DNA of 64,000 nucleotides from an uncultured Syntrophobacterales bacterium (GTDB taxonomy: Bacteria; Desulfobacterota; Binatia; UBA9968; JAJDTQ01): contig CAZFIU010000022.1 of NCBI GenBank assembly GCA_964519455.1, positions 461 to 64,460 on the forward strand, in the 5' to 3' direction. Under the pieces are notes generated by a model. It saw nothing but the letters and a program-made list of their open reading frames with translations. It ran no database searches and was not told where the DNA came from. The position numbers were made by a program, and so were the translations under genes. The stretch's first letter is position 1. Each line of letters starts with the position of its first letter. Of this stretch, positions 1-64,000 are shown piece after piece.

Positions 1-710
1 TCGATCATGGCGCCGTCGGCGCCCGCGTGCGACACCACCACATCAACCCTGGGCAATGACTCCAACCCCGCCACGTCGAACTCGGTGGCGGTGGTGTGAG
101 GCTTGACGGTGCGGTGGTAGTAACACACGCTGCCGTCGCCGTCGGCGAAGCCCAGGGGCCCGAGGTCCCGTCCCTGGAACGCCTCCACACGGTACGTCGC
201 CGTCTTGGTCAGGTCACGGGCGCCGTAGATGCGGTCGTTCAGCACCGCCAGCACCCCCTGCCCGCGGGATTCCGGTTCCGCCGCCACGCGCACCGCGTTG
301 AACAGGTTCAGGTAGCCGTCCGCGCCCAGCGCCGACGCGGGCCGCATGGACCCCACCAGCACCACCGGCCGGTCGGTCTTGAGGACCAGGTTCAGGAAGT
401 AGGCGGTCTCTTCCAGGGTGTTGGTGCCGTGGGTGATGACCGCGCCGTCCGCCTCGCCGCGCTCGAAGATCCCGTGCAGCAACCCCGCCAGGTCGAGCCA
501 GTCCCGGTCCACCAAGGCATGGCTCGGCAATCGGCGGAACGGCACCTGGTCCACCTCGGCAATACCCGCAAGCTCGGGAACGGAACCCACCAACTCGCCG
601 TCGCCGAGCCGCTTGTTGTTCTCGATGTACCAGGCGAGGTCGAGCCGGTCGGCGCCAACCGAGTCGATGGTGCCTCCCGTGAGGACTAGGGCAACTTTGG
701 GCAGGGTCAT
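1..710 (-). CDS. L-asparaginase family protein (N-terminal part only; the gene runs off the window start)
   Basis: Hand translation of the minus strand from the ATG at 708-710 gives MTLPKVALVLTGGTIDSVGAD...VVLVGSMRPASALGADGYLNLFNAV...GVLAVLNDRIYGARD, including the asparaginase TGGTI signature. It is absent from the ORF track because no stop codon falls inside the window. Confidence 0.7.
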   Translation of the reverse strand, partial: MTLPKVALVLTGGTIDSVGADRLDLAWYIENNKRLGDGELVGSVPELAGIAEVDQVPFRRLPSHALVDRDWLDLAGLLHGIFERGEADGAVITHGTNTLEETAYFLNLVLKTDRPVVLVGSMRPASALGADGYLNLFNAVRVAAEPESRGQGVLAVLNDRIYGARDLTKTATYRVEAFQGRDLGPLGFADGDGSVCYYHRTVKPHTTATEFDVAGLESLPRVDVVVSHAGADGAMI

Positions 711-969
711 CTCGTGGTCCCGTGTCGACGAACGGAATGCAGCGTCTGATATGCACAAACCGGGCACAAAAACCGGCAGGAACCTATCCGACAAACCATC
801 GGCTGTCAATTGGGCGTCGGTCGCTTCGAGTCAGGAACGAGAACCCTGTCGATACCTGGACGCCGTACTCGATCCACTACAACGTAATACGGAACCTGGA
901 AAAACAGTCATCCGAGTTCCGTTTTTCCAGGTTCCAAACGTTTCCGAGCTCATACGAGGGAGCGCCCGG

Positions 970-2889
970 TCATGGTTCAGCTCTCGTCCGAGGCAGCGTC
1001 ATCCGCACCACGATCGGGTCATGGTCGCTGGCGCGCGCGGCAGTTTCCGCGAACTCGGCGTTGACGTGGACGATATCGACTTCGGCGGACGCGCTCAGCG
1101 CGGGACTCACCAGAACGTGGTCCAGGGACTGGGCGTTGCCCTCGAAGATGTAGGTGTAGCGCTCATTCGGAGGCAGCGTTTCGGTGAGGTTCCGGAGGCT
1201 GCGTTCGAGGACCCGGAGCGGAGAGACGAACGCGAACTCGTTGAAGTCGCCGAGCACGACGATGGCGGCGTCGGGCTGTGCCGCGAGCCGCCGGGCGACG
1301 AACGTCCGCACGGTCTCGGCCTGTCTCCGGCGGTTCTTCAGGCCGCCGTTCACCGAGGGATCTTCCTGGCCCTCCGTGAAGGGCTGGACCTCGCCGAACA
1401 GCGGGCTGCTGCCGCGCTTGGAGTTGAAGTGGTTGTTGACCACGGTCACGAGAGCATGGTCGGAAGCGCGGCGCCTGAAGCTCGCCGCCAGCGGCAGGCG
1501 GCCGTTGAAGAACGGGTTGCGCGGGTTGGTGCGCTGGTCCGCCGGGTCCGTGACCGTGGCCACCGAGCCGGGGACGAGTTCCACCCGCGCCGGGTTGTAG
1601 AGGAACGCCGCGCGGATGTTGCCGCCCGGTTGGCCGCCGCTGGTGTCGTCGCCGATGAACGGGTGGTCGATGAAGCGGTAGCGCACCGCTCCCAGCGCGG
1701 CGATGCGCTCCACGAGCAGGCGCAGCGTGGCGCCGGCGGCCTTGACTCCGGTCTTGGCGGAGCCGTCGTTATCCTGGATCTCCTGGAGTGCCACGATGTC
1801 GGGGTGCCGAAGGTTGCGGGCGATGATTGACGCCACGGCGTCGAAACGGCCGCTCGCCACGTCCGTGTCGCCGTCAGCGTCGTTGGGGTCGAGGTTGAGC
1901 ACGTTGAAGGTGGCGATGGTGAGGTGGTCGCCGCCGCCCCGCAAGGACGTGACCTCGGGCTTCAGCCCGCCCCGCGTGCGCCTGAAGCGCTCGGTGAACC
2001 GCACCTCGTAGTTGCCGAAGCCGTAGCTCATCACGCCGGTAACGTCGCCCAGGGAGTCGCCGACCTGCACGTGCGGCGTCGCCATGGGACTCAGTCCGAA
2101 GTCGTCGTCGATCTGGATGCGCTCGGGGTTGAAGTCGTCCCGGCGCAGCGTGAGGGTGCCGCGCGGGCTCAAGCCAGACGGGGCCGTACCGCGGGCGCGC
2201 ACGAAGATCTCGCCGAAGCGGCTGGTGGGGCTCACGGCCACCGCGTCTCTGACGGTGACGCGCATGCCTTCGAGGGTCTCGTAGAAGTCGATGCCGTCTT
2301 CTGCCGGATCGAACACCGCGAACCCGTCGTTGTCGATGACCCGGCCGGGCGGGATGCGCCCTCCGGACCCCAGCACGACCGGGGCGGGAAGCCGGTTGCG
2401 GCGGGACAAGCGCGTGAGCCGCGGGCGGGTGATCTGGGTGATGGTGAGGTTGCGGGTGGCCGCGCCACCGGGCTGGAACTCCGTGACCACGCCGCGCACG
2501 CGCAGCCGGTCGCCGGTGGAGGCCGCCGGAGCCCTTCGTGTGAAGACGAAGATGCCGTCCGAGGTATCGGGGTCGCCGTCCCCCGACGGGTCCTGCAGGT
2601 AGAAGCCATCCGTATCCACGGCGGTCACGATGCCGGTGGTGACGACCCGCCGTCCGCGAAAAGGCGAGATGTGGCCGCGCCCCTGGATCCGCCCGACGGC
2701 AGTCTCGGCGGCGGCCTGCGCGACGCGCGGCTCGCGCGCCGGACCCGCGCCGCCGGATGGGTGGGAACCCTTCGTGGGGCTCGCGGCCAGCGCCACGACC
2801 GCGGCCAGCGCCACGACGAGCAGCGTCCCGACCGCGGCAAGCCGCCCCCGCGGCCCAGCCAAACTGGAACGTTTCATACCGTATCCCAT
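970..2889 (-). CDS. Secreted endonuclease/exonuclease/phosphatase (EEP) family nuclease with an N-terminal OB-fold-like region
   Basis: 639-aa ORF with a signal-peptide-like N-terminus (MKRSSLAGPRGRLAAVGTLLVVALAAVVALAAS). The C-terminal half has EEP motifs (LTIATFNVLNL, IVALQEIQDNDGS, VLGDFNEFAF, SDHDPIVVRM). Confidence 0.8.
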   Translation of the reverse strand: MGYGMKRSSLAGPRGRLAAVGTLLVVALAAVVALAASPTKGSHPSGGAGPAREPRVAQAAAETAVGRIQGRGHISPFRGRRVVTTGIVTAVDTDGFYLQDPSGDGDPDTSDGIFVFTRRAPAASTGDRLRVRGVVTEFQPGGAATRNLTITQITRPRLTRLSRRNRLPAPVVLGSGGRIPPGRVIDNDGFAVFDPAEDGIDFYETLEGMRVTVRDAVAVSPTSRFGEIFVRARGTAPSGLSPRGTLTLRRDDFNPERIQIDDDFGLSPMATPHVQVGDSLGDVTGVMSYGFGNYEVRFTERFRRTRGGLKPEVTSLRGGGDHLTIATFNVLNLDPNDADGDTDVASGRFDAVASIIARNLRHPDIVALQEIQDNDGSAKTGVKAAGATLRLLVERIAALGAVRYRFIDHPFIGDDTSGGQPGGNIRAAFLYNPARVELVPGSVATVTDPADQRTNPRNPFFNGRLPLAASFRRRASDHALVTVVNNHFNSKRGSSPLFGEVQPFTEGQEDPSVNGGLKNRRRQAETVRTFVARRLAAQPDAAIVVLGDFNEFAFVSPLRVLERSLRNLTETLPPNERYTYIFEGNAQSLDHVLVSPALSASAEVDIVHVNAEFAETAARASDHDPIVVRMTLPRTRAEP

Positions 2890-2949
2890 GCCGACACCGT
2901 GTAGCAGGGTGGGTGCGGACCCTCAAAACGGCGGCCAATCGCCACAGGT

Positions 2950-3175
2950 TTCGTCAGGCTCCGAGGGTTGTCATCCCCGCGGATTCCCGCTTCCCAGACT
3001 GTGTCAAAACTCCGCTCGGAAAAGAAATGCTACCCATCCCCTGAACCGTCATTCCCGCGGAAGCGGGAATCCAGGGGTGGAGAGGGGCAAAACGGCGTAT
3101 TCCCCCCGCCTCACCCCGCCTGGATTCCCGCTTCCGCGGGAATGACGAATCGAGGGATCCGTGCCTCATGAGTCG
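2950..3175 (+). repeat. MITE/REP-like palindromic element, copy 1 (right end truncated)
   Basis: Contains cagactgtgtcaaaactccgctcgg, then hairpin gtcattcccgcggaagcgggaatccagg, a spacer, and the inverse hairpin cctggattcccgcttccgcgggaatgac. It matches nine other loci in the window. Confidence 0.85.
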
Positions 3176-3256
3176 TGATTCTTCGTTGCCTATTCCCCCT
3201 CCCGGCAGTATGCTGCAAGTGTGAGGTCAAGCGTGGTCTGGTGTTGCGTCCCTTTC

Positions 3257-3267
3257 GGAAAGGAGGG
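3257..3267 (+). promoter_or_regulatory. Shine-Dalgarno sequence (ggaaaggaggg) 7 nt upstream of the ATG at 3274
   Basis: Purine-rich AGGAGG core at the correct spacing before MSVIMIYEG. Confidence 0.6.
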
Positions 3268-3273
3268 CTCGTC

Positions 3274-4089
3274 ATGTCGGTCATCATGATCTACGAAGGT
3301 ATCCACGGCGCGGAGGCAGTCGCCAACCGGGTCGCGAAGTCCCTGAGCTACAAGTGCGTGGGACGTCAGGATCTGGCGGCCACTCTGCCGAACTACGGCG
3401 TGCCGCGCGCCAAGCTCGACGACATCACGGAGAAGGAGCCGCACTGGTGGGAACAGTGGCTGCAGGACTTGCGGCCCTACCGCATCGCGCTGCAGGCCGC
3501 CATGTGCGAGATGGCTCAGGCCGGCCCGATGGTCTACCACGGACACGTGGGCCACGAGCTGCTCCCCGGAGTCGCCCATGTGCTCAAGGTGTTCCTGACC
3601 GGTCCCATGGAGCTGCGCATCGACCTGCTGCGGTCGCGGCTGGCGGTGGACGAGGGCACCATCCGCAAGCAGCTCGAGCACACCGATCGGGCGCGCAGCC
3701 GGCGGCTCATGTCCCTGTTCGGCCACGACTGGCAGGACCCGAACCGCTACCACTTGGTGCTCAATCTCTCCATGGGCGTGGACGCCGCCAGTGAGGTCAT
3801 CGGCACCGCCGCCCGGCTCCCGGCGTTCGTTGAGACACCAGCCTCCAAGCAAGCCTTCGAAGACTTGGCACTGGCCAGGAAGACCCAGGCGACACTGCTT
3901 CAGTCCGACTTGTACCGCGGCCTGCCCATCGACGTGAAGGCGCACGACGGGACCGTGACGGTGTCCGGCATGGTCTCCCCGCCGGTTACCGTGGAAGGAG
4001 TGGTGGCGGCCGTCAAGAGCATCCCGGACGTCACCAAGGTGACCGCGAATCTCGTGGTGGTGCCGCGCAGCCATTCCGACATCGAATAG
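3274..4089 (+). CDS. Cytidylate kinase-like family protein with a C-terminal BON domain
   Basis: The internal start MSVIMIYEG follows an RBS. The body resembles the cytidylate-kinase-like AAA family, and the tail (DVKAHDGTVTVSGMV...VTANLVVV) is BON-like. The ORF-track start at 3175 is judged too long. Confidence 0.7.
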   Translation: MSVIMIYEGIHGAEAVANRVAKSLSYKCVGRQDLAATLPNYGVPRAKLDDITEKEPHWWEQWLQDLRPYRIALQAAMCEMAQAGPMVYHGHVGHELLPGVAHVLKVFLTGPMELRIDLLRSRLAVDEGTIRKQLEHTDRARSRRLMSLFGHDWQDPNRYHLVLNLSMGVDAASEVIGTAARLPAFVETPASKQAFEDLALARKTQATLLQSDLYRGLPIDVKAHDGTVTVSGMVSPPVTVEGVVAAVKSIPDVTKVTANLVVVPRSHSDIE

Positions 4090-4099
4090 CCGAGCCGAT

Positions 4100-5545
4100 A
4101 TGCCCAAGAGCCTGCGTACGTTCCTTGAAGACTGCCGCCGTGAGATCCCGGCCGAGGTAGTGCACGTCGAGCGGGAGGTGGACCCCGCCCGCTACGACGT
4201 GAGCGCCATCATCAAGCACCTGGGCGCCGCCCGGAAGTTCCCCATGCTGATCTTCGAGCGCCCGCGCAACCTGCACGGCCGGGTCGGCGACTTCAAGCTG
4301 GTGATGAATTTCACCATCTCCCAGCGCAAGACCCAGATCGCGCTCGGCCTGCCCAAGGAGATGACGCGCGCGCGGATGGCCGAGGCGTGCGTGGACATCG
4401 AGCGCAACCGCGTGGCGCCGGTGGTGGTGGAGAACGGCGAGGCGCCGGTGATGGAGAACGTCCGGAGCGGCGGCGACGTGGACCTCTACGAGCTCCCCAT
4501 CATGCGCCACCACTACATGGACGGCGGCCCGTACATCACGCTGTGCACCATCGCCAAGGACCGCCGCCAAGGCATCTACAACGCCTCGTATCACCGCATG
4601 GAGATCAAGTCGAAGAACCACACCTCCCACTACCACTCGCAACACCACCAGTGGATCATCTTCCGCGACTACGAGGACCAGGGCCTGGAATGTCCGGTGG
4701 CCACGGTGCTGGGACACCACCCGGCGTTCTACATGGGCGCGTGCTACACCGGCCCCTTCGAGGTGAGCGAATACGACGTCATCGGCGCCTATCTGGGCGA
4801 GCCGCTGCGCGTGACGCCGTCCACCACCTGGGGCGAGGACCTGCTGATACCCGCGGACGCGGAGATCGTCATCGAGGGCGCGCTGATCCCCGGCGAGCGC
4901 ATCGTCGACGGCCCCTTCGGGGAAGCGCCGGGCTACCTGGGACCGCAACGGTTCTTCTCCGCCTGCCGCTACGAGGTGCGCGCCATCAACTTCCGCAACC
5001 ACGCCATGTACCAGTCGGTGATCACGCCCGAGGGCGACAAGCCCTGGCTCGACCTGCCGCGGGAAGGCGCCTACCTGCGGCGCATCCGCGAGGCCGTGCC
5101 CGGCGTCACCGCCGTGTGCAAGGCCGGCCGCCACGCCCACTACAACATCTTCATCGCCATGAAGAAGCTCTCCGAAGGCGACCCCGGCCGCGCCGCGGCC
5201 GCCGCCCTCACCGAGCTCCACGCCAAGCACGTCTTCGTCTTCGACGACGACATCGACGTCTACAACCCCACGGAGATCCTGTGGGCCCTGGCCACCCGCG
5301 TGCAGCCCCACCGGCAGGTGTCCATCATGCAGCCCACCTTCACCGGCAACTACCTCGACCCCACGGTGGTGGACGAGACCAAGACCTCGGTGATGATCGT
5401 CGACGCCACCCGCCCCCTGGACCGGCCCTTCTCCCCCGTCTCCAAGGTCCCGGACGAGGCCATGGCCCGCATCAAGGTGGAAGACTACATCCCCGGCGAA
5501 GTGCTCGCGCACATCCCCGTGGACCGCACCACGTACTGGTCCTGA
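4100..5545 (+). CDS. UbiD-family (prFMN-dependent) decarboxylase
   Basis: 481 aa with full-length resemblance to the UbiD / 3-octaprenyl-4-hydroxybenzoate carboxy-lyase family (e.g. ...HRMEIKSKNHTSHYHSQHHQWIIFRDYED..., ...ILWALATRVQPHRQV...). Confidence 0.9.
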   Translation: MPKSLRTFLEDCRREIPAEVVHVEREVDPARYDVSAIIKHLGAARKFPMLIFERPRNLHGRVGDFKLVMNFTISQRKTQIALGLPKEMTRARMAEACVDIERNRVAPVVVENGEAPVMENVRSGGDVDLYELPIMRHHYMDGGPYITLCTIAKDRRQGIYNASYHRMEIKSKNHTSHYHSQHHQWIIFRDYEDQGLECPVATVLGHHPAFYMGACYTGPFEVSEYDVIGAYLGEPLRVTPSTTWGEDLLIPADAEIVIEGALIPGERIVDGPFGEAPGYLGPQRFFSACRYEVRAINFRNHAMYQSVITPEGDKPWLDLPREGAYLRRIREAVPGVTAVCKAGRHAHYNIFIAMKKLSEGDPGRAAAAALTELHAKHVFVFDDDIDVYNPTEILWALATRVQPHRQVSIMQPTFTGNYLDPTVVDETKTSVMIVDATRPLDRPFSPVSKVPDEAMARIKVEDYIPGEVLAHIPVDRTTYWS

Positions 5546-5579
5546 ACCGCCGGACGTTCACCACCCGTCAGTCCTGCCT

Positions 5580-5995
5580 CCCAGGCTGTGCCACACTCAT
5601 GAGGTAGAGACCCCTCGGATCTTCATTCCCACGGAACTGGGTGTGTCAATGCTCCACTCGGACACGCAAATGGCACCACACCCCGAATCGTCATTCCCGC
5701 GGAAGCGGGAATCCAGGGGTGGTGGGTGTGGCGGCCTCATTGCCCGGCCCCACCCCGCCTGGATTCCCGCTTCCGCGGGAATGACTCATTGGGGTGTAGT
5801 GGGATTTCGTAACTATCAGAGATCATTGAACAAGATTTTATTTCCATATCAATGACGATTCGGTGGGGTGTCTGCCTCATGAGTTTTGACACAGCCTGTT
5901 CCGCGGGAATGACGTATTATTCGTAATATCTCTGCGTGGAGAGTTTTGACACAGCCCCGGAAGTGGGAATCCGGACGGGGCAAGGCGGGGAGTAC
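5580..5995 (+). repeat. MITE/REP-like palindromic element, copy 2 (full length, right terminal inverted repeat duplicated)
   Basis: The left end (gtgtgtcaatgctccactcggacacgcaaatggcacc) is followed by both hairpins, a tail (...atcattgaacaagattttatttccatatcaatgac...), and the right inverted repeat gagttttgacacagcc, which occurs twice (about 5881 and 5941). Confidence 0.85.
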
Positions 5996-6078
5996 TCCGT
6001 CTCGCGGCCCGCACGGCGATCTGCTACAGATGATCGAGTCCGCCGCAAGAACCCGCGCAACCGCCCACCGAGGAACCC

Positions 6079-8823
6079 ATGAACGAGATCGAGATTCAAT
6101 TCGAGCTGAACGGCCAGGCGCGCCGCGCCACCGTGGCGCCGGAGCTTCTGCTGGCGGACTTCCTGCGCCGCGACTTGGAGCTCAAGGGCACGAAGACGAG
6201 CTGCGAGGTGGAGGTGTGCGGTTCCTGCACGGTGCTGGTGGACGGCCGCCCGGTGAGCGCGTGCACGACCCTGGCGCACGAGGTCAACGGGCGCTCGCTG
6301 ACGACCATCGAGGGTCTCGGCAGCGACGATGCGTTGGACCCGGTGCAGGAAGCGTTCTGGGAGGAAGGCGGGTTCGAGTGCGGCTTCTGTACGCCGGGCA
6401 TGATCCTGGCCGCCCGGGCTCTGCTGGACGAGAATCCCGACCCCTCGGAAGAGGAAATCAAGGCCGCCCTGGACGGCAACATCTGCCGGTGCACCGGCTA
6501 TCGGTCCATCATCCGGTCGGTGGACCGGGCCGCGGCGCTGCTGCGCGGGCAGGAGACGCCGGCGCCGAGGCCGCTCGACGAGCGCCGCCTCGACGGCGCC
6601 GCCAAGGTCCGCGGCGAGCCCGTGTACACCGCCGACCTGACGTACCCGGGCATGCTCTACGGGCGGGTCCTGCGCAGCCCCCACGCCCATGCGCGCATCC
6701 TCGGCATCGACACTTCCGCGGCCGAAGCGCATCCCGGCGTGGTGGCGGTGCTCACCGTCGCGGACCTCGCGGACATCGAGCACTACCACGGCCCGCTGGT
6801 GAAGGACACGCCGGTGCTGGCCACGGACAAGGTCCGTTACGAGGGCGACGCGGTGGCGGCGGTGGCGGCCGAGACCCTGGAGACGGCCACCGCGGCGCTG
6901 GCACTCATCCGGGTGGAATACGAGCCCCTGCCGGCGCTGATGACCATGGACGAGGCGCTGGACCCCGCTGCCCTGCCCATCCACGAGTCCGTCAGCGACG
7001 ACGCCCCGAGCTTTCCCGGGTATCCCGGCGTCGACGACGAGGCCAAGAAATACGCCAACGTGAGCTTCCACTACGAGCGCGGCAAGGGGGACGTCGACGA
7101 AGGGTTCGCCGCCTCGGAGCGGGTCTTCGAGCACACCTTCGATTTCCCCAAGATCGCCCACTACTCCATGGAGCCGCAGCTCGCCGTGGCCGAGTGGCGC
7201 GAGGACGGGTTCACCGTGTGGGCGTCCACCCAGCATCAGTTCATCGTGCGCAACGAGCTGGCGGAGATGTTCGGCGTGCCGCGCGAGCGCGCGCGGGTGG
7301 TGGTGCCGCTGGTGGGGGGCACCTACGGCAACAAGAACCACACCAAGCTCGAGCCCCTGGCGGTGGCGCTGTCCCGCAAGGCCGGACGGCGGGTGTTCCT
7401 GCACCTGTCGCTGGAAGAGGAGTCGCGCATCGTGAGCAAGCCGGCCGCGCGCGTCCGCATCCGCACCGGCGTGGACCGGGACGGGAAACTCGTGGCGCGG
7501 GACTGCCTGGTGTACGTGGACGGCGGCGCCTACTCGGACTCGGGTCCGCGAGTCACGCAGAAGGCGGGCTACCGCGCGCCCGGCCCGTACCGCATCCCAC
7601 ACCTCCGTTCCCACGCCTACACCGTCTACACCAACACCGTGCCGGCCGGCGCGTTCCGGGGCATGGGCACGCCACAGGTGGTGTGGGCCTACGAGTCGCA
7701 GATGGACATCATCGCGCGGGAGATGGGCTGGGACCCGGTGGAGTTCCGGCTCAAGAACCTGCTCGACAAAGGCGAAGACTTCGCCCCCGGCGAGACCCCC
7801 CTGGACACCGACCTCAAGGAAGGACTCCTGCGCGCCGCCAGGGAGATCGGCTGGGGGCAGGAGCTGGAGCCGGACTGCGGCATCGGCGTCACTTGCGGCT
7901 GCAAGGACGGCGGCGGCAACTTCAAGATCTCGTCCGCGCGGGTGGAGGTGGACGACGGCGGCGCCATCACCCTGCACGAGGGCACCATCGAGATCGGCCA
8001 GGGCTCCCACACCGCCATGGCGCGCATCACCGCCCAGGAGCTGGGCGTGCGCCCCTCGGCCGTGCAAGTGGCGTCCCTGGACACCGACTCGACCCCCTTC
8101 GACATGGGCACCTACGCCAGCAGCGCCACCACGGTCATGGGGCTGGCGGTGCAGAAGGCCGCCCGTGCCGTCCGCGACCAGCTCGTCGAGGCCGCCCGCT
8201 CCATGGGCAAGAGCCCCGACGCCGCCGCCACCCTGGCCAACGGCGAGGTGCGCCTGGCGGAGATCGCCTTTCCCTTCTCCGCGCTGGTACGGCACGTCAA
8301 GGGTGAGGGCGGCGTCATCACCGGAGAAGGCCGGCAGGTGAGCGAACGCGATCCCGACGCCCCCCTCGGCGCCCGGGCGCCGTTCTGGGAGGTGGGATGG
8401 GGCGCCGCCAAGGTGCACGTGGACCGGGACACCGGCGACGTGCGCGTGCTCAAGTACGTCGGCATCGCCGACGCCGGCAAGGCCATCAACCCCCAGCAGT
8501 GCCACACCCAGGAGCAGGGCGCGTTCCTGCAGGGGCTGGGCCAGGCGCTGTTCGAGGAGACCGTGTACGAGAACGGCCTGATGCTCACCCCCGACGCCCT
8601 CACCTACCGCCTGCCGAAGATCTCCGACCTGCCGGACCAGCAGGTCAACATCCTCTTCGAGAACGGCAACGGCGCCGGCCCCTACGGCGCAAAGGGGCTG
8701 GGCGAGAGCGGCATCCTGCCCGTTCCCTCGGCCATCGCCAACGCCGTGGACCAGGCCGTGGGCGTGCGCATCACCGACCTGCCCATCACCGGAGAGAAAA
8801 TCTGGCGGGCGTTGAGGAAATAA
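6079..8823 (+). CDS. MOP-type aldehyde oxidoreductase: 2Fe-2S ferredoxin domains fused to a molybdopterin-binding (xanthine dehydrogenase family) domain
   Basis: The N-terminus carries CoxS-like cysteine motifs (CEVEVCGSCTV, CGFCTPGM, CRCTGY). The rest aligns with the Mo-hydroxylase large-subunit family (GTYGNKNHTK, AGAFRGMGTPQ). No FAD-subunit gene is adjacent. Confidence 0.9.
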   Translation: MNEIEIQFELNGQARRATVAPELLLADFLRRDLELKGTKTSCEVEVCGSCTVLVDGRPVSACTTLAHEVNGRSLTTIEGLGSDDALDPVQEAFWEEGGFECGFCTPGMILAARALLDENPDPSEEEIKAALDGNICRCTGYRSIIRSVDRAAALLRGQETPAPRPLDERRLDGAAKVRGEPVYTADLTYPGMLYGRVLRSPHAHARILGIDTSAAEAHPGVVAVLTVADLADIEHYHGPLVKDTPVLATDKVRYEGDAVAAVAAETLETATAALALIRVEYEPLPALMTMDEALDPAALPIHESVSDDAPSFPGYPGVDDEAKKYANVSFHYERGKGDVDEGFAASERVFEHTFDFPKIAHYSMEPQLAVAEWREDGFTVWASTQHQFIVRNELAEMFGVPRERARVVVPLVGGTYGNKNHTKLEPLAVALSRKAGRRVFLHLSLEEESRIVSKPAARVRIRTGVDRDGKLVARDCLVYVDGGAYSDSGPRVTQKAGYRAPGPYRIPHLRSHAYTVYTNTVPAGAFRGMGTPQVVWAYESQMDIIAREMGWDPVEFRLKNLLDKGEDFAPGETPLDTDLKEGLLRAAREIGWGQELEPDCGIGVTCGCKDGGGNFKISSARVEVDDGGAITLHEGTIEIGQGSHTAMARITAQELGVRPSAVQVASLDTDSTPFDMGTYASSATTVMGLAVQKAARAVRDQLVEAARSMGKSPDAAATLANGEVRLAEIAFPFSALVRHVKGEGGVITGEGRQVSERDPDAPLGARAPFWEVGWGAAKVHVDRDTGDVRVLKYVGIADAGKAINPQQCHTQEQGAFLQGLGQALFEETVYENGLMLTPDALTYRLPKISDLPDQQVNILFENGNGAGPYGAKGLGESGILPVPSAIANAVDQAVGVRITDLPITGEKIWRALRK

Positions 8824-9112
8824 TCCGTCATTCCCGGCTCCCTCCGTCATTCCCGCTTTCCAGGCTGTGTCAAAACCCCGCTCGGCTACGAAGTGGAAGT
8901 GGCACCGCCACCCCATATCGTCATTCCCGCGCAAGCTTGCCCTCGACTCCGATCGGGGGCGGGAATCCATGGGTGGGGGGTGTGGCGACCTCACTGCCCG
9001 GCCCCACCCCGCCTGGATTCCCGCTTCCGCGGGAATGACTCATTGGGATGTAGCGGGGTTCCGTAACTACCAGAAATCATTGAACAAGACTTTATTTTCA
9101 TATCAATGACCC
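8824..9112 (+). repeat. MITE/REP-like palindromic element, copy 3
   Basis: Same architecture as copy 2. Hairpin 1 carries an insertion (tcattcccgcgcaagcttgccctcgactccgatcgggggcgggaatcc), and the right inverted repeat is missing. Confidence 0.85.
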
Positions 9113-9137
9113 GGAGGCGGCCAGCACGCCTAATTTC

Positions 9138-9911
9138 ATGAGTGACGTGAACGAACAGGCGCGCCACGACAGCTTCTACTTCAAGCTCTTCGACCGGCTC
9201 GACAAGCCAGGCTGCCCCATCTGCGCCATCGTCATCGACGACAGCCGCGCCTACCTGGACAGCGTCCTCTACGAACGCGTCACCGACGTGCCCACCCGCG
9301 AGGGGCTGCGGGAGTCCTTCGGCCTCTGCAACCCGCACACGTGGCTGCTGCGCGACCTGCCGGCATCCAGCGCCCCGGACCTGGGCTTCGCCATCATCGC
9401 CAGGGACCTGCTGAGCCGTTTCCACGACAGGGCCAATGCACCACGTGTGGCTGGATGGGCCACGCTCAAAGGTTGGCTGACACGCACTCGTTCAGGCCTC
9501 CGCGCACGACTCAAAAAGACGCCCTGTCCCGCCTGCGTGGTTGCCGCCCGGTCGGAGGCCGTCCACCTCCAACAACTGCTGGACCTGCTCGGAGACGGGA
9601 CCTTCGCCGAGCAGTACCGCAACTCTTTCGGTATCTGCATCCCGCATTTCCTCGTGGCCGAAGAAACCCATGGCGGCCACCCGCACTTCGCCGAACTCCG
9701 GCAACTCCAGATCCGCGCCGCACAATCCTTGCACGACACCCTCGACCGGTTCACCGAAAAACAGGACCACCGCGCGCGGGAGGAGGTCACCCCGGCCGAG
9801 GCCAGGGCGTGGACCGACGCCATGGAGTTTCTGAGAGGGAAGCGGGGTGTGTTCGACGGCGAGATGCGCCGGCCAGCTTCGCCGATATTTCCCAGGCTCT
9901 ACAAGCCGTAG
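9138..9911 (+). CDS. Hypothetical protein with an internally duplicated CxxC...C-x-P-H module (putative metal-binding; function unknown)
   Basis: 257 aa. The two halves share CPICA...FGLCNPHTWLL and CPACV...FGICIPHFLV. I recognise no characterised family with confidence. Confidence 0.6.
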   Translation: MSDVNEQARHDSFYFKLFDRLDKPGCPICAIVIDDSRAYLDSVLYERVTDVPTREGLRESFGLCNPHTWLLRDLPASSAPDLGFAIIARDLLSRFHDRANAPRVAGWATLKGWLTRTRSGLRARLKKTPCPACVVAARSEAVHLQQLLDLLGDGTFAEQYRNSFGICIPHFLVAEETHGGHPHFAELRQLQIRAAQSLHDTLDRFTEKQDHRAREEVTPAEARAWTDAMEFLRGKRGVFDGEMRRPASPIFPRLYKP

Positions 9912-9948
9912 GACCTGTGCGCGGCCCGCTTTCTTATCGCGCCTCGCC

Positions 9949-11133
9949 TCATCCCTCCGGGGCCGGCATCACACGGCGCAGGTAGGCGTCGAACAGCGGG
10001 ACGGTGAAGGCGGTGTCGCCGTGGGCGGGGCTGTAGATCATGCCTTTGCCGATGAGCTTCGCCCGGGTCGGGGCCACGACGCGGACGGACTGGCCGAGGA
10101 CGTCGGCGATTTCGCCGGAGCGGTGCGGGCCGGTGCCGAGTTCGGCCATGGCGCGGAGGTAGCGCTTTTCGGATGGCGCCAAGCGGTCGAAACGGGCGCG
10201 AAAGAAGCTGGCGTCCAGTTCGGCGGTTGCCTGTCGGGTGGCGGACTCGACGTCTTCCGCCGTCACCGGTGACGACCTGGCGCAATCCCAGCAGTGCTTG
10301 CCCCACTCCTGGAGGAAATAAGGGTAGCACTGGGTATCTTGCAGCACCGCATCCAGGGCAGCCGGTTGAAAGACGACGTCAAGGCGCCTTGCCGGCGCTT
10401 CGATGGCAAGCCTTGCGGAAACGGGGTCCAGCGGACCAATCCCCGGAAAAGTGAAGAGACGCTCGGAATAGGTCTTGGCGGACGCGGTGCGGGCGACCAG
10501 TTGCGGCAGACCCGCCCCCACCATAGTGACCGGCAAGCGGCTCTGGGCCGCGCGGTGCAGGGCGGCGATCAACGCGGCCAGTTCGCGTTCCTGCACATAC
10601 TGCAACTCGTCGACGAACAGCGCCACCGCCGTGTCCTGATCGCGGGCGGCTTCGCCGACGGATTCCAGGAGCGCCGTCAGGTCGGCGTCCAGGTTGCCGC
10701 TGTCGGCGAGGCCGTGTTCCGGGGCGAGATCCAGGCTGATGTTGAGGTCGCCGGTGCCTACCTTGATGGCGCTGACGAACCCGGCAAGCGCTCTGAGTGC
10801 CCGGCGGGCGGCGGCGCTGGCGGCAGCGATGCGATTCATGCGCACCAGCGCGGCGTGTAGCGGTGGAACAAGCAGGACGGGAAGCGACCTGTCTTCCGGC
10901 GCCTCCAGGAGGAGCGTTGTAAAGCCGCGGCCTCGGGCGTCGTCGCAGATCCGGTTGAGAAGGACGGTCTTGCCTACCCCCCGGAGACCCACCATCAGCA
11001 TGCTCTTGGCCGCCAAGCCGTTACGAATGCGGTCCAGGGCGATGGCAGCCTGCTCGATCAGCGCGTCTCGCCCAGCCAATTCCGGCGGCGGCGTCCCGGC
11101 CCCTGGTGCATAGGGATTCAGTCGTGGGTCCAT
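9949..11133 (-). CDS. ATP-binding protein (Arch_ATPase / AAA_16-like P-loop NTPase)
   Basis: Walker A (MVGLRGVGKTVLL) and Walker B-like (ALFVDELQY) motifs, about 390 aa, typical of the orphan ATPase-domain family. Confidence 0.8.
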   Translation of the reverse strand: MDPRLNPYAPGAGTPPPELAGRDALIEQAAIALDRIRNGLAAKSMLMVGLRGVGKTVLLNRICDDARGRGFTTLLLEAPEDRSLPVLLVPPLHAALVRMNRIAAASAAARRALRALAGFVSAIKVGTGDLNISLDLAPEHGLADSGNLDADLTALLESVGEAARDQDTAVALFVDELQYVQERELAALIAALHRAAQSRLPVTMVGAGLPQLVARTASAKTYSERLFTFPGIGPLDPVSARLAIEAPARRLDVVFQPAALDAVLQDTQCYPYFLQEWGKHCWDCARSSPVTAEDVESATRQATAELDASFFRARFDRLAPSEKRYLRAMAELGTGPHRSGEIADVLGQSVRVVAPTRAKLIGKGMIYSPAHGDTAFTVPLFDAYLRRVMPAPEG

Positions 11134-11237
11134 TTCAATCGAGGTTACCCAAGGTTACCTGAAATCGCAAACTTTCAGGCAAAGGACCCTCTCCTGCTAC
11201 GCGCGGGCCTCCGCCATCACCGTCGCAACGTTCGCCG

Positions 11238-12137
11238 TCAGTCCATGGTCCGCGGATCGAGGATGTCCCTCAGGCCGTCGCCGATCATGTTGAAGGCCAG
11301 GACCACGGCGAAGATGGCGGCGCCGGGGGCGATGGAGAGCCAGGGCTGGTTGAGGAGCTGGTTGACGCCGTCGCGGATCATGCCGCCCCAACTGGGGGTG
11401 GGGGGTTTCACGCCGAGGCCGATGAAGCTCAGGTTGGCTTCCTGGAGGATGGCGGTGGCGGTCCAGAGGCTTGCGACCACGAGCACCTCGTTCGAGATGT
11501 TGGGCAGGACGTGCTTGCAGATGATGCGCGCGTCGCTCATGCCGAGGGCGCGGGCGCCCTGGATGAAGTCCCGCTCCCGCAGCGAGATGGCGGAGCCGCG
11601 GGCGATGCGCGCGAAGCGCGGCGTGATGGCGATGGCGATGGCAATGGAGAGGTTCACCATGCCGGAACCCAGGACCGCCAGCACCATCAAGCCGAGGATC
11701 GTCGTGGGGAAGGTCATCAACAGGTCCGTCAGGCGGACCGTGACGGTATCGATGGCGCCGCCCTTGTAACCCGCGACGACCCCGAGGGTGCTGCCGAAGA
11801 TCAGCGCCATGCCCACCGCGGACAGGGCGATGCCCAGGGACACGCGTGCCCCCATGACGATGCGCGAGAGCACGTCCCTGCCGAAGCTGTCCGTGCCCAG
11901 AACGTGCTCCCCTCCGGGCGGCAAGTCTCCCTTGAGGAGGTTTTGCTGGACCGGATCGAAGGGGACCAGCCACGGGGCGAAAAGCGCCACCAGCAGGATC
12001 GCGGTGGTCAGGACAAGGCCTACCAACGTGGTCTTGTTGCGCTTCATGGCGCGCCAGACCCTGCTGCGGCGGCGGTGGCCGGACGAGACCGGGGCGCTCA
12101 CGGGTTCTTGTGTATCGGCGTTCATGGTTCGGTTCAC
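11238..12137 (-). CDS. ABC transporter permease (peptide/nickel type, DppC/OppC-like)
   Basis: Six TM segments and the EAA-like motif region (...ARALGMSDARIICKHVLPN...). Overlaps the upstream permease gene by 4 nt. Confidence 0.9.
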   Translation of the reverse strand: MNRTMNADTQEPVSAPVSSGHRRRSRVWRAMKRNKTTLVGLVLTTAILLVALFAPWLVPFDPVQQNLLKGDLPPGGEHVLGTDSFGRDVLSRIVMGARVSLGIALSAVGMALIFGSTLGVVAGYKGGAIDTVTVRLTDLLMTFPTTILGLMVLAVLGSGMVNLSIAIAIAITPRFARIARGSAISLRERDFIQGARALGMSDARIICKHVLPNISNEVLVVASLWTATAILQEANLSFIGLGVKPPTPSWGGMIRDGVNQLLNQPWLSIAPGAAIFAVVLAFNMIGDGLRDILDPRTMD

Positions 12138-13075
12138 TTGTACCGGATCCGCGGATCGATGAGGGCGTAAGTCAGGTCCGTCAACAGGTTCACCAGCACG
12201 ATGATTCCGGCGTAGAAGGTCATCACGGCCTGGAGCATCGCGTAGTCATGGGTGTTGATGCCGCCCACCATGAGCTTCCCCAGGCCCGGCCGGTTGAACA
12301 CGATGGTGACCAGGATGGAGCTGCCGATGAGGATGCCGGTGTAGATGCCGACCACGGAAACCACCGGCATCAGGGCGTTGCGGAGCGCATGCTTGTACAT
12401 CACCCAGCGCTCCTTGAGCCCCTTGGCCCGCGCCGTGCGCACGTACTCCATGTTGATGACCTCGAGGAGGGCGGACCGGGTGACCCGTGTGATGTAGGAC
12501 ATCATGGCCAACCCCACGCTCAGCGCCGGCAGCACCAGGTGGTGCAGACGGTCCCACGGGTCGTTCAGGTCGCCCGCGCCGATCACCGGGAAGAGGCGCA
12601 TCTGGTAGGCGAAGAAGAAGATCAGCAGAATGCCGAGGTAGAAGGACGGAGTGGAGATGCCCGCCAGCGAGAGCACCCTGGCGCAATAGTCCGTCATGGT
12701 GTTGCGCCGGCGCGCGGTGAGGATGCCCAGGGGAATGCCCAGCAGGAGACCCACCGCCAGTCCGGAGACGGCAAGGTCCAGCGTGTACGGAAGGGCGCGC
12801 CAGATCTGCGGCAGGATGGGCCTGCGGTTGGCCATGGAGATGCCGAGATCGCCCCGCAAGAGGCCCCAGACATAGTCCCGGAACTGGATCCACAGCGGCT
12901 CGTGGAGTCCCCAGCTCCGCCGGAACTGCTCCAGGGCTTCCGGCGGCGCCTCGTCGCCCAGGATGGCGTAGGCCGGATCGCCGGGCAGGATTCGCATCAC
13001 CACGAAAATGAAGACCATCACCCCCAGCATGGTGGGGATGGCCCACAGGGTCCTGCGAACGATGTATCCGCTCAT
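12134..13075 (-). CDS. ABC transporter permease (DppB/OppB-like)
   Basis: 313-aa BPD_transp_1-type permease (...YVRTARAKGLKERWVMYKHALRNAL...). Confidence 0.9.
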   Translation of the reverse strand: MSGYIVRRTLWAIPTMLGVMVFIFVVMRILPGDPAYAILGDEAPPEALEQFRRSWGLHEPLWIQFRDYVWGLLRGDLGISMANRRPILPQIWRALPYTLDLAVSGLAVGLLLGIPLGILTARRRNTMTDYCARVLSLAGISTPSFYLGILLIFFFAYQMRLFPVIGAGDLNDPWDRLHHLVLPALSVGLAMMSYITRVTRSALLEVINMEYVRTARAKGLKERWVMYKHALRNALMPVVSVVGIYTGILIGSSILVTIVFNRPGLGKLMVGGINTHDYAMLQAVMTFYAGIIVLVNLLTDLTYALIDPRIRYK

Positions 13076-13085
13076 TGCCGCCCGA

Positions 13086-14216
13086 TCAGTCGCTGATGTC
13101 CTGAAGGAACCAGCTCAGCGGCAACTCGTGGCCCAGGCCCCGGGCGCGGGCGCCCTCGTAGACCTTGCGGGCCGCTGCCGCGAACTGGATGGGTATGCCC
13201 TGGGTGACGAAGCAGGTGATTTCCCCGGAGGACGCCCTCCCGGGTTGGTTCCCGAGAACCACGTCGGAAAGGAACACCCGCTTCTCCCGGCCCATGGTCT
13301 GCTTCTCCCGGCGCAGCCACTCCGTGTCGATGGGCTCATAGCCCACGGCCGGGCGCCGTTCGGGGTCGGCGACGTGGTAGTCGGTTCTGGGCGTGCGGGA
13401 ATACACGTAGCGGTGGCACCGGCGGAACACGTCGTCGTCCATCTCGTTGGGCAACACGGCCAGGACGTGCATGCCGGGCTCCAGCCACTCTCCCTTGATC
13501 ACCGGCTCCAGCGAGTTGGTGCAGGCCGCGACGATGTCCGCCCCTTCCATCACGCGGCGCGGGTCGTCCACCGCCGCCACCGGGATTCCCAGGTTGGCGC
13601 CGGTGCGTTCGGCAAAGGCCGCCCGGTGCTCCGGGTTGGGGCTGTAGACGCGGACCTCGCGGATCGGCCGCACCTTGGCAATGGCCAGGGCGTGTGCCGT
13701 GGCCATGCCGGCTGTGCCGTAGAGACCCAGGACGGCGGCGTCCTCCCGGGCCATGTGCCTGACGCTGATGGCGCCCGCGGCCCCCACGCGCATGTGCTGG
13801 ACGTGGCCGTCGTTCATGATCGCCAGGGGCGCGCCGTCGTCGGTGCTGAAGAGCAGGATGAGGCCGCAGAACTTGCCCGGGGCGACGCAGTACTTCTTGA
13901 CCTGGGTGCCGGAGGCCGGAAGGATGTCCGACTTCATCCGGACGGCCAGCGCGTCCATCTTCGGGAGCGCCGAGGCCATGGGGTCCCAGGTGTACCAGCC
14001 GTCCCCGTCCGGCCGCGGCACCGAGTGCGTCGCCCGGGTGGCGGTGGCCCGCCCCAGACCCCACTCCCGGTAGGATTCCTCGACGGCGTCGATGGTGTCC
14101 TCCATGGTGAGGACCCGGGCCGCGGTCTCGTTGTCGATGAAGAGAACGCTCCGTTGCGCGATCTCCCGGTCGGCCTCGGTATTGCCGTGGTAGGTGACGT
14201 AGGCGTCGTTGTCCAT
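13086..14216 (-). CDS. Ornithine cyclodeaminase / mu-crystallin family protein
   Basis: Rossmann-fold segment LGLYGTAGMATAHALAIAKVRPIREVRVYSPN and overall length and family resemblance. Confidence 0.85.
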   Translation of the reverse strand: MDNDAYVTYHGNTEADREIAQRSVLFIDNETAARVLTMEDTIDAVEESYREWGLGRATATRATHSVPRPDGDGWYTWDPMASALPKMDALAVRMKSDILPASGTQVKKYCVAPGKFCGLILLFSTDDGAPLAIMNDGHVQHMRVGAAGAISVRHMAREDAAVLGLYGTAGMATAHALAIAKVRPIREVRVYSPNPEHRAAFAERTGANLGIPVAAVDDPRRVMEGADIVAACTNSLEPVIKGEWLEPGMHVLAVLPNEMDDDVFRRCHRYVYSRTPRTDYHVADPERRPAVGYEPIDTEWLRREKQTMGREKRVFLSDVVLGNQPGRASSGEITCFVTQGIPIQFAAAARKVYEGARARGLGHELPLSWFLQDISD

Positions 14217-14316
14217 GGTGCCGCCAGGCCCTCCCGGAACCTGCGCCTTGGTGCTTCGGTGCAGGGGCGACCGGCCGGCCGCCCCCGCACCGCGATCCGA
14301 TTACCGGGAAAGGCCG

Positions 14317-15390
14317 CTAACCCATCTTGGCATCCCACTTGAGCGGCACGCAGATGCACAGGTCCGACTCCAGCTTGAAGCCGATGTCGACGCTGGACTT
14401 GCGCGCGTAGACGTTCTTGATCTCGTGGGTGGGGAGTGCCGCCAGGTCCTCCAGGATCTTGACCTGGGCGTCCTCCCACGCCGCGATCTGCCCCCGCGGG
14501 TCCATCTGGGCCTTGGCCTTCTGAATGGACGGGTCCGCGCCGTTGAAATGGGAGAAGTTCCGTTTCGCGCCCTTGGCGAAGAACTCTTCCAGGATGAAGT
14601 TCGCCGTAGGGAAGCGCGTCGCCGCCCGCAGCACCAGCGGGTTGCTGCCCTCGTCGTTCTTCTTGTGCCAGGCCGGATGGGCGATGACGTTGATGTTGAT
14701 GTCGATGCCCACCTGCTGCAACTGGTTCTGGAGCACCTCGATGGGGCGCCGGAACATGGGCTTTTCGCTGATGAAGACCGGATCGATCTTGAAGCCCTTG
14801 GGGAAGCCGGCGTCGGCCAGAAGCTGCTTCGCCTTTTCCGGGTTGTAGTCGTACCGGAGTTCCGCGGGCACGTCCTTGAGGGAACCCACGAACGTGGGCG
14901 GGATCACCGAGTGAAGGACCGACGCCACGTCGGGGCCGATGAAGCGGACGAGCGCCTCGCGGTTGATGGAGTGGGCGATGGCCTTGCGCACCCGGAGGTC
15001 GTCCAGCGGCTTGCGCGTCCGGTCCATGTGAAGCTTCACCACCGTGGAAGGACCGAAGGACTCGATGGCCACGCCCGGGCCCTTGACCTGGTTGATGGCG
15101 CGCTGCTCCCGGGCCAATTCGATGATGTGCAACTCCCCGGCCTTGAAGGCGAGGTTCCGGCTGCTGGCGTCCGGCAGGAAGCGGAAATTGATCTGCCTGA
15201 TGTTGGGCTTGCCCCGGTAGTAGCCGTCGTTCCGAACCAGCACCAGCCGCTCCTGCGGTATGTGCTCCTTGAACGCGAACGGGCCGGTGCCGATGGGATG
15301 GGTCCGCCGGTGCTCCAGTGCCAGGCGTTCCAGTGCCGAGGTTCGATGTGGCTTTACCCGGTGATTTTCGCTATAGGTACACCCCGTATG
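14317..15390 (-). pseudogene. 5'-truncated ABC transporter substrate-binding protein (family 5, DppA/OppA-like); the N-terminal roughly 200 aa and the signal peptide are missing
   Basis: The reading frame is open back to a stop at 15391-15393, but the conserved region begins mid-protein (...HPIGTGPFAFKEHIPQERLVLVRNDGYYRGKPN...). No ATG is present and only an internal GTG is available. Repeat copy 4 and a plus-strand gene occupy the space where the 5' end should be. Confidence 0.65.
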
Positions 15391-15527
15391 TCACGCTCTC
15401 GTGAAAACCCGCGCACGAGCGCGGTTGAGCAAGGCCATATCAAAGCCCCGAACGCGCTGTCAACGACGTTCTTCGGCCTGCACGCGTCCCGGAATGACCG
15501 GATCAGGCCAAGGCGGCGCCGTACCAA

Positions 15528-15865
15528 CTCGTCATTCCGCGGAAGAGGCTGTGTCAAAACGTTGGCCGGACAAGAGGTGGCACCCACACCCCAATGAGTC
15601 ATTCCCGCGGAAGCGGGAATCCAGGGGTGGGGGGTCTGGCGGCCTTATTGCCCGGCCCCACCCCGCCTGGATTCCCGCTTCCGCGGGAATGACTCATTGG
15701 GGTGTGGCAGGATTCCGTAACTACCAGAAATCATTGGACAAGTTCTTATTTTCATATCAATGACGGTTCGGGGTGGCCGTGCCATTCCGTGTTCGTTTGG
15801 AGTTTTGACACAGCCTGGAAAGCGGGAATCCAGGCGGGGCGAGGCGGGGCTTTGACACCGCTCGC
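15528..15865 (+). repeat. MITE/REP-like palindromic element, copy 4 (full length plus a partial extra hairpin)
   Basis: Left end ggctgtgtcaaaacg, both hairpins, tail, and right inverted repeat gagttttgacacagcc, followed by tggaaagcgggaatccaggcgggg. Confidence 0.85.
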
Positions 15866-15874
15866 GATGCGACA

Positions 15875-16135
15875 TTGGCCCGGAAGGGAGCAGGCGTGAT
15901 TCGAGTCGACCCCCACAAGTGCGACGGCTGCGGCATCTGCGTGTACGACTGCGGCGCCGACGTGTTCCGCTTCACCAACAAGAAGGACAAGGTCTTCCCC
16001 TTCGGCAACAAGTACTGCGTCAACTGCTTCCTGTGCGAGCTGGTCTGTCCCGAAGACGCCATCGAGGTAGTGTTGCGGCCCAAGAAGAAAAAGGCCGCGG
16101 CGGCCGCCGGAGCCACCGGCTCGGCAGACGCATGA
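15875..16135 (+). CDS. 2[4Fe-4S] dicluster ferredoxin
   Basis: Two CxxCxxC...CP motifs (CDGCGICVYDC and CVNCFLCELVCP). A likely alternative GTG start at about 15896 follows the RBS gaagggag. Confidence 0.75.
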   Translation: MARKGAGVIRVDPHKCDGCGICVYDCGADVFRFTNKKDKVFPFGNKYCVNCFLCELVCPEDAIEVVLRPKKKKAAAAAGATGSADA

Positions 16136-16197
16136 GAAAGTTCATCGGGCGACACCGGCAGATGGGCCGGCACGCATAAGCCGGCCTCGGGAGACCC

Positions 16198-17874
16198 ATG
16201 AGCGATTCCATCCCCACCACCGACTGCGACGTACTCATCATCGGCGGCGGGCTGGCCGCGTGCATGGCCGCGTTGGAGGCCTCCAAGCGCAACATGGACG
16301 TGGTGCTGGTGGACAAGGGCCGGCTCGGGCGCAGCGGCTCCAGCCCCACTTCCGGCGGCGTCCCCCAGGCGGCCTTCGCCCACGCCGACCCCCGCGACAG
16401 CAAGGACATGCACTTCCGCGACACCATCGTGGGCGGCGACTTCATCCCCAACCAGAAGATCGTGCGCGCCATCGTCGACGAGGTTACCGACCGGGTCATC
16501 GAGCTGGAGGAGATGGGCCTTCACTTCAAGAAGACCCCGGACGGCAAGCAGTTCTACCAGGAGAAGCGCCTGGGCAGTTCCTACGCGCGAAGCTGTCCGC
16601 CGGTGGGCGGCAGCGTGGGCATGCTGGGCTACCTCCGCAAGGAGGTCTTCAACCGGGAAGTCCAGGTTCGGCAGTGGACCATGGTGACGAAGCTGCTGCG
16701 CCGGAACGGCCGGGTCACCGGCGCCTTCGGCATCAACGTCCAGAAGGGCACCTACGAAGCCTTCCGAGCCCGCGCCGTCGTGCTGGCCGCGGGCAGCGCC
16801 ATCGCGATCCAGAAGTACACCAGCGCCAACTTCCTCACCACGGGCGACGCCTACGTCGCGGCCTTCGACATCGGCGCCCCCTTGGCCAACCTCGAATTCC
16901 TGGAGTTCACGCTGATCCCGGCCCCTGGCGGCGAGGCCATCTCCATGGCCGGCCTGTCGCCGTTCACCAGCAAGGGCGGCCGCTTCTTCAACTCCCTGAA
17001 CGAGCGCTTTCTGGAACGGTACGACCCGGAGCGGCTGGAAGGCACCACGCGTGCCATCCTGGTGGGCGCCACCTACAAGGAGATGCTCGAAGGCCGCGGC
17101 CCCGTCTGCCTGGACCCGTCCTACATCCCGGACGAAAAGTGGGACGACGAGATCCAGTTCGAGTACACCCCCAAGCTCGGCAAGGCCGGCGTCAACCCCC
17201 GCTCCGACCGCTTCGAGTGGGTGCCCGCGCTGCACACCTTCCTGGGCGGCCTCGACATCAACGAACGTTGCGAGGTGGCCGGAGTGGAGGGTTTGTACGC
17301 TTCGGGCGAGTCCGCCACCGGCACCCACGGCTCCAACCGGCTCAGCGGCAACGCCATCGCCAGCGCCTTCGCCCTGGGCGCGCGGTCGGGCAAGTACGCC
17401 GCCATCTACGGCGCGGACGAGGAGATGGGAGAAGTGGACCCCGACGAGACCGCTGCCGAGATCGCGAGGATCGAGTCCTTCAAGCGCGACGACGGACTGG
17501 ACCCCGCCGAGCTGCACGAAGAGATCAAGAACGTCGCCTGGGAGAGCACCGGAGTCGTGAGGAACGAGCGCGGCCTGACCGCCGGTCTGGAGCGCTTCCG
17601 GGAAATCCGCAACGAAAAGGTCCCCCGGCTCAAGGCCGACGACCTCCGCGGCCTCATCAAGTCCCTCGAATGCTCGAACCTCTCATGGGTAGGCGAGATG
17701 GTTGCCGCCTGCGCCCTGGAACGCAAGGAATCCCGCGGCCAGCACACCCGTGACGACTACCCCGAACGGGACGACAAGAACTGCCTCAACTGGATCTCGG
17801 TGGAGAAGGAAGGCGACCGGGTGAAGGCGGTGGTCAAGCCGATCCCTTTCGAGGAGGGGGATCTGAAGCCCTGA
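16198..17874 (+). CDS. FAD-binding oxidoreductase of the succinate dehydrogenase / fumarate reductase / AprA / NadB flavoprotein family
   Basis: N-terminal FAD fold DVLIIGGGLAACMAALEA. Also HFRDTIVGGDFIPNQ (like the SdhA H-x-x-D-T-x-x-GGD motif) and the C-terminal capping-domain motif ESRGQHTRDDYPERDD. Confidence 0.85.
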   Translation: MSDSIPTTDCDVLIIGGGLAACMAALEASKRNMDVVLVDKGRLGRSGSSPTSGGVPQAAFAHADPRDSKDMHFRDTIVGGDFIPNQKIVRAIVDEVTDRVIELEEMGLHFKKTPDGKQFYQEKRLGSSYARSCPPVGGSVGMLGYLRKEVFNREVQVRQWTMVTKLLRRNGRVTGAFGINVQKGTYEAFRARAVVLAAGSAIAIQKYTSANFLTTGDAYVAAFDIGAPLANLEFLEFTLIPAPGGEAISMAGLSPFTSKGGRFFNSLNERFLERYDPERLEGTTRAILVGATYKEMLEGRGPVCLDPSYIPDEKWDDEIQFEYTPKLGKAGVNPRSDRFEWVPALHTFLGGLDINERCEVAGVEGLYASGESATGTHGSNRLSGNAIASAFALGARSGKYAAIYGADEEMGEVDPDETAAEIARIESFKRDDGLDPAELHEEIKNVAWESTGVVRNERGLTAGLERFREIRNEKVPRLKADDLRGLIKSLECSNLSWVGEMVAACALERKESRGQHTRDDYPERDDKNCLNWISVEKEGDRVKAVVKPIPFEEGDLKP

Positions 17875-17911
17875 AACAAGCGCACCAATCGTCCCGCACA
17901 GACGTGGAGCC

Positions 17912-18937
17912 CTACGGTTCCTGTTCGCCCCTCGGCCCGCCGAAGGCCGACAAGTGCTCCTTGAGAGTGCGGAACCCGGCTTCGTTCAGCCCCGTCGCGG
18001 CCTCGATCACATCCCAGGTCACCCCGACCCTCAGAAAGCCCTCAACTACCTCCACCTTGCCGCGTTGTGCGCCTTCCGCCAGCCCTTGGCCACGGCCTTC
18101 CTCACGTCCTTGGCTCCGGCCTTCCTCACGGCCTTGGCTCCGGCCTTCCGCTCTACCCTCTTCCAGGAGTTGTTGAGCATATGACATGATCTCGCCTCCC
18201 TGCTCGCGGCCACGGCGCCGCAACGCTTCGTTGAAAGCCAGCGCTCCCGCTTCATCCTGTGTCGCCATCACGTACACCATGAATAGACGAATATAGTTCA
18301 CCCCGCCACCTGAAAACAACGTCGCCAGCAACCTCGCCGCGGCGTCCATCGCCAGACCCACGTTCCGTCCATAGGCCGCCATCATCAACAACTGCGCGAT
18401 GCGCCCCTTGACCCCTCCCTCCACGCCGTCCGGACCGAGACTCGTCTGGTCCACCAGCACGTGCTCGAACCGAGGCACCCACGGCCATCCCCGAACCGCC
18501 GCAGGAAACAGGTCCGCGAACTCCGTCGAGTGCCCCCATCCGCGGCCTCCCTGGTAGAACACCACCGGCACGATGGGATGCAACCCCGGCCGCCCCGCCT
18601 CGTCCCGCAGCCCCGCATCCCAGATCCGGCAGCAATACTTGAGCAACCGGAACCGCATCCATGCGTCCGACGTCGATTGATGCTCGAACAGCAGGTACAG
18701 CCATATCCGCTCTGTGTCCTCCCCATACACCGCCTCGTACAGCAGGTCCGACTCGCTCTCCCGCAGGGCGTCGTCCAGGAACGTTCCCTCCAGCAGGTTC
18801 AGCGTCTCCCAATCCACCCTGTCCCGGAATCCGGCGGGCAAAGCCGCCCGCAACAGGCCGGCGGCTTCCGCCGCATCCGAAAACACCGCGCGGAACAGCC
18901 GGTCGTGGGGATGCTCTACTTCGTGGGCCATGGACAC
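17912..18937 (-). CDS. Rpn-family recombination-promoting nuclease / putative transposase (YhgA-like, PD-(D/E)XK)
   Basis: N-terminus HDRLFRAVFSD...LLYEAVYGEDTERIWLYLLFEHQS is characteristic of Rpn/Transposase_31 proteins. The C-terminus carries imperfect tandem 8-aa repeats (GRAEGRSQGREEGRSQGREEGRGQG). Confidence 0.8.
   Translation of the reverse strand: MSMAHEVEHPHDRLFRAVFSDAAEAAGLLRAALPAGFRDRVDWETLNLLEGTFLDDALRESESDLLYEAVYGEDTERIWLYLLFEHQSTSDAWMRFRLLKYCCRIWDAGLRDEAGRPGLHPIVPVVFYQGGRGWGHSTEFADLFPAAVRGWPWVPRFEHVLVDQTSLGPDGVEGGVKGRIAQLLMMAAYGRNVGLAMDAAARLLATLFSGGGVNYIRLFMVYVMATQDEAGALAFNEALRRRGREQGGEIMSYAQQLLEEGRAEGRSQGREEGRSQGREEGRGQGLAEGAQRGKVEVVEGFLRVGVTWDVIEAATGLNEAGFRTLKEHLSAFGGPRGEQEP
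18084..18155. repeat. Three 24-bp tandem repeats inside the Rpn-family gene (ccttggc(c/t)(a/c)cggccttcctcacg(t/g))
   Basis: Direct repeats are visible in the sequence and encode the octapeptide repeats of the protein. Confidence 0.8.
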
Positions 18938-19405
18938 ACCTCCCGGGTCTGGACAAAGACGGCGAGGATTGTTCGCCGCCTGTCCTATGATATTCGGCCC
19001 TTTCCGGTGAGACTTTAGGCCCAGGCTGGATTGTCTTTCCCCTTATCGACCAGTGCGTTCGATCAGGGGTTCAATTCGGCGACGGGTCCGAGTTGAAATG
19101 TCAAAGGGCGGCCTTGAGGTGCGCTCGTCCGGGGCACGCATTCTCGACCACGTGTTTGAGGTCCGCGATTCGGCACGGAGAGACTGTGGCTCTGAGCCCC
19201 GTCAACCCGATGGACTTCCTGTTCCTCGGGAGATGCTGCTCCGCCACCGCGAAGAAAAGCCATTGGCGGGGACCGCTGTGATTGGCATACCTATCGCGCC
19301 TCTCGTCATGCCATGCAAAAACACAGATATCCGCTGGCCGTCCCGGAGAGTCCACCCATCGACTCCCGTCCCCTCAATCGGGTTTGGAGACAAGCTTTCG
19401 CAGGA

Positions 19406-20020
19406 TCACGGATAGGTGAACGTCGGAGGAAGTACGTTGCCAAGGAATGGCCGTCCGAAGTTGTTGCGGATTGTCAAGGCGGATGTCGGATCACGGCGAA
19501 AACGTGAATCGCCAATCTCCCCCTTCACCTTGATGCCGACGTGCTGCTTGAGCGCCTCCTGCACCACTACCTCCACGTCCTCGATCCGCTGCCCCGGATG
19601 ACAGGTCACTTCCGCCCAGCAGAACCAAGTGCGGTCAAGCATTGCCTTGACCGTTTCCCGACTTGTCTTGTCACCCCGACCCTTGACCATGTCGATCGCG
19701 CTTGAGTTTAAGACTCCTACCGGATCCGCTAGGAAATCAACTACGTTCCTCGGGATAGAGAAACACACAGGGTTCTTAAACCAGGAAATCCGTTGCCCGT
19801 CGCTGTCTCGTTTGCCGGCCCCGTGCACATGTTCGTACCAGCGCCTGCCGATGTCGTCTGACTTACCAACGTAATAGCCCGCGTAGGCGTCGCCGGTGGT
19901 TGCCATCACAAAAATGTAGACACCAGTGCCAAGGTAGGGGCAATACCAGTTCGAATAGGGCTCGGGCTCGATCGCTCCCATCGGGACCGATTTCCAATGT
20001 AGATCATAGGTGCCGGACAT
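19406..20020 (-). CDS. GIY-YIG nuclease family protein
   Basis: Motifs GVYIFVMATTGDAYAGYYVGKSDDIGRRWYEH (GIY ... YVG ... R ... E). The internal start MSGTYDL is chosen; the ORF-track N-terminal extension overlaps the upstream gene and is low complexity. Confidence 0.7.
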   Translation of the reverse strand: MSGTYDLHWKSVPMGAIEPEPYSNWYCPYLGTGVYIFVMATTGDAYAGYYVGKSDDIGRRWYEHVHGAGKRDSDGQRISWFKNPVCFSIPRNVVDFLADPVGVLNSSAIDMVKGRGDKTSRETVKAMLDRTWFCWAEVTCHPGQRIEDVEVVVQEALKQHVGIKVKGEIGDSRFRRDPTSALTIRNNFGRPFLGNVLPPTFTYP

Positions 20021-20097
20021 GTTTATGTTCTCCTGTGCCGCGATCCGTAGTTGGTGGGCTTTACCCGGTTCTGGACCGGACACCCGATCTGCTGTAC

Positions 20098-21096
20098 TCA
20101 CCTGTGAGACGAGTAACCGCGATGGTGTGCGGCGAGCGAAGCGCACATTGCCGCAAGCCGCTGGCGAAGGCTGGGCGGCTCCAGGATTGTCACGCTTTCT
20201 CCCCATGTCACGAGATGCCAACAAATTTCTTCGACGCCTCCCGCCCTGAAACGCACCGTCAGCGAGTCGTCGCTGTTCTCAGTGATGGTCTGGCTTGGAT
20301 GGAATTGAAACGCCTTGGCGTCCTGCGCGGCGTCGGCATCGAAGTGGAGCACCACGTCGAAGGGTTCCTCCTGGAAAGTGCCAAATGAACGCTCGGCGTA
20401 CCGCCTCAAATCGAAAGCCGGGTCGCCTTCGAATGGCTCATCGGTGATCTGCGCCTCGCTGATGTTTCCGAGTCTCCAGAGCCTCGGCTTGTTTCCCTGA
20501 TCGGTTCGTCCCACCAGGAAAGCACGGTTGCCGTAAAGAACCCCATAGGGGCAAACCCGCTGGCGGTCCCGCCGCCCCGTTCCTCGTGAAGAATATCTGA
20601 TATAGATCTTACGGTACGTCGTCACGGCCTCTCGCACGAGCGAAAGCAGGCCCTCTTCGAAGCTCTCCCTAGGGCCGGCCCGCATCGCGAGGCCTTCCGC
20701 CTCCATGAGAGCCTCAAGCGCAGCGTCGAACTCTTCGGAAGAGTGTTGGTGCGACGCAGCCCGCAGTTTGACCACAAGACCGCTCACGCGCTCTGCGAGG
20801 TCGGCACGACCTAGACTGCCAGCCACCGCTTCAAGGTCCGCAAGGTCCTCAGGTGTGATGGAGATAAACGGGTTCAGGGCGCGCGACCGAAGCCGCCAAT
20901 GAATCCGACGGTCGCCACTGTCCGTGTCCACAACCTCCAGCGGCCCAAATGCTGCCTCGACGGCATCACGCATTCGCTCCGCCGTACGTCGACTTACGGA
21001 GAACTCGCCCTGGATGTCGGCGATGGTTACGCCGCGGTGGCTTCCTTGGAGGTAGATGGCAAGGCAAACAAGCTCTACGAGGCGTTCGTGACGCAT
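20098..21096 (-). CDS. WYL-domain transcriptional regulator (HTH - WYL - WCX; YafY/BrxR/CapW-like)
   Basis: N-terminal HTH (LVELVCLAIYLQGSHRGVTIADIQGEFSVSRRTAERMRD), a central WYL-like segment (IYIRYSSRGTGRRDRQRVCPYGVLYGNRAFLVG) and a C-terminal extension. Confidence 0.85.
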   Translation of the reverse strand: MRHERLVELVCLAIYLQGSHRGVTIADIQGEFSVSRRTAERMRDAVEAAFGPLEVVDTDSGDRRIHWRLRSRALNPFISITPEDLADLEAVAGSLGRADLAERVSGLVVKLRAASHQHSSEEFDAALEALMEAEGLAMRAGPRESFEEGLLSLVREAVTTYRKIYIRYSSRGTGRRDRQRVCPYGVLYGNRAFLVGRTDQGNKPRLWRLGNISEAQITDEPFEGDPAFDLRRYAERSFGTFQEEPFDVVLHFDADAAQDAKAFQFHPSQTITENSDDSLTVRFRAGGVEEICWHLVTWGESVTILEPPSLRQRLAAMCASLAAHHRGYSSHR

Positions 21097-21122
21097 TCAT
21101 TCTCGGGGCGGAGGGGGGATTG

Positions 21123-21731
21123 TCACCAACGGTGGAGCCCGCCCCACCCGTGTTTATCAATCTTCCCGTAACGCCAAGCAGGAATACCTTTGGGGCCAGC
21201 GCTGCCGATCAGGAAGAGATACTCCGCATTGCTTGCTTCTCCGCATTGGTTGTTAACTGCAACGTGCATACGACATAGGATGTCGAGTTTCCGTTCGAGC
21301 CACATCCTCCTCGCTTCGATGTTCAACTGGTCTTCGGGGTAATCGTAAAAGACCAACACCTTCAAGGGAGAACGGAACATCAATAGCTTCCACATCTCCG
21401 TTTCCACATCTGCCCCATTCTCGTGCTCAACTAGTACGTGCATACCATCTGGATACACTCCTCCACCGCCAGGACGGAAAGTAGCCGTGTCTTCGTCATA
21501 GAAGACGGTATCCAGCGTGTACCATTCCCTCCCCATCGTCAGAGTTCGCCCGGCAACAGGAGGTAGCCTTACCGACAATCGTTCCAGGAAAGAACCGTTC
21601 CCTGCCAGCATGTATCGCGTCCATTCGCGGTCGGTCTGGTAAGCTTGTCGAATGTCGTCTTCCCGCTGCAAAACGTCGTCTTCCCACTGTTGGCAAAATG
21701 CAATGCAGAACTCTTCGGCAGTAGGCATCAA
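21123..21731 (-). CDS. Hypothetical protein (no confident family; possible nuclease-like core VLVEHEN...E.EMWK)
   Basis: 202-aa ORF tightly packed between the AAA gene and the WYL gene, with no recognisable domain. Confidence 0.55.
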   Translation of the reverse strand: MMPTAEEFCIAFCQQWEDDVLQREDDIRQAYQTDREWTRYMLAGNGSFLERLSVRLPPVAGRTLTMGREWYTLDTVFYDEDTATFRPGGGGVYPDGMHVLVEHENGADVETEMWKLLMFRSPLKVLVFYDYPEDQLNIEARRMWLERKLDILCRMHVAVNNQCGEASNAEYLFLIGSAGPKGIPAWRYGKIDKHGWGGLHRW

Positions 21732-21780
21732 CTAAGTCCTCCGTCGTCAATCCGTGAAGATGAAACAGTTGGTAGCACAT

Positions 21781-23868
21781 CTACACGGCAAAACCTATTC
21801 TCTGCGGGTAGGCTGACTTGGCTTCACATTCCTCCCGCAACATTTCCACCACGGCTTTCGGGCGTCTGCGGGAGCCCAGAATCTCCGCCTTTCGGCGCAC
21901 GAGGGCAAAGTCACCCAGTGTCAGGGTGTGAAAACTCGCAATGTCCTCCGGAGGCTCCATCCCCAAGTAAACACGGAAAGCCGCCCTGGCCTGCTCGGAC
22001 GACAGGTAGTCAAGCGCAATCTTGAAGGTGAATCGCCGCAAAGTCGCCGGGTCGAGACGCGCTCCGAAGTTGGTCGTGCAAGCAACCGGGAAGGGATGGC
22101 TCTCCATCCAAGTCAGCATCTCGTTGACTTGGCTCACCTCCCAGTGCCATTCGGCGAGGCGCCGGTCGGCCAGCAGTGAATCGGCTTCGTCGAAGACGAG
22201 GAACGCCTCGGCGTCGCGGGCCTCGGCAAAGGCTTTGGCGATGTTCGTCTCCGTTCCACCGACCCACATCGACATCAGGTCGGATGCACGCTTCTGCACG
22301 ACTTCGAGGCCGAGCCGGCCGGCGAGATACCGGACATATGCGCTCTTTCCCGTGCCCGACGGCCCTTGAAGACACAGCGAGAAGCTCCGAGCACCGCTGG
22401 CAACGAGGCAGTCTGCGAGTTGCACCGGGTCCATGTCGGCGCGGATCAGTGCTGGATCGTACTTGTCTGGTGTCCGTTGACTTGTCGGAGTATCGCCTGA
22501 CAGCACCCGAGCGAGTCCGCGCACGCCGCGATGCACGTCGGCCACGGTCCGGCCACCCATTCCCGCGGCCGCGGTGACGCCGGAAGCCACTCCCGGCGTT
22601 ACGTCAAATTCTCGTGCGAGGGCGCGGGCATCTTCCGGGTCCGCCTTGATGCCGTGGTGCGTCAACTGTCGCACCCAGATGCGTTCCCGTACCTTGGGAG
22701 GCGGTTGACGCAGTTCCAGGGCGAACATCATGCGGCGCAAGATGACGGGACTGGTGGAACGGGCGGCGTTCGATGTCCACAGGATTGGCACCGGCGTCTG
22801 CTCCAGTAGCCTATTCATGAACACTTTCGAGCCTTCAGCCGAACGCTCGGGGACACGGCGCGGCCCCAACCATGCCGCAAGGACCTCCCCCTGTCTGGAG
22901 AGCAAATCCTCCATCTCGTCGAAGAGCAGGATCGAGCGCCGGTCTCCGGCCAGCAAGCCTTGAGCGAGCCGGAGATCCTGTATCCGCTCGCGACGGGAAG
23001 GTTCGTCGCCCGTGGCATCCGATTCTCCCACGACGTAGAGCGGAGCTGCCAGCCGCGAGGCCAAGGTCCGGCAGAACTCCGTCTTGCCCGTGCCGGGCGG
23101 CCCATAGATGAGCACATTGACACCCTTCTGGCCGCTCCGTAACGCTCCGCTCAAGATCCGTGCGAGATGGTCCCGATCGCCGGCGACATGGTCGAAATCG
23201 GACCAGAGCAGCTCGCCAGGGCCGGCCTCGTCAAGTAACAGGCGCTGCACGTTGGCGTCATGCTCGTTCGGAACCCAGTGCAATCGAGTCAACCGGTCGA
23301 TAGTCGCCAAGTCGCCATCGTTGTCGATGGATACCAACCCCGATGTTATGAGGGGCGCGTCGGGAGCCAAGCGGCGATGGACCGTGCCGGCCGACAGACC
23401 GAGCAAGCGTGGGAAAAGCGGGTTGTTCATTCCGAAGCCGTTTCCCCTCCAGTACGGACTCTCGCAAATCGCGTCGACCATCAACGCCACAGGTGATCCG
23501 GTACGGTGTCGCAGCAATAACTCCAGGATCGCGGTATCGGTCCGGGAAAGACGCGTAGCCTTTGCGAGACGACGGAGGCGCCTCGCGGTCCGATCCGGGC
23601 GTACGTGTTGAGCCGCAAGCAAGGCGCCTTTGGAAGCCTCTCCCACGCGCTGCCACACCCGCGCCGGGAGATCGTAGTCTCGCAACCCTCGTTCCAATGC
23701 AACTTGGGCTTCATCGTCCTCTCGCAGCAAGTACGGAAGACCCAGTTGGTCCTCATTCTCTCCTAGCCACAGCACCAGGTCCTTGGCCTGCTGGTCGCGG
23801 CACTGGAGGTGCGGAACGACGTTCGACAGGTAGAAGAGGATGAGACGGCGTTCGTATGCAGACAGCAT
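21781..23868 (-). CDS. Tandem classic-AAA+ ATPase (N-terminal roughly 240-aa unknown domain followed by two AAA modules)
   Basis: First module: Walker A VLIYGPPGTGKTE, Walker B ILLFDEMEDLL, sensor-1 TSN. Second module: Walker A LQGPSGTGKSA, SMWVGGTETNIAKAF, Walker B FLVFDEADSLL, sensor-1 CTTN and the arginine-finger region LDPATLRRFTF. The true start MLSAYERRL is at 23866-23868, preceded by a G-rich RBS. The ORF-track extension to 25083 is an antisense artefact over the LLM gene. Confidence 0.8.
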   Translation of the reverse strand: MLSAYERRLILFYLSNVVPHLQCRDQQAKDLVLWLGENEDQLGLPYLLREDDEAQVALERGLRDYDLPARVWQRVGEASKGALLAAQHVRPDRTARRLRRLAKATRLSRTDTAILELLLRHRTGSPVALMVDAICESPYWRGNGFGMNNPLFPRLLGLSAGTVHRRLAPDAPLITSGLVSIDNDGDLATIDRLTRLHWVPNEHDANVQRLLLDEAGPGELLWSDFDHVAGDRDHLARILSGALRSGQKGVNVLIYGPPGTGKTEFCRTLASRLAAPLYVVGESDATGDEPSRRERIQDLRLAQGLLAGDRRSILLFDEMEDLLSRQGEVLAAWLGPRRVPERSAEGSKVFMNRLLEQTPVPILWTSNAARSTSPVILRRMMFALELRQPPPKVRERIWVRQLTHHGIKADPEDARALAREFDVTPGVASGVTAAAGMGGRTVADVHRGVRGLARVLSGDTPTSQRTPDKYDPALIRADMDPVQLADCLVASGARSFSLCLQGPSGTGKSAYVRYLAGRLGLEVVQKRASDLMSMWVGGTETNIAKAFAEARDAEAFLVFDEADSLLADRRLAEWHWEVSQVNEMLTWMESHPFPVACTTNFGARLDPATLRRFTFKIALDYLSSEQARAAFRVYLGMEPPEDIASFHTLTLGDFALVRRKAEILGSRRRPKAVVEMLREECEAKSAYPQRIGFAV

Positions 23869-23984
23869 GACAACCCCCCATTTGTGACGTCCATGGGGGA
23901 CCGTAGCGTGAATGTGCGTCAGTTTCGGACGTACCCGGCTGTCCTCGACGCAGATTTTTCTGGAAGTGGCGAGAGGCGCGGTCC

Positions 23985-24992
23985 TTACACCCGCGGCAGC
24001 ACCGCCGAACCGAACAGTTCCATCGCTGCGAGGATGTCCTTCTGCTCCAGCCCCGGCGTCCAGTCGAAGCGCAGCAGCAGCAAATCCGGCTTGAGCGACT
24101 CCTCGTAGGAGCGGATCTCTTCGATGCAGTCCTCGGGGGAGCCGAGGATGAAGCGGTGGCGGGCGAGGCGGTCGAAGTCCCAGGTTAGCTCGTCGGGGTT
24201 GGTCATGGCCTCGTCCTGGCCCCACTTGACGTAGACGTCGCGGTAGAGCTTGTCGAGGCAGGGGCGGGCCTTGGCCACGGCCTCGTCGCGGGTGGGGGCG
24301 ACGAAGCATTCCCGGACCATGACCAGGGCGCCGGCGCCTGGCTTGCCGGTGTCGGCCCATGCTTGGCGGAAAAGCGTAGTCTGTTCCTTCAACTCCTCGA
24401 TGGCTGAATGGGGTCCCACGAGCCAGCCGTCGCCGATGCGGGCGGCGCGCTTGACGCCCGTGTCGCCGTTGGCGGCGATCCAGACGGGCGGGCGCGGCTT
24501 CTGCAGCGGGCGCGGGGCGATGGTGACGTCCTTCAGTTCGAAGGCGTTGCCTGAGAACGAGACGTGTTCCTCGGTCCAGAGACGCTGGACGATTTCGACA
24601 CCTTCCACGAAACGGTCGAAGCGTTGCTTCTTTGTGAGGTTGAACGCGTCCAACTCCTGCTGCCGGTAACCCAGGCCGAAGGAAAAGACGGCGCGGCCCT
24701 CGTTCATGACGTCGATGGTGGCCAGCTCCTTGGCGATGACCACGGGGTCGTGGAGGCCGAGGAGCGTGGCGGCGGTGCCGACGCTGGCCCGCTTGGCCTC
24801 GGCGCAGAGCCGGCCCAGGAGCGGCACTTGGTGCAGCCGCTGAAAGCCGGGGATGTTGTAATGCTGGCCCATGGTGATGGCCTCGAACCCGGCTTCGTCG
24901 GCCACCCGGGTCTGTTCCGCCAGCGTGGGCAGGAGGGTCTCGGGGGGCTTCTCGATGGAAACCTGGGGATTGAGTTGGATACCGAATCTCAT
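23985..24992 (-). CDS. LLM-class (luciferase-like) flavin-dependent oxidoreductase
   Basis: 335 aa of TIM-barrel LLM family (MRFGIQLNPQ..., ...FSFGLGYRQQELDAFNL...). Confidence 0.9.
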   Translation of the reverse strand: MRFGIQLNPQVSIEKPPETLLPTLAEQTRVADEAGFEAITMGQHYNIPGFQRLHQVPLLGRLCAEAKRASVGTAATLLGLHDPVVIAKELATIDVMNEGRAVFSFGLGYRQQELDAFNLTKKQRFDRFVEGVEIVQRLWTEEHVSFSGNAFELKDVTIAPRPLQKPRPPVWIAANGDTGVKRAARIGDGWLVGPHSAIEELKEQTTLFRQAWADTGKPGAGALVMVRECFVAPTRDEAVAKARPCLDKLYRDVYVKWGQDEAMTNPDELTWDFDRLARHRFILGSPEDCIEEIRSYEESLKPDLLLLRFDWTPGLEQKDILAAMELFGSAVLPRV

Positions 24993-25167
24993 GGTGAACT
25001 CCTGTGGCGGCCGCGGGGGGAAGGTCCTCGTTCCAGGACATTGGCGTCAGGACATCCCGCCCAATTCCCGCGGCATGCCTCAAGGCGCATTGTCAGCCGC
25101 AAGTTCGAGACGTGAACGAACGGGGATCGGCGTAATCCGCCGTCTCCGCGACTTGCAGGCGGCGACT

Positions 25168-25482
25168 TCACGCTCGCCTCGTACCGGACAACCGCTCCGC
25201 GGTAGTCCGCTCCCGGCGCGCTTGCGCCAACTCATAGCTCGCCTGCATTCGCATCCAATGCTCCGCCGTGCCCCAACCTATTTCCTCCAGCGCCAGCGCC
25301 ATGTTCGCGGACACGCCCGCCTTGCCGTTGAGCAGGCGCGAGAGCGTCCCGCGTTCACAGCCCAGGCGGGCCGCCGTCTCAGTAACATTCCAGCCGGTTT
25401 CTTCCATGCTCTCGCGGATCAGGTCGCCCAAATGCGGCGGGTTCAGCATGGCGCCTACACGTTCGGCCTGGTGGTCGCTCAT
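25168..25482 (-). CDS. higA: HigA-family antitoxin (XRE-type HTH)
   Basis: 104 aa with HTH TETAARLGCERGTLSRLLNGKAGVS. It follows the toxin gene on the same strand, which is the characteristic Hig order (toxin first). Confidence 0.8.
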   Translation of the reverse strand: MSDHQAERVGAMLNPPHLGDLIRESMEETGWNVTETAARLGCERGTLSRLLNGKAGVSANMALALEEIGWGTAEHWMRMQASYELAQARRERTTAERLSGTRRA

Positions 25483-25501
25483 CGTCCTTGCTCCCTTCCT
25501 G

Positions 25502-25774
25502 TCAGTGATAGTCGACGAGGTCCAGGTCTACGACTTCGCCGTCCACGAACCTGCAGACGACGCGCCAGTTACCGGATACGCGAACACTCCACTGACCCGC
25601 CCTGTCTCCCTTCAAAGGATGTAACCGAAAACCGGGTGCGTCAGCGCTGCGTGGGTGCGTCGCCTCTTGCAGCCGGAACAGGATGCGCCGAAGTCGTGGC
25701 ACCAGACTGGCGGGGAGCTGAGCCGGGTCGTCCCGCTCGTGCAGTGCCCGCAAGCCCTTGTGCCGGATCTTCAT
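25502..25774 (-). CDS. higB: HigB-like RelE/ParE-superfamily toxin
   Basis: 90 aa (MKIRHKGLRALHERDD...HPLKGDRAGQWSVRVSGNWRVVCRFVDGEVVDLDLVDYH), the typical plasmid-killer HigB signature. Confidence 0.8.
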   Translation of the reverse strand: MKIRHKGLRALHERDDPAQLPASLVPRLRRILFRLQEATHPRSADAPGFRLHPLKGDRAGQWSVRVSGNWRVVCRFVDGEVVDLDLVDYH

Positions 25775-25846
25775 CTACCGACTGTAGCGCGGCGCGTTAC
25801 GCGCCGCAAGGAATTCGCCTTGGACTCAACGCTTGATTCCCGTTCT

Positions 25847-28114
25847 TCAACCCTTGCGGCCGAGCGCCCTCCACACGCGCTCCGGCGTCAGCGGCAACTC
25901 CCGGATACGCACTCCCGTGAGCCGGGCGACAGCATTGGCCACGGCCGGCGCCACCGCGACGATGCCGGACTCGCCCATGCCCTTGGCGCCCCAGGGGCCG
26001 GGGCCGTCCTGGTTCTCGGTCAGGGCCACTTCGAAACGGCGCGGCATTTCCGCGAAGCCCGGCACCTTGTAGTCGATCAGATTGGGATTGAGGGGCTGGC
26101 CGTTGTCATAGAGCAGGCTCTCGCACAAGGTGTGGCCCATGCCCATCATGGCGGCGCCTTCGTCCTGGGCCTCGGCCTGGAGCCGGTTGATGGCCTTGCC
26201 TACGTCGGCGACGCTGGCGTAGTGCGGGACGCGCACCTCGCCGGTCTCCTGGTCCACGGTTACCGCCGCGGCGCCCATGCCGGTCTCCCAGAACACCGGG
26301 AACTGTGCGGGGATGCCGCCGCCGGCGCGCACGTAGCCGCGGCCGATGAACTCGCCGCCGGGCATGGCGAAGTAGGCCCGCACCACGGCGCCGTAGTCCA
26401 TGCGCTTGCCGTCGGCCTCGGCCCATCCGTTCTCCAGGGACACGGCGGGCGCTTCGCAGCCCATGGCCTCGGCCGCCGCCTTTCGGATCTGCTCCCGCAG
26501 ATCCCCGGCCGCGAATTTCACCGCGGTGCCCATCACCGTGGTGGAACGGCTCGCGCCGGTGGAGCGGTCGAAGGGCGTCACGTCCGTATTGGTGGCGCGC
26601 ATGACGATCCGTTCCGGCGGAAGGCGCAACTCCTCGGCGGCCACCTGGCCCAGCACGGTGCGCGCCCCCTGTCCCACCTCGGTGCTGCCGGCCATGAGCA
26701 CCACGCTGCCGTCGCTCAGAAGGCGCAGGATGGCGGTGGACACGGGCATGGCCTCGGAGTCGGTGACGCCCACGGCGATGCCGAGGTTGTCCGCCGGCGC
26801 ACCCTGCTTCTCGTCCCAGCCCACCATGGACGCGCACTGCCGCAGGTCCATGTGCAGGTCCGCGTCCATGGGCTTGGCGCCGGGCTTCAGCTCCTCGTCG
26901 CGGCGCAGCAGGTTCTTGAGGCGGAACGCCAGCGGGTCGATTTCCAGGCCCCTCGCGATGTCGTCCATGTGGCACTCCAGCGGGAAGATGGACTGGGGTC
27001 CGCCGATGGAGCGCATGGAGCCCGCGGGCGCGGTGTTGGTGTACACGGCGTAGACGTCGATGCGGTAGTGGGGAATGCGGTAGGGGCCGTGGATGCGCGT
27101 GGCCACGCGCTTGGCCACGCGCGGGCCGTTGTCGGCGTAGGCGCCGGTGTCCAGGTGGACCTGCGCCTCCCGCGCCACCACGGTACCGTCCTTTCGCACC
27201 CCGGTCTTCACCCTGCAGCGGGCGGAGTGGCGCCGGATGGTGAGCATGGACTCGGATGCGCTCTGGGCCAAGCGCACGGGACGCCCGCCGGCGGTGCGCG
27301 CCAGTGCCACCGCCAGGGGTTCGATCTTGAAGTAGGACTTGCCGCCGAAGGCGCCGCCCACGTAGGGCACGGTCACGCGCACGTTGGGCATGGGTACCCG
27401 GAACATCTGGGCGATCTCGGCGCGGATGAGGAAGGGGTGGGCGGAGGAGGTCCAGAGCGCGATCTCGTCACCCTCGAACCGTGCCACCGCGGTGTGGGGC
27501 TCCAGGGAGTAGTGGCAGATCATCGGGAACTCGAAGGTGTCCTCGAAGACCGCGTCCGCCTGCACGAAGCCCGCGGCCACGTCGCCCGCCTCCAGCCGCT
27601 CGTGGTGGCAGACGTTGAGCGGAGGCTCCTCCTCCAGCGCCGCCAGCTCGTGGTACTCCCCGGCCAGGGCCTTGGTGTCGTGCAACACCGGCGCGTCCGG
27701 CGCCAGCGCCTCGTCCAGGGTGGCGGCGGCCGGGACCTCCCGGTAACGCACGCGCACCAGGGACAGCGCCTGTTCGGCGATGTCGCCGCTCTCGGCCGCC
27801 ACGGCCACCACCGGCTCGCCGACGTAACGCACCCGGTCGGTGGCGATGAGCGGCCGGTCCCGCAGGCAGTGGCCGTAGTAGGGGTCGATGTCCTTGACGG
27901 ATTCGCGGGTGAGAACGCCGTGGACGCCCGGAAGCGCCTCGGCCGCGCGCACGTCGATGCTCTCGATCAGGGCATGGGGAAACGGGCTGCGGAGGACCCT
28001 GCCCTCCAGCAGCCCGGGGAAATCGAGATCGGCCGTGAACCGGGCCTTGCCGGTGACCTTCTCCACCCCTTCCGCGCGGCGGATGGAGCGGCCGACCGTG
28101 GTGAACCGCGCCAT
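25847..28114 (-). CDS. Xanthine dehydrogenase / CO dehydrogenase-family molybdopterin-binding large subunit (orphan)
   Basis: Start at MARFTTVGRSIRRAEGVEKVTGKARF. Conserved motifs include GGAFGGK, APAGSMRSIGGPQ and GKAINRLQAEAQDEG. No small (2Fe-2S) or medium (FAD) subunit gene is adjacent. Confidence 0.85.
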   Translation of the reverse strand: MARFTTVGRSIRRAEGVEKVTGKARFTADLDFPGLLEGRVLRSPFPHALIESIDVRAAEALPGVHGVLTRESVKDIDPYYGHCLRDRPLIATDRVRYVGEPVVAVAAESGDIAEQALSLVRVRYREVPAAATLDEALAPDAPVLHDTKALAGEYHELAALEEEPPLNVCHHERLEAGDVAAGFVQADAVFEDTFEFPMICHYSLEPHTAVARFEGDEIALWTSSAHPFLIRAEIAQMFRVPMPNVRVTVPYVGGAFGGKSYFKIEPLAVALARTAGGRPVRLAQSASESMLTIRRHSARCRVKTGVRKDGTVVAREAQVHLDTGAYADNGPRVAKRVATRIHGPYRIPHYRIDVYAVYTNTAPAGSMRSIGGPQSIFPLECHMDDIARGLEIDPLAFRLKNLLRRDEELKPGAKPMDADLHMDLRQCASMVGWDEKQGAPADNLGIAVGVTDSEAMPVSTAILRLLSDGSVVLMAGSTEVGQGARTVLGQVAAEELRLPPERIVMRATNTDVTPFDRSTGASRSTTVMGTAVKFAAGDLREQIRKAAAEAMGCEAPAVSLENGWAEADGKRMDYGAVVRAYFAMPGGEFIGRGYVRAGGGIPAQFPVFWETGMGAAAVTVDQETGEVRVPHYASVADVGKAINRLQAEAQDEGAAMMGMGHTLCESLLYDNGQPLNPNLIDYKVPGFAEMPRRFEVALTENQDGPGPWGAKGMGESGIVAVAPAVANAVARLTGVRIRELPLTPERVWRALGRKG

Positions 28115-28245
28115 GGAGTCCTTCGACTTCGCGACGCTACGCCCGTCCGACGCCTGTCGAAAGGCTTCGGACGAACGCAGCAAAAAGGACCCGCGGCTTC
28201 ATGTCAGCGTCTTCGTGAAACGGGACATTGAAGTGGTCCCCGGGG

Positions 28246-28599
28246 TCACTTCTTGTAATAGCGGCACTCGAACGTGATGCAGCCGTTGGGGCTCTTGTAG
28301 GGCCCGTGCACCATGCCCGGCGGGCGGCAACCGTACATGCCCTTGGTGAACTCCTGGTTCAGGCGGGTGTCGATGAGGCTGCCTTCGAGGATGATGACCT
28401 CTTCCCAGAAATCGTGCACGACGGTCTCGTCGGTTTCCACGCCGGCGGGGAAGTTGACCATGCGGGCGTAGTCACCCGTGTCCGGGTCCTCGCTCAAGAT
28501 CTTCTCCATGATCCCTTCGGCCGTGGCTCCCGAGCCCGCGCCCACGGGGCGCCAGTCGATGGTGTCGGTGTCGAAAAACTCTCGCTCTTCCTTGGGCAT
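28246..28599 (-). CDS. Cupin-domain protein (paralogue of 45234..45572)
   Basis: 117 aa. It shares HDFWEEV.I.EGS...KGMY.CRPPGM.HGPY with the second cupin. Confidence 0.75.
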   Translation of the reverse strand: MPKEEREFFDTDTIDWRPVGAGSGATAEGIMEKILSEDPDTGDYARMVNFPAGVETDETVVHDFWEEVIILEGSLIDTRLNQEFTKGMYGCRPPGMVHGPYKSPNGCITFECRYYKK

Positions 28600-28657
28600 C
28601 TATTCTTCTCCCTTCAAGCTATTGGCTTGTCGTTGTCCATTGCTTCGTCGTTGTTCT

Positions 28658-29455
28658 CTAATCGATCAGGACCCTGTCATGGAACGCCGAGAACACGGTC
28701 CGGATATTCGGTATCTGGGCCAAGTCCAATTCTCCCCGCACGACGCATTCGCCGTCGCCGCCGGCCGCCAGCGCCGTGCCCCAGGGATCGGCCACCGTGC
28801 TGTGGCCGACGAAAGCCTTGCCCCGGTTGGCGCCGGTGCAGTTGCTGGAAACCAGGTAGACCTGGTTCTCCAGCGCGCGCACTCGGTTCAGCAGGAGCCA
28901 GGCCTCCAGCCGGGGATACGGCCACGCCGACGCCACCAGAAAGACCTCGGCTCCGGCCACGGCCATCTGGCGGTACAACTCGGGGAAGCGCAGATCGTAG
29001 CAGGTGGACAGTCCGAACTTGCCCAGCTCCGTTTCCACCACCGTGGGCGCCTGCCCCCGCGTCAGCAGGCGCGCCTCCTCGGACTGGTACCCGAAGAGAT
29101 GGATCTTGCGGTAGGTGCCGATGATCTCGCCCTGCCGGTCGATCAGGACGCTCGTGTTGTAGTACGCGCCGCCGTCCTCCTCCACGAAGCTGCCGCCGAA
29201 CAGGTACACTCCCTTGGCCGCGGCCTTCTCGCACAGCATGGACACGGTGGGGCCCGACAGGCTCTCGCTCTCGGCGCTGTAGTCGTCGAAGGCGAAGTAG
29301 CCGACGTTCCAGATCTCGGGCAGCAGGATCAGGTCGGCGCCGTCCACCCCGTCGATGAGGGCCGCGGCGCGCTGGATGTTGGAGGCCTTTCCTTCGTCGT
29401 CCATGCCCATCTGGATGGAGGCGACGCGGATCCGCCGTTCTTTGTGGTCGCTCAC
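28658..29455 (-). CDS. Carbon-nitrogen hydrolase (nitrilase-superfamily) protein
   Basis: The catalytic triad context is present (E in LLPEIWNVGY, K in YRKIHLF, C in GLSTCYDLRFPE). Confidence 0.85.
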   Translation of the reverse strand: MSDHKERRIRVASIQMGMDDEGKASNIQRAAALIDGVDGADLILLPEIWNVGYFAFDDYSAESESLSGPTVSMLCEKAAAKGVYLFGGSFVEEDGGAYYNTSVLIDRQGEIIGTYRKIHLFGYQSEEARLLTRGQAPTVVETELGKFGLSTCYDLRFPELYRQMAVAGAEVFLVASAWPYPRLEAWLLLNRVRALENQVYLVSSNCTGANRGKAFVGHSTVADPWGTALAAGGDGECVVRGELDLAQIPNIRTVFSAFHDRVLID

Positions 29456-29490
29456 GATATCCCTCGATTCGCCGGCAACCGTCCCGGCGG

Positions 29491-30189
29491 CTACACCAGC
29501 CAGTCCATGGGGCGGATGCGGTAGTTCACCGAAAGCTCCCGCCCGAGCACCTCGTCCGAAAGGCGTCCCTCGAAGGTGGGCGAGAACAGCAGCTCGCCGC
29601 CCAGGGTGGGGATGGTGCCCATGAACAGCACCATGCCGTCGAACTCGCCGTCCGCCACCACCGACCTCACGCCGGCGAGAAAGTCATCCACGGTGAGGAA
29701 CTCGGCCAGGGAGCCCTCCTGGTAGAGCGTCCGCCCGCCGTCGGCCTCCACCCAGCTCCGGATCTTCAACCGCTCCCAGTGGGGCCGCAGGTCCGCCAGC
29801 GGCCACACCTCCTGGGACAGCACCTTGATGCACATGACCTTGGACTTGGGGATGCTGTCCTTCTCCAGCTCCCGGTCCGTGTGGTCGCTGCCCACCGCGA
29901 TGTAGGTCTGGTCTCCCTTGAAGAGGAACACCACCTCCACCTCGCCGGAGGTGGTTTCGCCCAGCACCTCGATCTCGTCGCCGGTCGTGACCATGTGCCG
30001 CGGCACCGCGTAGTAGGCTGGAATGCGGTCCGGCGCCGCCACGCCGTGGGCCTTGAGCTCCTCGACATGCTTCATGGCGCCTTCCCGGTTCTTGCCCGTG
30101 AAGCCGGCTTCGAGAAGCCGCGCAACGGGGAACTCAATGTCCGACCGGCCGCCTTTGGCGTCGACTACGGTTAGATTCAACGTCGTCAC
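29491..30189 (-). CDS. DUF2848-family protein
   Basis: 232 aa with the family pattern ...LEAGFTGKNREGAMKHVEEL...IAVGSDHTDRELEK... Confidence 0.75.
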   Translation of the reverse strand: MTTLNLTVVDAKGGRSDIEFPVARLLEAGFTGKNREGAMKHVEELKAHGVAAPDRIPAYYAVPRHMVTTGDEIEVLGETTSGEVEVVFLFKGDQTYIAVGSDHTDRELEKDSIPKSKVMCIKVLSQEVWPLADLRPHWERLKIRSWVEADGGRTLYQEGSLAEFLTVDDFLAGVRSVVADGEFDGMVLFMGTIPTLGGELLFSPTFEGRLSDEVLGRELSVNYRIRPMDWLV

Positions 30190-30244
30190 GTGAGGTTCTC
30201 CTGTAACTTCACCAACCCCTGCAACCGCACCAACATCCGTTCCT

Positions 30245-30510
30245 CCCGGCTGTCATTCATCCGCTCCCCCCGATTGTCATTCCCGCGGAACAGGCCGTGT
30301 CAAAACTCTGCTCAGACACGAAATGGCACCAACCCCCCATACCGTCATTCCCGCGGAAGCGGGAATCCAGGGGTGGTGCGGCGGGGAATACGGCCGTTTG
30401 GCCCCTCCCAACCTCTGGATTCCCGCTTCCGCGGTAATGACGACTCGAGGGGTCTCAGCCTCATGAGTCCTGACACGACCCACTTTCGCGGGAATGATAA
30501 TCGAGAATGA
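30245..30510 (+). repeat. MITE/REP-like palindromic element, copy 5
   Basis: A degenerate left partial is followed by caggccgtgtcaaaactctgctcagacacgaaatggcacc, both hairpins (second variant gcggtaatgac), and gcctcatgagtcctgacacgacc. Confidence 0.85.
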
Positions 30511-30555
30511 CTATTGCCGGGATCGTGCGCCATTCTCATGGCAACGGCATGCCCG

Positions 30556-31551
30556 CTACGCAAAGTGCGGCATGATCTTGTCCGCGATCAACTCCACCTG
30601 CTCGATGTCCGGTCCGGCGGGTTGCAGCGTGACGTGCTCCATGCCCGCGTTCTCCAGTATCCTCAGCTTCTCCACGATCTGGTCGATGCTGCCCACCATG
30701 TAGCACTCCTGCAGGTGTTCCCAGCTCCGGTTGCTGCCCATCATGCGCTCCATGTGCGGCCGCTGGAGCCGCAGTGCCTCTTCCGGGTCCTGGGTATCCA
30801 CCACCCAGGTGGCCTGCACGTGACCGAAGCCCAGGGTGGCGGGATCGCGTCCGACGGACTTGAGGAACTCGGCGACGGTGTCGAAGTCGCGCTTGACCCA
30901 CTCCAGCTTGCCCGAGGCGCGGCAGGTGAAGACATCGGCGTGCTTCGCGATGCGCTGCATCACGGTCTTCACCATGTAGGGCTTGTCCGGCGACAGCTTG
31001 TCCGGGATGCGCGAGCCGCCCGCCACCCACACTTCCGGGTACTTGGGCGGCATGGGGTCGATGGTCACGTCGTCGAACTGGAAGAAGTCACCCTTGAACG
31101 ACACGTGCTTCTCGGTCAACAGCAGTTTGCACGCGTCCAGTATCTCGTCGGTGCGGCGGCCCCGCTCGCGCAGGTCGATGCCCATGGCGTCGAACTCGGG
31201 CTTGCTCCACCCGGGTCCCACGCCGAAGAAGAAGCGCCCGCCGGAGATGTAGTCCAGCGTGGCGATCTCCTTGGCCAGCAGCACCGGATGGCGCAACGGC
31301 AGCACCAGGATGTGGGTGCCCAGCTTGATGCGCTCGGTGCACGCGGCCGCCGCCGAGAGGCAGATGAGCGGGTCCATCCACGAGCCGCCGTACAGCCCGG
31401 GCGCGTCCGTCAGGTGGTCCCACACGGTCAGAGACTCGAAACCCATCTCCTCGGTGCGCCTGGAATAATCCTGCACGACGGTGTGCGCCATGCGGTAGTC
31501 CATGTCCGGCCAGGTGTAGGTGGGGATGGTGATGCCAAGCTTGAGACTCAC
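30556..31551 (-). CDS. LLM-class flavin-dependent oxidoreductase
   Basis: 331 aa (...GRFFFGVGPGWSKPEFDAMG...), clearly of the LLM family. It is a distant paralogue of 23985..24992. Confidence 0.9.
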   Translation of the reverse strand: MSLKLGITIPTYTWPDMDYRMAHTVVQDYSRRTEEMGFESLTVWDHLTDAPGLYGGSWMDPLICLSAAAACTERIKLGTHILVLPLRHPVLLAKEIATLDYISGGRFFFGVGPGWSKPEFDAMGIDLRERGRRTDEILDACKLLLTEKHVSFKGDFFQFDDVTIDPMPPKYPEVWVAGGSRIPDKLSPDKPYMVKTVMQRIAKHADVFTCRASGKLEWVKRDFDTVAEFLKSVGRDPATLGFGHVQATWVVDTQDPEEALRLQRPHMERMMGSNRSWEHLQECYMVGSIDQIVEKLRILENAGMEHVTLQPAGPDIEQVELIADKIMPHFA

Positions 31552-31693
31552 GTTTGCTCCTTCGGTGGCTCGATGCGGGTTGATCCCGAACAGTTAGAGA
31601 GCCCGGCCCGCAATGTCAAGGACGCGGTCCGTTCGCAGACGGGGCGGGACCGGCATTCGGCTTCCGCCAACGAACAAACGCCCTGCGCACCGG

Positions 31694-32845
31694 CTAGAAA
31701 AAGTCGCCCTCCCAAAGCCTTTCAAGGAACGTGGCGTAGTGAAGCATCTCGATGCCGTCGTCCGTGGTGCGGTCGTGGGGGTCGAGGGAGACGATGACAC
31801 GGCGTCTGGTTTCCGGGTGGTCGACGACCAGTTCCCGCAGGCCACGGGCGTGGTCGGCGCGGATGCGTTGGACCGCTTTCGTTTCGATGGCGCAGTCGAT
31901 GTGGTTGACGACGAAATCGACCTCGATGCCGGAGCTCAGGCGCCAGTAATGGAAATCCGCGTAGCGGGCCCGATACGAGTTGTAGCAGCAGAGCTCGTGA
32001 AATACCCAGTTCTCGAACGCCTTGCCGAACAGTTCTCCACCAGGGCTCAACACGCCGCGCTTGGCCAGGAAGTTCACTATGCCGACATCGCCGAAGTAGA
32101 ACTTGGGCGCGGCGACGGTCCTGCGCTTCGGGCGCCGTCGATACGCCGGGAGGAAACGTCCCAACAGCGTATCCTCGAGAATTTCGAAGTAGGACCGGAC
32201 CGTCTGGCCGGCCACCCCGGTGTCGCGCGCGATGGTCGTGTAGCTGACCACCTCGCCGTCGGAGAGCGCGGCGAGGGCGAGGAAATCCGCGTACGCCGGC
32301 AACCGGCGGGACAGCCCCTCGGCGGCCACTTCCTCCTTCAGGTACTGCGAGATGTAGCCGTCCAAGAGCGGCAAGGGCCGCACCGCGCCGTAGATACGTG
32401 GGAGATAGCCATGGTTCAGGAGCCGGACAAGGTCCACGTCCGGTCCGATTTCCATGGCCGACAGACCGTAAAGCTCCCGGCTTTCCGCGCGCCCGCCGAG
32501 GAGATTGGCGTGCCCGCGCCGAACCTTGCGCGCGCTCGACCCGCACAGCGCGAAGTGAACGCCCCGGTGCTCCATCAGCCAGTGCACCGCGTCGAGCAGC
32601 GCCGGCACCTTCTGTACCTCGTGGATGACCATGAACCCGGCGCCGTGCCGGCGCTGTTCCTCGATCAGCATCTCCGGCGCCTGCAGGTACCGGCGGTAGG
32701 ACTCGGGCCGCAGGAGATCGATCCACGGCACCTCGGGGAAATGCTCGGCGAGAAGCGTGCTCTTGCCCGTCTGGCGCGGCCCCCATAGAAAGAAGGTGCA
32801 GGGAGTCGTGTCGCTCAAGGTCAGCAGACGCCTGAAGATCTCCAT
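31694..32845 (-). CDS. ATP-binding protein (AAA_14 ATPase with DUF4143-type C-terminal domain)
   Basis: True start MEIFRRLL at 32843-32845. Walker A LWGPRQTGKSTLL. The ORF-track extension to 33754 is antisense to the amidohydrolase gene. Confidence 0.8.
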   Translation of the reverse strand: MEIFRRLLTLSDTTPCTFFLWGPRQTGKSTLLAEHFPEVPWIDLLRPESYRRYLQAPEMLIEEQRRHGAGFMVIHEVQKVPALLDAVHWLMEHRGVHFALCGSSARKVRRGHANLLGGRAESRELYGLSAMEIGPDVDLVRLLNHGYLPRIYGAVRPLPLLDGYISQYLKEEVAAEGLSRRLPAYADFLALAALSDGEVVSYTTIARDTGVAGQTVRSYFEILEDTLLGRFLPAYRRRPKRRTVAAPKFYFGDVGIVNFLAKRGVLSPGGELFGKAFENWVFHELCCYNSYRARYADFHYWRLSSGIEVDFVVNHIDCAIETKAVQRIRADHARGLRELVVDHPETRRRVIVSLDPHDRTTDDGIEMLHYATFLERLWEGDFF

Positions 32846-33123
32846 TTCAAATTGAATTTCGCATGTATTTCCGTATTTGACAATCCGAGTTGCTAACCAG
32901 GGCTTCGGAGGACTTGCCGCCTCTTGCTTTACTCGGGAAATTCTATACCTTGAGGGCACTTCGTCGTCGGCAAGGCGCGATGACTTGTAGGGGCGACCCG
33001 CGGTCGCCCCTCTGGCGGGCGCCACGCGAGGAAGACCCCCGGGCCAGGCCCGGAGTGACGCCATGCAGCCGGCGGCGCAAGAACCCGTGGATTCATCAAG
33101 CCATTCGTGACCCAGGACACCAC

Positions 33124-33132
33124 GCAGGAGGA
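33124..33132 (+). promoter_or_regulatory. Shine-Dalgarno sequence (gcaggagga) upstream of the ATG at 33140
   Basis: AGGAGG core 8 nt before the start of MDKVPIIDADGH. Confidence 0.55.
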
Positions 33133-33139
33133 CCGATCC

Positions 33140-34180
33140 ATGGACAAGGTTCCGATCATCGACGCCGACGGGCACATTCTCGAAGACAACGACGAGCTCG
33201 AGAGCTACTTCGAAGGCCCGTACGAAGGACACCGCAGGCACAAGGTGTTCGGGCTGTTCCCGTCGCTGGACGGCTGGCCCCGGGGCGCGGTCAAGGGGGT
33301 GAAGAAGGCCAGCCAGACCTCGCCCGAGAGCTGGCTCGAGTTCATCGACGGCGCCGGTATCGACGCGGCGGTGCTCTATCCCACCGCCGGACTCGCCTTC
33401 GGCCTGATCCAGGATTCCGACTGGGCGTGCGCGCTGGCGCGCGCTTACAACAACTGGTTCCACGACAAGTACACGCGCACGAGCCCGCGCCTGAAGGGAG
33501 TTGCGATTCTGCCGGTGCACGACGTGCCGCTGGCCGTGGAGGAACTGCGCCACGCGGTGACCGAGCAGGGCATGGTGGGCGGCCTCCTGCCCGCCGTCAA
33601 CGTACTGCACAAAGGCTTCGGCCACTCGGACTTCCACCCCCTCTACGAGGAGGCGCAGCGGCTGGACACCCCCCTGGCCATCCACGGCGCGCCGAGCCAG
33701 GGGCTCGGCTTCGACTACCTCCAGACCATGTCCATGATCCACACCCTGGAGCACCCCATCGCGCAGATGATCCAGATGGCCAGCATGGTGCTGGACGGCG
33801 TGTTCGAGCTGTTTCCGAAGCTAAAGGTGGGCTACCTGGAGGCCGGCGCCGGCTGGGTCCCGTACATGATGGAGCGCATGGACGACAAGTTCCACGTAGA
33901 CCGCAAGCGCAAGCACTTCCCGTTGAAGAAGCTCCCCAGCGAGTACGTGAAGGAAGGCAACGTATTCGTCACCTGCGAACTGGACGAGAAGATCCTCGAC
34001 GTGGTGGCGCGGGAGATGGGCGAGGACTGTCTGATGTACCCCTCGGACTACCCTCACGAGAAGGCAATGACCGAGTTCGGCACCGACATCCCCGAGTTCC
34101 TGGAACGCCCCGACCTGTCGTCGGACCTCAAGAAAAAGATCCTCTGCGACAACGCCAAGCGGTTCTACGGGATCTCATAG
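33140..34180 (+). CDS. Amidohydrolase-2 family protein (ACMSD / LigW-like metal-dependent hydrolase or decarboxylase)
   Basis: The N-terminal metal-ligand motif IIDADGH, ...HGAPSQG..., and an overall TIM-barrel amidohydrolase pattern. Confidence 0.85.
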   Translation: MDKVPIIDADGHILEDNDELESYFEGPYEGHRRHKVFGLFPSLDGWPRGAVKGVKKASQTSPESWLEFIDGAGIDAAVLYPTAGLAFGLIQDSDWACALARAYNNWFHDKYTRTSPRLKGVAILPVHDVPLAVEELRHAVTEQGMVGGLLPAVNVLHKGFGHSDFHPLYEEAQRLDTPLAIHGAPSQGLGFDYLQTMSMIHTLEHPIAQMIQMASMVLDGVFELFPKLKVGYLEAGAGWVPYMMERMDDKFHVDRKRKHFPLKKLPSEYVKEGNVFVTCELDEKILDVVAREMGEDCLMYPSDYPHEKAMTEFGTDIPEFLERPDLSSDLKKKILCDNAKRFYGIS

Positions 34181-34184
34181 ACCG

Positions 34185-34545
34185 TTTCCCACCCCGCCTC
34201 GAAACGTCATTCCCGCGGAACAGGCTGTGTCAAAACTCCACTTGGAGTGGAACTGGCACCGACCTCCAGAATCGTCATTCCCGCGGAAGCGGGAATCCAG
34301 GGGTGGAGAGGGGCAAACGGGCTGTTCCCCGCCTCACCCCACCTGGATTCCCGCTTCCGCGGGAATGACGGTTCTGGAGGTCGGCGCCAATTTTGGGGGT
34401 TCGTGCCAGTTCGTGTCTGAGCAGAGTTTTGACACGACCTGTTCCGCGGGAATGACGGTTCGGGGCGTGGTGCCATATTCGTGTCCGAGCGGAGTCTTGG
34501 CACAGCCTGGGAAGCGGGAATCCAGGGGTGGGGGTGTGGCGGGAT
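34185..34545 (+). repeat. MITE/REP-like palindromic element, copy 6 (full length, with two right-end repeats)
   Basis: Contains gtcattcccgcggaacaggctgtgtcaaaactcc...both hairpins...gagttttgacacgacc...gagtcttggcacagcctgggaagcgggaatccagggg. It ends directly against the stop codon of the 34548 gene. Confidence 0.85.
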
Positions 34546-34547
34546 GG

Positions 34548-36002
34548 TCAGCCCAGCCGCACCGACAGATCCGGCCTCCGTATATAGATCTGCTTGGTCT
34601 CGGAGCGCTCCGTGAGCGACCGGATCAGCCCCACGAGCCCGCTGCCGTTGCGTGACCGCGGCGGCGCCTGCTGCATGGCGCGCACGTCTTCCTCGGAGGT
34701 GAAGTAGCGCAGCAGCAACTCGTCGTCGGACACACCGGGGCCGCCGATCTTCTCCCGCAACTCCTGCACCGAGGTGTCGGGCGGCTGCCAGCTCCGCAGT
34801 TCCTTGGCCCGCGGCCGGTCGAGGATCCGGTCGCGCACGTCCGGGTCCATGGACGAGGCCTCCTCATCGCCCCACAGGCCCATGGCGTACTGGATCACCT
34901 CGTCGGTGACCTGTTCGTAGCGCTTGCCCAGGATCACGTTGATGGCACACTGGCTGCCGACGAACTGGGAGTACGGCGTGACCATGATGGGATAGCCGAA
35001 CTCCTCGCGCACCCGGCAGGCCTCTTCCAGAACCTCGCCGAGGCGGGCGCCCATGCCGATGTTGGCGAGCTGGTGCCGCAGGTTGGAGATCATGCCGCCG
35101 GGCACCTGGTGCTGGAAGTGATAGGCGTCGTAGTGAAGCGGCTCGCCGATGGGGAAGCCTTCCTCCTTCGCCACCCGGGTGAAATGCTCCGACACCGGCC
35201 GGAGGCCCTCTTCGTCGATGACCGGGTTGTAGCCCAGGGCACGGGCATTGCGCGTGATGTTGAACAGCGACGGGTTGGACGAGCCGTCCGACAGCGGCGG
35301 CAGCGCCGCGTTGATGATGGGGATGCCAGCCTCGATGGCGTCCAGCGTACACAAGGGACCGAGGCCGCTGTTGCAGTGGGTGTGGAACTCCACGGGGACG
35401 TCGCCGGCGTTCTCCAGCACCACCGGCGCCAGCGACCGCGTGCGGTCCGGCGTGAGCAGCCCGCCCGGGTCCTTGAGGCAGATGCGCTTGACCGGGAGCT
35501 TCACGGCCGCGCGGGTGCGCTCCGCGTAGTACTCGTCCGTATGCTTGGGGGAGATGGAGAAGATCAGGTTGACGATGGTGTCGAGGCCGGCGGCGGTAGC
35601 GGTGCGCACCTGCTCGGCCCACACCGCCGGAGTGTTGGACGGGTCCGACGTGCGCGCCTCGCTGATGCCGTTGGCGGCCAGCCGTTCGAGCCAGAGCTGC
35701 TGCACGGCCGGCGGGGTGTGCTGGAACGCGGCCATGTAGCGGTTGCGGATGAGGCGCAGCGGGGTCTTGGGCACCTGTTCCTTCACCCGCCGTACGCGCG
35801 CCCAGGGGTCGTCCTTCAATTCGCGCACGCACTTCTTGAAGAAGGCCGAGGCGATGATCTCCATGGCGAGGAAACCGGCATCGTCCATTTGCGCGGCCAC
35901 GGGCAGCATCATGTCGGTGCGGATACCCATGGCCCACAGGCTCGACGGACCGTCGCGCAGGGTAGTGTCGACGAAATGGATGTCCTTCATGCGGGGCAGC
36001 AT
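34548..36002 (-). CDS. Carboxyltransferase-domain protein (pyruvate carboxylase subunit B / oxaloacetate decarboxylase alpha-like; HMGL-like domain, no biotinyl domain)
   Basis: HFVDTTLRDGPSS and FHTHCNSGLGPLCTLDAIEAG motifs plus the C-terminal PYC_OADA-like region. The alternative start MKDIHF lies 12 nt downstream. Confidence 0.8.
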   Translation of the reverse strand: MLPRMKDIHFVDTTLRDGPSSLWAMGIRTDMMLPVAAQMDDAGFLAMEIIASAFFKKCVRELKDDPWARVRRVKEQVPKTPLRLIRNRYMAAFQHTPPAVQQLWLERLAANGISEARTSDPSNTPAVWAEQVRTATAAGLDTIVNLIFSISPKHTDEYYAERTRAAVKLPVKRICLKDPGGLLTPDRTRSLAPVVLENAGDVPVEFHTHCNSGLGPLCTLDAIEAGIPIINAALPPLSDGSSNPSLFNITRNARALGYNPVIDEEGLRPVSEHFTRVAKEEGFPIGEPLHYDAYHFQHQVPGGMISNLRHQLANIGMGARLGEVLEEACRVREEFGYPIMVTPYSQFVGSQCAINVILGKRYEQVTDEVIQYAMGLWGDEEASSMDPDVRDRILDRPRAKELRSWQPPDTSVQELREKIGGPGVSDDELLLRYFTSEEDVRAMQQAPPRSRNGSGLVGLIRSLTERSETKQIYIRRPDLSVRLG

Positions 36003-36184
36003 ATAGAATTCGGCGGCCGATGGACAGCCGGGGACCGGCGAAGCCGCGTTGTGGATTCAACACCGACGTGCTACGCGTTCATCGAAGGGCGGCATCCTCC
36101 CGGAGCCGTCACGGAGAACGCCGAGCCTCCAAGCGGGCCGCCGCATCCTTACCTTCACCACCCGCGCACCAGGCGCCGACGAAC

Positions 36185-37060
36185 ATGGCTTCAACCGAAT
36201 CGAGCAAAAAGAAGTGGCTCGCGTGGACCGCGATCGCGATGTTGCTGATCATGGCGGCGGTGGGTGCGTGGATATGGTCGTCCCTGGGCTACATCACCAC
36301 CGACGACGCTCGGGTCAAGGCCGACATCGTCACCATCAGCACCGAGGTGCCCGGCCGGATCGGCGTGCTGCGCAAGGACGAGGGCGACGCGGTCAGGCCC
36401 GGCGAGGTCATGGTGGAACTCGACACGCGCGGGATCCGCATCCGCATCGAGCGGCACAAGGCGGCGGTGGACTACGCCCGCAGCCAGTTGCCGCAGGCGG
36501 AGCGGGAGAGCAGCCACGCGGGCGACGCACAACAGCGTGACATCCGGGAAGCCGACATGCTCGCCGGCAAGGCGCGGGTGCGGGAGGCCGAGGCGGCCTT
36601 GCAGGAGTTGGAGTTCCGGCTGGGGCTGATGACATTGCGAAGTCCGGTGCAGGGCCTCGTGGTGAAGAAGAACGCCCACCGGGGGGAGTTCGTGAAGCCG
36701 GGCCAGCCCGTGTTCATGGTGGTGGACTCCAGCCGCTACTGGGTGGAAGCCAACGTGGACGAGACGCAGATCCGCTTCGTCAAGCCGGGCAGCAAGGCCA
36801 CCGTGCGGCTGGATTCTTATCCTGGCGTCCAGTTCGACGGCGAGGTCACGGACGTGGGCGGGGCCACCACCTCCGAGTTTTCGCTGTTCTCGCCGCAGAA
36901 GCTGACCGGGGTGTTCATCAAGTCCACCCAGAAGCTGCCCGTGAAGATCGCGGTGAAGGACACCGACGGCATCCTCCGCGTCGGCATGCTCGCGGTGGTG
37001 CGGATCGAGAAGCCAGAAGGCCGGCAAGATGGGCTGCACGCCGGTGGTGCAGGCCAATAA
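36185..37060 (+). CDS. HlyD/EmrA-family membrane fusion protein
   Basis: Internal start MASTESSKKKWLAWTAIAMLLIM (TM anchor), then coiled-coil and beta-barrel segments typical of EmrA. It sits immediately upstream of a DHA2 MFS gene. Confidence 0.8.
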   Translation: MASTESSKKKWLAWTAIAMLLIMAAVGAWIWSSLGYITTDDARVKADIVTISTEVPGRIGVLRKDEGDAVRPGEVMVELDTRGIRIRIERHKAAVDYARSQLPQAERESSHAGDAQQRDIREADMLAGKARVREAEAALQELEFRLGLMTLRSPVQGLVVKKNAHRGEFVKPGQPVFMVVDSSRYWVEANVDETQIRFVKPGSKATVRLDSYPGVQFDGEVTDVGGATTSEFSLFSPQKLTGVFIKSTQKLPVKIAVKDTDGILRVGMLAVVRIEKPEGRQDGLHAGGAGQ

Positions 37061-37078
37061 CGGCCGGCGCGCCATGCC

Positions 37079-38674
37079 ATGAGCTCCGCCACGCCGCCTG
37101 CCCAGGTCTACGACCCCGCCCGGAAGTGGCCCATCACCATCACCCTCTCCCTGGGGATGATCAGCGTCGGCTTGGGCATCACCGGCGTCGACACCGCCAT
37201 CCCGGCGATGATGTCGTCCCTGGGCACCTCGCTCCAGCGGATCCAGTGGGTGCTGATCGCGTTCATGATCACGCGCACCGTGCTGATCCCCTGCGTGGGC
37301 TGGCTGGGACAGCGCATCGGCGACCGCAACCTGTTCATCCTGAGCGCCGCCGTCTTCGGCGCCGGCTCGTTCCTGTGCTCCATCGCCTGGGACGTCAACT
37401 CGCTCATCTTCTTCCGCATCATCCAGGGCATGGGGGTGGGTCCGCTCATCGGCGTGTCCATGTCCATCATGTACGAAGCCTTCCCCCGGAACGAGCGCGG
37501 GCTGGCCATGGGCCTGTTCATGACCGGCTGGTCGCTGGGGCCGTTCTTCGGACCGCCGGCGGGCGGCTACCTGGCCCAGTACATCAGTTGGCGGACGATC
37601 TTCTATCTGCCCCTGCCGACCCTGATCCTGGCGGTGATGGCGGCCATCCTCATCCTTCCCCGGCGGTCCTCGTCCCACAAACCCTCCGCCTTCGACGTGC
37701 TGGGCTTTCTCACCCTCACCGGCGGGCTCGTGGCCATGCTCCTGGGCCTCACCCAGGGCCAGACGGAGGGCTGGACCAGCCCCCGGATCCTGTCGTTGTT
37801 CGGAACCGCCGCCCTGCTCATCGCGGCCTTCATCATCGCGGAGCTCAGGGCCGAACACCCTTACGTCCAGATCCGCTACTTCAAGGACCTCAACTTCAGC
37901 ATCTCCAGCACGATCGTGCTGGTACGGGTCATGGGCTTCCGCGGCACCAGCTTCATCCTGAACCTGTTCCTGCAGAAGGCGCTCTTCTACCCGCCCCTGC
38001 AGGCCGGCATCTTCATGCTCCCCGCCGCCGTTGCCGTGGGTATCGTGTCGCCCTTCGCCGGCATGCTGTCGGACCGGTTCGGGCCGAAGATCCTGCTGGT
38101 GGCGGGCCTCGCGCTTCTCACGGTCACCCTGTTCAGCCTCGCCAACATCACCATCTGGACCGGCGCGGGCGTGATCTACTTCCTGGTGATCCTCAAGAGC
38201 ATCGGCCAGTCCACCATCAACGCGCCGCTCAACTCCATCGCCCTGGGCGCCCTCCCCGAAGGCGAGTCGCGCATGGGTAGCGGCATCCTGGGCCTCGCCC
38301 GCGGCCTCGGCGAAGCCTTCGGCATCGCCACCCTGAGCTTCCTCCTGGAACGCCACATCTTCTACAAGGTCGAAGCCATGACCCCGGCCCTGGGCGCCCG
38401 CCTCGGCGAGAGCCTGCACGCCGACGTCATGCTCCAGATCCGCGCCCTGCTCCAGCACGCCGGCCAGTTCGGCATCGGCCTGGACCAACGCGCCGAGTCC
38501 CTGCTGGGGTTCAGCCTGCTGACCGAGGGCGTGACCCTGGCCTACCACCAGCTCTTCATCATGATCGGAGTCATGTACCTGGGGTTGGTGGCGATGGTTT
38601 GGCTTCTGAAGACGCGGAGGGAGCAGGAGAAGCCGGCGATGATACCCGGGACGACAGAGGTGAAGACGCCATGA
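37079..38674 (+). CDS. MFS transporter, DHA2 (EmrB/QacA) family, 14 TMS
   Basis: 531 aa with MFS signature regions (GWLGQRIGDRN, FFRIIQGMGVGPLIG). Confidence 0.9.
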   Translation: MSSATPPAQVYDPARKWPITITLSLGMISVGLGITGVDTAIPAMMSSLGTSLQRIQWVLIAFMITRTVLIPCVGWLGQRIGDRNLFILSAAVFGAGSFLCSIAWDVNSLIFFRIIQGMGVGPLIGVSMSIMYEAFPRNERGLAMGLFMTGWSLGPFFGPPAGGYLAQYISWRTIFYLPLPTLILAVMAAILILPRRSSSHKPSAFDVLGFLTLTGGLVAMLLGLTQGQTEGWTSPRILSLFGTAALLIAAFIIAELRAEHPYVQIRYFKDLNFSISSTIVLVRVMGFRGTSFILNLFLQKALFYPPLQAGIFMLPAAVAVGIVSPFAGMLSDRFGPKILLVAGLALLTVTLFSLANITIWTGAGVIYFLVILKSIGQSTINAPLNSIALGALPEGESRMGSGILGLARGLGEAFGIATLSFLLERHIFYKVEAMTPALGARLGESLHADVMLQIRALLQHAGQFGIGLDQRAESLLGFSLLTEGVTLAYHQLFIMIGVMYLGLVAMVWLLKTRREQEKPAMIPGTTEVKTP

Positions 38675-38869
38675 ACTACAAGCACTCTCATCGGCCTCGA
38701 AGCTATCGAGCGGGGCCTCGACAATATCCTCTCCCACCCCCCTGCGGTCGAGATGGGTGCAGACCTCTCTCGGCAGCGGAGAGTGCGATAATCAAACTGT
38801 CAGGACGATGTGGCGGTTCGAGAAGCTGGCCGATGTGTGCGAGGAAACCCATTTCATCGTCGCCGCCTC

Positions 38870-39202
38870 CTATCCGAAGATCGTAGCGAGCCGGGCCACC
38901 ACGTCGTCGATGATGTGTTCGGGGGCAGCTTCAAGGCGTCTCCCCTTCCGCGCGAACAGATCGAGCGTGCGGGGCTGGTCGCAACGGATCACGCCGACGG
39001 TTCGGGTGCCTGCGCCATCGAGCGAAACGGCAAACCCGCGCTGGCGGGCGAAGCCCCCGCCCGTGGTGATGGGCAACACGACTGGCGCCCGGGTCAGTTC
39101 GTTGAAGGAAGCGGGCGAAACGATAAGTACCGGACGGGTCCCCTGCTGTTCATGGCCGGCTACGGGATCAAGGCTGACCAGCCAGATTTCCCCCCGTTTC
39201 AC
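38870..39202 (-). CDS. mazF: MazF/PemK-family endoribonuclease toxin
   Basis: MKRGEIWLVSLDPVAGHEQQGTRPVLIVS... is the canonical MazF/PemK N-terminus. Confidence 0.8.
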   Translation of the reverse strand: MKRGEIWLVSLDPVAGHEQQGTRPVLIVSPASFNELTRAPVVLPITTGGGFARQRGFAVSLDGAGTRTVGVIRCDQPRTLDLFARKGRRLEAAPEHIIDDVVARLATIFG

Positions 39203-39456
39203 TAAAGTAGCTCTTTGCCGACCGGCTTGGCATCGAGCCAGACGCGATCCTCCGAGGAAGGGGGCTCGTCTCGGTCACACTGCGCAAGGAGCTCATCAAG
39301 GGTGTAGCGCGGTCGCGCCTTGGGCTCGATGACGAGCCGACCGTTCTCCACGCCGATGCCCACCGGAGCCCCGACACCGAGGTTCAGGAGGTCGAGGAGG
39401 GCCGGGGGTACTGCAAGCATGATGGAACCGCCAACCTTGCGCAGATTCGTCGTGTG
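39202..39456 (-). CDS. mazE: MazE/PemI/ChpS-like antitoxin (SpoVT/AbrB fold)
   Basis: MHTTNLRKVGGSIMLAVPPALLDLLNL is the ChpS/PemI signature. It overlaps the toxin start by 1 nt. Confidence 0.7.
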   Translation of the reverse strand, partial: HTTNLRKVGGSIMLAVPPALLDLLNLGVGAPVGIGVENGRLVIEPKARPRYTLDELLAQCDRDEPPSSEDRVWLDAKPVGKELL

Positions 39457-39546
39457 CATAAGCACCTCCATATTATACGCAAATATAACCACAGCCGCTT
39501 GGTAATTCAAGCTCCGCGAAGCCGGTTATGTGTCGATGCGCCGCAT

Positions 39547-41856
39547 TCAGCGTTCCTCTCTCACTCCACGTTCCTCCTGGACCGTAGTCGTATAACGCAC
39601 CCCCCTCGGCACCGGCACCGCCTGATGCACGGTGGTGCCGTGCTTGCCCTCGGTGCGCTGGCTCGCGTCGACGGCGACGAAGGCCGTGTAGTCGCTCATC
39701 AGGCCATATTCCAACGCCGTCTTCTTGATGGCGCCGGCCAACTCGTCGTGGGTGTCGTGGGTCCAGGCCTGGCGGTCGGCGAGGTCGGCGATGCGGAGGC
39801 GCGCCCAGATGCTCGGGATGAAGGCGTGGGCCGCTTCATTGCCGGACCGGGGCACGGCGTATTCCACGCGCTGTCCGCCGGCGCGGCCGCGCACCACGGG
39901 CTTGCCCGGTTCACCCATGAACTTGCCGGTGACCACCACGGCGCGGCCGACGAAGAGGTCCGGCAGCCGTTTGGGGTAGGTGTCGGTCACCTGCATCGTT
40001 CCCCAGTCGATCTCGACGTGCGACAGGACCGGCCGGCTGATGCGGTTGAAGAAGTAGCGCATGACTTCCACGCCGGAATCGTCCAGTGCCAGATAGGCGG
40101 CGGCACCGCGGCCCACCTTGGCCATGCGGTTCAGGAGATAGCGGTTGACCGAGTCGCCGACGCCGAAGCTGAAGATTCTCGACTCCCCGATGGACTTGTG
40201 GATGGCGTCCAGTATCTCGACCTCGTTGCCGATGTAGCCGTCGGTCAGGAAGGTCACGAAGCGCAGGCGCCGGGGGTCGTGGGGAAAGTTCAGGGCGGCG
40301 CGGATGCCTTCGATCATTTCCGTGCCGCCGCTGCCCTCGAGTTGCCGGACGTACCGTTTCGCCCGGGCGACGTTCTCCGGCGTGGCGGGAACGGGGTCCG
40401 GCCCGAACCGGCTGGCATTGTTGGAGAAACGGATGACCTGAAAGGTGTCTCCGGGCTCGAGCAGGTCGAGGGCCGCGAGAATGGCCGCCTTGGCCTGCGC
40501 GATGGGCTCGCCATGCATGGAGCCGGAGGAGTCCAGCACGAACACCATTTCCATGGGATGCCGCGGCGCGGCGTCCAGGTGTTCGGGTGGATACAGCACC
40601 ATCGTGAAGTAACCCTGCCCCTTCTTGCGGTCCACGTGGGTCAGGAGGTTTGTCTTGACGCGCCCGCCCGCCACCTTGAACTTGAGGACGAAGTCCCGGT
40701 TGGGGATCGTCTCCTGGTCCGCGAGCCTGATGGTGGCGGCGGCGGGACCCGTGCGTGTCCGGTCGATGCGGTGACTCGACTCGATGGCCTCGATGGCGAC
40801 GCCGGCGTCGAGCTTCACCGTGATGCCGATATCGTGTCCGGATCGTTCCTCGGGCCGCAGATACCGTACCGCGGTTCCGGTCGATACCGGTTGAACGTGC
40901 GAGCGCGGCAGCGCGTGCACGGGGTCCTTGGAGCCGGGCGGGTTGTAGCGCGGACCCACCACGGTGGGCAGCACGAACGTGTACCAGCCGTCGCGGTAGG
41001 CCAGCGAGTGGAAGTAGCGGATGTTCACGTCGATGCGCTTGCCGGGCTCGATGTTGGCCACCTTCTGCTCGAAGATGTTGGGGCGGTGCTGGGTCAGCAG
41101 GCTGGCCTGGTAGCCCTGCGCGCGCGCCTCCCGGTAGATGGCCTCGGCCTCCTCCTTCTCCCTCAGGATGCCGCGGATGCGGCGTTCGCCGATGGTCATG
41201 ACGAACTCGCTTACGGCCGCCTTCTCGGGCAGCGGGAACATGTAGACGGCCTCGATCTTCTCGTCGAAAGGGTTCGCAAACTGTTGGGTGACATCCACCG
41301 TGCCGACGTACCCGGTGACCGCCGCGTGGACCTCGGTGTGCTCGAGAGGAAGCGGGATCTTCTTCTTGTCCTCCCCGGCGGAGGGGCGGGTGGCCACCAG
41401 CGCCCCCGAGCCCGGCTGTTCCGGCTCCGCGGGGGTTTGCGCCGCATCGACCGGCCGGTGCGGCACGATGATCCAAAGCTCTTCATCCGGGTCCGGAGAC
41501 CGCGCCGGCCCGGTGGCGAGGTCGGCGGTTACCGATTGGGCCATCAGCGGCAGCAGCCCCCTTCCACCGCGCCCTCCCATCTTCTCGAAGGCCCGGCGCC
41601 GCCTCAAGGACCGCGGCATGGGCGACGCGGCGGGGCTGCCGGTTCCGCGTTCGAGAGCGGCCCCGGCGGCCGGCGGAGACGGGACACCGGAGACCTGTCC
41701 GGCGGCGCCCTCGGGCGAGGCCGGTCCCGCGGGGGTGCTACCCGGCCCGGAGTGCGGCGCCTCGGGCGCGCATGCCCCCGCCGTCAGGAGCATGCACAGC
41801 GCGGCCACGGCCGTCCATGGGTTGGCAACTCCCTGCTGGATTGCTTGCTGTTTCAT
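39547..41856 (-). CDS. VIT-domain plus von Willebrand factor type A domain lipoprotein
   Basis: Lipoprotein-like signal (LLTAGAC), a VIT-like region (VTGYVGTVDVTQQFANPFDEKIEAVYMFPLPEKAAVSEFVM) and a VWA domain with MIDAS motif (VFVLDSSGSMHGE). Confidence 0.85.
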   Translation of the reverse strand: MKQQAIQQGVANPWTAVAALCMLLTAGACAPEAPHSGPGSTPAGPASPEGAAGQVSGVPSPPAAGAALERGTGSPAASPMPRSLRRRRAFEKMGGRGGRGLLPLMAQSVTADLATGPARSPDPDEELWIIVPHRPVDAAQTPAEPEQPGSGALVATRPSAGEDKKKIPLPLEHTEVHAAVTGYVGTVDVTQQFANPFDEKIEAVYMFPLPEKAAVSEFVMTIGERRIRGILREKEEAEAIYREARAQGYQASLLTQHRPNIFEQKVANIEPGKRIDVNIRYFHSLAYRDGWYTFVLPTVVGPRYNPPGSKDPVHALPRSHVQPVSTGTAVRYLRPEERSGHDIGITVKLDAGVAIEAIESSHRIDRTRTGPAAATIRLADQETIPNRDFVLKFKVAGGRVKTNLLTHVDRKKGQGYFTMVLYPPEHLDAAPRHPMEMVFVLDSSGSMHGEPIAQAKAAILAALDLLEPGDTFQVIRFSNNASRFGPDPVPATPENVARAKRYVRQLEGSGGTEMIEGIRAALNFPHDPRRLRFVTFLTDGYIGNEVEILDAIHKSIGESRIFSFGVGDSVNRYLLNRMAKVGRGAAAYLALDDSGVEVMRYFFNRISRPVLSHVEIDWGTMQVTDTYPKRLPDLFVGRAVVVTGKFMGEPGKPVVRGRAGGQRVEYAVPRSGNEAAHAFIPSIWARLRIADLADRQAWTHDTHDELAGAIKKTALEYGLMSDYTAFVAVDASQRTEGKHGTTVHQAVPVPRGVRYTTTVQEERGVREER

Positions 41857-42323
41857 TTACGCGATCTCCCTGGCTGGATGTCGAGATGTATGGCGGCGGA
41901 CACGGGTTCGCCCTCGGCGTTGCCTGCCGTGACCAGTCTCAGAACGTAATCGGGTTCGCCGGCACCCGTGAGCCGAACGTGAACGGTCGCGATGCGGACC
42001 CGGCCCATCGGGAGTTCGCTACCGGGCCGCAACGTGAAATCGGCGACGATGATGCGGTCGGCGCGGCCGTCGCTGACAGCCTCGCGGTCATAGTAGGGCG
42101 CCCTGGCGAACGCCGGACTGTCCCCGTTCTCGACCCCCACCACTCGCATCCGGCCGCCGGCTTCGGACAACTCGAACTGCCACGCCGCCACGGGCTCGGC
42201 AGATTCCAGGTGGACGTCCAGCGCCGCGAAACGGACCTTCGTCTCTTCCGCGGACGACCAGGCCGGCGCGGCCGTGCTCCACAGGACGGAGCAAAACAGG
42301 AGCGTCCGGCGCCAGGCGTTCAC
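41853..42323 (-). CDS. Secreted hypothetical protein (GTG start overlapping the anti-sigma stop)
   Basis: GTG at 42321-42323 overlaps the TGA of the upstream gene (GTGA). It is followed by a signal peptide (RRTLLFCSVLWSTAAPAWS | SAEE). The ORF-track N-terminal extension is low complexity. Confidence 0.5.
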   Translation of the reverse strand: MNAWRRTLLFCSVLWSTAAPAWSSAEETKVRFAALDVHLESAEPVAAWQFELSEAGGRMRVVGVENGDSPAFARAPYYDREAVSDGRADRIIVADFTLRPGSELPMGRVRIATVHVRLTGAGEPDYVLRLVTAGNAEGEPVSAAIHLDIQPGRSRK

Positions 42324-42808
42324 AGCTTCTCCTCGGGCCGGTCCAACGCCACGACGCTCATGGCCAGGGCGTCGATCCGCGTCCGAGCGGCCGGCGCCTC
42401 TTCCCCGCGAGCCGTCCGGGCCAGGGCGAACGCGTCGAGAATATCCACGGTGCCAGAGCCGTCGACGTCGTCCGGCATGCCGGCAACCGTCGCGACCCGG
42501 AAGTCGGCGGGTCCCATCGGGGCCTGCGTTCGCCAGAGAAGGACACCCACCAGGAGACTCGCGGCCAGGCTGCCGGCCATGGCCCACCGCGGTCCGGCCC
42601 GACGCCTGCGCCGCGGCCGGTCCCTGAAGTGCTCCCTCGCCGCCTCGACGATGCGCCGGTCCGCCTCCGGAGACATGACCGCCACGGTCTTGTCGAGGCG
42701 AGACAGTCCCTGGATCAACTCCTCGGGCAGGTCGACCTCTTCTTCGGCGTGCGGCACGCCGTGCGGCGGCCCTACGGGCCGGATCGTTCTGTGGTCATCG
42801 CGTTCCAT
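42320..42808 (-). CDS. Putative anti-sigma factor (membrane-anchored, C-terminal dockerin-like DVDGSGTVDILD motif)
   Basis: Lies immediately downstream of the ECF sigma gene. It has one TM segment (MAGSLAASLLVGVLLW) and a Ca-binding-like repeat at the C-terminus. Confidence 0.6.
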   Translation of the reverse strand: MERDDHRTIRPVGPPHGVPHAEEEVDLPEELIQGLSRLDKTVAVMSPEADRRIVEAAREHFRDRPRRRRRAGPRWAMAGSLAASLLVGVLLWRTQAPMGPADFRVATVAGMPDDVDGSGTVDILDAFALARTARGEEAPAARTRIDALAMSVVALDRPEEKL

Positions 42809-42846
42809 CGTTCCACCCCGTTAAGCGCGCGAGACCGGCAAAAGGT

Positions 42847-43428
42847 TCACGGCTCGCCGAAATCCTTGATCTCGGGACTGTCCCGCAACTCCCTGACGGC
42901 GAGATGAAGCCGGGACTTGACCGTGCCCAGGGGTATGGAGAGGGTGTCGGCGATGTCTTGCAGGGACATGTCGTCGACGAAGCGCAGCAGCAGCACCTCG
43001 CGGCGCTCGGCGGGCAGGCGGCCCATGGCCGCGGACAAACGCGCCCGATCACGCTCCGCCGGATCAGCGCCGCTCGGCGCCGGCAGCCGGTCCGGGTCGA
43101 ACTCCTCGGAGTCGTCCAGGCGCGCGCGTTGGCGCAGGGATGAAAGGGTCAGGTTCTTGGCAACCGGATAGAGCAACGACCGGAGCTGCGCCGTCAGCAC
43201 CAGTCCTTCGCCGGTGGGGGGGAACTTCTTCAGCAGGTAGAGAAACGTCTCCTGCAACACGTCGACGGCCGCGTCCCGGTCGGCGCCGAACCGCAGCGCC
43301 ACCCGCGTGACGTAGTCGCGGTGCCGCCGGTACAGCGTTTCGAAGGCCTGGACCGCCTCATCGCGGTCGCCGCGGTTGCATAGCTCCACCAGCTCCCTGT
43401 CGCTGCGTCGGTCCAACGCATGTGCCAT
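42847..43428 (-). CDS. ECF-subfamily RNA polymerase sigma-70 factor
   Basis: Sigma region 2 (VQAFETLYRRHRDYVTRVALRF) and region 4 (REVLLLRFVDDMSLQDIADTLSIPLGTVKSRLHLAVRELR). Confidence 0.85.
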   Translation of the reverse strand: MAHALDRRSDRELVELCNRGDRDEAVQAFETLYRRHRDYVTRVALRFGADRDAAVDVLQETFLYLLKKFPPTGEGLVLTAQLRSLLYPVAKNLTLSSLRQRARLDDSEEFDPDRLPAPSGADPAERDRARLSAAMGRLPAERREVLLLRFVDDMSLQDIADTLSIPLGTVKSRLHLAVRELRDSPEIKDFGEP

Positions 43429-43479
43429 GGAGCGTCCAGTATAGGGGTTCCCTGGCGGCGGGGAAATTCCGTCTCGCCG

Positions 43480-43902
43480 TCACTTATGGAAACCGGACTT
43501 GCCGGCCATCCACAGACCCACCTGGCGCAGCCGCCGGAACCACGGGTAGAAAAAACGCGCCCGTCCGGAACTGGACCCCACCCATCGCGTCAGCATGTTG
43601 ACCCAACCGGATTCGGCGGCCATGGTGCCCAGCACCTCCATGGCCTCGGCTCCCTGATAACGCCGGCCATGCAACACGAGGATCATGCCGTCCTCGAGGT
43701 CGCAGCCATTCCGCCGCAGCTCATCCACCAGGTCGGGGGCGTTCCTGCCGTCGATGAACCGCAGCCGCCTCCCATCCGGGGTCCGGAAGCGGGACCTCCG
43801 CGCATACGTCCGGCAGTAGACGCATTCGCCGTCGTAGAGCAGGAAGTCGTTCTGTGAGAATTTTACGACAGGCTCTTCACCCACGGAGTTTGACGCAGTC
43901 AC
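43480..43902 (-). CDS. DCC1-like thiol-disulfide oxidoreductase family protein (DUF393)
   Basis: YDGECVYC matches the family's F/YDGxCxxC motif; 140 aa. Confidence 0.65.
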   Translation of the reverse strand: MTASNSVGEEPVVKFSQNDFLLYDGECVYCRTYARRSRFRTPDGRRLRFIDGRNAPDLVDELRRNGCDLEDGMILVLHGRRYQGAEAMEVLGTMAAESGWVNMLTRWVGSSSGRARFFYPWFRRLRQVGLWMAGKSGFHK

Positions 43903-43977
43903 TCATTCTCCTTACAGCCCCACCTCCCACCGCAATATCGAGACCATGTTGGCACCACGAACTCTGTTTGAATTTGC

Positions 43978-44406
43978 TCATTTCGACAACGCCCGCAGAA
44001 TTTGACGGTCCTCGTGCATAATCTCATCGGCCAATGCGACCTGGCGGCCCGTTTCTGGCTCATCGAGCGCAACGCTGACCCTGCCGGCCCGCTTGCGAGT
44101 TGTCCGGCGAATGAAGATCTCCACATCACGCCACAGGGCCGTCAACAAACGAAGAAGGCGCTCAATGGAATACTCTCGAAAATCTCCTCGCAGAAGCCGT
44201 GAAACATCGGGTTGGGCCAAACCCATCAATCTCGCCGCCTCGACCTGTTTAAGTCCACGTCGGCGAATAATCTCTTCGATGCGACTGACGAGTTCCGCCT
44301 TCAAGAAATGCGCGTCCGCCTCGGGGTGCCCGAGGTCACTGAACACGTTGCCGCCACTCCGTTCAATCCTGGTCTCTTTCCTATCCATTGCTCTATCCTT
44401 CGCCAT
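43978..44406 (-). CDS. XRE-family HTH protein (antitoxin-like, orphan)
   Basis: HTH LKQVEAARLMGLAQPDVSRLLRGDF preceded by RIERSGGNVFSDLG, typical of RelE/HigB2-partner antitoxins. No toxin gene is adjacent. Confidence 0.65.
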   Translation of the reverse strand: MAKDRAMDRKETRIERSGGNVFSDLGHPEADAHFLKAELVSRIEEIIRRRGLKQVEAARLMGLAQPDVSRLLRGDFREYSIERLLRLLTALWRDVEIFIRRTTRKRAGRVSVALDEPETGRQVALADEIMHEDRQILRALSK

Positions 44407-44528
44407 CGTAGGTCTGGCTATAGTGTTGTTCCGCCGCCTTCAACCTGCGTTTGATCAAATCGATTTCCGGTTTGAAGGCCCAGTGGTCGCGGGTTGACCG
44501 CCGTTCCGGGTCAGCCTATGATTTTTGC

Positions 44529-45164
44529 ATGTGGAAGCGTAAGTACTCCCGCCGCGGCGCCTTGATCGCCGCGGCAGCCGCGGGTGTCACGGGCCTGTCG
44601 TGGCTGGCCCGTTCGCGGGCGACGCTCCTGGACTATCCGTTTCCCGGCCCCGCGGCCGACCGCTCGCTTGGACTGGCGCCGCCGCTTGCCTGCACGCGTG
44701 CCATACCCGAGCTGACCGAGGGACCGTTCTACTCCCCTGGGACGCCGCTTCGGACGAACCTGCGTGAACCGGACACGAGCGGGCGACCGCTTGTAGTGCA
44801 GGGCCTGGTGCTTGCGCCGGACTGCCGTCCCATCGGCGGCGCCGTGGTGGACATCTGGCATGCCGACGAGCACGGCCGCTACGACAATTCCGGTTTCCGG
44901 TACCGCGGCCATCAGTACACCGACGCCGCCGGGGCGTTTCGCTTCGAGACCATCCGGCCGGTACGCTATACGGGCCGCACGCCGCACATTCACGTCAAGG
45001 TTCAAGGCCCGTCCACGCCTCTGCTCACCACCCAGCTCTACTTCCCCGACATGGCCGGCGAGAACGCCCGTGACCGGATCTATCACGACGACCTCCTGAT
45101 GGAGCTGAGCCGCGCCCCGCAAGGCTGGCTCGGGCGCTTCGACTTCGTGCTCGCGCCGGCCTGA
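44529..45164 (+). CDS. Intradiol ring-cleavage dioxygenase family protein with twin-arginine signal
   Basis: Tat motif SRRGALIAAAAAG. Intradiol motifs TEGPFY and VDIWHADEHGRYDN. Confidence 0.75.
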   Translation: MWKRKYSRRGALIAAAAAGVTGLSWLARSRATLLDYPFPGPAADRSLGLAPPLACTRAIPELTEGPFYSPGTPLRTNLREPDTSGRPLVVQGLVLAPDCRPIGGAVVDIWHADEHGRYDNSGFRYRGHQYTDAAGAFRFETIRPVRYTGRTPHIHVKVQGPSTPLLTTQLYFPDMAGENARDRIYHDDLLMELSRAPQGWLGRFDFVLAPA

Positions 45165-45233
45165 TCCAACCGCCGGCTCAACGATTTGACCGCGCAGCGC
45201 CCACACATGCGTCCCGGGGCACGGCGGTCCCGT

Positions 45234-45572
45234 TCACACCCTCCGCACGTAGCGAAACTCCAGCGTGGTGCAGCCCTCCTCGGTGCGGTAAGGACCATGC
45301 TTCATCCCCGGGGGACGGCAGGCATACATCCCCTTCTTGAGCAGCCGGTCCCCATCCCACTGGCTTCCCTCCACGATGTACACCTCCTCCCAGAAGTCGT
45401 GGACGAAGGTCTCCGTGCTCGCGCCACCAGGGTCCACCTTGAGTAGCCGGGTAACGAACCCGATCTCCGGGTCCTCGGTCAGGATCTTCTGGTAGTGACC
45501 CGGGGGCGCACCCTCCACCGCCACCCAGGGCAGGTCGTCCACCGGGAAGAACTCGAGCTCTGGCTTGGGCAT
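45234..45572 (-). CDS. Cupin-domain protein (paralogue of 28246..28599)
   Basis: 112 aa sharing HDFWEEVYIVEGS...KGMYACRPPGMKHGPY with the other cupin. Confidence 0.75.
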   Translation of the reverse strand: MPKPELEFFPVDDLPWVAVEGAPPGHYQKILTEDPEIGFVTRLLKVDPGGASTETFVHDFWEEVYIVEGSQWDGDRLLKKGMYACRPPGMKHGPYRTEEGCTTLEFRYVRRV

Positions 45573-45630
45573 GGCGATCCTCCTTGGTTCGTTGTTCCTA
45601 TGTACCGGCGGCTATCCTATCATACGAAGC

Positions 45631-46866
45631 ATGGAGCGCGGCACGCGGGAAACTTACATCATCGCCGTCTTCTGCCTGGCGCAATCGCTGGCTCAGATCG
45701 GCGCCATGGCGTTCGCGGCGCTGCTGCCGGCGTTCTTCGCGGAATGGTCCCTCAGCCACGCGGAGGCGGGCTGGCTTTCCGGGATCATGTTCGGCGCCTA
45801 CGCCGCCGCGGTGCCGCTCCTGCTGCCCCTGACGGACCATACGGACGCGCGCAGGGTCTACATGTGCGCGGTCTCCACCACCATGCTGTCCCATCTCGGC
45901 ATGGCTTTCCTCGCGGACGGCTTCTGGACCGGCCTCGTCTTTCGCGCGCTCAACGGCATCGGCTGGGCCGGCACCTACATGGTGGGACTCAAGGCGTTGT
46001 CCGACCAGGTGGAAGGGCCGGCGCAATCGCGCGCGGTGGCCGTGCACGGCGCCAGTACGGGCATCAGCAGCTCGTTCTCCTTCGTCATCGCCGGCGCGGT
46101 GACGGCGCCCTTCGGCTGGCAGGCCGCGTTCATGGTCGGGGCCGGCGGAGCGTTCGGGGCGTTGCTCGTGGCCCTGACCCTGTTCCCGCCAAGTCCGCGG
46201 AAGGAACGGCCGGTCTCCGCGCCGCGGATCCTCGACTTCAAGCCGGTGCTGCGCAACGCCTCGGTCATGGCCTATGCGCTGGGCTACTGCGTGCACACCT
46301 GGGAAATGTTCGTCGTCCGTTCCTGGATGGTGACGTTCCTGACCTTTGCCGCGGCCCAAGGGGACGGTGCGCCGGGTCTCCTGGTCCCGACCATGGTGGC
46401 GACCCTGGCGAGCCTGCTCGGCACGGCCTCCAGCGTTGCCGGCAACGAGATGGCCCGGCGCCTGGGCCGCAAGCGCTGGATCCTGCTCGTCTTCACGATA
46501 TCCATGGCCTTGGCGCTGGTGGTGGGCTTCACGGCGGGGGCGGGCTACGGCACGGCCGCCGCCGTCTGTCTCCTCTACAACGCCGCGATCTACGCGGATT
46601 CGTCATCGCTCACCGCCGGCACGGTCGGCAACGCCGACCCCGAGCGACGCGGCGCCGCGCTGGCCGTGCACGCCATGCTGGGTTACGGCGGCGGGTTCGT
46701 CGGACCGCTGGCCTTGGGGCTGATCCTGCACGTGCTCGGCGGCGAAAGCGTGCTCAACTGGGGCATCGCCTTCGGCCACATCGCCATCGTGCTGCTCGTG
46801 GGGCCGCTGGCCATCCGCGCCCTCAACCCCCGCGACCTGCCCGGCGACCGTCCGAGCGGGGACTAG
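45631..46866 (+). CDS. MFS transporter (12 TMS)
   Basis: Start MERGTRETYIIAVFCLAQ, with hydrophobic helices throughout and the MFS loop 2-3 motif region (RALNGIGWAG). Confidence 0.8.
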   Translation: MERGTRETYIIAVFCLAQSLAQIGAMAFAALLPAFFAEWSLSHAEAGWLSGIMFGAYAAAVPLLLPLTDHTDARRVYMCAVSTTMLSHLGMAFLADGFWTGLVFRALNGIGWAGTYMVGLKALSDQVEGPAQSRAVAVHGASTGISSSFSFVIAGAVTAPFGWQAAFMVGAGGAFGALLVALTLFPPSPRKERPVSAPRILDFKPVLRNASVMAYALGYCVHTWEMFVVRSWMVTFLTFAAAQGDGAPGLLVPTMVATLASLLGTASSVAGNEMARRLGRKRWILLVFTISMALALVVGFTAGAGYGTAAAVCLLYNAAIYADSSSLTAGTVGNADPERRGAALAVHAMLGYGGGFVGPLALGLILHVLGGESVLNWGIAFGHIAIVLLVGPLAIRALNPRDLPGDRPSGD

Positions 46867-46879
46867 CCCCGCGTCCCGA

Positions 46880-47701
46880 TCAGGAATATCGCCGCAGGGA
46901 GCTGGCGAGCCCCACGACGGAAAGACTGTAGATGAGCCACTTGGACGGATCGAAGTTGTACCACTGAGGGCCGTTCCTATAGTCGCTTTGATACCTGTGG
47001 TGATAGTTGTGGTATCCCTCGCCGAAGGTGACGAGCGAGACCCACCAACTGTCGCGACTGGAGTCGGATGCTCCGTGAGGTTGGGCACCCCACAGGTGGC
47101 AAATGGAATTGATGCAAAACGTGGAGTTCAGGACAAAGAAGGTCCGCCCGACTCCGGCGAGCAGGAAACATCCCAGCCCCCCGAACCAGCCGTCGTACAA
47201 GAAGCCCACCACGAACGGCAGCGCCAGGCCGGAAAGGACAATGGGGATGTAGTAGCGGTGTTGCCACATGACCACGGCGTCCTGTTGCAGCTTGCGGGCA
47301 AACTTGTCGTCCCTGTGAGGATCGCTCCAGAACAACCAGCCACAATGGCTGTGCCAGAACCCCCGCTTGGCATTGTAGGGGTCTTGTTCCTGGTCGCACC
47401 GGGCATGATGGCGGATGTGGTCCGCGGTCCATCTGAGGCCCGAGTTTTGCAACGCCCACCCTCCCGCGATCAGGAGGAGGCCTTTCACCCAACCGGTGCA
47501 GGTAAAACTGCGATGAGCCAGCAAACGGTGGTATCCCACGGTGATGCCCAGCCCCGTGACGATATAGAGCATGACGAACATGACCCAATCGACCAGAGAA
47601 TAACCATAAAAATACGCGTGCGCCGGCAACCCGATGATCGCACCGGCCGTGACACCGGCAAACAGCGTCACGTTCAAAAGATTAAGCGTTCGTCCTGGCA
47701 T
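46880..47701 (-). CDS. Acyl-CoA (stearoyl-CoA delta-9-type) fatty acid desaturase
   Basis: Three histidine boxes (HRLLAHRS, HRHHA, HNYHH) and four TM helices. Confidence 0.9.
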   Translation of the reverse strand: MPGRTLNLLNVTLFAGVTAGAIIGLPAHAYFYGYSLVDWVMFVMLYIVTGLGITVGYHRLLAHRSFTCTGWVKGLLLIAGGWALQNSGLRWTADHIRHHARCDQEQDPYNAKRGFWHSHCGWLFWSDPHRDDKFARKLQQDAVVMWQHRYYIPIVLSGLALPFVVGFLYDGWFGGLGCFLLAGVGRTFFVLNSTFCINSICHLWGAQPHGASDSSRDSWWVSLVTFGEGYHNYHHRYQSDYRNGPQWYNFDPSKWLIYSLSVVGLASSLRRYS

Positions 47702-47777
47702 TCAAACTTCCTCTACCTTTCTCTTGTACCCAACCAGTCTCCTGCACGGGTCACGTCAACCCACGCGGTCCTTCTCT

Positions 47778-49232
47778 CTACTTGTCATCCAGTATGCTGC
47801 CCCGCTCGATCACGAACGTCCGGTCCAGCAGGCGGGCGATGTGGACGTCGTTGGACTCGGCCACCAGCACGGAGGCGCCCTCCTTCTTGAGGTCGTCGAG
47901 TATCTCCACCATGCGCTGGGCGAAGATGGGTGCGATGCCTTCGCCGGGCTCGTCCAGCAAGAGCAGCCGGGTGCCGCACATCAGCGCGCGGGCGAAGGCG
48001 ACGAACTTCTGCTGGCCGCCGGACAGGCTGGTGGCGCCGCGGTGACGGAACTCCTCGACCTCCGGCATGAGGCCGTAGATCCACCGGAGACGCTCCAGCG
48101 CGTTGTCCGCGCGGGTAGCCCACACGGGCAGCAGGATGTTCTCCTCGGCGGTCAGCTCGGGAACCAGCCGGCGGTCCTCGGGCATGAAGCCGATGCCCAG
48201 GTGGGCGCGGCGATGGGCCGGGGTCGCGGCCAGGTCGACGTCGCCCAGCCGGACCGTGCCCCGCCGGACCGGGAGCGCACCCATGACCGCGCGCATGAAA
48301 GTGGTCTTGCCCGCGCCGTTGCGGCCGATGAGGCCGCACATGGATCCCGACGGCACGCTCAAGTGGACGCCGCGCAGGATCGGGGTGGCGCCGATGCTCA
48401 CGTCCAGGTCGCTGACGGCGAGGGTCTCCTCCCCGGATGAGGAACGCGCCGATGCCGCCGCCGCGCGTGCTTCCGCGCCCGCGTCATGCCCCCGGCCCAG
48501 CACGTATTCCCGCACGCCGTCGTCCCGCATGGCTTGTGCGGTAGGCGCGTCGCAGATGATCTCCCCCTGGTAGAAGGCGAGCACGCGGTCCACGTAGCGT
48601 TCGACGATCTCCATGTCGTGCTCGATGAACAGGACGGTGGTGCGCTCCTTCTTCAACGCCTGCATGAGGATGTCCATGATGGCGAACTTCTCTTCCGCGC
48701 TGATACCGCTGGTGGGCTCGTCCAGCATGAGCAGCCTGGGCTTGCGCACCGTGGCCATGGCGATGTCCAGGAGCTTGCGGATGCCCTGGGGCAGCGCGGA
48801 GCCGATGACGTCCCGGTACTCCGCGATCTGGTAGCGCGCCAGATGGGCTTCCACCCGGGCCGCCCGCTCTTCCTCCATGAGCGGCATCAACAGGCCCGCG
48901 CCGTCCTCTTCGGCGACGCCGAAGGCCATCATCAGGTTGTCGAAGACGGTCTCCGAGAGGAAGACCTGGGGCACCTGAAAGGAACGGCAGAGGCCCAGGC
49001 GCGTGATCGCCCGCACCGAGAGGCCGAGGATGCTCCGGCCCATGAATTCCACGGTGCCGCCGCCGGGCGGGAGATGGCCGGTGACCAGGTTGACGAACGT
49101 GGTCTTACCCGCGCCGTTGGCGCCGATGACGCCGACGGTCTCGCCTTCCTCCACCACGACGTTGATGTCGTGGGCGGCCACCACCGCGCCAAAGGACTTC
49201 TCGAGGTCGTGTACTTCCAGGACGGCGGACAC
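47778..49232 (-). CDS. Fused LivG-LivF-type branched-chain amino acid ABC transporter ATP-binding protein (two ABC domains in one frame)
   Basis: GTG start at 49230-49232, immediately after the livM stop. Two Walker A motifs (GANGAGKTTFVN, GRNGAGKTTFMR) and two ABC signatures (LPQGIRKLLDIA, LSGGQQKFVAFA) are joined by an Ala/Ser-rich linker with no intervening stop. Confidence 0.8.
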   Translation of the reverse strand: MSAVLEVHDLEKSFGAVVAAHDINVVVEEGETVGVIGANGAGKTTFVNLVTGHLPPGGGTVEFMGRSILGLSVRAITRLGLCRSFQVPQVFLSETVFDNLMMAFGVAEEDGAGLLMPLMEEERAARVEAHLARYQIAEYRDVIGSALPQGIRKLLDIAMATVRKPRLLMLDEPTSGISAEEKFAIMDILMQALKKERTTVLFIEHDMEIVERYVDRVLAFYQGEIICDAPTAQAMRDDGVREYVLGRGHDAGAEARAAAASARSSSGEETLAVSDLDVSIGATPILRGVHLSVPSGSMCGLIGRNGAGKTTFMRAVMGALPVRRGTVRLGDVDLAATPAHRRAHLGIGFMPEDRRLVPELTAEENILLPVWATRADNALERLRWIYGLMPEVEEFRHRGATSLSGGQQKFVAFARALMCGTRLLLLDEPGEGIAPIFAQRMVEILDDLKKEGASVLVAESNDVHIARLLDRTFVIERGSILDDK

Positions 49233-49237
49233 GGCGG

Positions 49238-50230
49238 CTAGGCCTCTTCCTCTTTCGTTCGGAGCCGGTCGGGGGACCCGGACCCTCCCCCGCTCCGCCG
49301 CCGTTCCACCAGCGACCACAGTCCGTTGGGCAGGAACATGATGATGGCGAGCAGCGTCCCGCCCATGATCAACTGCCAGATTCCCGGGAACTGGTCGAAG
49401 GCATAGGTGCGGATGAGCTCGTACATCAACGCGCCGATGAAGGGCGCGACGACGTTGCCGGTGCCGCTCAGGATGGCGATGAAGACGAAGTCCCCGGACA
49501 CCGGCCAGTACACCATGGAATCGGGGTCCACGTGGCCGATGGTGAGAGCGGCGACGGCGCCGCCGAAGCCGCCCAGCAGTCCGGAGATCACGTACTTTGC
49601 ATGGACCGCCCGCTCCGCGGAGTAGCCCAGGTAACCCAGCCGGATCTCGTTCTCGCGCACCGCGATGGTCATGTTGCCCAGGGTGGAGCGGAGGTAGAGA
49701 TGCGCCAGCACCGCCACCCCCCAGGTCAGGATGGCCGCGAAAACAAACAGCGCGGTCTTGTTCTCCGCCCCCAGGGGCGCGTACCAGAGGTAGGTGGTCG
49801 CCTCGATGCTGATGCCGTCGGTAGACCCCAACTCCTCGAGCTTGGCCAGCACGCCGTAGAGGATCATGGAGAACGCCATGTTCAACAGCGCGAAGAAGAT
49901 GCCCCGGTACTGCCGCAGCAGGAACCCCAGGGCGTACGCCAGAAGGCCCGCCGCCACCACCCCGCAGGCGATGGTCAGGAAGGCGTCGGTGATGCCCAGG
50001 TACCGGCTCATGAGCCCCACGGTATAGGCGCCGAAGCCGAAGTAGAGCGCATGGCCGAAGGAGATCAGCCCGCAACGCCACAGCACCAGCAGACCCAAAG
50101 CCACCGAACCCCGGGCCAGTGAAAGCGTCAGGATGTTGGTGAACCAGTCGGGCACCACGAAGTTGAGCAGCAGCAGCACGGCGAGGCCCAGGGTGAGTCC
50201 CCACAGGGTCTTGTCCCGGCGCCAGCTCAT
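49238..50230 (-). CDS. livM: Branched-chain amino acid ABC transporter permease (LivM-like)
   Basis: 330-aa LivM-family permease. Confidence 0.9.
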   Translation of the reverse strand: MSWRRDKTLWGLTLGLAVLLLLNFVVPDWFTNILTLSLARGSVALGLLVLWRCGLISFGHALYFGFGAYTVGLMSRYLGITDAFLTIACGVVAAGLLAYALGFLLRQYRGIFFALLNMAFSMILYGVLAKLEELGSTDGISIEATTYLWYAPLGAENKTALFVFAAILTWGVAVLAHLYLRSTLGNMTIAVRENEIRLGYLGYSAERAVHAKYVISGLLGGFGGAVAALTIGHVDPDSMVYWPVSGDFVFIAILSGTGNVVAPFIGALMYELIRTYAFDQFPGIWQLIMGGTLLAIIMFLPNGLWSLVERRRSGGGSGSPDRLRTKEEEA

Positions 50231-51129
50231 ATGGTCCTCGGCTTGGCCGGCGCGAACAGCCCCTGCGGCCGGACGATGAGCACCGCGGCCATGATCATGT
50301 AGATGACGAACAGCTCCAGGGCCGGCTCCTGGTGCACCGCGAAGGCCCGCGCCACGCCCACGATCACCGACCCGATCAGCGCGCCGGGAATGCTGCCCAT
50401 GCCGCCGATGACCACCACGGCGAAGGCCAGCACGATCACCTCCACCCCGATGCCCGGCTGCACGGAAATGGCCGGCGCCTGGTAGGCTCCGCCCAGCGCG
50501 CCCAGGAACGAGCCCAGCATGAAGGTCAGCAGAAAGATCCGGTTGACGTTGATCCCCATGGCCTGGGCCAACTCCCGGTCATGGATCACCGCCAGCAGCA
50601 GCTTGCCGAACTGGGTCCGGTTGAGCCCGTACCACAGCGCCGCAGCCACCACGGCCGAGAGCAGCACCATGGACAGGCTGTAGTTGTCGAAGGGAAGCCC
50701 GGCGATCTCCGTCGAGCCCAGCAAGCCCAGGGGCTCCGGGGCGAGATAGGGGTCGGTGCCCCAGATCAGCAACAGCACGTCCTCGAGCACCAGGAAAGCC
50801 GCGAAGGTCGCCAGCACGATGATGTGCTCGTCCTCGTGATAGAGATGGCGCAGGAGGCCGCGCTCGATGATCAGGCCGAAGACCACGCCGAGGAACAGCG
50901 CCGACAGCAGCATGACCGCGAAGGCGCCGAACTGGGGCCAATCCAGCCGGAAATAGAGGATCAGCAGCGTGGCCGCGAGATAGGCGCCGAAGGCGTAGAG
51001 CGCTCCGTGGGTGACGTTGAGGAGCTTCTGGACGCCGCAGATGACGGTCAGGCCCACCGCCACCATGAACAGGTACGAACCGTAGACGAGTCCGTCGACG
51101 AGGATGATGAGTAGCAGCTCGGGATCCAA
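50227..51129 (-). CDS. livH: Branched-chain amino acid ABC transporter permease (LivH-like)
   Basis: 300-aa LivH-family permease, overlapping livM by 4 nt. Confidence 0.9.
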   Translation of the reverse strand: MDPELLLIILVDGLVYGSYLFMVAVGLTVICGVQKLLNVTHGALYAFGAYLAATLLILYFRLDWPQFGAFAVMLLSALFLGVVFGLIIERGLLRHLYHEDEHIIVLATFAAFLVLEDVLLLIWGTDPYLAPEPLGLLGSTEIAGLPFDNYSLSMVLLSAVVAAALWYGLNRTQFGKLLLAVIHDRELAQAMGINVNRIFLLTFMLGSFLGALGGAYQAPAISVQPGIGVEVIVLAFAVVVIGGMGSIPGALIGSVIVGVARAFAVHQEPALELFVIYMIMAAVLIVRPQGLFAPAKPRTI

Positions 51130-51223
51130 CGGTTCCCCCGTGCGCGGGAATGGAGGAGGAAGATAGACCCGGGCACCGGCACTCCGGCGCCCGGGTCACG
51201 AAGACACTAGGCCGGAGCGCCGC

Positions 51224-52540
51224 TCAGTCGCACTTGGCGCCCTTCATGCCGCTCTTGACCCAGTCCGCCGCGTTGACCCCTTCCGGCGGGTTCACGCACT
51301 CGGCCTTGAACTCCACCACGTCCCGGACCACGATCTCGCCCTTGGCGTCGTCCCACTCGGCATAGCCCCAGCGGTCCGAGGTGACCGCCTGATGCCCCTT
51401 GCCGAGGGACATCTTGACCCTGGCGGCGAGGATGTCGAAAGTGGCGTGCTCCAGCGCCTTGATCACCTGGTCGTCGGACGGGAACTTGCCGCCGTTGGCC
51501 TTCATGGCCGTGTCGTAAGCGTACTTGGCCGCCAGGATGCTGTCGGCGTAGTGATAGGCCGGCGACGAGGGCGACTGCTTGTACGCCTTGCGGAATTCGC
51601 TCCGGAACCACTTGTTGAGCGGGGTGTCGATGCCCTCCGCGTACAAGCCGTAGGGACCGCGCGCGAGCTGGCCCTTCGGGAACTTCTTGCCCAGCCGGTG
51701 GGCCGTGATCTCGCCCACCGGCCAGATGAACGTCTTGCGCTCGAACAGCCCCCTGGCCGTGCCCTGGGCGATGAAGGCCTCGAGGTCGCCGCCCCAGAAG
51801 CTCGAGTGCACCAGCCTCTGCTTGGCCCTGAGCAGCACCGAGATCTCGGTGCCGTACTGGCCGGAGAAGAGCTTGGGGAACTGCTGCTTCTTGGCCGGCT
51901 TGAACTCCGGCGACAGGGTCTGCATGGCCAGATTGAAATCGCGCCAGGCATCCTGGCCCCAGGCGTAGTTCTGGTTGATGCCGATGTAGCCGTCCTTGAC
52001 TTCGCCCCGGAGCTTCCGGACGACGTAGTGCGCGGCGCCCACGTTGCCGCCCGTGCTGTGGTTGATGATGCGGAAGAGGTACTTGGGCTCCTTCACCAAC
52101 TCCTCGAAGATGCGCGGCGTGCCGCATATCGACAGCAGGGTCAGGACCCGGAGCTCCTCGGCCACCCGGGCGATGGCCGCGCAGCTCCCGGAGGAGATGT
52201 AGCCGGCCACGACGTCCACGCCCTCCTTCTGCACCTTGTTGCGCAGCTCCGTGACCTGCTTGGTGCCGCCGCCGCTTTCGTCGTACACCACGAGGTCCAC
52301 CTTGCGGCCCGCCATCCCGACGCTGTCGTAGGGCGCCGGCAGAGTGCCTTCGTTGATGGCGCGGACCACCAGGTCCACGCCGTTCTTGGCGGGGACGCCG
52401 TAGGTCGGCGCGCCGCCGCCGGTAAGGAACGTCGGGACCGCCACCTTGACGGTCTGTGCCGAGGCGGCGGCCGCCGCCAGCAGCAACACGGCCAGGGCCG
52501 CGGCCAACGCCAAGAATCTCGCACGGGGAATTGCGTTCAT
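51224..52540 (-). CDS. ABC transporter substrate-binding protein (LivK / PBP1 family) with signal peptide
   Basis: Start MNAIPRARFLALAAALAVLLLAAAAASAQ after the RBS gggagg. The periplasmic-binding-protein type I fold is evident (VKVAVPTFLTGGGA...). Confidence 0.85.
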   Translation of the reverse strand: MNAIPRARFLALAAALAVLLLAAAAASAQTVKVAVPTFLTGGGAPTYGVPAKNGVDLVVRAINEGTLPAPYDSVGMAGRKVDLVVYDESGGGTKQVTELRNKVQKEGVDVVAGYISSGSCAAIARVAEELRVLTLLSICGTPRIFEELVKEPKYLFRIINHSTGGNVGAAHYVVRKLRGEVKDGYIGINQNYAWGQDAWRDFNLAMQTLSPEFKPAKKQQFPKLFSGQYGTEISVLLRAKQRLVHSSFWGGDLEAFIAQGTARGLFERKTFIWPVGEITAHRLGKKFPKGQLARGPYGLYAEGIDTPLNKWFRSEFRKAYKQSPSSPAYHYADSILAAKYAYDTAMKANGGKFPSDDQVIKALEHATFDILAARVKMSLGKGHQAVTSDRWGYAEWDDAKGEIVVRDVVEFKAECVNPPEGVNAADWVKSGMKGAKCD

Positions 52541-52715
52541 GTCAGCCTCCCATGTCTCCAGGATCGCGGCCGGACATACGCCCGCGACAGGCCGGGTACC
52601 GGTGAGCCGGGCGCGCGACGTGCTCGCCCGCGACGCACCGATTACGCTATACCGTACAGCGCAAATCACTCTCAAAGCAAGCTCAAGGCACGGCGCGGAA
52701 CGCCGTTGCCGTCGC

Positions 52716-52723
52716 GGAAGGAG
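52716..52723 (+). promoter_or_regulatory. Shine-Dalgarno sequence (ggaaggag) upstream of the ATG at 52730
   Basis: Correct spacing (6 nt) before MAKNMTQRG. Confidence 0.55.
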
Positions 52724-52729
52724 AACCAC

Positions 52730-53350
52730 ATGGCCAAGAACATGACCCAACGAGGCAAGGTGGACCTGGAGGGGCTGCGCGGTCCCGATGTCCGGGCGAT
52801 GAAGGGCATCCAGCCGCCGGCCGACATGCCCTTCCGCATCGGCAACATGGGGCACGCGGTGCTGGTGGTCCGGGACATCGACGCGTCGGTCCGGTTCTAC
52901 ACCCAGGTGCTCGGCTTCAAGGTCTCCGACGTCTACCCGGAGAGCATGGTGCCGGGCCGGATGGTGTTCATGCGCTTCAACGAGGACCATCACGGCCTCG
53001 GCCTCATCGGCCAGGGCAGCGAGGTTTCCCCGGGCCGGGAACTGCACCACCTGGCCTTCGAGGTGCCCAGCCTCGACGACGTCTTCCGCGCCCGGGAGCA
53101 CCTGGAGAAGCACGACGTGCCCATCGACTTCCACGGCCGCCGGCGCGCCGGCTGCCAGGTGTCGGTGGAATTCCGCGACCCGGACGGCCACAGCCTGGAG
53201 ATCTTCTGGGGGCTCGACCAGGTGGACTGGGACGGCGAAGCCCGGCCGCCCGAGGAATGGGCGCCAAGACCCTCGCTCGAAGAGGCGCTGGACGAAACGC
53301 CCCCGGGACAGGACACCACCCTCGCCGATCCGGGCCTGCGGCGGAAGTAG
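52730..53350 (+). CDS. VOC-family protein (glyoxalase / bleomycin-resistance / extradiol dioxygenase fold)
   Basis: HAVLVVRDIDASVRFYTQVLGFKV and HHLAFEV are VOC metal-ligand contexts. Confidence 0.8.
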   Translation: MAKNMTQRGKVDLEGLRGPDVRAMKGIQPPADMPFRIGNMGHAVLVVRDIDASVRFYTQVLGFKVSDVYPESMVPGRMVFMRFNEDHHGLGLIGQGSEVSPGRELHHLAFEVPSLDDVFRAREHLEKHDVPIDFHGRRRAGCQVSVEFRDPDGHSLEIFWGLDQVDWDGEARPPEEWAPRPSLEEALDETPPGQDTTLADPGLRRK

Positions 53351-53396
53351 TCGCCGGCCGCCGCGGGCGTTGGGAGAAAACGGGTTGCCGGCGCGA

Positions 53397-55973
53397 CTAC
53401 CAGTTCATGCCGGCGCTCAGCATGACACCCTGGTTGCTCGAGCCCCGGGCCGGGTCGTCGTGCACGCCTTCCAGGCTCATGGCGATCCACGATCCTGCCT
53501 TGAACCGCCCGCCCAGGCTGAGCCGCCGTGACCCCGCCTCGGAGAGCGACACGTCGGTGTAGGGCGTGAGCACACCCCGGCCGCCCCACCCGGTGCCGAG
53601 ACCATAGGCGATCCGTGCATGGACCCGCCCCGTTCGGTCCTCCGCCGCCAAGCCCCCGGCCCCGCTGTTCCACAAGCGCCGCACGCCCCCCGCCGTCTGC
53701 CCCCACGCCGGGCGCAGGCTCACCGCGAACCCGCGGCCCGCCTCCCCCGGATCGAGCCGCACCAGTCCGCTCACCCCCCACTCCTCGTAATCCTCGCCGT
53801 GGGCGAACAGCGTCCGCGCCCGGCCTTCCAGCGTCAGCCCCGACGCCGCGTCCGCAACGCGCAACCCACCTCCGGTCTCGACACTGCCGCCCGTGTCCCC
53901 GTCCCCGCCGTCGTAGCGCATGCCCACCTCGATGGACGGCGTGAACACGGCCCCCGACGCGAGTTTCCGCTCGTGCACCCATTCCAGCATCAGCCGCTGC
54001 CGGCTGGCGCTCAACGTCGTTTCCTCGAGACTCCCGGAGCCTTCGATGTCCGCCCACGAAAACGCCGCCTCGCCTTTCAGTCGCAGGTTCGTGGTCCCGC
54101 CCCCGATCATCTCATCGCCGGACATCAGAGGCCCGCTCACGCCCACCGCCACCATCCGCTGGGTCAGGTCGCTCGCCTGCGTGCCCTCCGACTCGTCGAG
54201 ATCCACCTCGCCCCAGCCATAGCCCACCGTGACCCACAGGTTCATGCCCCCCGAGGACTGCCAGCCCACATAGGGGTTGACGCTCGTCAGGGTCGTGGCG
54301 GACTCTCCGCCCGCCCCCGCGGCCGTGTAGTCCACGGTGCCTCGCGACCACGCCAGCGACACCCCCGCCAGCACCTCCTCGCTCAGCCTCGTGTCCACCC
54401 CGAGGTTGGCGCTCACCACGTTGCCGTGGTAGTCCACGGTCTCCGCGTTGCCGCCCGAGAAGTTGCGGTAGTCGCCCCCTCCCCAGAACGCGAGGTTCCC
54501 CAGCAGGCCACCGCCTCCAGTGCGCGCCGCGTTGAGCGGCAGGGTGAAGGACGAGCCCGCGAGCAACCGGCCGAGGTCGAACGTGCCGTTCCGCAGTGAC
54601 CGCGCGCTGGTCAGAAGGACGTCGGGAAACGTCGATGCGGCGCCGAGCTTGAACCCCTGGGCCGGCGCGGTGCCGGCGGCGGCCTGCCGGATACGGCCCG
54701 AGACGGCGTCGACGGTGCCGGCGGTCATGGCCCGCATGACCTGGGGCAGCACCGACTTCACGGCCGTGTTCCGGCGCGCGGCCACCACGTTGGGTGAGCT
54801 CCGGTAGAAACCCGAACCGACGATGAAGTTGAGTGGACGTGTTCCGCCTTGCCACTCGACTTCACCTGTGAACACTCTTGCATAGCCTGTCTTGGGTATC
54901 TCGGCGCTGTCGGTGTCGTCCGTGGGATCGTCGAAGTGGTATTGCCAGAAGCCGCCTTCCGGACTACTGTCCGCCGCGGCGAAGACCTGGTCCGCGATGC
55001 GTACCCCGGTCACGGCGTCTACGGAAATTCCCGGCTGCCGCAACTCGAACCGGTCCGGATCCGCCCCGTGAAACAGGATCGTGTCGGAGATGCGATCGAT
55101 GACGAAGAGGTACACGTTGCCGTGTCGCCAGGGCCCGTTCGTATCCCGCAAGGCAATGAACGCTTCCGCGCTGGCGGCCGGATCTCCGCTCTGCAGGAGT
55201 TCGATAATGTAATTCCCCGCTTCCGTGACGAAGGCCTTCAACGTTCCGCGGTCCACCACGTCGCTGGCGGTAGTGGCCGGGTCGCCGTAATCGATTTGTT
55301 CCGAAGACAAGGGAACCAGGTGCGACTCGCCGAGATCGAAGCCGGCAAGCGCCACGAAGGGGAGTCCCCCATAGGCGGCCGAGACATAGGAGCTGGCATG
55401 GCCGGCGGCGCCCGGTACGGCGTCCGTTCCATCAAACGGAGCGTCCGGTGCTTGTGACAATGTGGCAATGAAGGCGGCTTGAGCGCGCCCGGCGGTGGCA
55501 GGGTCGGGAGACCTCAAGTCGGCCAGGACTGTCCGAGGGACTCCCAGCGCGGAGAGGATCGCCCCATGGATCGACGGGTGGAGGCGCCTGCCCGTCAGCG
55601 CCATGTCCTTCGTATGCAGGAACAGCCTGCCGTCGGCCGACAGTACCACGACGTAGGTGGAACCGGCACGCCAAGGGCTCCCCTCCTGCCTCAGGAGACA
55701 CGAGAAGTACAGGAACGGCCCGAGATCCGCCGACTCGTTCTGCTCCCTGAACTGCGCCGTCACGGCCATAGCGAAGTCCCTCAGACTGCCGCCGTCTTCC
55801 ACCTGTTGCGCGGTCACGGGCGGGGACGGAGGAGCCGTCACGCCGTCAGGGAGCGGACAAGCCTCTCCCGGCTGCGCCATGACCGGAGACGCACCGGCAA
55901 AGACCCCCGCCAGCACCAGCAGGCCGGCACAAAGAACCATGACTATCGACGTGAACGACACTCCGGTCTTCAT
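53397..55973 (-). CDS. Autotransporter (type Va) with duplicated sensor-like passenger modules and a C-terminal beta-barrel
   Basis: Signal peptide (MKTGVSFTSIVMVLCAGLLVLAGVFAGASPVMA) and two similar modules (GPFLYFSCLLRQEGSPWRAGSTYVVVLS / GPWRHGNVYLFVIDRISDTILFHGAD). The Gly-rich beta-barrel ends in ...SAGMNW (aromatic terminal residue). Confidence 0.75.
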   Translation of the reverse strand: MKTGVSFTSIVMVLCAGLLVLAGVFAGASPVMAQPGEACPLPDGVTAPPSPPVTAQQVEDGGSLRDFAMAVTAQFREQNESADLGPFLYFSCLLRQEGSPWRAGSTYVVVLSADGRLFLHTKDMALTGRRLHPSIHGAILSALGVPRTVLADLRSPDPATAGRAQAAFIATLSQAPDAPFDGTDAVPGAAGHASSYVSAAYGGLPFVALAGFDLGESHLVPLSSEQIDYGDPATTASDVVDRGTLKAFVTEAGNYIIELLQSGDPAASAEAFIALRDTNGPWRHGNVYLFVIDRISDTILFHGADPDRFELRQPGISVDAVTGVRIADQVFAAADSSPEGGFWQYHFDDPTDDTDSAEIPKTGYARVFTGEVEWQGGTRPLNFIVGSGFYRSSPNVVAARRNTAVKSVLPQVMRAMTAGTVDAVSGRIRQAAAGTAPAQGFKLGAASTFPDVLLTSARSLRNGTFDLGRLLAGSSFTLPLNAARTGGGGLLGNLAFWGGGDYRNFSGGNAETVDYHGNVVSANLGVDTRLSEEVLAGVSLAWSRGTVDYTAAGAGGESATTLTSVNPYVGWQSSGGMNLWVTVGYGWGEVDLDESEGTQASDLTQRMVAVGVSGPLMSGDEMIGGGTTNLRLKGEAAFSWADIEGSGSLEETTLSASRQRLMLEWVHERKLASGAVFTPSIEVGMRYDGGDGDTGGSVETGGGLRVADAASGLTLEGRARTLFAHGEDYEEWGVSGLVRLDPGEAGRGFAVSLRPAWGQTAGGVRRLWNSGAGGLAAEDRTGRVHARIAYGLGTGWGGRGVLTPYTDVSLSEAGSRRLSLGGRFKAGSWIAMSLEGVHDDPARGSSNQGVMLSAGMNW

Positions 55974-56079
55974 TCCGAGGCTCCTCCTGCCTGGTAGGCC
56001 GATGGGACCCGCGAACAAGCTCGAGAAAATAAAGAGCGCCTTGCTACGCGTTGACTCTTGAAACCGCGTTTGCAGGGAG

Positions 56080-56400
56080 TCAGGCGGTGCCCGGTTGCCG
56101 TGACGCCGCCATCACTCCGGCCCGTTCGTCGCCCGGATTGACGATGAAGGCTTCGCCGCGCGTGAAGAAGTCGCGGACCAGGGCGACGAACCGTTCGGGC
56201 TGGTCCACTTCGATGTTGTGGCCGGCGTCGTAGACGTAGACCAGCTTGGCGTGGGGGATCTCCCGCGCCAGGAGTTGTCCGCTCTCGGGCGGCATCATGC
56301 CGTCCTTGGTTCCCTGCAAGACCAGGGTCTGCTGCTCGAACTCGGCACCTTGGTGTCGATCCCCGCGCGGAAAATCCGCACGCCGGTCTCGTCCGTCACT
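56080..56400 (-). pseudogene. 3' remnant of an alpha/beta-hydrolase gene (C-terminal roughly 75-100 aa only)
   Basis: ...TLVLQGTKDGMMPPESGQLLAREIPHAKLVYVYDAGHNIEVDQPERFVALVRDFF is the canonical C-terminal end of the alpha/beta-hydrolase fold. The upstream coding space is occupied by serS on the same strand. Confidence 0.45.
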
Positions 56401-56472
56401 TCGGTGCCGCGAGTATATTCACGGCTTGCGCTCGAATACAACCCAGAACCGTTCCCGTGGACCAGGATACTC

Positions 56473-56526
56473 CGGCGGTTCGAACCGCCGAGTCGGGAGC
56501 GGTTAACTGTTCCCGTTCCGGAACGG
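56473..56526. other. Two adjacent perfect palindromic hairpins (ggcggttcgaaccgcc and ccgttccggaacgg) downstream of serS
   Basis: Seen in the sequence. They are T-arm-like (GGTTCGAAC) but I could not fold a full tRNA around them, and there is no U-tract. Confidence 0.3.
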
Positions 56527-56623
56527 GCGGCGGGCGATTCCGAAATGGACGGCCCTCTATTCCGATTTGGACGGTGTCCCGCTTGGGCTGAACCTTCAAG
56601 GAGGCCCGAGTGAGGCCGTGGGC

Positions 56624-57898
<1,275 letters not shown>

Positions 57899-57964
57899 TC
57901 ATCCCTTCCGATGGAGCGTACGCCATTCCACTTGAGAACAGTCCCCACCACCGCCTGCCTGCGA

Positions 57965-58100
57965 ACCATTCCCGCTTTACCCACCTACGACTCGCCCTCC
58001 CTACCACCGAGGCATTCCCTCCCTACCACCTTCGAGTCATTCCCGCGGAAGCTTGCCCTCGACCCCGATCGGGGGCGGGAATCCAGGGGTTGGGGAGGGG
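57965..58100. repeat. MITE/REP-like element, copy 7 (partial; variant hairpin with a long loop)
   Basis: Contains gagtcattcccgcggaagcttgccctcgaccccgatcgggggcgggaatccagggg, the same loop insertion seen in copy 3. Confidence 0.7.
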
Positions 58101-58111
58101 AGCGCATCGCC

Positions 58112-58483
58112 CTACGGCTCCGAGAAATCGAACGCATGCCGCACGTGGCGCACCGCCGGCGGGTCCGAGCGCAACGAAATGCCGACCACGTCGAACTGCA
58201 CGTCCCGGTCATGCAAGTGATGTCTGTTGAGATAGTGCAGCGCGGCGCGCTTCAACCGCCGCTGCTTGGCGCCGTTGACCGATTCCAGCGGCGCCCCCGA
58301 CGTGTCCACCCTGCGGGTCTTCACCTCCACGAACACCACGGCGCGCTTGTCCAGTGCGATCAGGTCGATCTCGCCCAACGGGCACCGATAGTTGCGCTCG
58401 ACGATGGCATAGCCCTGGCGCTTGAGGTAACGTTCGGCGAGTTCTTCCCCCGCCTTGCCCATAGACTGCCGCGGATCACTCAT
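58112..58483 (-). CDS. yraN: YraN-family protein (UPF0102, predicted endonuclease)
   Basis: ...GEELAERYLKRQGYAIVERNYRCPLGEIDLIALDKRAVVFVEVKTRR... is the family pattern. Confidence 0.8.
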   Translation of the reverse strand: MSDPRQSMGKAGEELAERYLKRQGYAIVERNYRCPLGEIDLIALDKRAVVFVEVKTRRVDTSGAPLESVNGAKQRRLKRAALHYLNRHHLHDRDVQFDVVGISLRSDPPAVRHVRHAFDFSEP

Positions 58484-58569
58484 TCCTCATTTTGTGGCAC
58501 CTGAGAGCGGCACCGGCAAGCCTTGTCCTCAGGATTCGCCGAACTGCGCTTGAATACGCGAGGGCACCG

Positions 58570-58695
58570 AGGCCCGGAACCGTCATTCCCGCGGAACAGG
58601 GTGTGTCAGAACCCCGCTCAAGCAGGAGACAGCACGGCCCCCCCCCCCCCCGAAACGTCATTCCCGCGGAAGCGGGAATCCAGGCGGGATGGGCT
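58570..58695 (+). repeat. MITE/REP-like element, copy 8 (left half plus hairpin 1), containing a 13-nt poly-C tract
   Basis: Contains gtcattcccgcggaacagggtgtgtcagaaccccgctc...ggC13gaaacgtcattcccgcggaagcgggaatccaggcggg. Homologous spacers in other copies carry only 4-6 C. Confidence 0.8.
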
Positions 58696-59428
58696 GGGGA
58701 TAGTGCCCCGGGCTGTGCCGTTCCGCCGACTCCCGGACGGGCTTGAAGCTCCGCCGGTGGACGGGACAGGGACCGTAACGGTCAAGGGCCGCGGAGTGGC
58801 GGCGGCTGCGGTAGCCCTTGTGGCTGGCGAACCCGTACTCCGGATACGCGGCGTCCAGCTCCACCATCATGCGGTCCCGCGCCACCTTGGCGATGATGGA
58901 CGCGGCCGCGATGGAGAAGCACACCCGATCGCCCCCCTTGATGGTGCGTTGCGCCGGCGGCGCAACGCGGCAACCATCCCCCTCCAGGAAGCTGGCGGTG
59001 GGAATGCCGTAGGGTCCGTCGATCATGAGAAAGTCCGGCGCGACTTCCAGGCCCCGGACCGCCCGCGCCATGGCCAGCAGGCTCGCGCGCAGGATGTTGA
59101 GGCGGTCGATCTCGCCCGGATCGGCCACCCCCACGGCCCAGGCAGCCGATCGGTCCCGGATCCATCCGGCCAGACGCTCGCGCTTCCTGGGCGTCAGCAG
59201 CTTGGAGTCCTTGATGTCGGGATTGAAGACGCCGGGCTCGAACACCACCGCCGCGGCCACCACCGGCCCCGCCAGCGGGCCGCGCCCGACCTCGTCCACG
59301 CCGGCGACGTGCCGGAAGCCGCGCGCGAGCGCGTCCATTTCAAAAACGGTGCCGTCGGGTCCGCGGGGCTCCGGCGCGAGCAGCCGTCCGGGACGGGAGG
59401 TTGTAGAGGGAGTTCGTTTGCCGCGCAT
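58658..59428 (-). CDS. rnhB: Ribonuclease HII (3' end runs about 20 codons into repeat copy 8)
   Basis: The core motif GVDEVGRGPLAGPVV and ...SIIAKVARDRMMVELD... are present. The C-terminal tail ...PIPPGFPLPRE is the translation of the repeat. An alternative start MDALARGF lies 90 nt downstream. Confidence 0.85.
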   Translation of the reverse strand: MRGKRTPSTTSRPGRLLAPEPRGPDGTVFEMDALARGFRHVAGVDEVGRGPLAGPVVAAAVVFEPGVFNPDIKDSKLLTPRKRERLAGWIRDRSAAWAVGVADPGEIDRLNILRASLLAMARAVRGLEVAPDFLMIDGPYGIPTASFLEGDGCRVAPPAQRTIKGGDRVCFSIAAASIIAKVARDRMMVELDAAYPEYGFASHKGYRSRRHSAALDRYGPCPVHRRSFKPVRESAERHSPGHYPQPIPPGFPLPRE

Positions 59429-59453
59429 TCGACCCGCATGATAAGAAATCGGC

Positions 59454-59741
59454 GTGAAAATCACCAGCGAAGAGGTCCGGCATGTCGCCACCCTCGCCCG
59501 CCTTGACCTCTCTCGGGACGAGCAGGAACGGCTGGCCGGCGAGCTCGACCGCATCCTCGAGTACATGGACAAGCTCAACGAGCTCGACACCGACGGCGTC
59601 GAGCCCCTGTCCCACGCGGTGGACGTGGTCAACGTCCTGCGCCCGGACCGGGTCGTCAACCAGCCGCGCACCGAGGACCTGCTGCGCAACGCCCCCGCCC
59701 GGGACGACGACTTCCTGAGCGTCCCCAAGATCATCGAATGA
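59454..59741 (+). CDS. gatC: Asp-tRNA(Asn)/Glu-tRNA(Gln) amidotransferase subunit C
   Basis: 95 aa (MKITSEEVRHVATLARLDLSRDEQERLAGELDRILEYMDKLNELDTDGVEPL). Confidence 0.9.
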   Translation: MKITSEEVRHVATLARLDLSRDEQERLAGELDRILEYMDKLNELDTDGVEPLSHAVDVVNVLRPDRVVNQPRTEDLLRNAPARDDDFLSVPKIIE

Positions 59742-59837
59742 CGGTTCACGACCTCCGCGATGCTCTGATCGATCGCCGTCCTGATCGGTCCAGTCTCCGT
59801 TCGTCCTGAGCGTAGCGGAGCGAAGTCGAAGGACGCC

Positions 59838-61322
59838 ATGACCACCGATCCGTGTTTCCTCGGCATCCATGAACTGCACGACCGGCTGTGCCGCCGCGAA
59901 CTGAGCGCCGTCGAGTTGGCGGAAGCGCTGTTCGGGCGCATCGACGCCACCGACCACGCCATCGGCGCCTACCTCGCCGTGTCACGCGAGCAAGGCATGG
60001 AGGCCGCGCGCCGGGCGGATGCGCGCTTCGCCGCGGGCGACGTGTCGTCGAAGCTGCTCGGCATTCCCGTGGCGCTCAAGGACGTGCTCCTCACCGACGG
60101 TGTCGCCACCACGTGCGCATCCAGGATCCTGAATGGGTTCACACCGCCCTACGACGGCACCGCGGTGCGCCGCCTCAAGGACGCTGGGGCCGTGCCCCTG
60201 GGCAAGACCAACATGGACGAGTTCGCCATGGGCTCCTCCAGCGAGAACTCCGGCTACGCCATCACCCGCAACCCCTGGAACCTCGACCACGTGCCGGGCG
60301 GCTCCTCCGGCGGTTCCGCCGCCGCGGTGGCCGCCGGCCAGTGCATCGCCGCGCTGGGGACGGACACCGGCGGGTCCATCCGCCAGCCGGCGTCGTTCTG
60401 CGGCATCGTCGGGCTCAAGCCCACCTATGGGCGGGTGAGCCGGTACGGCGTAGTGGCGTATGCGTCCTCGCTGGACCAGGTGGGCCCCATGACCCGGGAC
60501 GTCACCGACTGCGCGCTGGTGCTCCAGGCCATCGCCGGCCACGACCCCGCGGACTCCACCTCGGGGGACGTGCCCGTGCCCGACTACGCCGCGGCGTTGA
60601 CCGGCGACGTCAAGGGAATGCGTATCGGCGTGCCCCGGGAATTCTTCGCGACCGGGCTCCAGCCCGACGTGGAACAGGCGGTGCGGCAAGCCATCCGGGA
60701 ACTGGAGAAGGCCGGCGCCGTGGTGATGGAGGTATCGCTCCCGCGGAACGATTACGCCGTGGCCGCCTACTACGTCATCGCCGCCGCCGAGGCCAGCTCC
60801 AACCTGGCGCGCTACGACGGCATGCGCTACGGCCCCCGCGCCGACGCCGGCGACCTCACCGCCACCTACATGAAGAGCCGCGCCCAGGGATTCGGAAAGG
60901 AAGTGAAACGGCGGATCATGCTCGGCACCTACGTGCTGTCCGCCGGCTACTACGACGCCTACTACCTCAAGGCGCAGAAGGTCAGAACGCTGCTCAAGCA
61001 GGACATGGAATCGGCCCTGAGCGGCTGCGACGCCATCGTCGCCCCCACCTGCCCCACCACCGCCTTCAAGCTCAACGAAATGACCCACGACCCGCTGCAG
61101 ATGTACCTGTCCGACATCCTCACCATCTCGGTGAACCTGGCGGGGCTCCCCGCGCTGTCAGTGCCGTGCGGCTTCGATACCGCTGGTCTGCCCATCGGCA
61201 TGCAGATCATCGGGAAGCACTTCGATGAGGCCACGGTGCTGCGACTGGGATACGCCTACGAGCAGGCGACGGAGTGGCATACGTGGAAGCCGGCGCTGCC
61301 GTTGCCGGCAACTTCCTCGTAA
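59838..61322 (+). CDS. gatA: Asp-tRNA(Asn)/Glu-tRNA(Gln) amidotransferase subunit A
   Basis: Amidase signature ([14 protein letters not shown]...[16 protein letters not shown]) in a 494-aa protein. Confidence 0.95.
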
Positions 61323-61339
61323 ATCTCCTCTGCGGTTCT

Positions 61340-61530
61340 CCGGGAATCGCCTCCGCCCCCTGCTAGTTACGGAATCCCGCTACCCCCCAACGAGTCATTC
61401 CCGCTTCCGCGGGAATGACTCGTTGGGGGGTAGCGGGATTCCATAACTAGCAGAAATCATCGAACAAGATTTTATTTTCGGATCAATGACGGTTCGAGGG
61501 GTGTCTGCTTACTGAAGTCATTGCATAATA
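61340..61530. repeat. MITE/REP-like element, copy 9, built around a 94-bp near-perfect palindrome (61360..61453)
   Basis: Sequence ctgctagttacggaatcccgctaccccccaacgagtcattcccgc-ttcc-gcgggaatgactcgttggggggtagcgggattccataactagcag (45-bp arms, 1 mismatch). It is followed by the family tail ...atcatcgaacaagattttattttcggatcaatgacggttcg... Confidence 0.85.
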
Positions 61531-61587
61531 TTCAATGACGGCAAGCCGTGGCGCGAATGAGCAGGTGAAGGCGCACGCGCACCGGGC

Positions 61588-62742
61588 TTACGCCGTACCC
61601 AGTATCAGCGTCGCGTGCATGGCCAGGCTGCCGCCGTGGCCGCTGATGATGCCGGCCTTGGCATCGGCCACCTGGCGCTCGGACTCGACCTCGTTGCCGC
61701 GGAGCTGGCGGGCGCCTTCGGTGAGGTGCAGCATGCCCTCCAGGTGCGCCTGGGACAGGAGGCCGCCGTGGGTGTTGAGGGGGATCTCGCCGCCGATGCC
61801 GATGCGGCCGTCCTTGACGAAGTCCTTGCCCTCGCCTTTCTCGCAGAAGCCATAGTCCTCCAGGGTGATCATGGCGGTGATGGTGAAGCAGTCGTACAAC
61901 TCGGCGAAGTCCATGTCCCTGGGCTCAAGGCCGGCCATGTCGTAGGCCATGCGCGAGGACTTGCGGCCGCCCAGAGTGGTGAGGGTGGGCGCGTCCAGCA
62001 GGCTGAAGTGGGGATGGTGTTGCCCCATGCCGAGGATCACCACCGGCGGCTTGGGGAAGTCCCTGGCGCGCTCCAGGCTGGTGACCAGGACGGCGCCGCC
62101 GCCATCGGATTCCAGCGAGCAGTCCAGCAGGTGCAATGGCGCGACGATCATGCGCGACTGCTGGTGGTCCTCCAGCGTGATGGGCTTCTTCATGGTGGCG
62201 TTGGAGTTGAGCGATGCGTGCCGGCGGGTGGAGATGGCGATCTCCGCCAGGTCCTCGCTGCGGGTGCCGAACTCGTACATGTGGCGCTGGGCGGCCAGCG
62301 CGTGGCCGGCGGCGGCGGCGAAGTGCCCCCAGGGCCGCTCCCAGTGCTCGTCGCCCCGGCGGATGGGGTAGCCGGGGGTGGCGTCGCCGGTGGAACGCTT
62401 GCGCGCGTGCACGCACACCACCGTGTGGCACATGCCCGCGTCGATGGCCATGACCGCGTGCTGCACCATGGCGATGGGCGTGGCGCCGCCGAGCGCCAGG
62501 TCGGTGGCGTACACCGGAGTGATGCCGGCCATGTGCGCCAGCCGCACGGCGTAGCTCCGGTGAGCGTCGTTCAGCGGCTGGTTGGTGACAAAGCCGTCCA
62601 CCGCGTCGCCGCGGATGCCCGCGTCGTCGAGACAGGCACGGATGGCTTCCAGGTGCAGCGAATGCGTGGTTCCGTCCGGACGCTTGCCCACCTGCGTCTC
62701 GCCCACGCCGACGATGGCGTACTTGCCTCCGAGATTGGCCAT
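61588..62742 (-). CDS. Thiolase-like protein (SCP-x / nonspecific lipid-transfer-protein-type thiolase)
   Basis: 384 aa with thiolase fold markers (IVGVGETQVGKRPDG, CHTVVCVHARK, NTHGGLLSQAHLEG). Confidence 0.85.
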   Translation of the reverse strand: MANLGGKYAIVGVGETQVGKRPDGTTHSLHLEAIRACLDDAGIRGDAVDGFVTNQPLNDAHRSYAVRLAHMAGITPVYATDLALGGATPIAMVQHAVMAIDAGMCHTVVCVHARKRSTGDATPGYPIRRGDEHWERPWGHFAAAAGHALAAQRHMYEFGTRSEDLAEIAISTRRHASLNSNATMKKPITLEDHQQSRMIVAPLHLLDCSLESDGGGAVLVTSLERARDFPKPPVVILGMGQHHPHFSLLDAPTLTTLGGRKSSRMAYDMAGLEPRDMDFAELYDCFTITAMITLEDYGFCEKGEGKDFVKDGRIGIGGEIPLNTHGGLLSQAHLEGMLHLTEGARQLRGNEVESERQVADAKAGIISGHGGSLAMHATLILGTA

Positions 62743-62869
62743 GCTTCCTCCTTGGCGGGGCGCAGCCCCTGCGCGGCAGAGTGATTCCGAATCCGTACCA
62801 GCAAAGGACGAATGGCGTCAAGAATGACCCTTTCCCCCGGGAGCCCAACCTGCCCGCCTGGACCCCCCG

Positions 62870-63215
62870 CTCTCCAGGCTGTGCCGAATCTCCGCTCCGA
62901 AGAGAAATGGTGTCACCCCCCGAGTCGTCATTCCGGCGAAACAAGGGTGTGCCAAGACTCCGCTCGGACACGAAACGGCACCACCCTCCCGAAACGTCAT
63001 TCCCGCGAAAGCGGGAATCCAGGCGGGGGAGGGCGGGGAATACGCCGATTGCCCCACCCCACCCCTGGATTCCCGCCTTCGCGGGAATGACGTTTCGGGG
63101 GACCTATGCCTATGAGTCTTGACGCAGCCTGTTTCGCGCGAATGACGACTCGTAGGATCCACACCTCGCAAGCTTCGACGCAGCCCTGTTGCGCGGGAAT
63201 GACGTATTCGGGCCG
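62870..63215 (+). repeat. MITE/REP-like palindromic element, copy 10 (most divergent; left module duplicated)
   Basis: Contains caggctgtgccgaatctccgctccg...ggtgtgccaagactccgctcggacacgaaacggcacc...gtcattcccgcgaaagcgggaatccaggcggg...cctggattcccgccttcgcgggaatgacg...tatgagtcttgacgcagcc...cttcgacgcagccctgttgcgcgggaatgacg. Confidence 0.8.
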
Positions 63216-63271
63216 TTGGCGCCAACCAGGCGCGATTGCGGCCCCACCGCCTTTCTGTTACCTGCCGGAGC

Positions 63272-64000
63272 ATGAGCTACGAAACGGTCATCGGCCTGGA
63301 GGTACACGCGCAAATCCTCACGGAATCGAAGATTTTCTGTGGCTGTTCCACGCGCTTCGGCGAGGCGCCGAACCGGAACACCTGCCCGGTGTGCATGGGC
63401 TTTCCGGGGGTGCTGCCAGTGCTGAACCGGAAGGTGGTGGAGCACACGATCCGCACCGGGCTGGCAACCCACTGCGCCATTGCCCGGCACAGCCGCTGGG
63501 CGCGCAAGAACTACTTCTACCCGGACCTGCCCAAGGGCTACCAGATCAGCCAGTACGAGCTGCCGCTGTGCACGGGGGGCCACGTGGACGTGAGCGTGGA
63601 CGGCGCGGCGAAGCGGGTGCGGCTGACGCGCATCCACATGGAGGAGGACGCCGGCAAGAACATCCACGACGCGCGCGGCGACCACAGCCTGGTGGACCTC
63701 AACCGCGCGGGCGTGCCGCTCATGGAGATCGTGAGCGAGCCCGACATGCGCGACCCGGGCGAGGCCGGCGAGTACCTGAGGACTTTGCGCTCGATCCTGG
63801 AGTACCTCGAGGTGTGCGACGGCAACATGGAGGAAGGGAGCTTCCGCTGCGACGCCAACGTGTCGCTGCGGGAGGCGGGGGACGCCGAACTGGGCGTCAA
63901 GGTGGAGATCAAGAACCTCAACTCCTTCAAGGCGGTGGAGAAGGCGCTGGAATACGAGATCCGGCGCCAGGGGCAGGCGCTTTCAGAGGGGGACGCGGTG
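63272..64000 (+). CDS. gatB: Asp-tRNA(Asn)/Glu-tRNA(Gln) amidotransferase subunit B (5' part; runs off the window end)
   Basis: Hand translation from the ATG at 63272 gives [52 protein letters not shown]..., the canonical GatB N-terminus. It is not in the ORF track because no stop falls within the window. Confidence 0.9.

Follow-up and report, generated by a model that had tools for sequence, protein, structure and literature searches.

The window, the whole stretch of 64,000 nucleotides that was analysed, contains at positions 21781..23868 of the minus strand a gene for a 695-aa protein (with its stop codon), which we identified as a tandem classic-AAA ATPase from its translation, an identical database entry, Pfam AAA and a fold match to p97, Cdc48 and Rix7. 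The first-pass annotation had described a tandem classic-AAA protein at this position, and we found two AAA stretches, each with a full set of motifs, as it had claimed. The ATG lies at 23868, with a ribosome-binding site, GGGGGG, at 23874..23879. The identical entry (P0001) uses the same start, and the N-terminus ML(S/T)AYE is common to all homologues, which supports the start at 23868. Mechanical ORF calling had buried the gene in an artefactual 1100-aa ORF (21781..25083, minus strand) that runs through the neighbouring LLM gene (23985..24992, minus strand; PF00296 at 8e-57). This ORF had been taken to be antisense to the LLM gene, which was wrong. Both are on the minus strand with frames offset by two bases, so that the overlap is one of the same strand in another frame.

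The first AAA module (D1, residues 246-460; 22489..23133, on the minus strand like all other parts of the protein given below) was recognised by its motifs and by a match of D1 alone to the Cdc48/p97 D1 module (3.9e-9, Cdc48 residues 250-414). It carries the Walker A motif GPPGTGKT (residues 256-263; 23080..23103), the Walker B motif LLFDEMED (residues 314-321; 22906..22929), sensor-1 WTSN (residues 364-367; 22768..22779) and the arginines of LRRMMF (residues 377-382; 22723..22740). The second module (D2, residues 481-695; 21784..22428), which matched both D1 and D2 of Cdc48 (1.5e-18), carries the corresponding motifs GPSGTGKS (residues 502-509; 22342..22365), LVFDEADS (residues 557-564; 22177..22200), CTTN (residues 597-600; 22069..22080) and LRRFTF (residues 610-615; 22024..22041). 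In an alignment of 35 homologues with 57-89% identity, the catalytic residues of D1 (K262/T263, D317/E318, N367, R378/R379) and of D2 (K508/S509, D560/E561, N600, R611/R612) were invariant or at least 90% conserved. The Walker motifs and arginine fingers, which the first-pass annotation had singled out for inspection, are intact in both domains, and both AAA modules of the protein are apparently fully active. D2 also has a canonical pore loop-1, MWVG, within 22255..22272, in which G537 was invariant and W535 and V536 were at least 90% conserved among the 35 homologues. The loop found at the pore-loop-1 position of D1, VVGESDATGDEPSRRER (22984..23034), is non-aromatic and acidic, yet conserved. 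Because this loop is non-aromatic, threading through D1 is uncertain.

Pfam AAA (PF00004) matched the protein in two stretches at 7.7e-31, with 107.7 bits against a cut-off of 21.2. An AF2 model of the 695-aa protein (pLDDT 77), compared by Foldseek, aligned over ~550 columns with p97, Cdc48, Rix7 and NVL at E values of ~1e-19 (including 3.7e-19). The structural comparison with Cdc48/VCP that had been proposed was thereby made, and the Cdc48/p97-style D1-D2 arrangement read from the motifs was borne out in fold and in sequence, with alignment to both rings of p97/Cdc48. These results show that the product of 21781..23868 is a type-II (D1-D2) classic-clade AAA protein of the Cdc48/p97 architectural type. 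Membership of named families was rejected for the CDC48 family proper (TIGR01243; 53.1 bits against a cut-off of 802.65), IetA/IteA (NF042959; 90.7 against 510, with D2 only), FtsH (37 against 600), EccA (34 against 466.65), and RFC and ORC (scores far under curated cut-offs), and the CbbX and SpoVK models were absent among the 25 best NCBIfam matches. If the protein were an unannotated housekeeping chaperone or protease regulator of the Cdc48/VAT, FtsH, ClpA/B/C, CbbX, SpoVK or EccA type, a generic AAA similarity such as we observed would be expected. We regard this explanation as very improbable, since every curated equivalog or subfamily score in NCBIfam lay far under its cut-off, the N-domain shows no relation to CDC48_N or to any known adaptor domain, and the family combines a patchy distribution with low GC and variable neighbourhoods. 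A firm placement in a well-characterised family of this kind, which would have spoken against the first-pass reading, was not found among the NCBIfam models. The tandem AAA family is widespread and uncharacterised, and is annotated solely as 'AAA family ATPase'.

Residues 1-243 (23140..23868) form an N-domain that is private to the family. A 240-aa domain of no recognisable family had been reported here, and our searches agreed: the domain had no match to Pfam families, PDB sequences, PDB folds or viral folds, and Pfam CDC48_N matched neither the whole protein nor the domain by itself. The AF2 model of the domain (pLDDT 76, pTM 0.77) is helical with one hairpin, and comprises a helical part (residues 1-135, with the greatest variability in 1-90) and a winged-HTH-like part at residues ~141-215. 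The mean pairwise identity was 0.34 for residues 1-90 versus 0.80 for D2. The candidate HTH-like segment LLGLSAGTVHRRL (residues 155-167; 23368..23406), followed by a beta hairpin, falls in a region of helix-helix-hairpin secondary structure in the predicted models, and the weak Pfam hints to HTH_AsnC and HTH_24 (E 0.15-0.25) were not significant. DNA binding by this part of the N-domain was considered and found unsupported, the net charge of the N-domain not being consistently basic. Searched alone, the N-domain gave 688 clusters at 50% identity; in the best 150 of these its position was invariably N-terminal or nearly so, and the proteins did not exceed ~740 aa.

At its other end the protein terminates in RIGFAV (21784..21801), which contains a conserved [IVLM]-G-F positioned 0-2 residues from the C-terminus. 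The ending [IVLM]GF plus 0-2 residues was found in 91 of 113 full-length homologues, and G692 and F693 were invariant in the set of 35. Tripeptides that dock on ClpP have the form [LIV]-G-[FL], which the tail resembles, although the AAA tripeptide is C-terminal and not in a surface loop as a ClpP-docking tripeptide would be. It is a speculative thought, prompted by the tripeptide resemblance alone, that the C-terminal [IV]GF points to docking on a partner ring such as ClpP.

The most informative feature of this locus lies outside the coordinates of the first-pass annotation, and is the operon that the ATPase gene forms with a DriD-type WYL activator under a DriD box. The gene at 20098..21096 (minus strand) encodes a 332-aa transcription factor of wHTH-3HB-WYL-WCX architecture (Pfam WYL 9.4e-10, WCX 4.4e-17). 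It matched DriD in the PDB (chains 9pfq and 8tp8) with 7.4e-59 across residues 1-315, and the sole other PDB match at E 0.01 was a distant one to PafC (3.4e-7). The recognition-helix segment RRTAERMRDAV is identical between the WYL protein and DriD; DriD reads DNA through contacts of Arg36, Arg37, Thr38 and Arg43 (PMC10853764). To judge by these matches, the AAA-linked WYL protein is a DriD-type activator and a close homologue of Caulobacter DriD, and we infer that it would bind ssDNA and activate transcription.

We compared the gene neighbourhoods of 81 AAA loci. The WYL family was present in 62 of them and was the sole conserved neighbour, with no other family occurring in more than 11. In 46 of the 62 WYL-bearing loci the WYL gene stood at position +1 on the same strand, and the gaps between the AAA and WYL genes ranged from -20 to 240 nt, with several 4-nt overlaps. 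In nineteen of the 81 the examined locus contained no WYL gene at all, and in seven loci an ADP-ribosylglycohydrolase took the place of the WYL gene. Comparative genomics thereby shows a predicted core operon of two genes, in which the AAA gene is promoter-proximal and the DriD-type WYL gene is second. Our literature searches turned up no paper connecting this tandem AAA family to a WYL or DriD regulator; the AAA-WYL operon is widespread and undescribed. The tight coupling of the two genes, to the point of 4-nt overlap in some loci, would also suit an ATPase that acts as a feedback regulator of its partner, unfolding ssDNA-bound WYL dimers or WYL-RNA polymerase complexes and so resetting the response. 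A self-activating operon needs a shut-off, and the proteasome-linked PafBC of actinobacteria offers a precedent for a WYL activator joined to proteolysis (PMC9186387). We nevertheless think this unlikely, since it fits poorly with the 19 loci that lack a WYL gene, with the seven that pair the ATPase with an ADP-ribosylglycohydrolase instead, and with N-terminal residues 1-90 that are far more variable than recognition of a WYL protein would require.

The promoter region of the operon contains a DriD-type operator, TACGTCCGAAACTGACGCA, at 23915..23933 (minus strand), with its CG core beginning 63 nt ahead of the ATG of the AAA gene. Nowhere else in the 64-kb window does the pattern TACGWC-N7-GWCGNA match exactly. 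DriD is an activator that is itself activated by ssDNA and whose site lies over the -35 element (PMC9186387, PMC10853764, PMC13004042), with the box consensus CGNC-N7-GNCG (PMC10853764). Its sites include ATACGTCCGTTTCTGGCGCAT in the didA promoter, which has been validated and used experimentally, and ATACGACCGTTTCTGTCGCAAT in the CCNA_03891 promoter (PMC13004042). The operator at our locus matches the didA site in 15 of 19 positions, and the consensus of the AAA boxes, aTACGaCCGaATcTGACGcA, resembles both. A box of the form CG[AT]C-N7-GNCG was found at -58 to -89 of the AAA start in 60 of 78 loci, compared with ~6 loci expected from a background of 0.32 loose matches per 200 bp. Strict boxes were similarly concentrated: among 90 in 1.42 Mb, 57 fell inside a 70-nt interval at the position of the AAA-upstream box. 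The box was absent from all seven loci in which an ADP-ribosylglycohydrolase replaces the WYL gene. In thirteen loci with the box, none of the next three genes downstream was a WYL gene, and five loci with the WYL gene lacked the box.

A putative -10 element, GCTACGGT (23900..23907, minus strand), follows 7 nt after the box, and a G.TAg element is conserved among the loci, its spacing from the box being constant. By our own reading, the didA promoter would have a -10-like GCCAAGGT at the same 7-nt spacing. Comparative genomics shows the predicted box of the AAA promoter overlapping the -35 with the -10-like element 7 nt downstream, which is the position used by DriD-activated promoters. A second near-match to the box within the 201-aa gene directly downstream of the AAA gene (21269..21287) has one mismatch and was set aside, the total of such matches being at chance level. 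Scans for sigma-70 promoters and terminators gave counts at the level of shuffled sequence. The WYL gene may have a promoter of its own; one sigma-70-like match ahead of it (21126..21099) was within chance. In Caulobacter, DriD does not activate its own promoter (PMC13004042), and positive autoregulation of the shared AAA-WYL operon is therefore not a given.

Two accessory genes complete the neighbourhood of the ATPase gene. Between the AAA and WYL genes lies a 201-aa gene (21123..21728, minus strand; GC 53%) with a PD-(D/E)XK-like motif formed by residues that are invariant among its homologues (D74, E102-H-E-N105, E112..K115). It has 41 homologues and belongs to no Pfam family. We rejected this gene as a conserved partner: none of the other 80 loci contains it, L001-L003 have unrelated genes at +1, and its distant homologues occur elsewhere as solitary genes. 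The WYL gene is followed by a 204-aa GIY-YIG-like gene (19406..20020, minus strand), whose Pfam GIY-YIG match of 7.5e-4 is weak and under the cut-off. A homologue of this gene separates the AAA and WYL genes in L001, and in L008 one follows the WYL gene. Frequent companions of the operon in other genomes were PD-(D/E)XK nucleases, ADP-ribosylglycohydrolases and AddAB-like helicase-nucleases, and the best explanation of the downstream nucleases, ADP-ribosylglycohydrolases and AddAB-like genes is that they are variable accessory modules of one stress/conflict island, represented in the window by the 201-aa and 204-aa genes.

The arrangement had been called rare in bacteria, which does not hold for this family. 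We found at least 514 confirmed matches in the GTDB contigs of 185,579 species (one genome per species), in addition to the 688 N-domain clusters; the family spans many phyla and extends to plasmids. It occurs patchily and in variable gene neighbourhoods, identities of 52-60% are maintained across phyla, some genomes hold several AAA copies, and the locus studied here has low GC (63/53/61/56% versus 66%). By these signs the family is horizontally mobile. The AAA-WYL pair is carried on plasmids of cultured Fuscovulum, Leisingera, Rhodoferax, Pantoea and Novosphingobium, and the operon is found in culturable Pantoea, Azospirillum, Paracoccus, Ralstonia and Rhodoferax. A phage collection yielded one unverified contig with 34% identity to the AAA protein.

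This mobility, with its patchy and horizontal spread, multiple copies per genome and plasmid-borne genes, would be compatible with a dedicated anti-phage and possibly abortive-infection system, in which the WYL protein senses phage ssDNA and the ATPase, with or without a nuclease, ADP-ribosylglycohydrolase or HEPN protein, is the effector, as in IetA. The WYL activator DdaA can govern both DNA-damage and anti-phage genes (PMC12392091). The best match in the defence libraries was indeed IetA (PADLOC 1.4e-25; NCBIfam IteA 9.9e-26), and neighbours across loci included GmrSD, AAA_15/DUF3226, HipA, HEPN, PLD, REase-ARP and PDC-S26-like nucleases. Several observations make this explanation doubtful. 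The IteA score (90.7 against 510) came from D2 only, no PADLOC system model fitted, and only ~10 of 144 downstream neighbours matched defence models. No IetS-type or other protease occurred among the 25 commonest Pfam families of those 144, and in the window the neighbours of the ATPase gene are the 201-aa, WYL and GIY-YIG-like genes, with no IetS serine protease adjoining. The regulator is of DriD type, and BrxR and CapW, whose structures are present in the PDB, were not matched in the PDB search. The core AAA-WYL pair also lacks an obvious toxic effector.

Because the second gene of the core operon encodes a DriD-type ssDNA sensor, it is probably DNA damage or phage attack that turns the ATPase on. 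We consider it fairly probable that the locus represents an ssDNA-inducible p97-like unfoldase module, with the AAA protein under the control of the DriD-type WYL protein. DNA damage, or the processing of phage or plasmid DNA, would generate ssDNA; the ssDNA-bound WYL protein would then dock on the box and recruit RNA polymerase, and the AAA protein would be induced with more regulator alongside. Once made, the AAA protein would assemble into a hexameric double ring, the variable N-domain would select a protein or nucleoprotein target, and D2 would pull on or unfold that target. The outcome would be a bacterial counterpart of p97-type segregase action in genome stress. More tentatively, we see as possible a specific form of this module in which the DriD-type sensor calls up a p97-like segregase that strips or unfolds DNA-bound or phage proteins through its fast-evolving N-domain, with possible hand-over to ClpP, and that doubles as inducible immunity. 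That would amount to a prokaryotic analogue of p97-dependent chromatin extraction, and to a bacterial genome-stress pathway not recognised before.

A picture is emerging of WYL-domain ssDNA sensors (DriD, PafBC, DdaA, CapW, BrxR) as switches that govern DNA-damage and anti-phage responses independently of SOS, and the outputs known for them comprise repair enzymes, division inhibitors, nucleases and defence systems. If our reading of an ssDNA-inducible unfoldase module is right, a fully active Cdc48/p97-like unfoldase directly under a DriD box, in a conserved and horizontally spread operon, would be a new output class for these sensors. The promoter, regulator and ATPase would all be defined, which would give an easy experimental handle, and a family of several hundred clusters annotated just as 'AAA family ATPase' would acquire a testable role.

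Compared with Cdc48/p97/VAT and Rix7/NVL, the protein has the same tandem classic-clade D1-D2 modules with Walker A/B, sensor-1 and second-region-of-homology arginines, the same aromatic-hydrophobic-Gly pore loop in D2 (here MWVG) and the same fold over ~550 columns, while its identity to them is only 16-20%. It differs from Cdc48/p97 in an N-domain that is not of the CDC48 type (double-psi barrel plus beta-clam) and is without a known fold relative, in the acidic, non-aromatic loop at the pore-loop-1 position of D1, and in being a bacterial, apparently horizontally mobile protein that is predicted to be coupled transcriptionally to a WYL sensor. With the DriD regulon of Caulobacter crescentus (didA, bapE, recJ, dnaG, CCNA_03891/01149) the locus shares a full-length DriD homologue and a box closely similar to the didA and CCNA_03891 sites, but the targets named in PMC9186387 and PMC13004042 include no AAA ATPase. 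Here the regulator gene shares an operon with its presumed target and follows it, whereas Caulobacter driD is divergent from its neighbouring target and not autoregulated (PMC13004042). IetA of the Ietas system (IetA-IetS) provides the top defence and NCBIfam model for D2, but its profile of ~370 positions describes a single AAA module, so that the match is limited to D2; the N-domain is not shared, and no IetS-type protease partner was seen among the neighbours of our ATPase. PafBC and the Pup-proteasome/Mpa system of Actinobacteria likewise combine ssDNA-sensing WYL activators with an AAA unfoldase and proteolysis machinery, to which they are genetically linked (PMC9186387, PMC11804915). PafC, however, is only distant to our WYL protein (3.4e-7), and the AAA locus has no pupylation or proteasome gene. 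Mpa, moreover, forms a single AAA ring and carries coiled-coil and OB domains. The BrxR and CapW regulators have the same wHTH-WYL-WCX architecture and defence-type genes nearby. They are repressors that usually sit ahead of the system they regulate or diverge from it (PMC9122601, PMC9122588, PMC11662680), in contrast to the DriD-type regulator described here, which is downstream in its operon with a box of activator geometry. The CDC48-like tandem ATPases of Type III-A CoCoNuT are also prokaryotic, p97-like and associated with conflict systems (PMC11090510). They keep the Walker motifs only in the C-terminal ATPase and have LRR and beta-barrel domains at the C-terminus (PMC11090510), whereas our protein has two intact modules and carries its extra domain at the N-terminus.

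The AAA gene (21781..23868, minus strand) translated without interruption into 695 amino acids, identical to a 695-aa database protein (P0001), from an ATG at 23868 with GGGGGG lying 5' of it at 23874..23879. The homologue alignment showed that this start position, ML(S/T)AYE, is common to all homologues. A mechanical ORF list did not show the gene separately; it made up the two-thirds at the 3' end of a longer ORF of 1100 aa (21781..25083), the upstream third of which overlapped the luciferase-like monooxygenase (LLM) gene (23985..24992; PF00296, 8e-57). The first-pass annotation had described this ORF as running antisense through the LLM gene. Since the LLM gene is likewise a minus-strand gene, shifted by two bases from the frame of the 1100-aa ORF, that description was wrong; the ORF is a same-strand, other-frame read-through of a kind common in 66% G+C DNA.

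The motifs that had been read from the sequence alone were all found in place in both AAA modules. D1 carries Walker A GPPGTGKT (residues 256-263), Walker B LLFDEMED (314-321), sensor-1 WTSN (364-367) and the arginines of LRRMMF (377-382); the D2 counterparts are GPSGTGKS (502-509), LVFDEADS (557-564), CTTN (597-600) and LRRFTF (610-615). Across 35 aligned homologues (57-89% identity), the Walker lysine, the Asp-Glu pair of Walker B and the asparagine of sensor-1 were invariant in each module, as were R379 and R611, with R378 and R612 at least 90% conserved. Pfam AAA matched twice (7.7e-31), D2 matched both rings of Cdc48/p97 (1.5e-18), and D1 alone matched the D1 ring of Cdc48, Rix7 and p97 (3.9e-9). 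The structural comparison proposed in the first-pass annotation agreed: an AlphaFold2 model (pLDDT 77) aligned with p97, Cdc48, Rix7 and NVL over ~550 columns (E about 1e-19, 16-20% identity). Given the intact motifs and the Pfam, Cdc48/p97 and fold matches, the AAA protein is therefore a genuine type-II classic-clade AAA protein, and both modules are probably active. The pore loop of D2, MWVG, is canonical (W535 and V536 at least 90% conserved, G537 invariant); the corresponding loop of D1, VGESDxxGxEPxRxER, is conserved but acidic and non-aromatic. Firm placement in a characterised family was not found among the curated families, as the protein reached the cut-off of none: it scored 53 bits against 802.65 for CDC48, 90.7 against 510 for IteA, 46 against 650 for CdvC, 37 against 600 for FtsH and 34 against 466.65 for EccA.

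The N-terminal domain had been said to belong to no recognisable family, and this held in every collection searched. Residues 1-243 gave nothing significant in Pfam (best E 0.06) or, with a 21-sequence profile, among PDB sequences (best E 0.11), and a separate AlphaFold2 model of the domain (pLDDT 76, pTM 0.77) found no fold match by Foldseek in the PDB (best E 0.42) or among viral structures (best E 0.74). The domain has two parts, one helical and one a helix-turn-helix plus hairpin around LLGLSAGTVHRRL...SGLVSIDNDGD, the latter bearing only a faint resemblance to winged-HTH families in Pfam; net charge gave no pointer to DNA binding. When 1.84 billion representatives were searched exhaustively with a profile, 688 clusters were returned, and in the best 150 of these the domain always stood at or near the N-terminus of full-length proteins of 680-740 aa; by this profile evidence the domain is therefore private to the AAA family. 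Residues 1-90 are less conserved than any other stretch of the protein (mean pairwise identity 34% vs 80% for D2), in keeping with a specificity module. At the other end of the protein, 91 of 113 full-length homologues have [IVLM]-G-F within 0-2 residues of the C-terminus, G692 and F693 being invariant in the 35-sequence alignment (window tail at 21784..21801, minus strand); a minority end in AKxKRRERQ instead. Clp ATPases use a tripeptide of the [LIV]-G-[FL] class to dock on ClpP, and the docking tails of proteasomal ATPases sit at the extreme C-terminus. The AAA tail is of the Clp-type class but is placed as in proteasomal ATPases, and we regard a docking function as a lead only.

We called ORFs in 81 loci and clustered all neighbours. 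The sole conserved neighbour family was a ~335-aa HTH-WYL-WCX protein, present in 62 of 81 loci, while any other family occurred in at most 11. In 46 loci the WYL gene was the next gene downstream of AAA and shared its strand, and in another 11 it stood at +2 or +3, with AAA-WYL intergenic gaps of -20 to 240 nt that included several 4-nt overlaps. Annotated pairs also occur on plasmids of Fuscovulum, Leisingera, Rhodoferax and Pantoea, and in Novosphingobium the two genes are divergent. The window WYL gene (20098..21096, minus strand; Pfam WYL and WCX), parted from AAA by a 201-aa insert, encodes a protein that matched solved Caulobacter DriD structures end to end (7.4e-59, residues 1-315; PDB codes identified as DriD in PMC9186387 and PMC13004042). 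The segment RRTAERMRDAV is identical in both, and DriD contacts DNA through Arg36, Arg37, Thr38 and Arg43 (PMC10853764). DriD is a homodimeric activator; once its WYL domain has bound ssDNA, it binds ATACGAC-N7-GTCGTAT sites overlapping the -35 of target promoters (PMC13004042, PMC10853764). The AAA gene and the gene for this DriD-type factor form a conserved operon. A minor alternative reading of this pairing is that the AAA protein resets its own WYL partner.

The AAA promoter contains a conserved DriD-type box. In the window the predicted box, TACGTCCGAAACTGACGCA (23915..23933, minus strand), lies in the 116 bp that separate the LLM gene from AAA and is the single exact match to TACGWC-N7-GWCGNA in 64 kb. 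The looser pattern CG[AT]C-N7-GNCG occurred 58-89 nt upstream of the AAA start, mostly at 58-70 nt, in 60 of 78 loci, against about 6 expected from a background of 0.32 per 200 bp; with a stricter pattern, 57 of the 90 occurrences in 1.42 Mb fell within that single 70-nt interval upstream of AAA. The aligned consensus across loci was aTACGaCCGaATcTGACGcA, followed at fixed distance by G.TAg. The DriD sites in cryo-EM structures are ATACGTCCGTTTCTGGCGCAT (didA) and ATACGACCGTTTCTGTCGCAAT (CCNA_03891/01149) (PMC13004042); the window box and the didA site agree in 15 of 19 positions, and on our reading both sequences carry a putative -10-like element 7 nt past the box. Across the 78 loci, box and WYL gene occurred together in 47, the box only in 13 and the WYL gene only in 5; the box was absent from all seven loci with an ADP-ribosylglycohydrolase (ARH) in the WYL place. 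By comparison across loci, the conservation and position of the box and its likeness to the didA site strongly support direct control of the AAA gene by its DriD-type partner, with the geometry of an activator. Further boxes of consensus quality precede other island genes (L011 10723, 73 nt before an ARH-fusion gene; L082 13237; L057 12453; L024 7240; L003 5417; L086 7226), which suggests small local regulons.

Beyond the AAA-WYL core, island content is variable. Among 144 genes at +1 to +4 from AAA, the commonest Pfam families were ADP-ribosylglycohydrolase (7), PDDEXK_4 (6), DUF2779 (4), DnaB, NUDIX and GNAT (3 each), and REase-ARP, PDDEXK_1 and HNH_2 (2 each). One locus, L052, has a Pfam-confirmed pair of AddB-like (PDDEXK_1) and AddA-like (UvrD plus PDDEXK_1) genes; AddB-like cluster members also occur on the downstream side in L039 and L053 and on the upstream side in L075. 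On the Leisingera plasmid the AAA-WYL pair is followed by similar nuclease and helicase genes, in Fuscovulum it precedes a gene of the PD-(D/E)XK nuclease family, nuclease/helicase-type genes flank it in Novosphingobium, and Pantoea and Rhodoferax have a PLD-like gene with an SNF2 or DEAD helicase gene. The main rival explanation is that the operon is a dedicated anti-phage system; PADLOC matches among the neighbours were modest, chiefly PDC-S26 nucleases. Known WYL activators can serve both DNA damage and anti-phage roles, DdaA being an example (PMC12392091). We favour a scheme in which ssDNA would induce the operon and a hexameric unfoldase or segregase would act on a target chosen by the N-domain, possibly handing it to a peptidase. 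Endogenous DNA damage could supply the trigger, as could the processing of phage or plasmid DNA, and the evidence fits either.

Neither small gene of the window module belongs to the conserved core. The 201-aa gene between AAA and WYL (21123..21728, minus strand) matched no Pfam family; across 41 homologues D74, E102-H-E-N105 and E112..K115 are invariant, a pattern that may resemble the PD-(D/E)XK nuclease motif, with no profile match behind it. More distant homologues stand alone, adjoining luciferase-like monooxygenase genes (L088, L089). The 204-aa GIY-YIG-like gene (19406..20020, minus strand; weak match of 7.5e-4, below cut-off) moves relative to the core, following WYL in the window and in L008 (3227-4144) and lying between AAA and WYL in L001 (10234-10827). 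In the otherwise syntenic L001 the same LLM and FAD_binding_2 genes border the module. L001 lacks both the HigB-like toxin (PF05015, 2.9e-13) and HTH antitoxin pair (25168..25774, minus strand) found between the molybdopterin hydroxylase and LLM genes and the YhgA-like Transposase_31 gene (17912..18937, minus strand; 4.3e-38) with which the low-GC stretch of the window ends on its far side. In L014, L023, L032, L033 and L077, and as fused 620-aa forms in L009 and L011, an ARH (PF03747, 2e-66) takes the WYL place after AAA and the DriD box is missing; such loci come from Latescibacterota, Gemmatimonadota and some others. The order is AAA-WYL-ARH on the Fuscovulum and Leisingera plasmids, and Rhodoferax has a macro-domain gene nearby. 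AAA loci are recurrently linked to reversal of ADP-ribosylation.

A word-indexed search found more than 2,400 relatives of the AAA protein, and at least 514 matches to the family were confirmed when a single genome of each species was scanned. The best 80 genomic matches (L008-L087) were metagenome-assembled genomes throughout, from Binatia (85%; probably the lineage from which the window comes), Thermodesulfobacteriota, Bryobacterales, Latescibacterota, Gemmatimonadota, Acidobacteriota, Nitrospirales, Alphaproteobacteria and Gammaproteobacteria, and identity was still 52-70%. Many of their isolate labels (such as SB06xx_bin, APA_bin, COS4_bin and RHO1_bin) resemble labels used for marine-sponge microbiomes, which suggests that the family may be enriched there. 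Some genomes hold two or three copies, as paralogous AAA(-WYL) modules on CBDBIS010000005.1 (L036, L048, L056) and OY282433.1 (L020, L068) and at L025 and L078, the last with two copies in a single AAA-WYL-AAA locus. Cultured relatives (31-50% identity over residues 155-693) are located on plasmids or chromids of Azospirillum, Paracoccus, Fuscovulum, Leisingera, Rhodoferax, Novosphingobium, Sphingobium, Ralstonia, Pantoea and Pseudomonas. Against the 66% window average, G+C was 63% for AAA, 53% for the 201-aa gene, 61% for WYL and 56% for the GIY-YIG-like gene. The family is widespread and mobile, and a housekeeping role for the AAA protein is effectively excluded.

Several hosts of the AAA-WYL combination are culturable, which makes it amenable to testing. 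In the full-text literature searched, no paper linked a WYL or DriD regulator to this AAA family, and the accounts of DriD targets in PMC9186387 and PMC13004042 name no AAA target. The CDC48-like ATPases of CoCoNuT form a different family, in which the first module is inactive and the extra domains are C-terminal (PMC11090510). Taken singly, the AAA protein (classic, type II) and the DriD-type regulon are of known kinds; what the literature searched does not describe is their combination.

Follow-up and report, generated by a model that had tools for sequence, protein, structure and literature searches.

In the interval that separates gatA from a convergent thiolase-like gene, an uncultured bacterium carries a near-perfect palindrome of 94 bp that is most probably the product of one replication template switch, in which the nascent strand folded back at hairpin 2 of an ordinary two-hairpin repeat element. 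It occupies positions 61360-61453 of the window, by which the whole 64-kb stretch of DNA that was analysed is meant, and reads CTGCTAGTTACGGAATCCCGCTACCCCCCAACGAGTCATTCCCGC-TTCC-GCGGGAATGACTCGTTGGGGGGTAGCGGGATTCCATAACTAGCAG, with two 45-nt arms that are 98% complementary in the repeat search and that enclose a 4-nt loop. The first-pass annotation had described at this place a palindrome with 45-bp arms and one mismatch, lying between gatA and a convergent thiolase gene, and in both respects it is borne out by the re-read sequence, which is identical, by the repeat search and by the positions and strands of the two genes (Table 1). The sole mismatch sets C61370 opposite A61443; on the minus strand the same pair becomes a G-T (G-U) wobble, and an RNA of the thiolase strand is predicted to form an uninterrupted 45-bp helix. 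Folded as single-stranded DNA, the region 61360-61453 reaches -60.9 kcal/mol versus -18.1 +/- 2.7 kcal/mol in shuffled versions (z = -15.7). When the whole window was scanned for hairpin-type palindromes with a loop of at most 12 nt and at most one mismatch, the longest had these 45-nt arms, the runner-up had 14 nt and shuffled sequence gave 12-15 nt, so that this is the only hairpin-type palindrome above chance in the 64 kb.

Table 1. Features of the gatA-thiolase interval, the same interval in relatives, and copies of the repeat family (window coordinates unless a relative or locus is named).
Feature	Position	Strand	Remarks
gatA, 494 aa	59838..61322	+	Amidase family relatives; 100% identical to P0127
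gatA-thiolase spacer of the window	61323-61587
Left flank kept in relatives	61323..61359	+	ATCTCCTCTGCGGTTCTCCGGGAATCGCCTCCGCCCC; begins right after the gatA stop codon
Junction sequence	within 61340-61470		GCCTCCGCCCCCTGCTAGTTACGG
Left arm of palindrome	61360..61404	+	Reverse complement of right arm except at 61370
CTG at left-arm start	61360-61362	+	Possibly retained flank; microhomology with CAG 61451-61453
Mirrored segment in left arm	61361-61396 (36 nt)	+	Stands where relative L012 has 141 nt
Core of the palindrome	61397..61416	.	ATTCCCGC-TTCC-GCGGGAAT, dRS3-type ATTCCC-N8-GGGAAT; GAGTC/GACTC on both sides
Loop	61405..61408	+	TTCC (minus strand GGAA); loop of the repeat family's hairpin 2
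Right arm of palindrome	61409..61453	+	Hairpin-2 right half GCGGGAAT, GAC, first 34 nt of T module
T-module remainder, unmirrored	61454..61490	+	AAATCATCGAACAAGATTTTATTTTCGGATCAATGAC; belongs to the ~71-nt T module
Degenerate right-hand element module	61491..61545	+	Ends in decayed half core ..TTCAATGACGGCAAG
Convergent thiolase-like gene, 384 aa	61588..62742	-	Thiolase_C_1
Spacer in L012	1806-2026		GatA 95% identical to window; full T-type two-hairpin element
Spacer in L013	2249-2535		GatA 94%; A-type two-hairpin element
Spacer in L014	5489-5531		GatA 93%; almost empty
Spacer in L003	2856-3155		GatA 91%; A-type two-hairpin element
Spacer in L005	11492-11520		GatA 88%; almost empty
Spacers in L004, L006	11459-12778, 11465-13997		GatA 88-89%; extra genes, 355 aa and 714 aa
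T modules in window	5786-5856, 9040-9110, 15694-15764, 61420-61490
T modules in locus L011	~3314-3384, ~5971-6043	-
NTS-motif copies (0-2 mismatches), first seven	3047-3074, 3120-3147, 5689-5716, 5759-5786, 9013-9040, 15597-15624, 15667-15694
NTS-motif copies (0-2 mismatches), remaining seven	30343-30370, 30415-30442, 34273-34300, 34343-34370, 58656-58683, 62995-63022, 63065-63092

The palindrome is built on a repeat family of which the window holds 15 cores of the form ATTCCCGC-N4-GCGGGAAT, present in every large intergenic gap. The central ATTCCC-N8-GGGAAT is the dRS3 consensus of the Neisseria intergenic mosaic elements, or NIMEs (PMC1797815), and dRS3 is contained in the 28-nt Neisseria Transformation Sequence (NTS), CGTCATTCCCGCGMAVGCGGGAATCYRG, a motif targeted, as a single strand and in a set orientation, by the GIY-YIG nuclease SsnA (PMC11893778). 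All but one of the 15 cores match the oriented 28-nt NTS motif with 0-2 mismatches, each on exactly one strand (the motif search of the published study allowed one mismatch; PMC11893778), and most of these 14 copies form tail-to-tail pairs ~50 nt apart. The usual unit reads GTC-core (loop GGAA)-CCAGG, then ~50 nt, then CCTGG-core (loop TTCC)-GAC, which amounts to two copies of one oriented hairpin in an inverted pair, and a full two-hairpin unit forms a long imperfect palindrome in its own right (arms of 56-61 nt at 85-91%).

The outer modules of the family are of at least two kinds, A-type and T-type. On the right, A-type copies read ..GGGAATGAC followed directly by GATTCGAGGGG..CTCATGAGTCTTGACACAG, and T-type copies carry an extra block of ~71 nt, TCATTGGGGTGTAGCGGGATTCCGTAACTACCAGAAATCATTGAACAAGATTTTATTTTCATATCAATGAC, after GGGAATGAC, upon which the A-type module resumes. 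Four T-type copies lie in the window (5763, 9017, 15671 and 61397) and two more at locus L011. The T module is partly AT-rich, is bounded by AATGAC..AATGAC and has the ends TCATTG/CAATGA, so that it resembles a tiny nested insertion; its place directly after GGGAATGAC is the 5' side of the minus-strand NTS. The other three T modules of the window all stand just upstream of genes on the same strand (6079+, 9138+ and 15875+). The idea that the AT-rich module acts as an outward promoter gained no support from a sigma-70 promoter scan, which gave no promoter-like sites at the palindrome or at the three other T modules. A search of the whole window against Rfam at the gathering threshold returned no match.

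Comparison with the other T-type copies indicates which arm of the palindrome was copied from the other. The T-type copies at 5775, 9029 and 15683 and the two in L011 are colinear with the right arm, and the canonical T-type tail runs on for ~110 nt, whereas the left arm ends against the gatA flank, its homology stopping exactly at nt 45. Because the right arm follows the canonical tail and the left one stops short, we take the right arm to be the original and the left arm to be the copy; furthermore, the left arm is of the tail type and not of the module that normally lies left of the hairpins. Both arms depart in the same way from the consensus of five independent T-type copies, at arm positions 14 (A>G), 21 (T>G) and 42 (C>G), and the latter two changes are absent from all five. 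Since they share these three changes, the arms are each other's closest relatives, and as reverse complements they are identical at 44 of 45 positions. The lone difference is a G>A at 61443 in the right arm, the left arm having the consensus base at the corresponding position, and this change came later than the palindrome itself. The earlier proposal that hairpin 2 and its 3' flank had been mirrored onto the left side is thereby supported, namely by the tail-type left arm, the shared substitutions and the end of homology at nt 45.

The same observations bear on the view that a second, inverted, tail-bearing copy arrived head-to-head by transposition or by site-specific recombination through an enzyme of the family itself, in which case the palindrome would stem from the mobility of the element. 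The site is dynamic among relatives, being found empty, with A-type or T-type elements or with gene insertions; in Neisseria, dRS3 is described as a recombinase target (PMC1797815), and the same core is treated as the REP, ATTCCCGCGCAGGCGGGAATC, of a Group-2 RAYT/REPIN system (bioRxiv 10.1101/2021.07.10.451892). However, the left arm is only a 45-nt part of a module, its locus-specific substitutions are those of the right arm, synteny is undisturbed to either side, and no transposase or nuclease gene was seen within the 64-kb window, all of which makes such an arrival highly improbable. The intact synteny on both sides also excludes the reading of the palindrome as an inversion junction.

The gene order gatC-gatA-spacer-thiolase-gatB is kept across the relatives, the spacer is highly variable, and both flanks of the palindrome are colinear with four of these relatives. 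The nearest relative with a readable spacer is L012, which is identical to the window at 393 of 417 nt across the gatA 3' end and the flank. Here the same left flank, ..GAATCGCCTCCGCCCCC, is followed by 141 nt of an ordinary element (left module, hairpin 1, spacer and CCTGG) and then by hairpin 2 and GACTCATTGGGGTGTAGTGGGA, the start of the T tail, inside which the L012 contig ends. These 141 nt correspond to 36 nt in the window that are the reverse complement of the right flank. Compared with the L012-like state, hairpin 1 and the left module are gone from the locus and the stem has grown from 8 to 45 bp. At the return junction the microhomology would consist of C alone, or of CTG if the ancestor began with CCCCCTGGA as do the elements of L003 and L013, which start CC(C)CTGGAT; the element of L012 starts with CCCCCCGGA. 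The 8 nt at 61340-61347 (CCGGGAAT), which have the spacing from hairpin 2 that a remnant of hairpin 1 would have, were considered as such a remnant and rejected because they are part of the conserved flank in L003 and L012, where full elements follow to the right. On the far side, the end of the degenerate module at 61491..61545 is orthologous to ..GGGAATGACGGTAAG in L003 and to ..GAAATGACGGCAAG in L013. The palindrome itself is absent from every relative examined, including those whose GatA is 93-95% identical, and we therefore regard it as young and lineage-specific.

Several further features of the locus came to light in this comparison. Among close relatives the gatA-thiolase spacer is a hotspot of change, being near-empty or holding repeat elements or whole genes, and the extra genes of 355 aa and 714 aa in two of them gave no Pfam match. 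In all relatives gatB is separated from gatCA by the antisense thiolase gene. The C-terminus of GatA (window 61290-61322, compared with the gatA 3' ends in L005 and L014) varies, with one ending in the group of 494-aa proteins and others in forms of 485-496 aa, and in L014 the gatA stop codon lies inside a half core, GCGGGAATGACGG; it seems that turnover of the repeats has altered the final codons of gatA.

The exact reverse complement with its private variants, together with the unswitched sequence that L012 keeps between the same flanks, is what a template switch would leave behind, and the suggestion of such an origin in the first-pass annotation is upheld by the mirrored arm, by the shared substitutions and by the ordinary element at the same site in L012. 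The ancestral spacer, as reconstructed from L012, which is a relative and not a member of the same lineage, would have consisted of the left flank, a left module, hairpin 1 with the NTS on the plus strand, a spacer of ~50 nt, hairpin 2 with the NTS on the minus strand, and the T-module tail. Synthesis of a nascent minus strand would have proceeded leftwards through the tail, the right half of hairpin 2, its loop and the left core half, whereupon the 3' end of this strand (..GCGGGAAT) could have folded back to pair with its own ATTCCCGC in an 8-bp stem capped by a GGAA loop. Extension of the folded strand on itself over ~34-37 nt would have written the reverse complement of the right flank, and re-annealing to the parental template at the flank through 1-3 nt of microhomology (CAG/CTG) would have passed over 141 nt. 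The same product would result from a cross-fork switch on the other strand, and GC skew is weak, so that leading and lagging strands are not assignable from it. The product and the states before and after are read directly from the sequences, from which we infer the order of the steps, the strand and whether one step or two were taken.

Template switching has been found to create perfect stems tens of bases long in a single event (PMC8794818) and to perfect quasipalindromes in E. coli (PMC7202029). The mutations described in these two reports resemble the present case in that an inverted templated patch turns an asymmetric hairpin into a perfect stem in one event, in that shared 'compensatory' changes appear in both arms, and in that parent and descendant are compared. 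Documented switches in bacteria mostly correct a few bases, whereas here ~36 nt would have been templated and 141 nt lost, with a multi-copy repeat as the seed. On this reading the locus is a clean natural case of a template switch, with a 45-bp stem made in one step, 141 nt deleted, and both the state before (L012) and the state after (the window) preserved. Such cases help to calibrate the detection of template switches and show how repeat hairpins seed larger palindromes.

How far the palindrome departs from its family was assessed in a survey of 38 cores from the window and from fetched loci, 29 of them from the window and Binatia-related loci. The stem around the core's own loop measures 8 bp in the ordinary cores (n = 32), 13-17 bp in bare hairpins of Alphaproteobacteria (n = 4), 20 bp in one collapsed copy, L011:6048, and 45 bp at 61397, which is thus the only long-armed core of the 38. 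A scan of the species-genome collection for symmetric cores returned five loci only, four of which are the bare alphaproteobacterial hairpins with 13-17-nt arms. No second symmetric core with a T tail was found in ~185,000 species genomes or in the JGI metagenomes, where scans for a symmetric core with a T arm and for the generic T tail gave 0 matches each. The visible diversity of the family is a mosaic of module insertions, deletions and loop expansions, and the palindrome is a single case among the 38 cores; the broader claim that it shows how the family diversifies by template switching is therefore not sustained. Among the loop expansions are hairpin-1 variants at 8920-8972 and 58036-58088, 93% alike, in which the loop has gained ~30 nt and which read GTCATTCCCGCG-CAAGCTTGCCCTCGAC(T/C)CCGATCGGGG-GCGGGAATCC; their sequence suggests a sub-family with an insertion inside the hairpin loop.

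The collapsed copy in L011 gives some substance to a history in two steps, in which a deletion between the direct repeats ATTCCCGC of hairpins 1 and 2 left a single symmetric hairpin whose outer arms paired imperfectly, and a later quasipalindrome correction, through a short template switch or repair templated by the hairpin, perfected the outer 20-35 nt. At L011:6043-6072 it reads GAGTC-core-GACTC, has 20-nt arms and lies between an A-type module and a T tail; the TTCC loop and the GTC on its left flank are as expected from such a deletion, and full elements already form long imperfect palindromes. Collapse followed by correction would yield the same product. It would nevertheless call for two rare events where one suffices, its second step would still be a template switch of at least 30 nt, and no relative examined has an intermediate at this site, so that we consider the two-step course unlikely. 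The simple collapse of hairpin 1 onto hairpin 2 falls short as an explanation, as it predicts arms of only ~11-24 nt with unlike outer parts, which is the state of L011:6048.

Palindromes and multi-copy repeats are error-prone in assembly, and short-read contigs do break at this site, which raises the question of an assembly or library artefact in which fold-back chimeric reads or a mis-join in the graph replaced what is in truth an ordinary element. Several observations make this very unlikely: four relatives are colinear with the window on both flanks, a pure fold-back artefact would not leave the arms different at one position, and the k=31 Logan contig L001 (9 runs) has its start precisely at 61413. 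Near the site, the only repeated 31-mers of the window are 61371-61374 and 61409-61412, arm against arm, and the mismatch at 61443 makes 61413-61443 the last unique 31-mer. The break of L001 at 61413 hence implies that the mirrored arm is present in the reads, as the 31-mer 61412-61442, in which locus-specific substitutions are included, would have a single context in an L012-like structure. The Logan contigs L001 and L002 reproduce the right arm with its private variants, and the k=31 contigs carry the thiolase gene. The nine runs behind L001 may come from the same project as the genome assembly, which makes this evidence independent of the assembler, perhaps not of the libraries.

If the single template switch is accepted, its trigger can be considered. 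The core of the palindrome is the only one of the 15 window cores that lacks the NTS motif, with 6 mismatches on either strand. In its hairpin, GAGTC-core-GACTC, the 5' flank GTC is found whichever strand is read and the 3' CCAG is missing from both, and the C immediately 3' of the palindromic core is absent on both strands. For SsnA, this C is reported to be the most critical for binding, and the three bases (GTC) 5' of the palindrome are reported to be critical for cleavage (PMC11893778). By analogy with SsnA, the locus would have gone from two oriented sites to none, with the flanks now locked in the stem. The fold-back could be the footprint of the repair of a break made by the family's own enzyme, either an Ssn-type single-strand nuclease or a RAYT, instead of a slip of the polymerase, with the 3' end left at the hairpin priming synthesis on itself; we hold this to be a doubtful proposition. 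Were it true, the palindrome would be a natural record of the enzyme acting on chromosomal DNA in an uncultured phylum, and it would illustrate one way in which NTS/dRS3-type arrays are remodelled and lose oriented recognition sites.

A gene for such an enzyme was sought in several ways. The 64-kb window and ~100 kb of related loci gave no Ssn gene in a motif scan or in a Pfam search of small ORFs, six real Ssn proteins used as tblastn queries had no counterpart there, and neither tblastn with YhbQ nor a regular-expression search for the cognate enzyme gave a match in the window and the related loci. Among 10 small ORFs scanned in the window, none has the domain of a RAYT (IS200/IS605-like Y1 transposase). 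Ssn homologues numbered 7,996 overall, and none of the 120 listed is labelled Binatia or Deltaproteobacteria. The NTS motif with the same flanks also occurs in Azospirillum and Sphingomonas plasmids, with no ssn nearby, and in N. gonorrhoeae, where NTS copies stand on both sides of an ssnA homologue (NTS-ssnA-NTS). The latter lies at L017:20184-20456 on the minus strand (L017 is NZ_CP119142.1 1871137-1902171) and has no in-frame ATG where SsnA of N. meningitidis starts (MQPAVY..); the source of L017 is one of two complete N. gonorrhoeae chromosomes that are filed as plasmids in PLSDB.

The host of the window family belongs to an uncultured lineage whose GatA is 86-91% identical to proteins of 'Deltaproteobacteria bacterium' MAGs and ~70% identical to Candidatus Binatia proteins, and the sole other genome with this tail type in the species-genome collection is labelled Candidatus Binatia. 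Like the NTS and the related Ssn-related motifs (SRM), the copies of the window family cluster between genes, have mosaic modules between them and vary in number where synteny is kept; the family differs in its host, a relative of the 'Deltaproteobacteria bacterium'/Candidatus Binatia MAGs and not Neisseria, and the hairpin of the palindrome itself lacks the motif although the surrounding family carries it. The family likewise shows the architecture of NIMEs, with 20-bp ATTCCC-N8-GGGAAT repeats and mosaic spacer modules of 50-150 bp in strain-variable intergenic arrays, and the core of the palindrome keeps the ATTCCC-N8-GGGAAT. NIMEs have been described as specific to Neisseria (PMC1797815), and the likeness is thus one of architecture and does not establish common descent. 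With REPINs, which are inverted REP doublets mobilised by RAYTs, the normal elements of the window share two inverted cores, at a distance below 130 bp, from which one long imperfect hairpin can form. The palindrome differs from a REPIN in having one core only and long near-perfect arms that derive from the flanking module and not from a second REP; the ancestor-like relatives and the majority of the window's other copies are doublets.

The oriented NTS/dRS3 hairpin is therefore abundant in a Binatia-related uncultured lineage, with ~14 copies per 64 kb in mosaic, strain-variable, NIME-like arrays. This abundance of a Neisseria-type array in a Binatia-related genome extends the host range of such arrays, suggests these genomes as a place in which to search for the cognate enzyme, and is a by-product of the analysis that is more notable than the palindrome. 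In sum, a known mutation process and an NTS/dRS3-type family in a new host lineage make this a new instance of known things.

As to function, the position of the palindrome, which starts 38 nt past the gatA stop codon and 134 nt past the stop of the convergent thiolase-like gene, and the very stable stem predicted in either transcript would suit a selected element that acts as a bidirectional transcription barrier, a stabiliser of mRNA 3' ends or a site for a dimeric protein between the convergent genes. Against this, the palindrome is missing from all the relatives examined, even the closest, the ordinary elements at the same site already supply hairpins, and a U-tract is lacking beyond the stem on both strands. 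Next to the stem come AAATCATCG on the plus strand and GGGGCGGAGG on the minus strand, neither with a T run (criterion: within 0-2 nt), and a scan for intrinsic terminators over 61200-61700 on both strands found no terminator-like site, nor did a scan within the three other T modules of the window. A selected role of this kind has very little likelihood, and the earlier description of the palindrome as an efficient bidirectional terminator is left unsupported by the missing T/U run on both strands and by the empty consensus scan. As in Rho-independent terminators and REP-type stabilisers of mRNA 3' ends, a GC-rich stem-loop stands just downstream of convergent genes, but it differs from Rho-independent terminators in lacking the T/U run and in a 45-bp stem that is far longer than is typical for them. 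As RNA, the 45-bp stem would belong to the 3' UTR of each of the two convergent transcripts, where it might stop exonucleases or prevent read-through in the manner of REP-type hairpins. At the DNA level, palindromes such as this one, 94 bp long around a 4-nt centre, are able to form hairpins during replication (PMC7999016). There is no sign of a function, nor is one needed to explain the palindrome, which is probably neutral or mildly destabilising.

A few other observations were made elsewhere in the window. Inside a repeat element that adjoins a YraN/UPF0102 gene (58112-58483, minus strand), a run of 14 C at 58638-58651 is a potential slippage tract or source of sequencing error. An inverted similarity of 175 nt at 71% (8382-8556 versus 26120-26294) falls within two long ORFs, 6079-8823 (plus strand) and 25847-28183 (minus strand); these are probably paralogues in opposite orientation without a link to the repeat family. 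The stretch ~18900-24000 has a GC content of 0.62 versus 0.66-0.68, and its ORFs fail a GC3 filter that the other genes pass; it may have been acquired horizontally. In addition, a gene for a MazF/PemK-type toxin is located at 38870-39202 on the minus strand (Pfam E = 1.6e-27).
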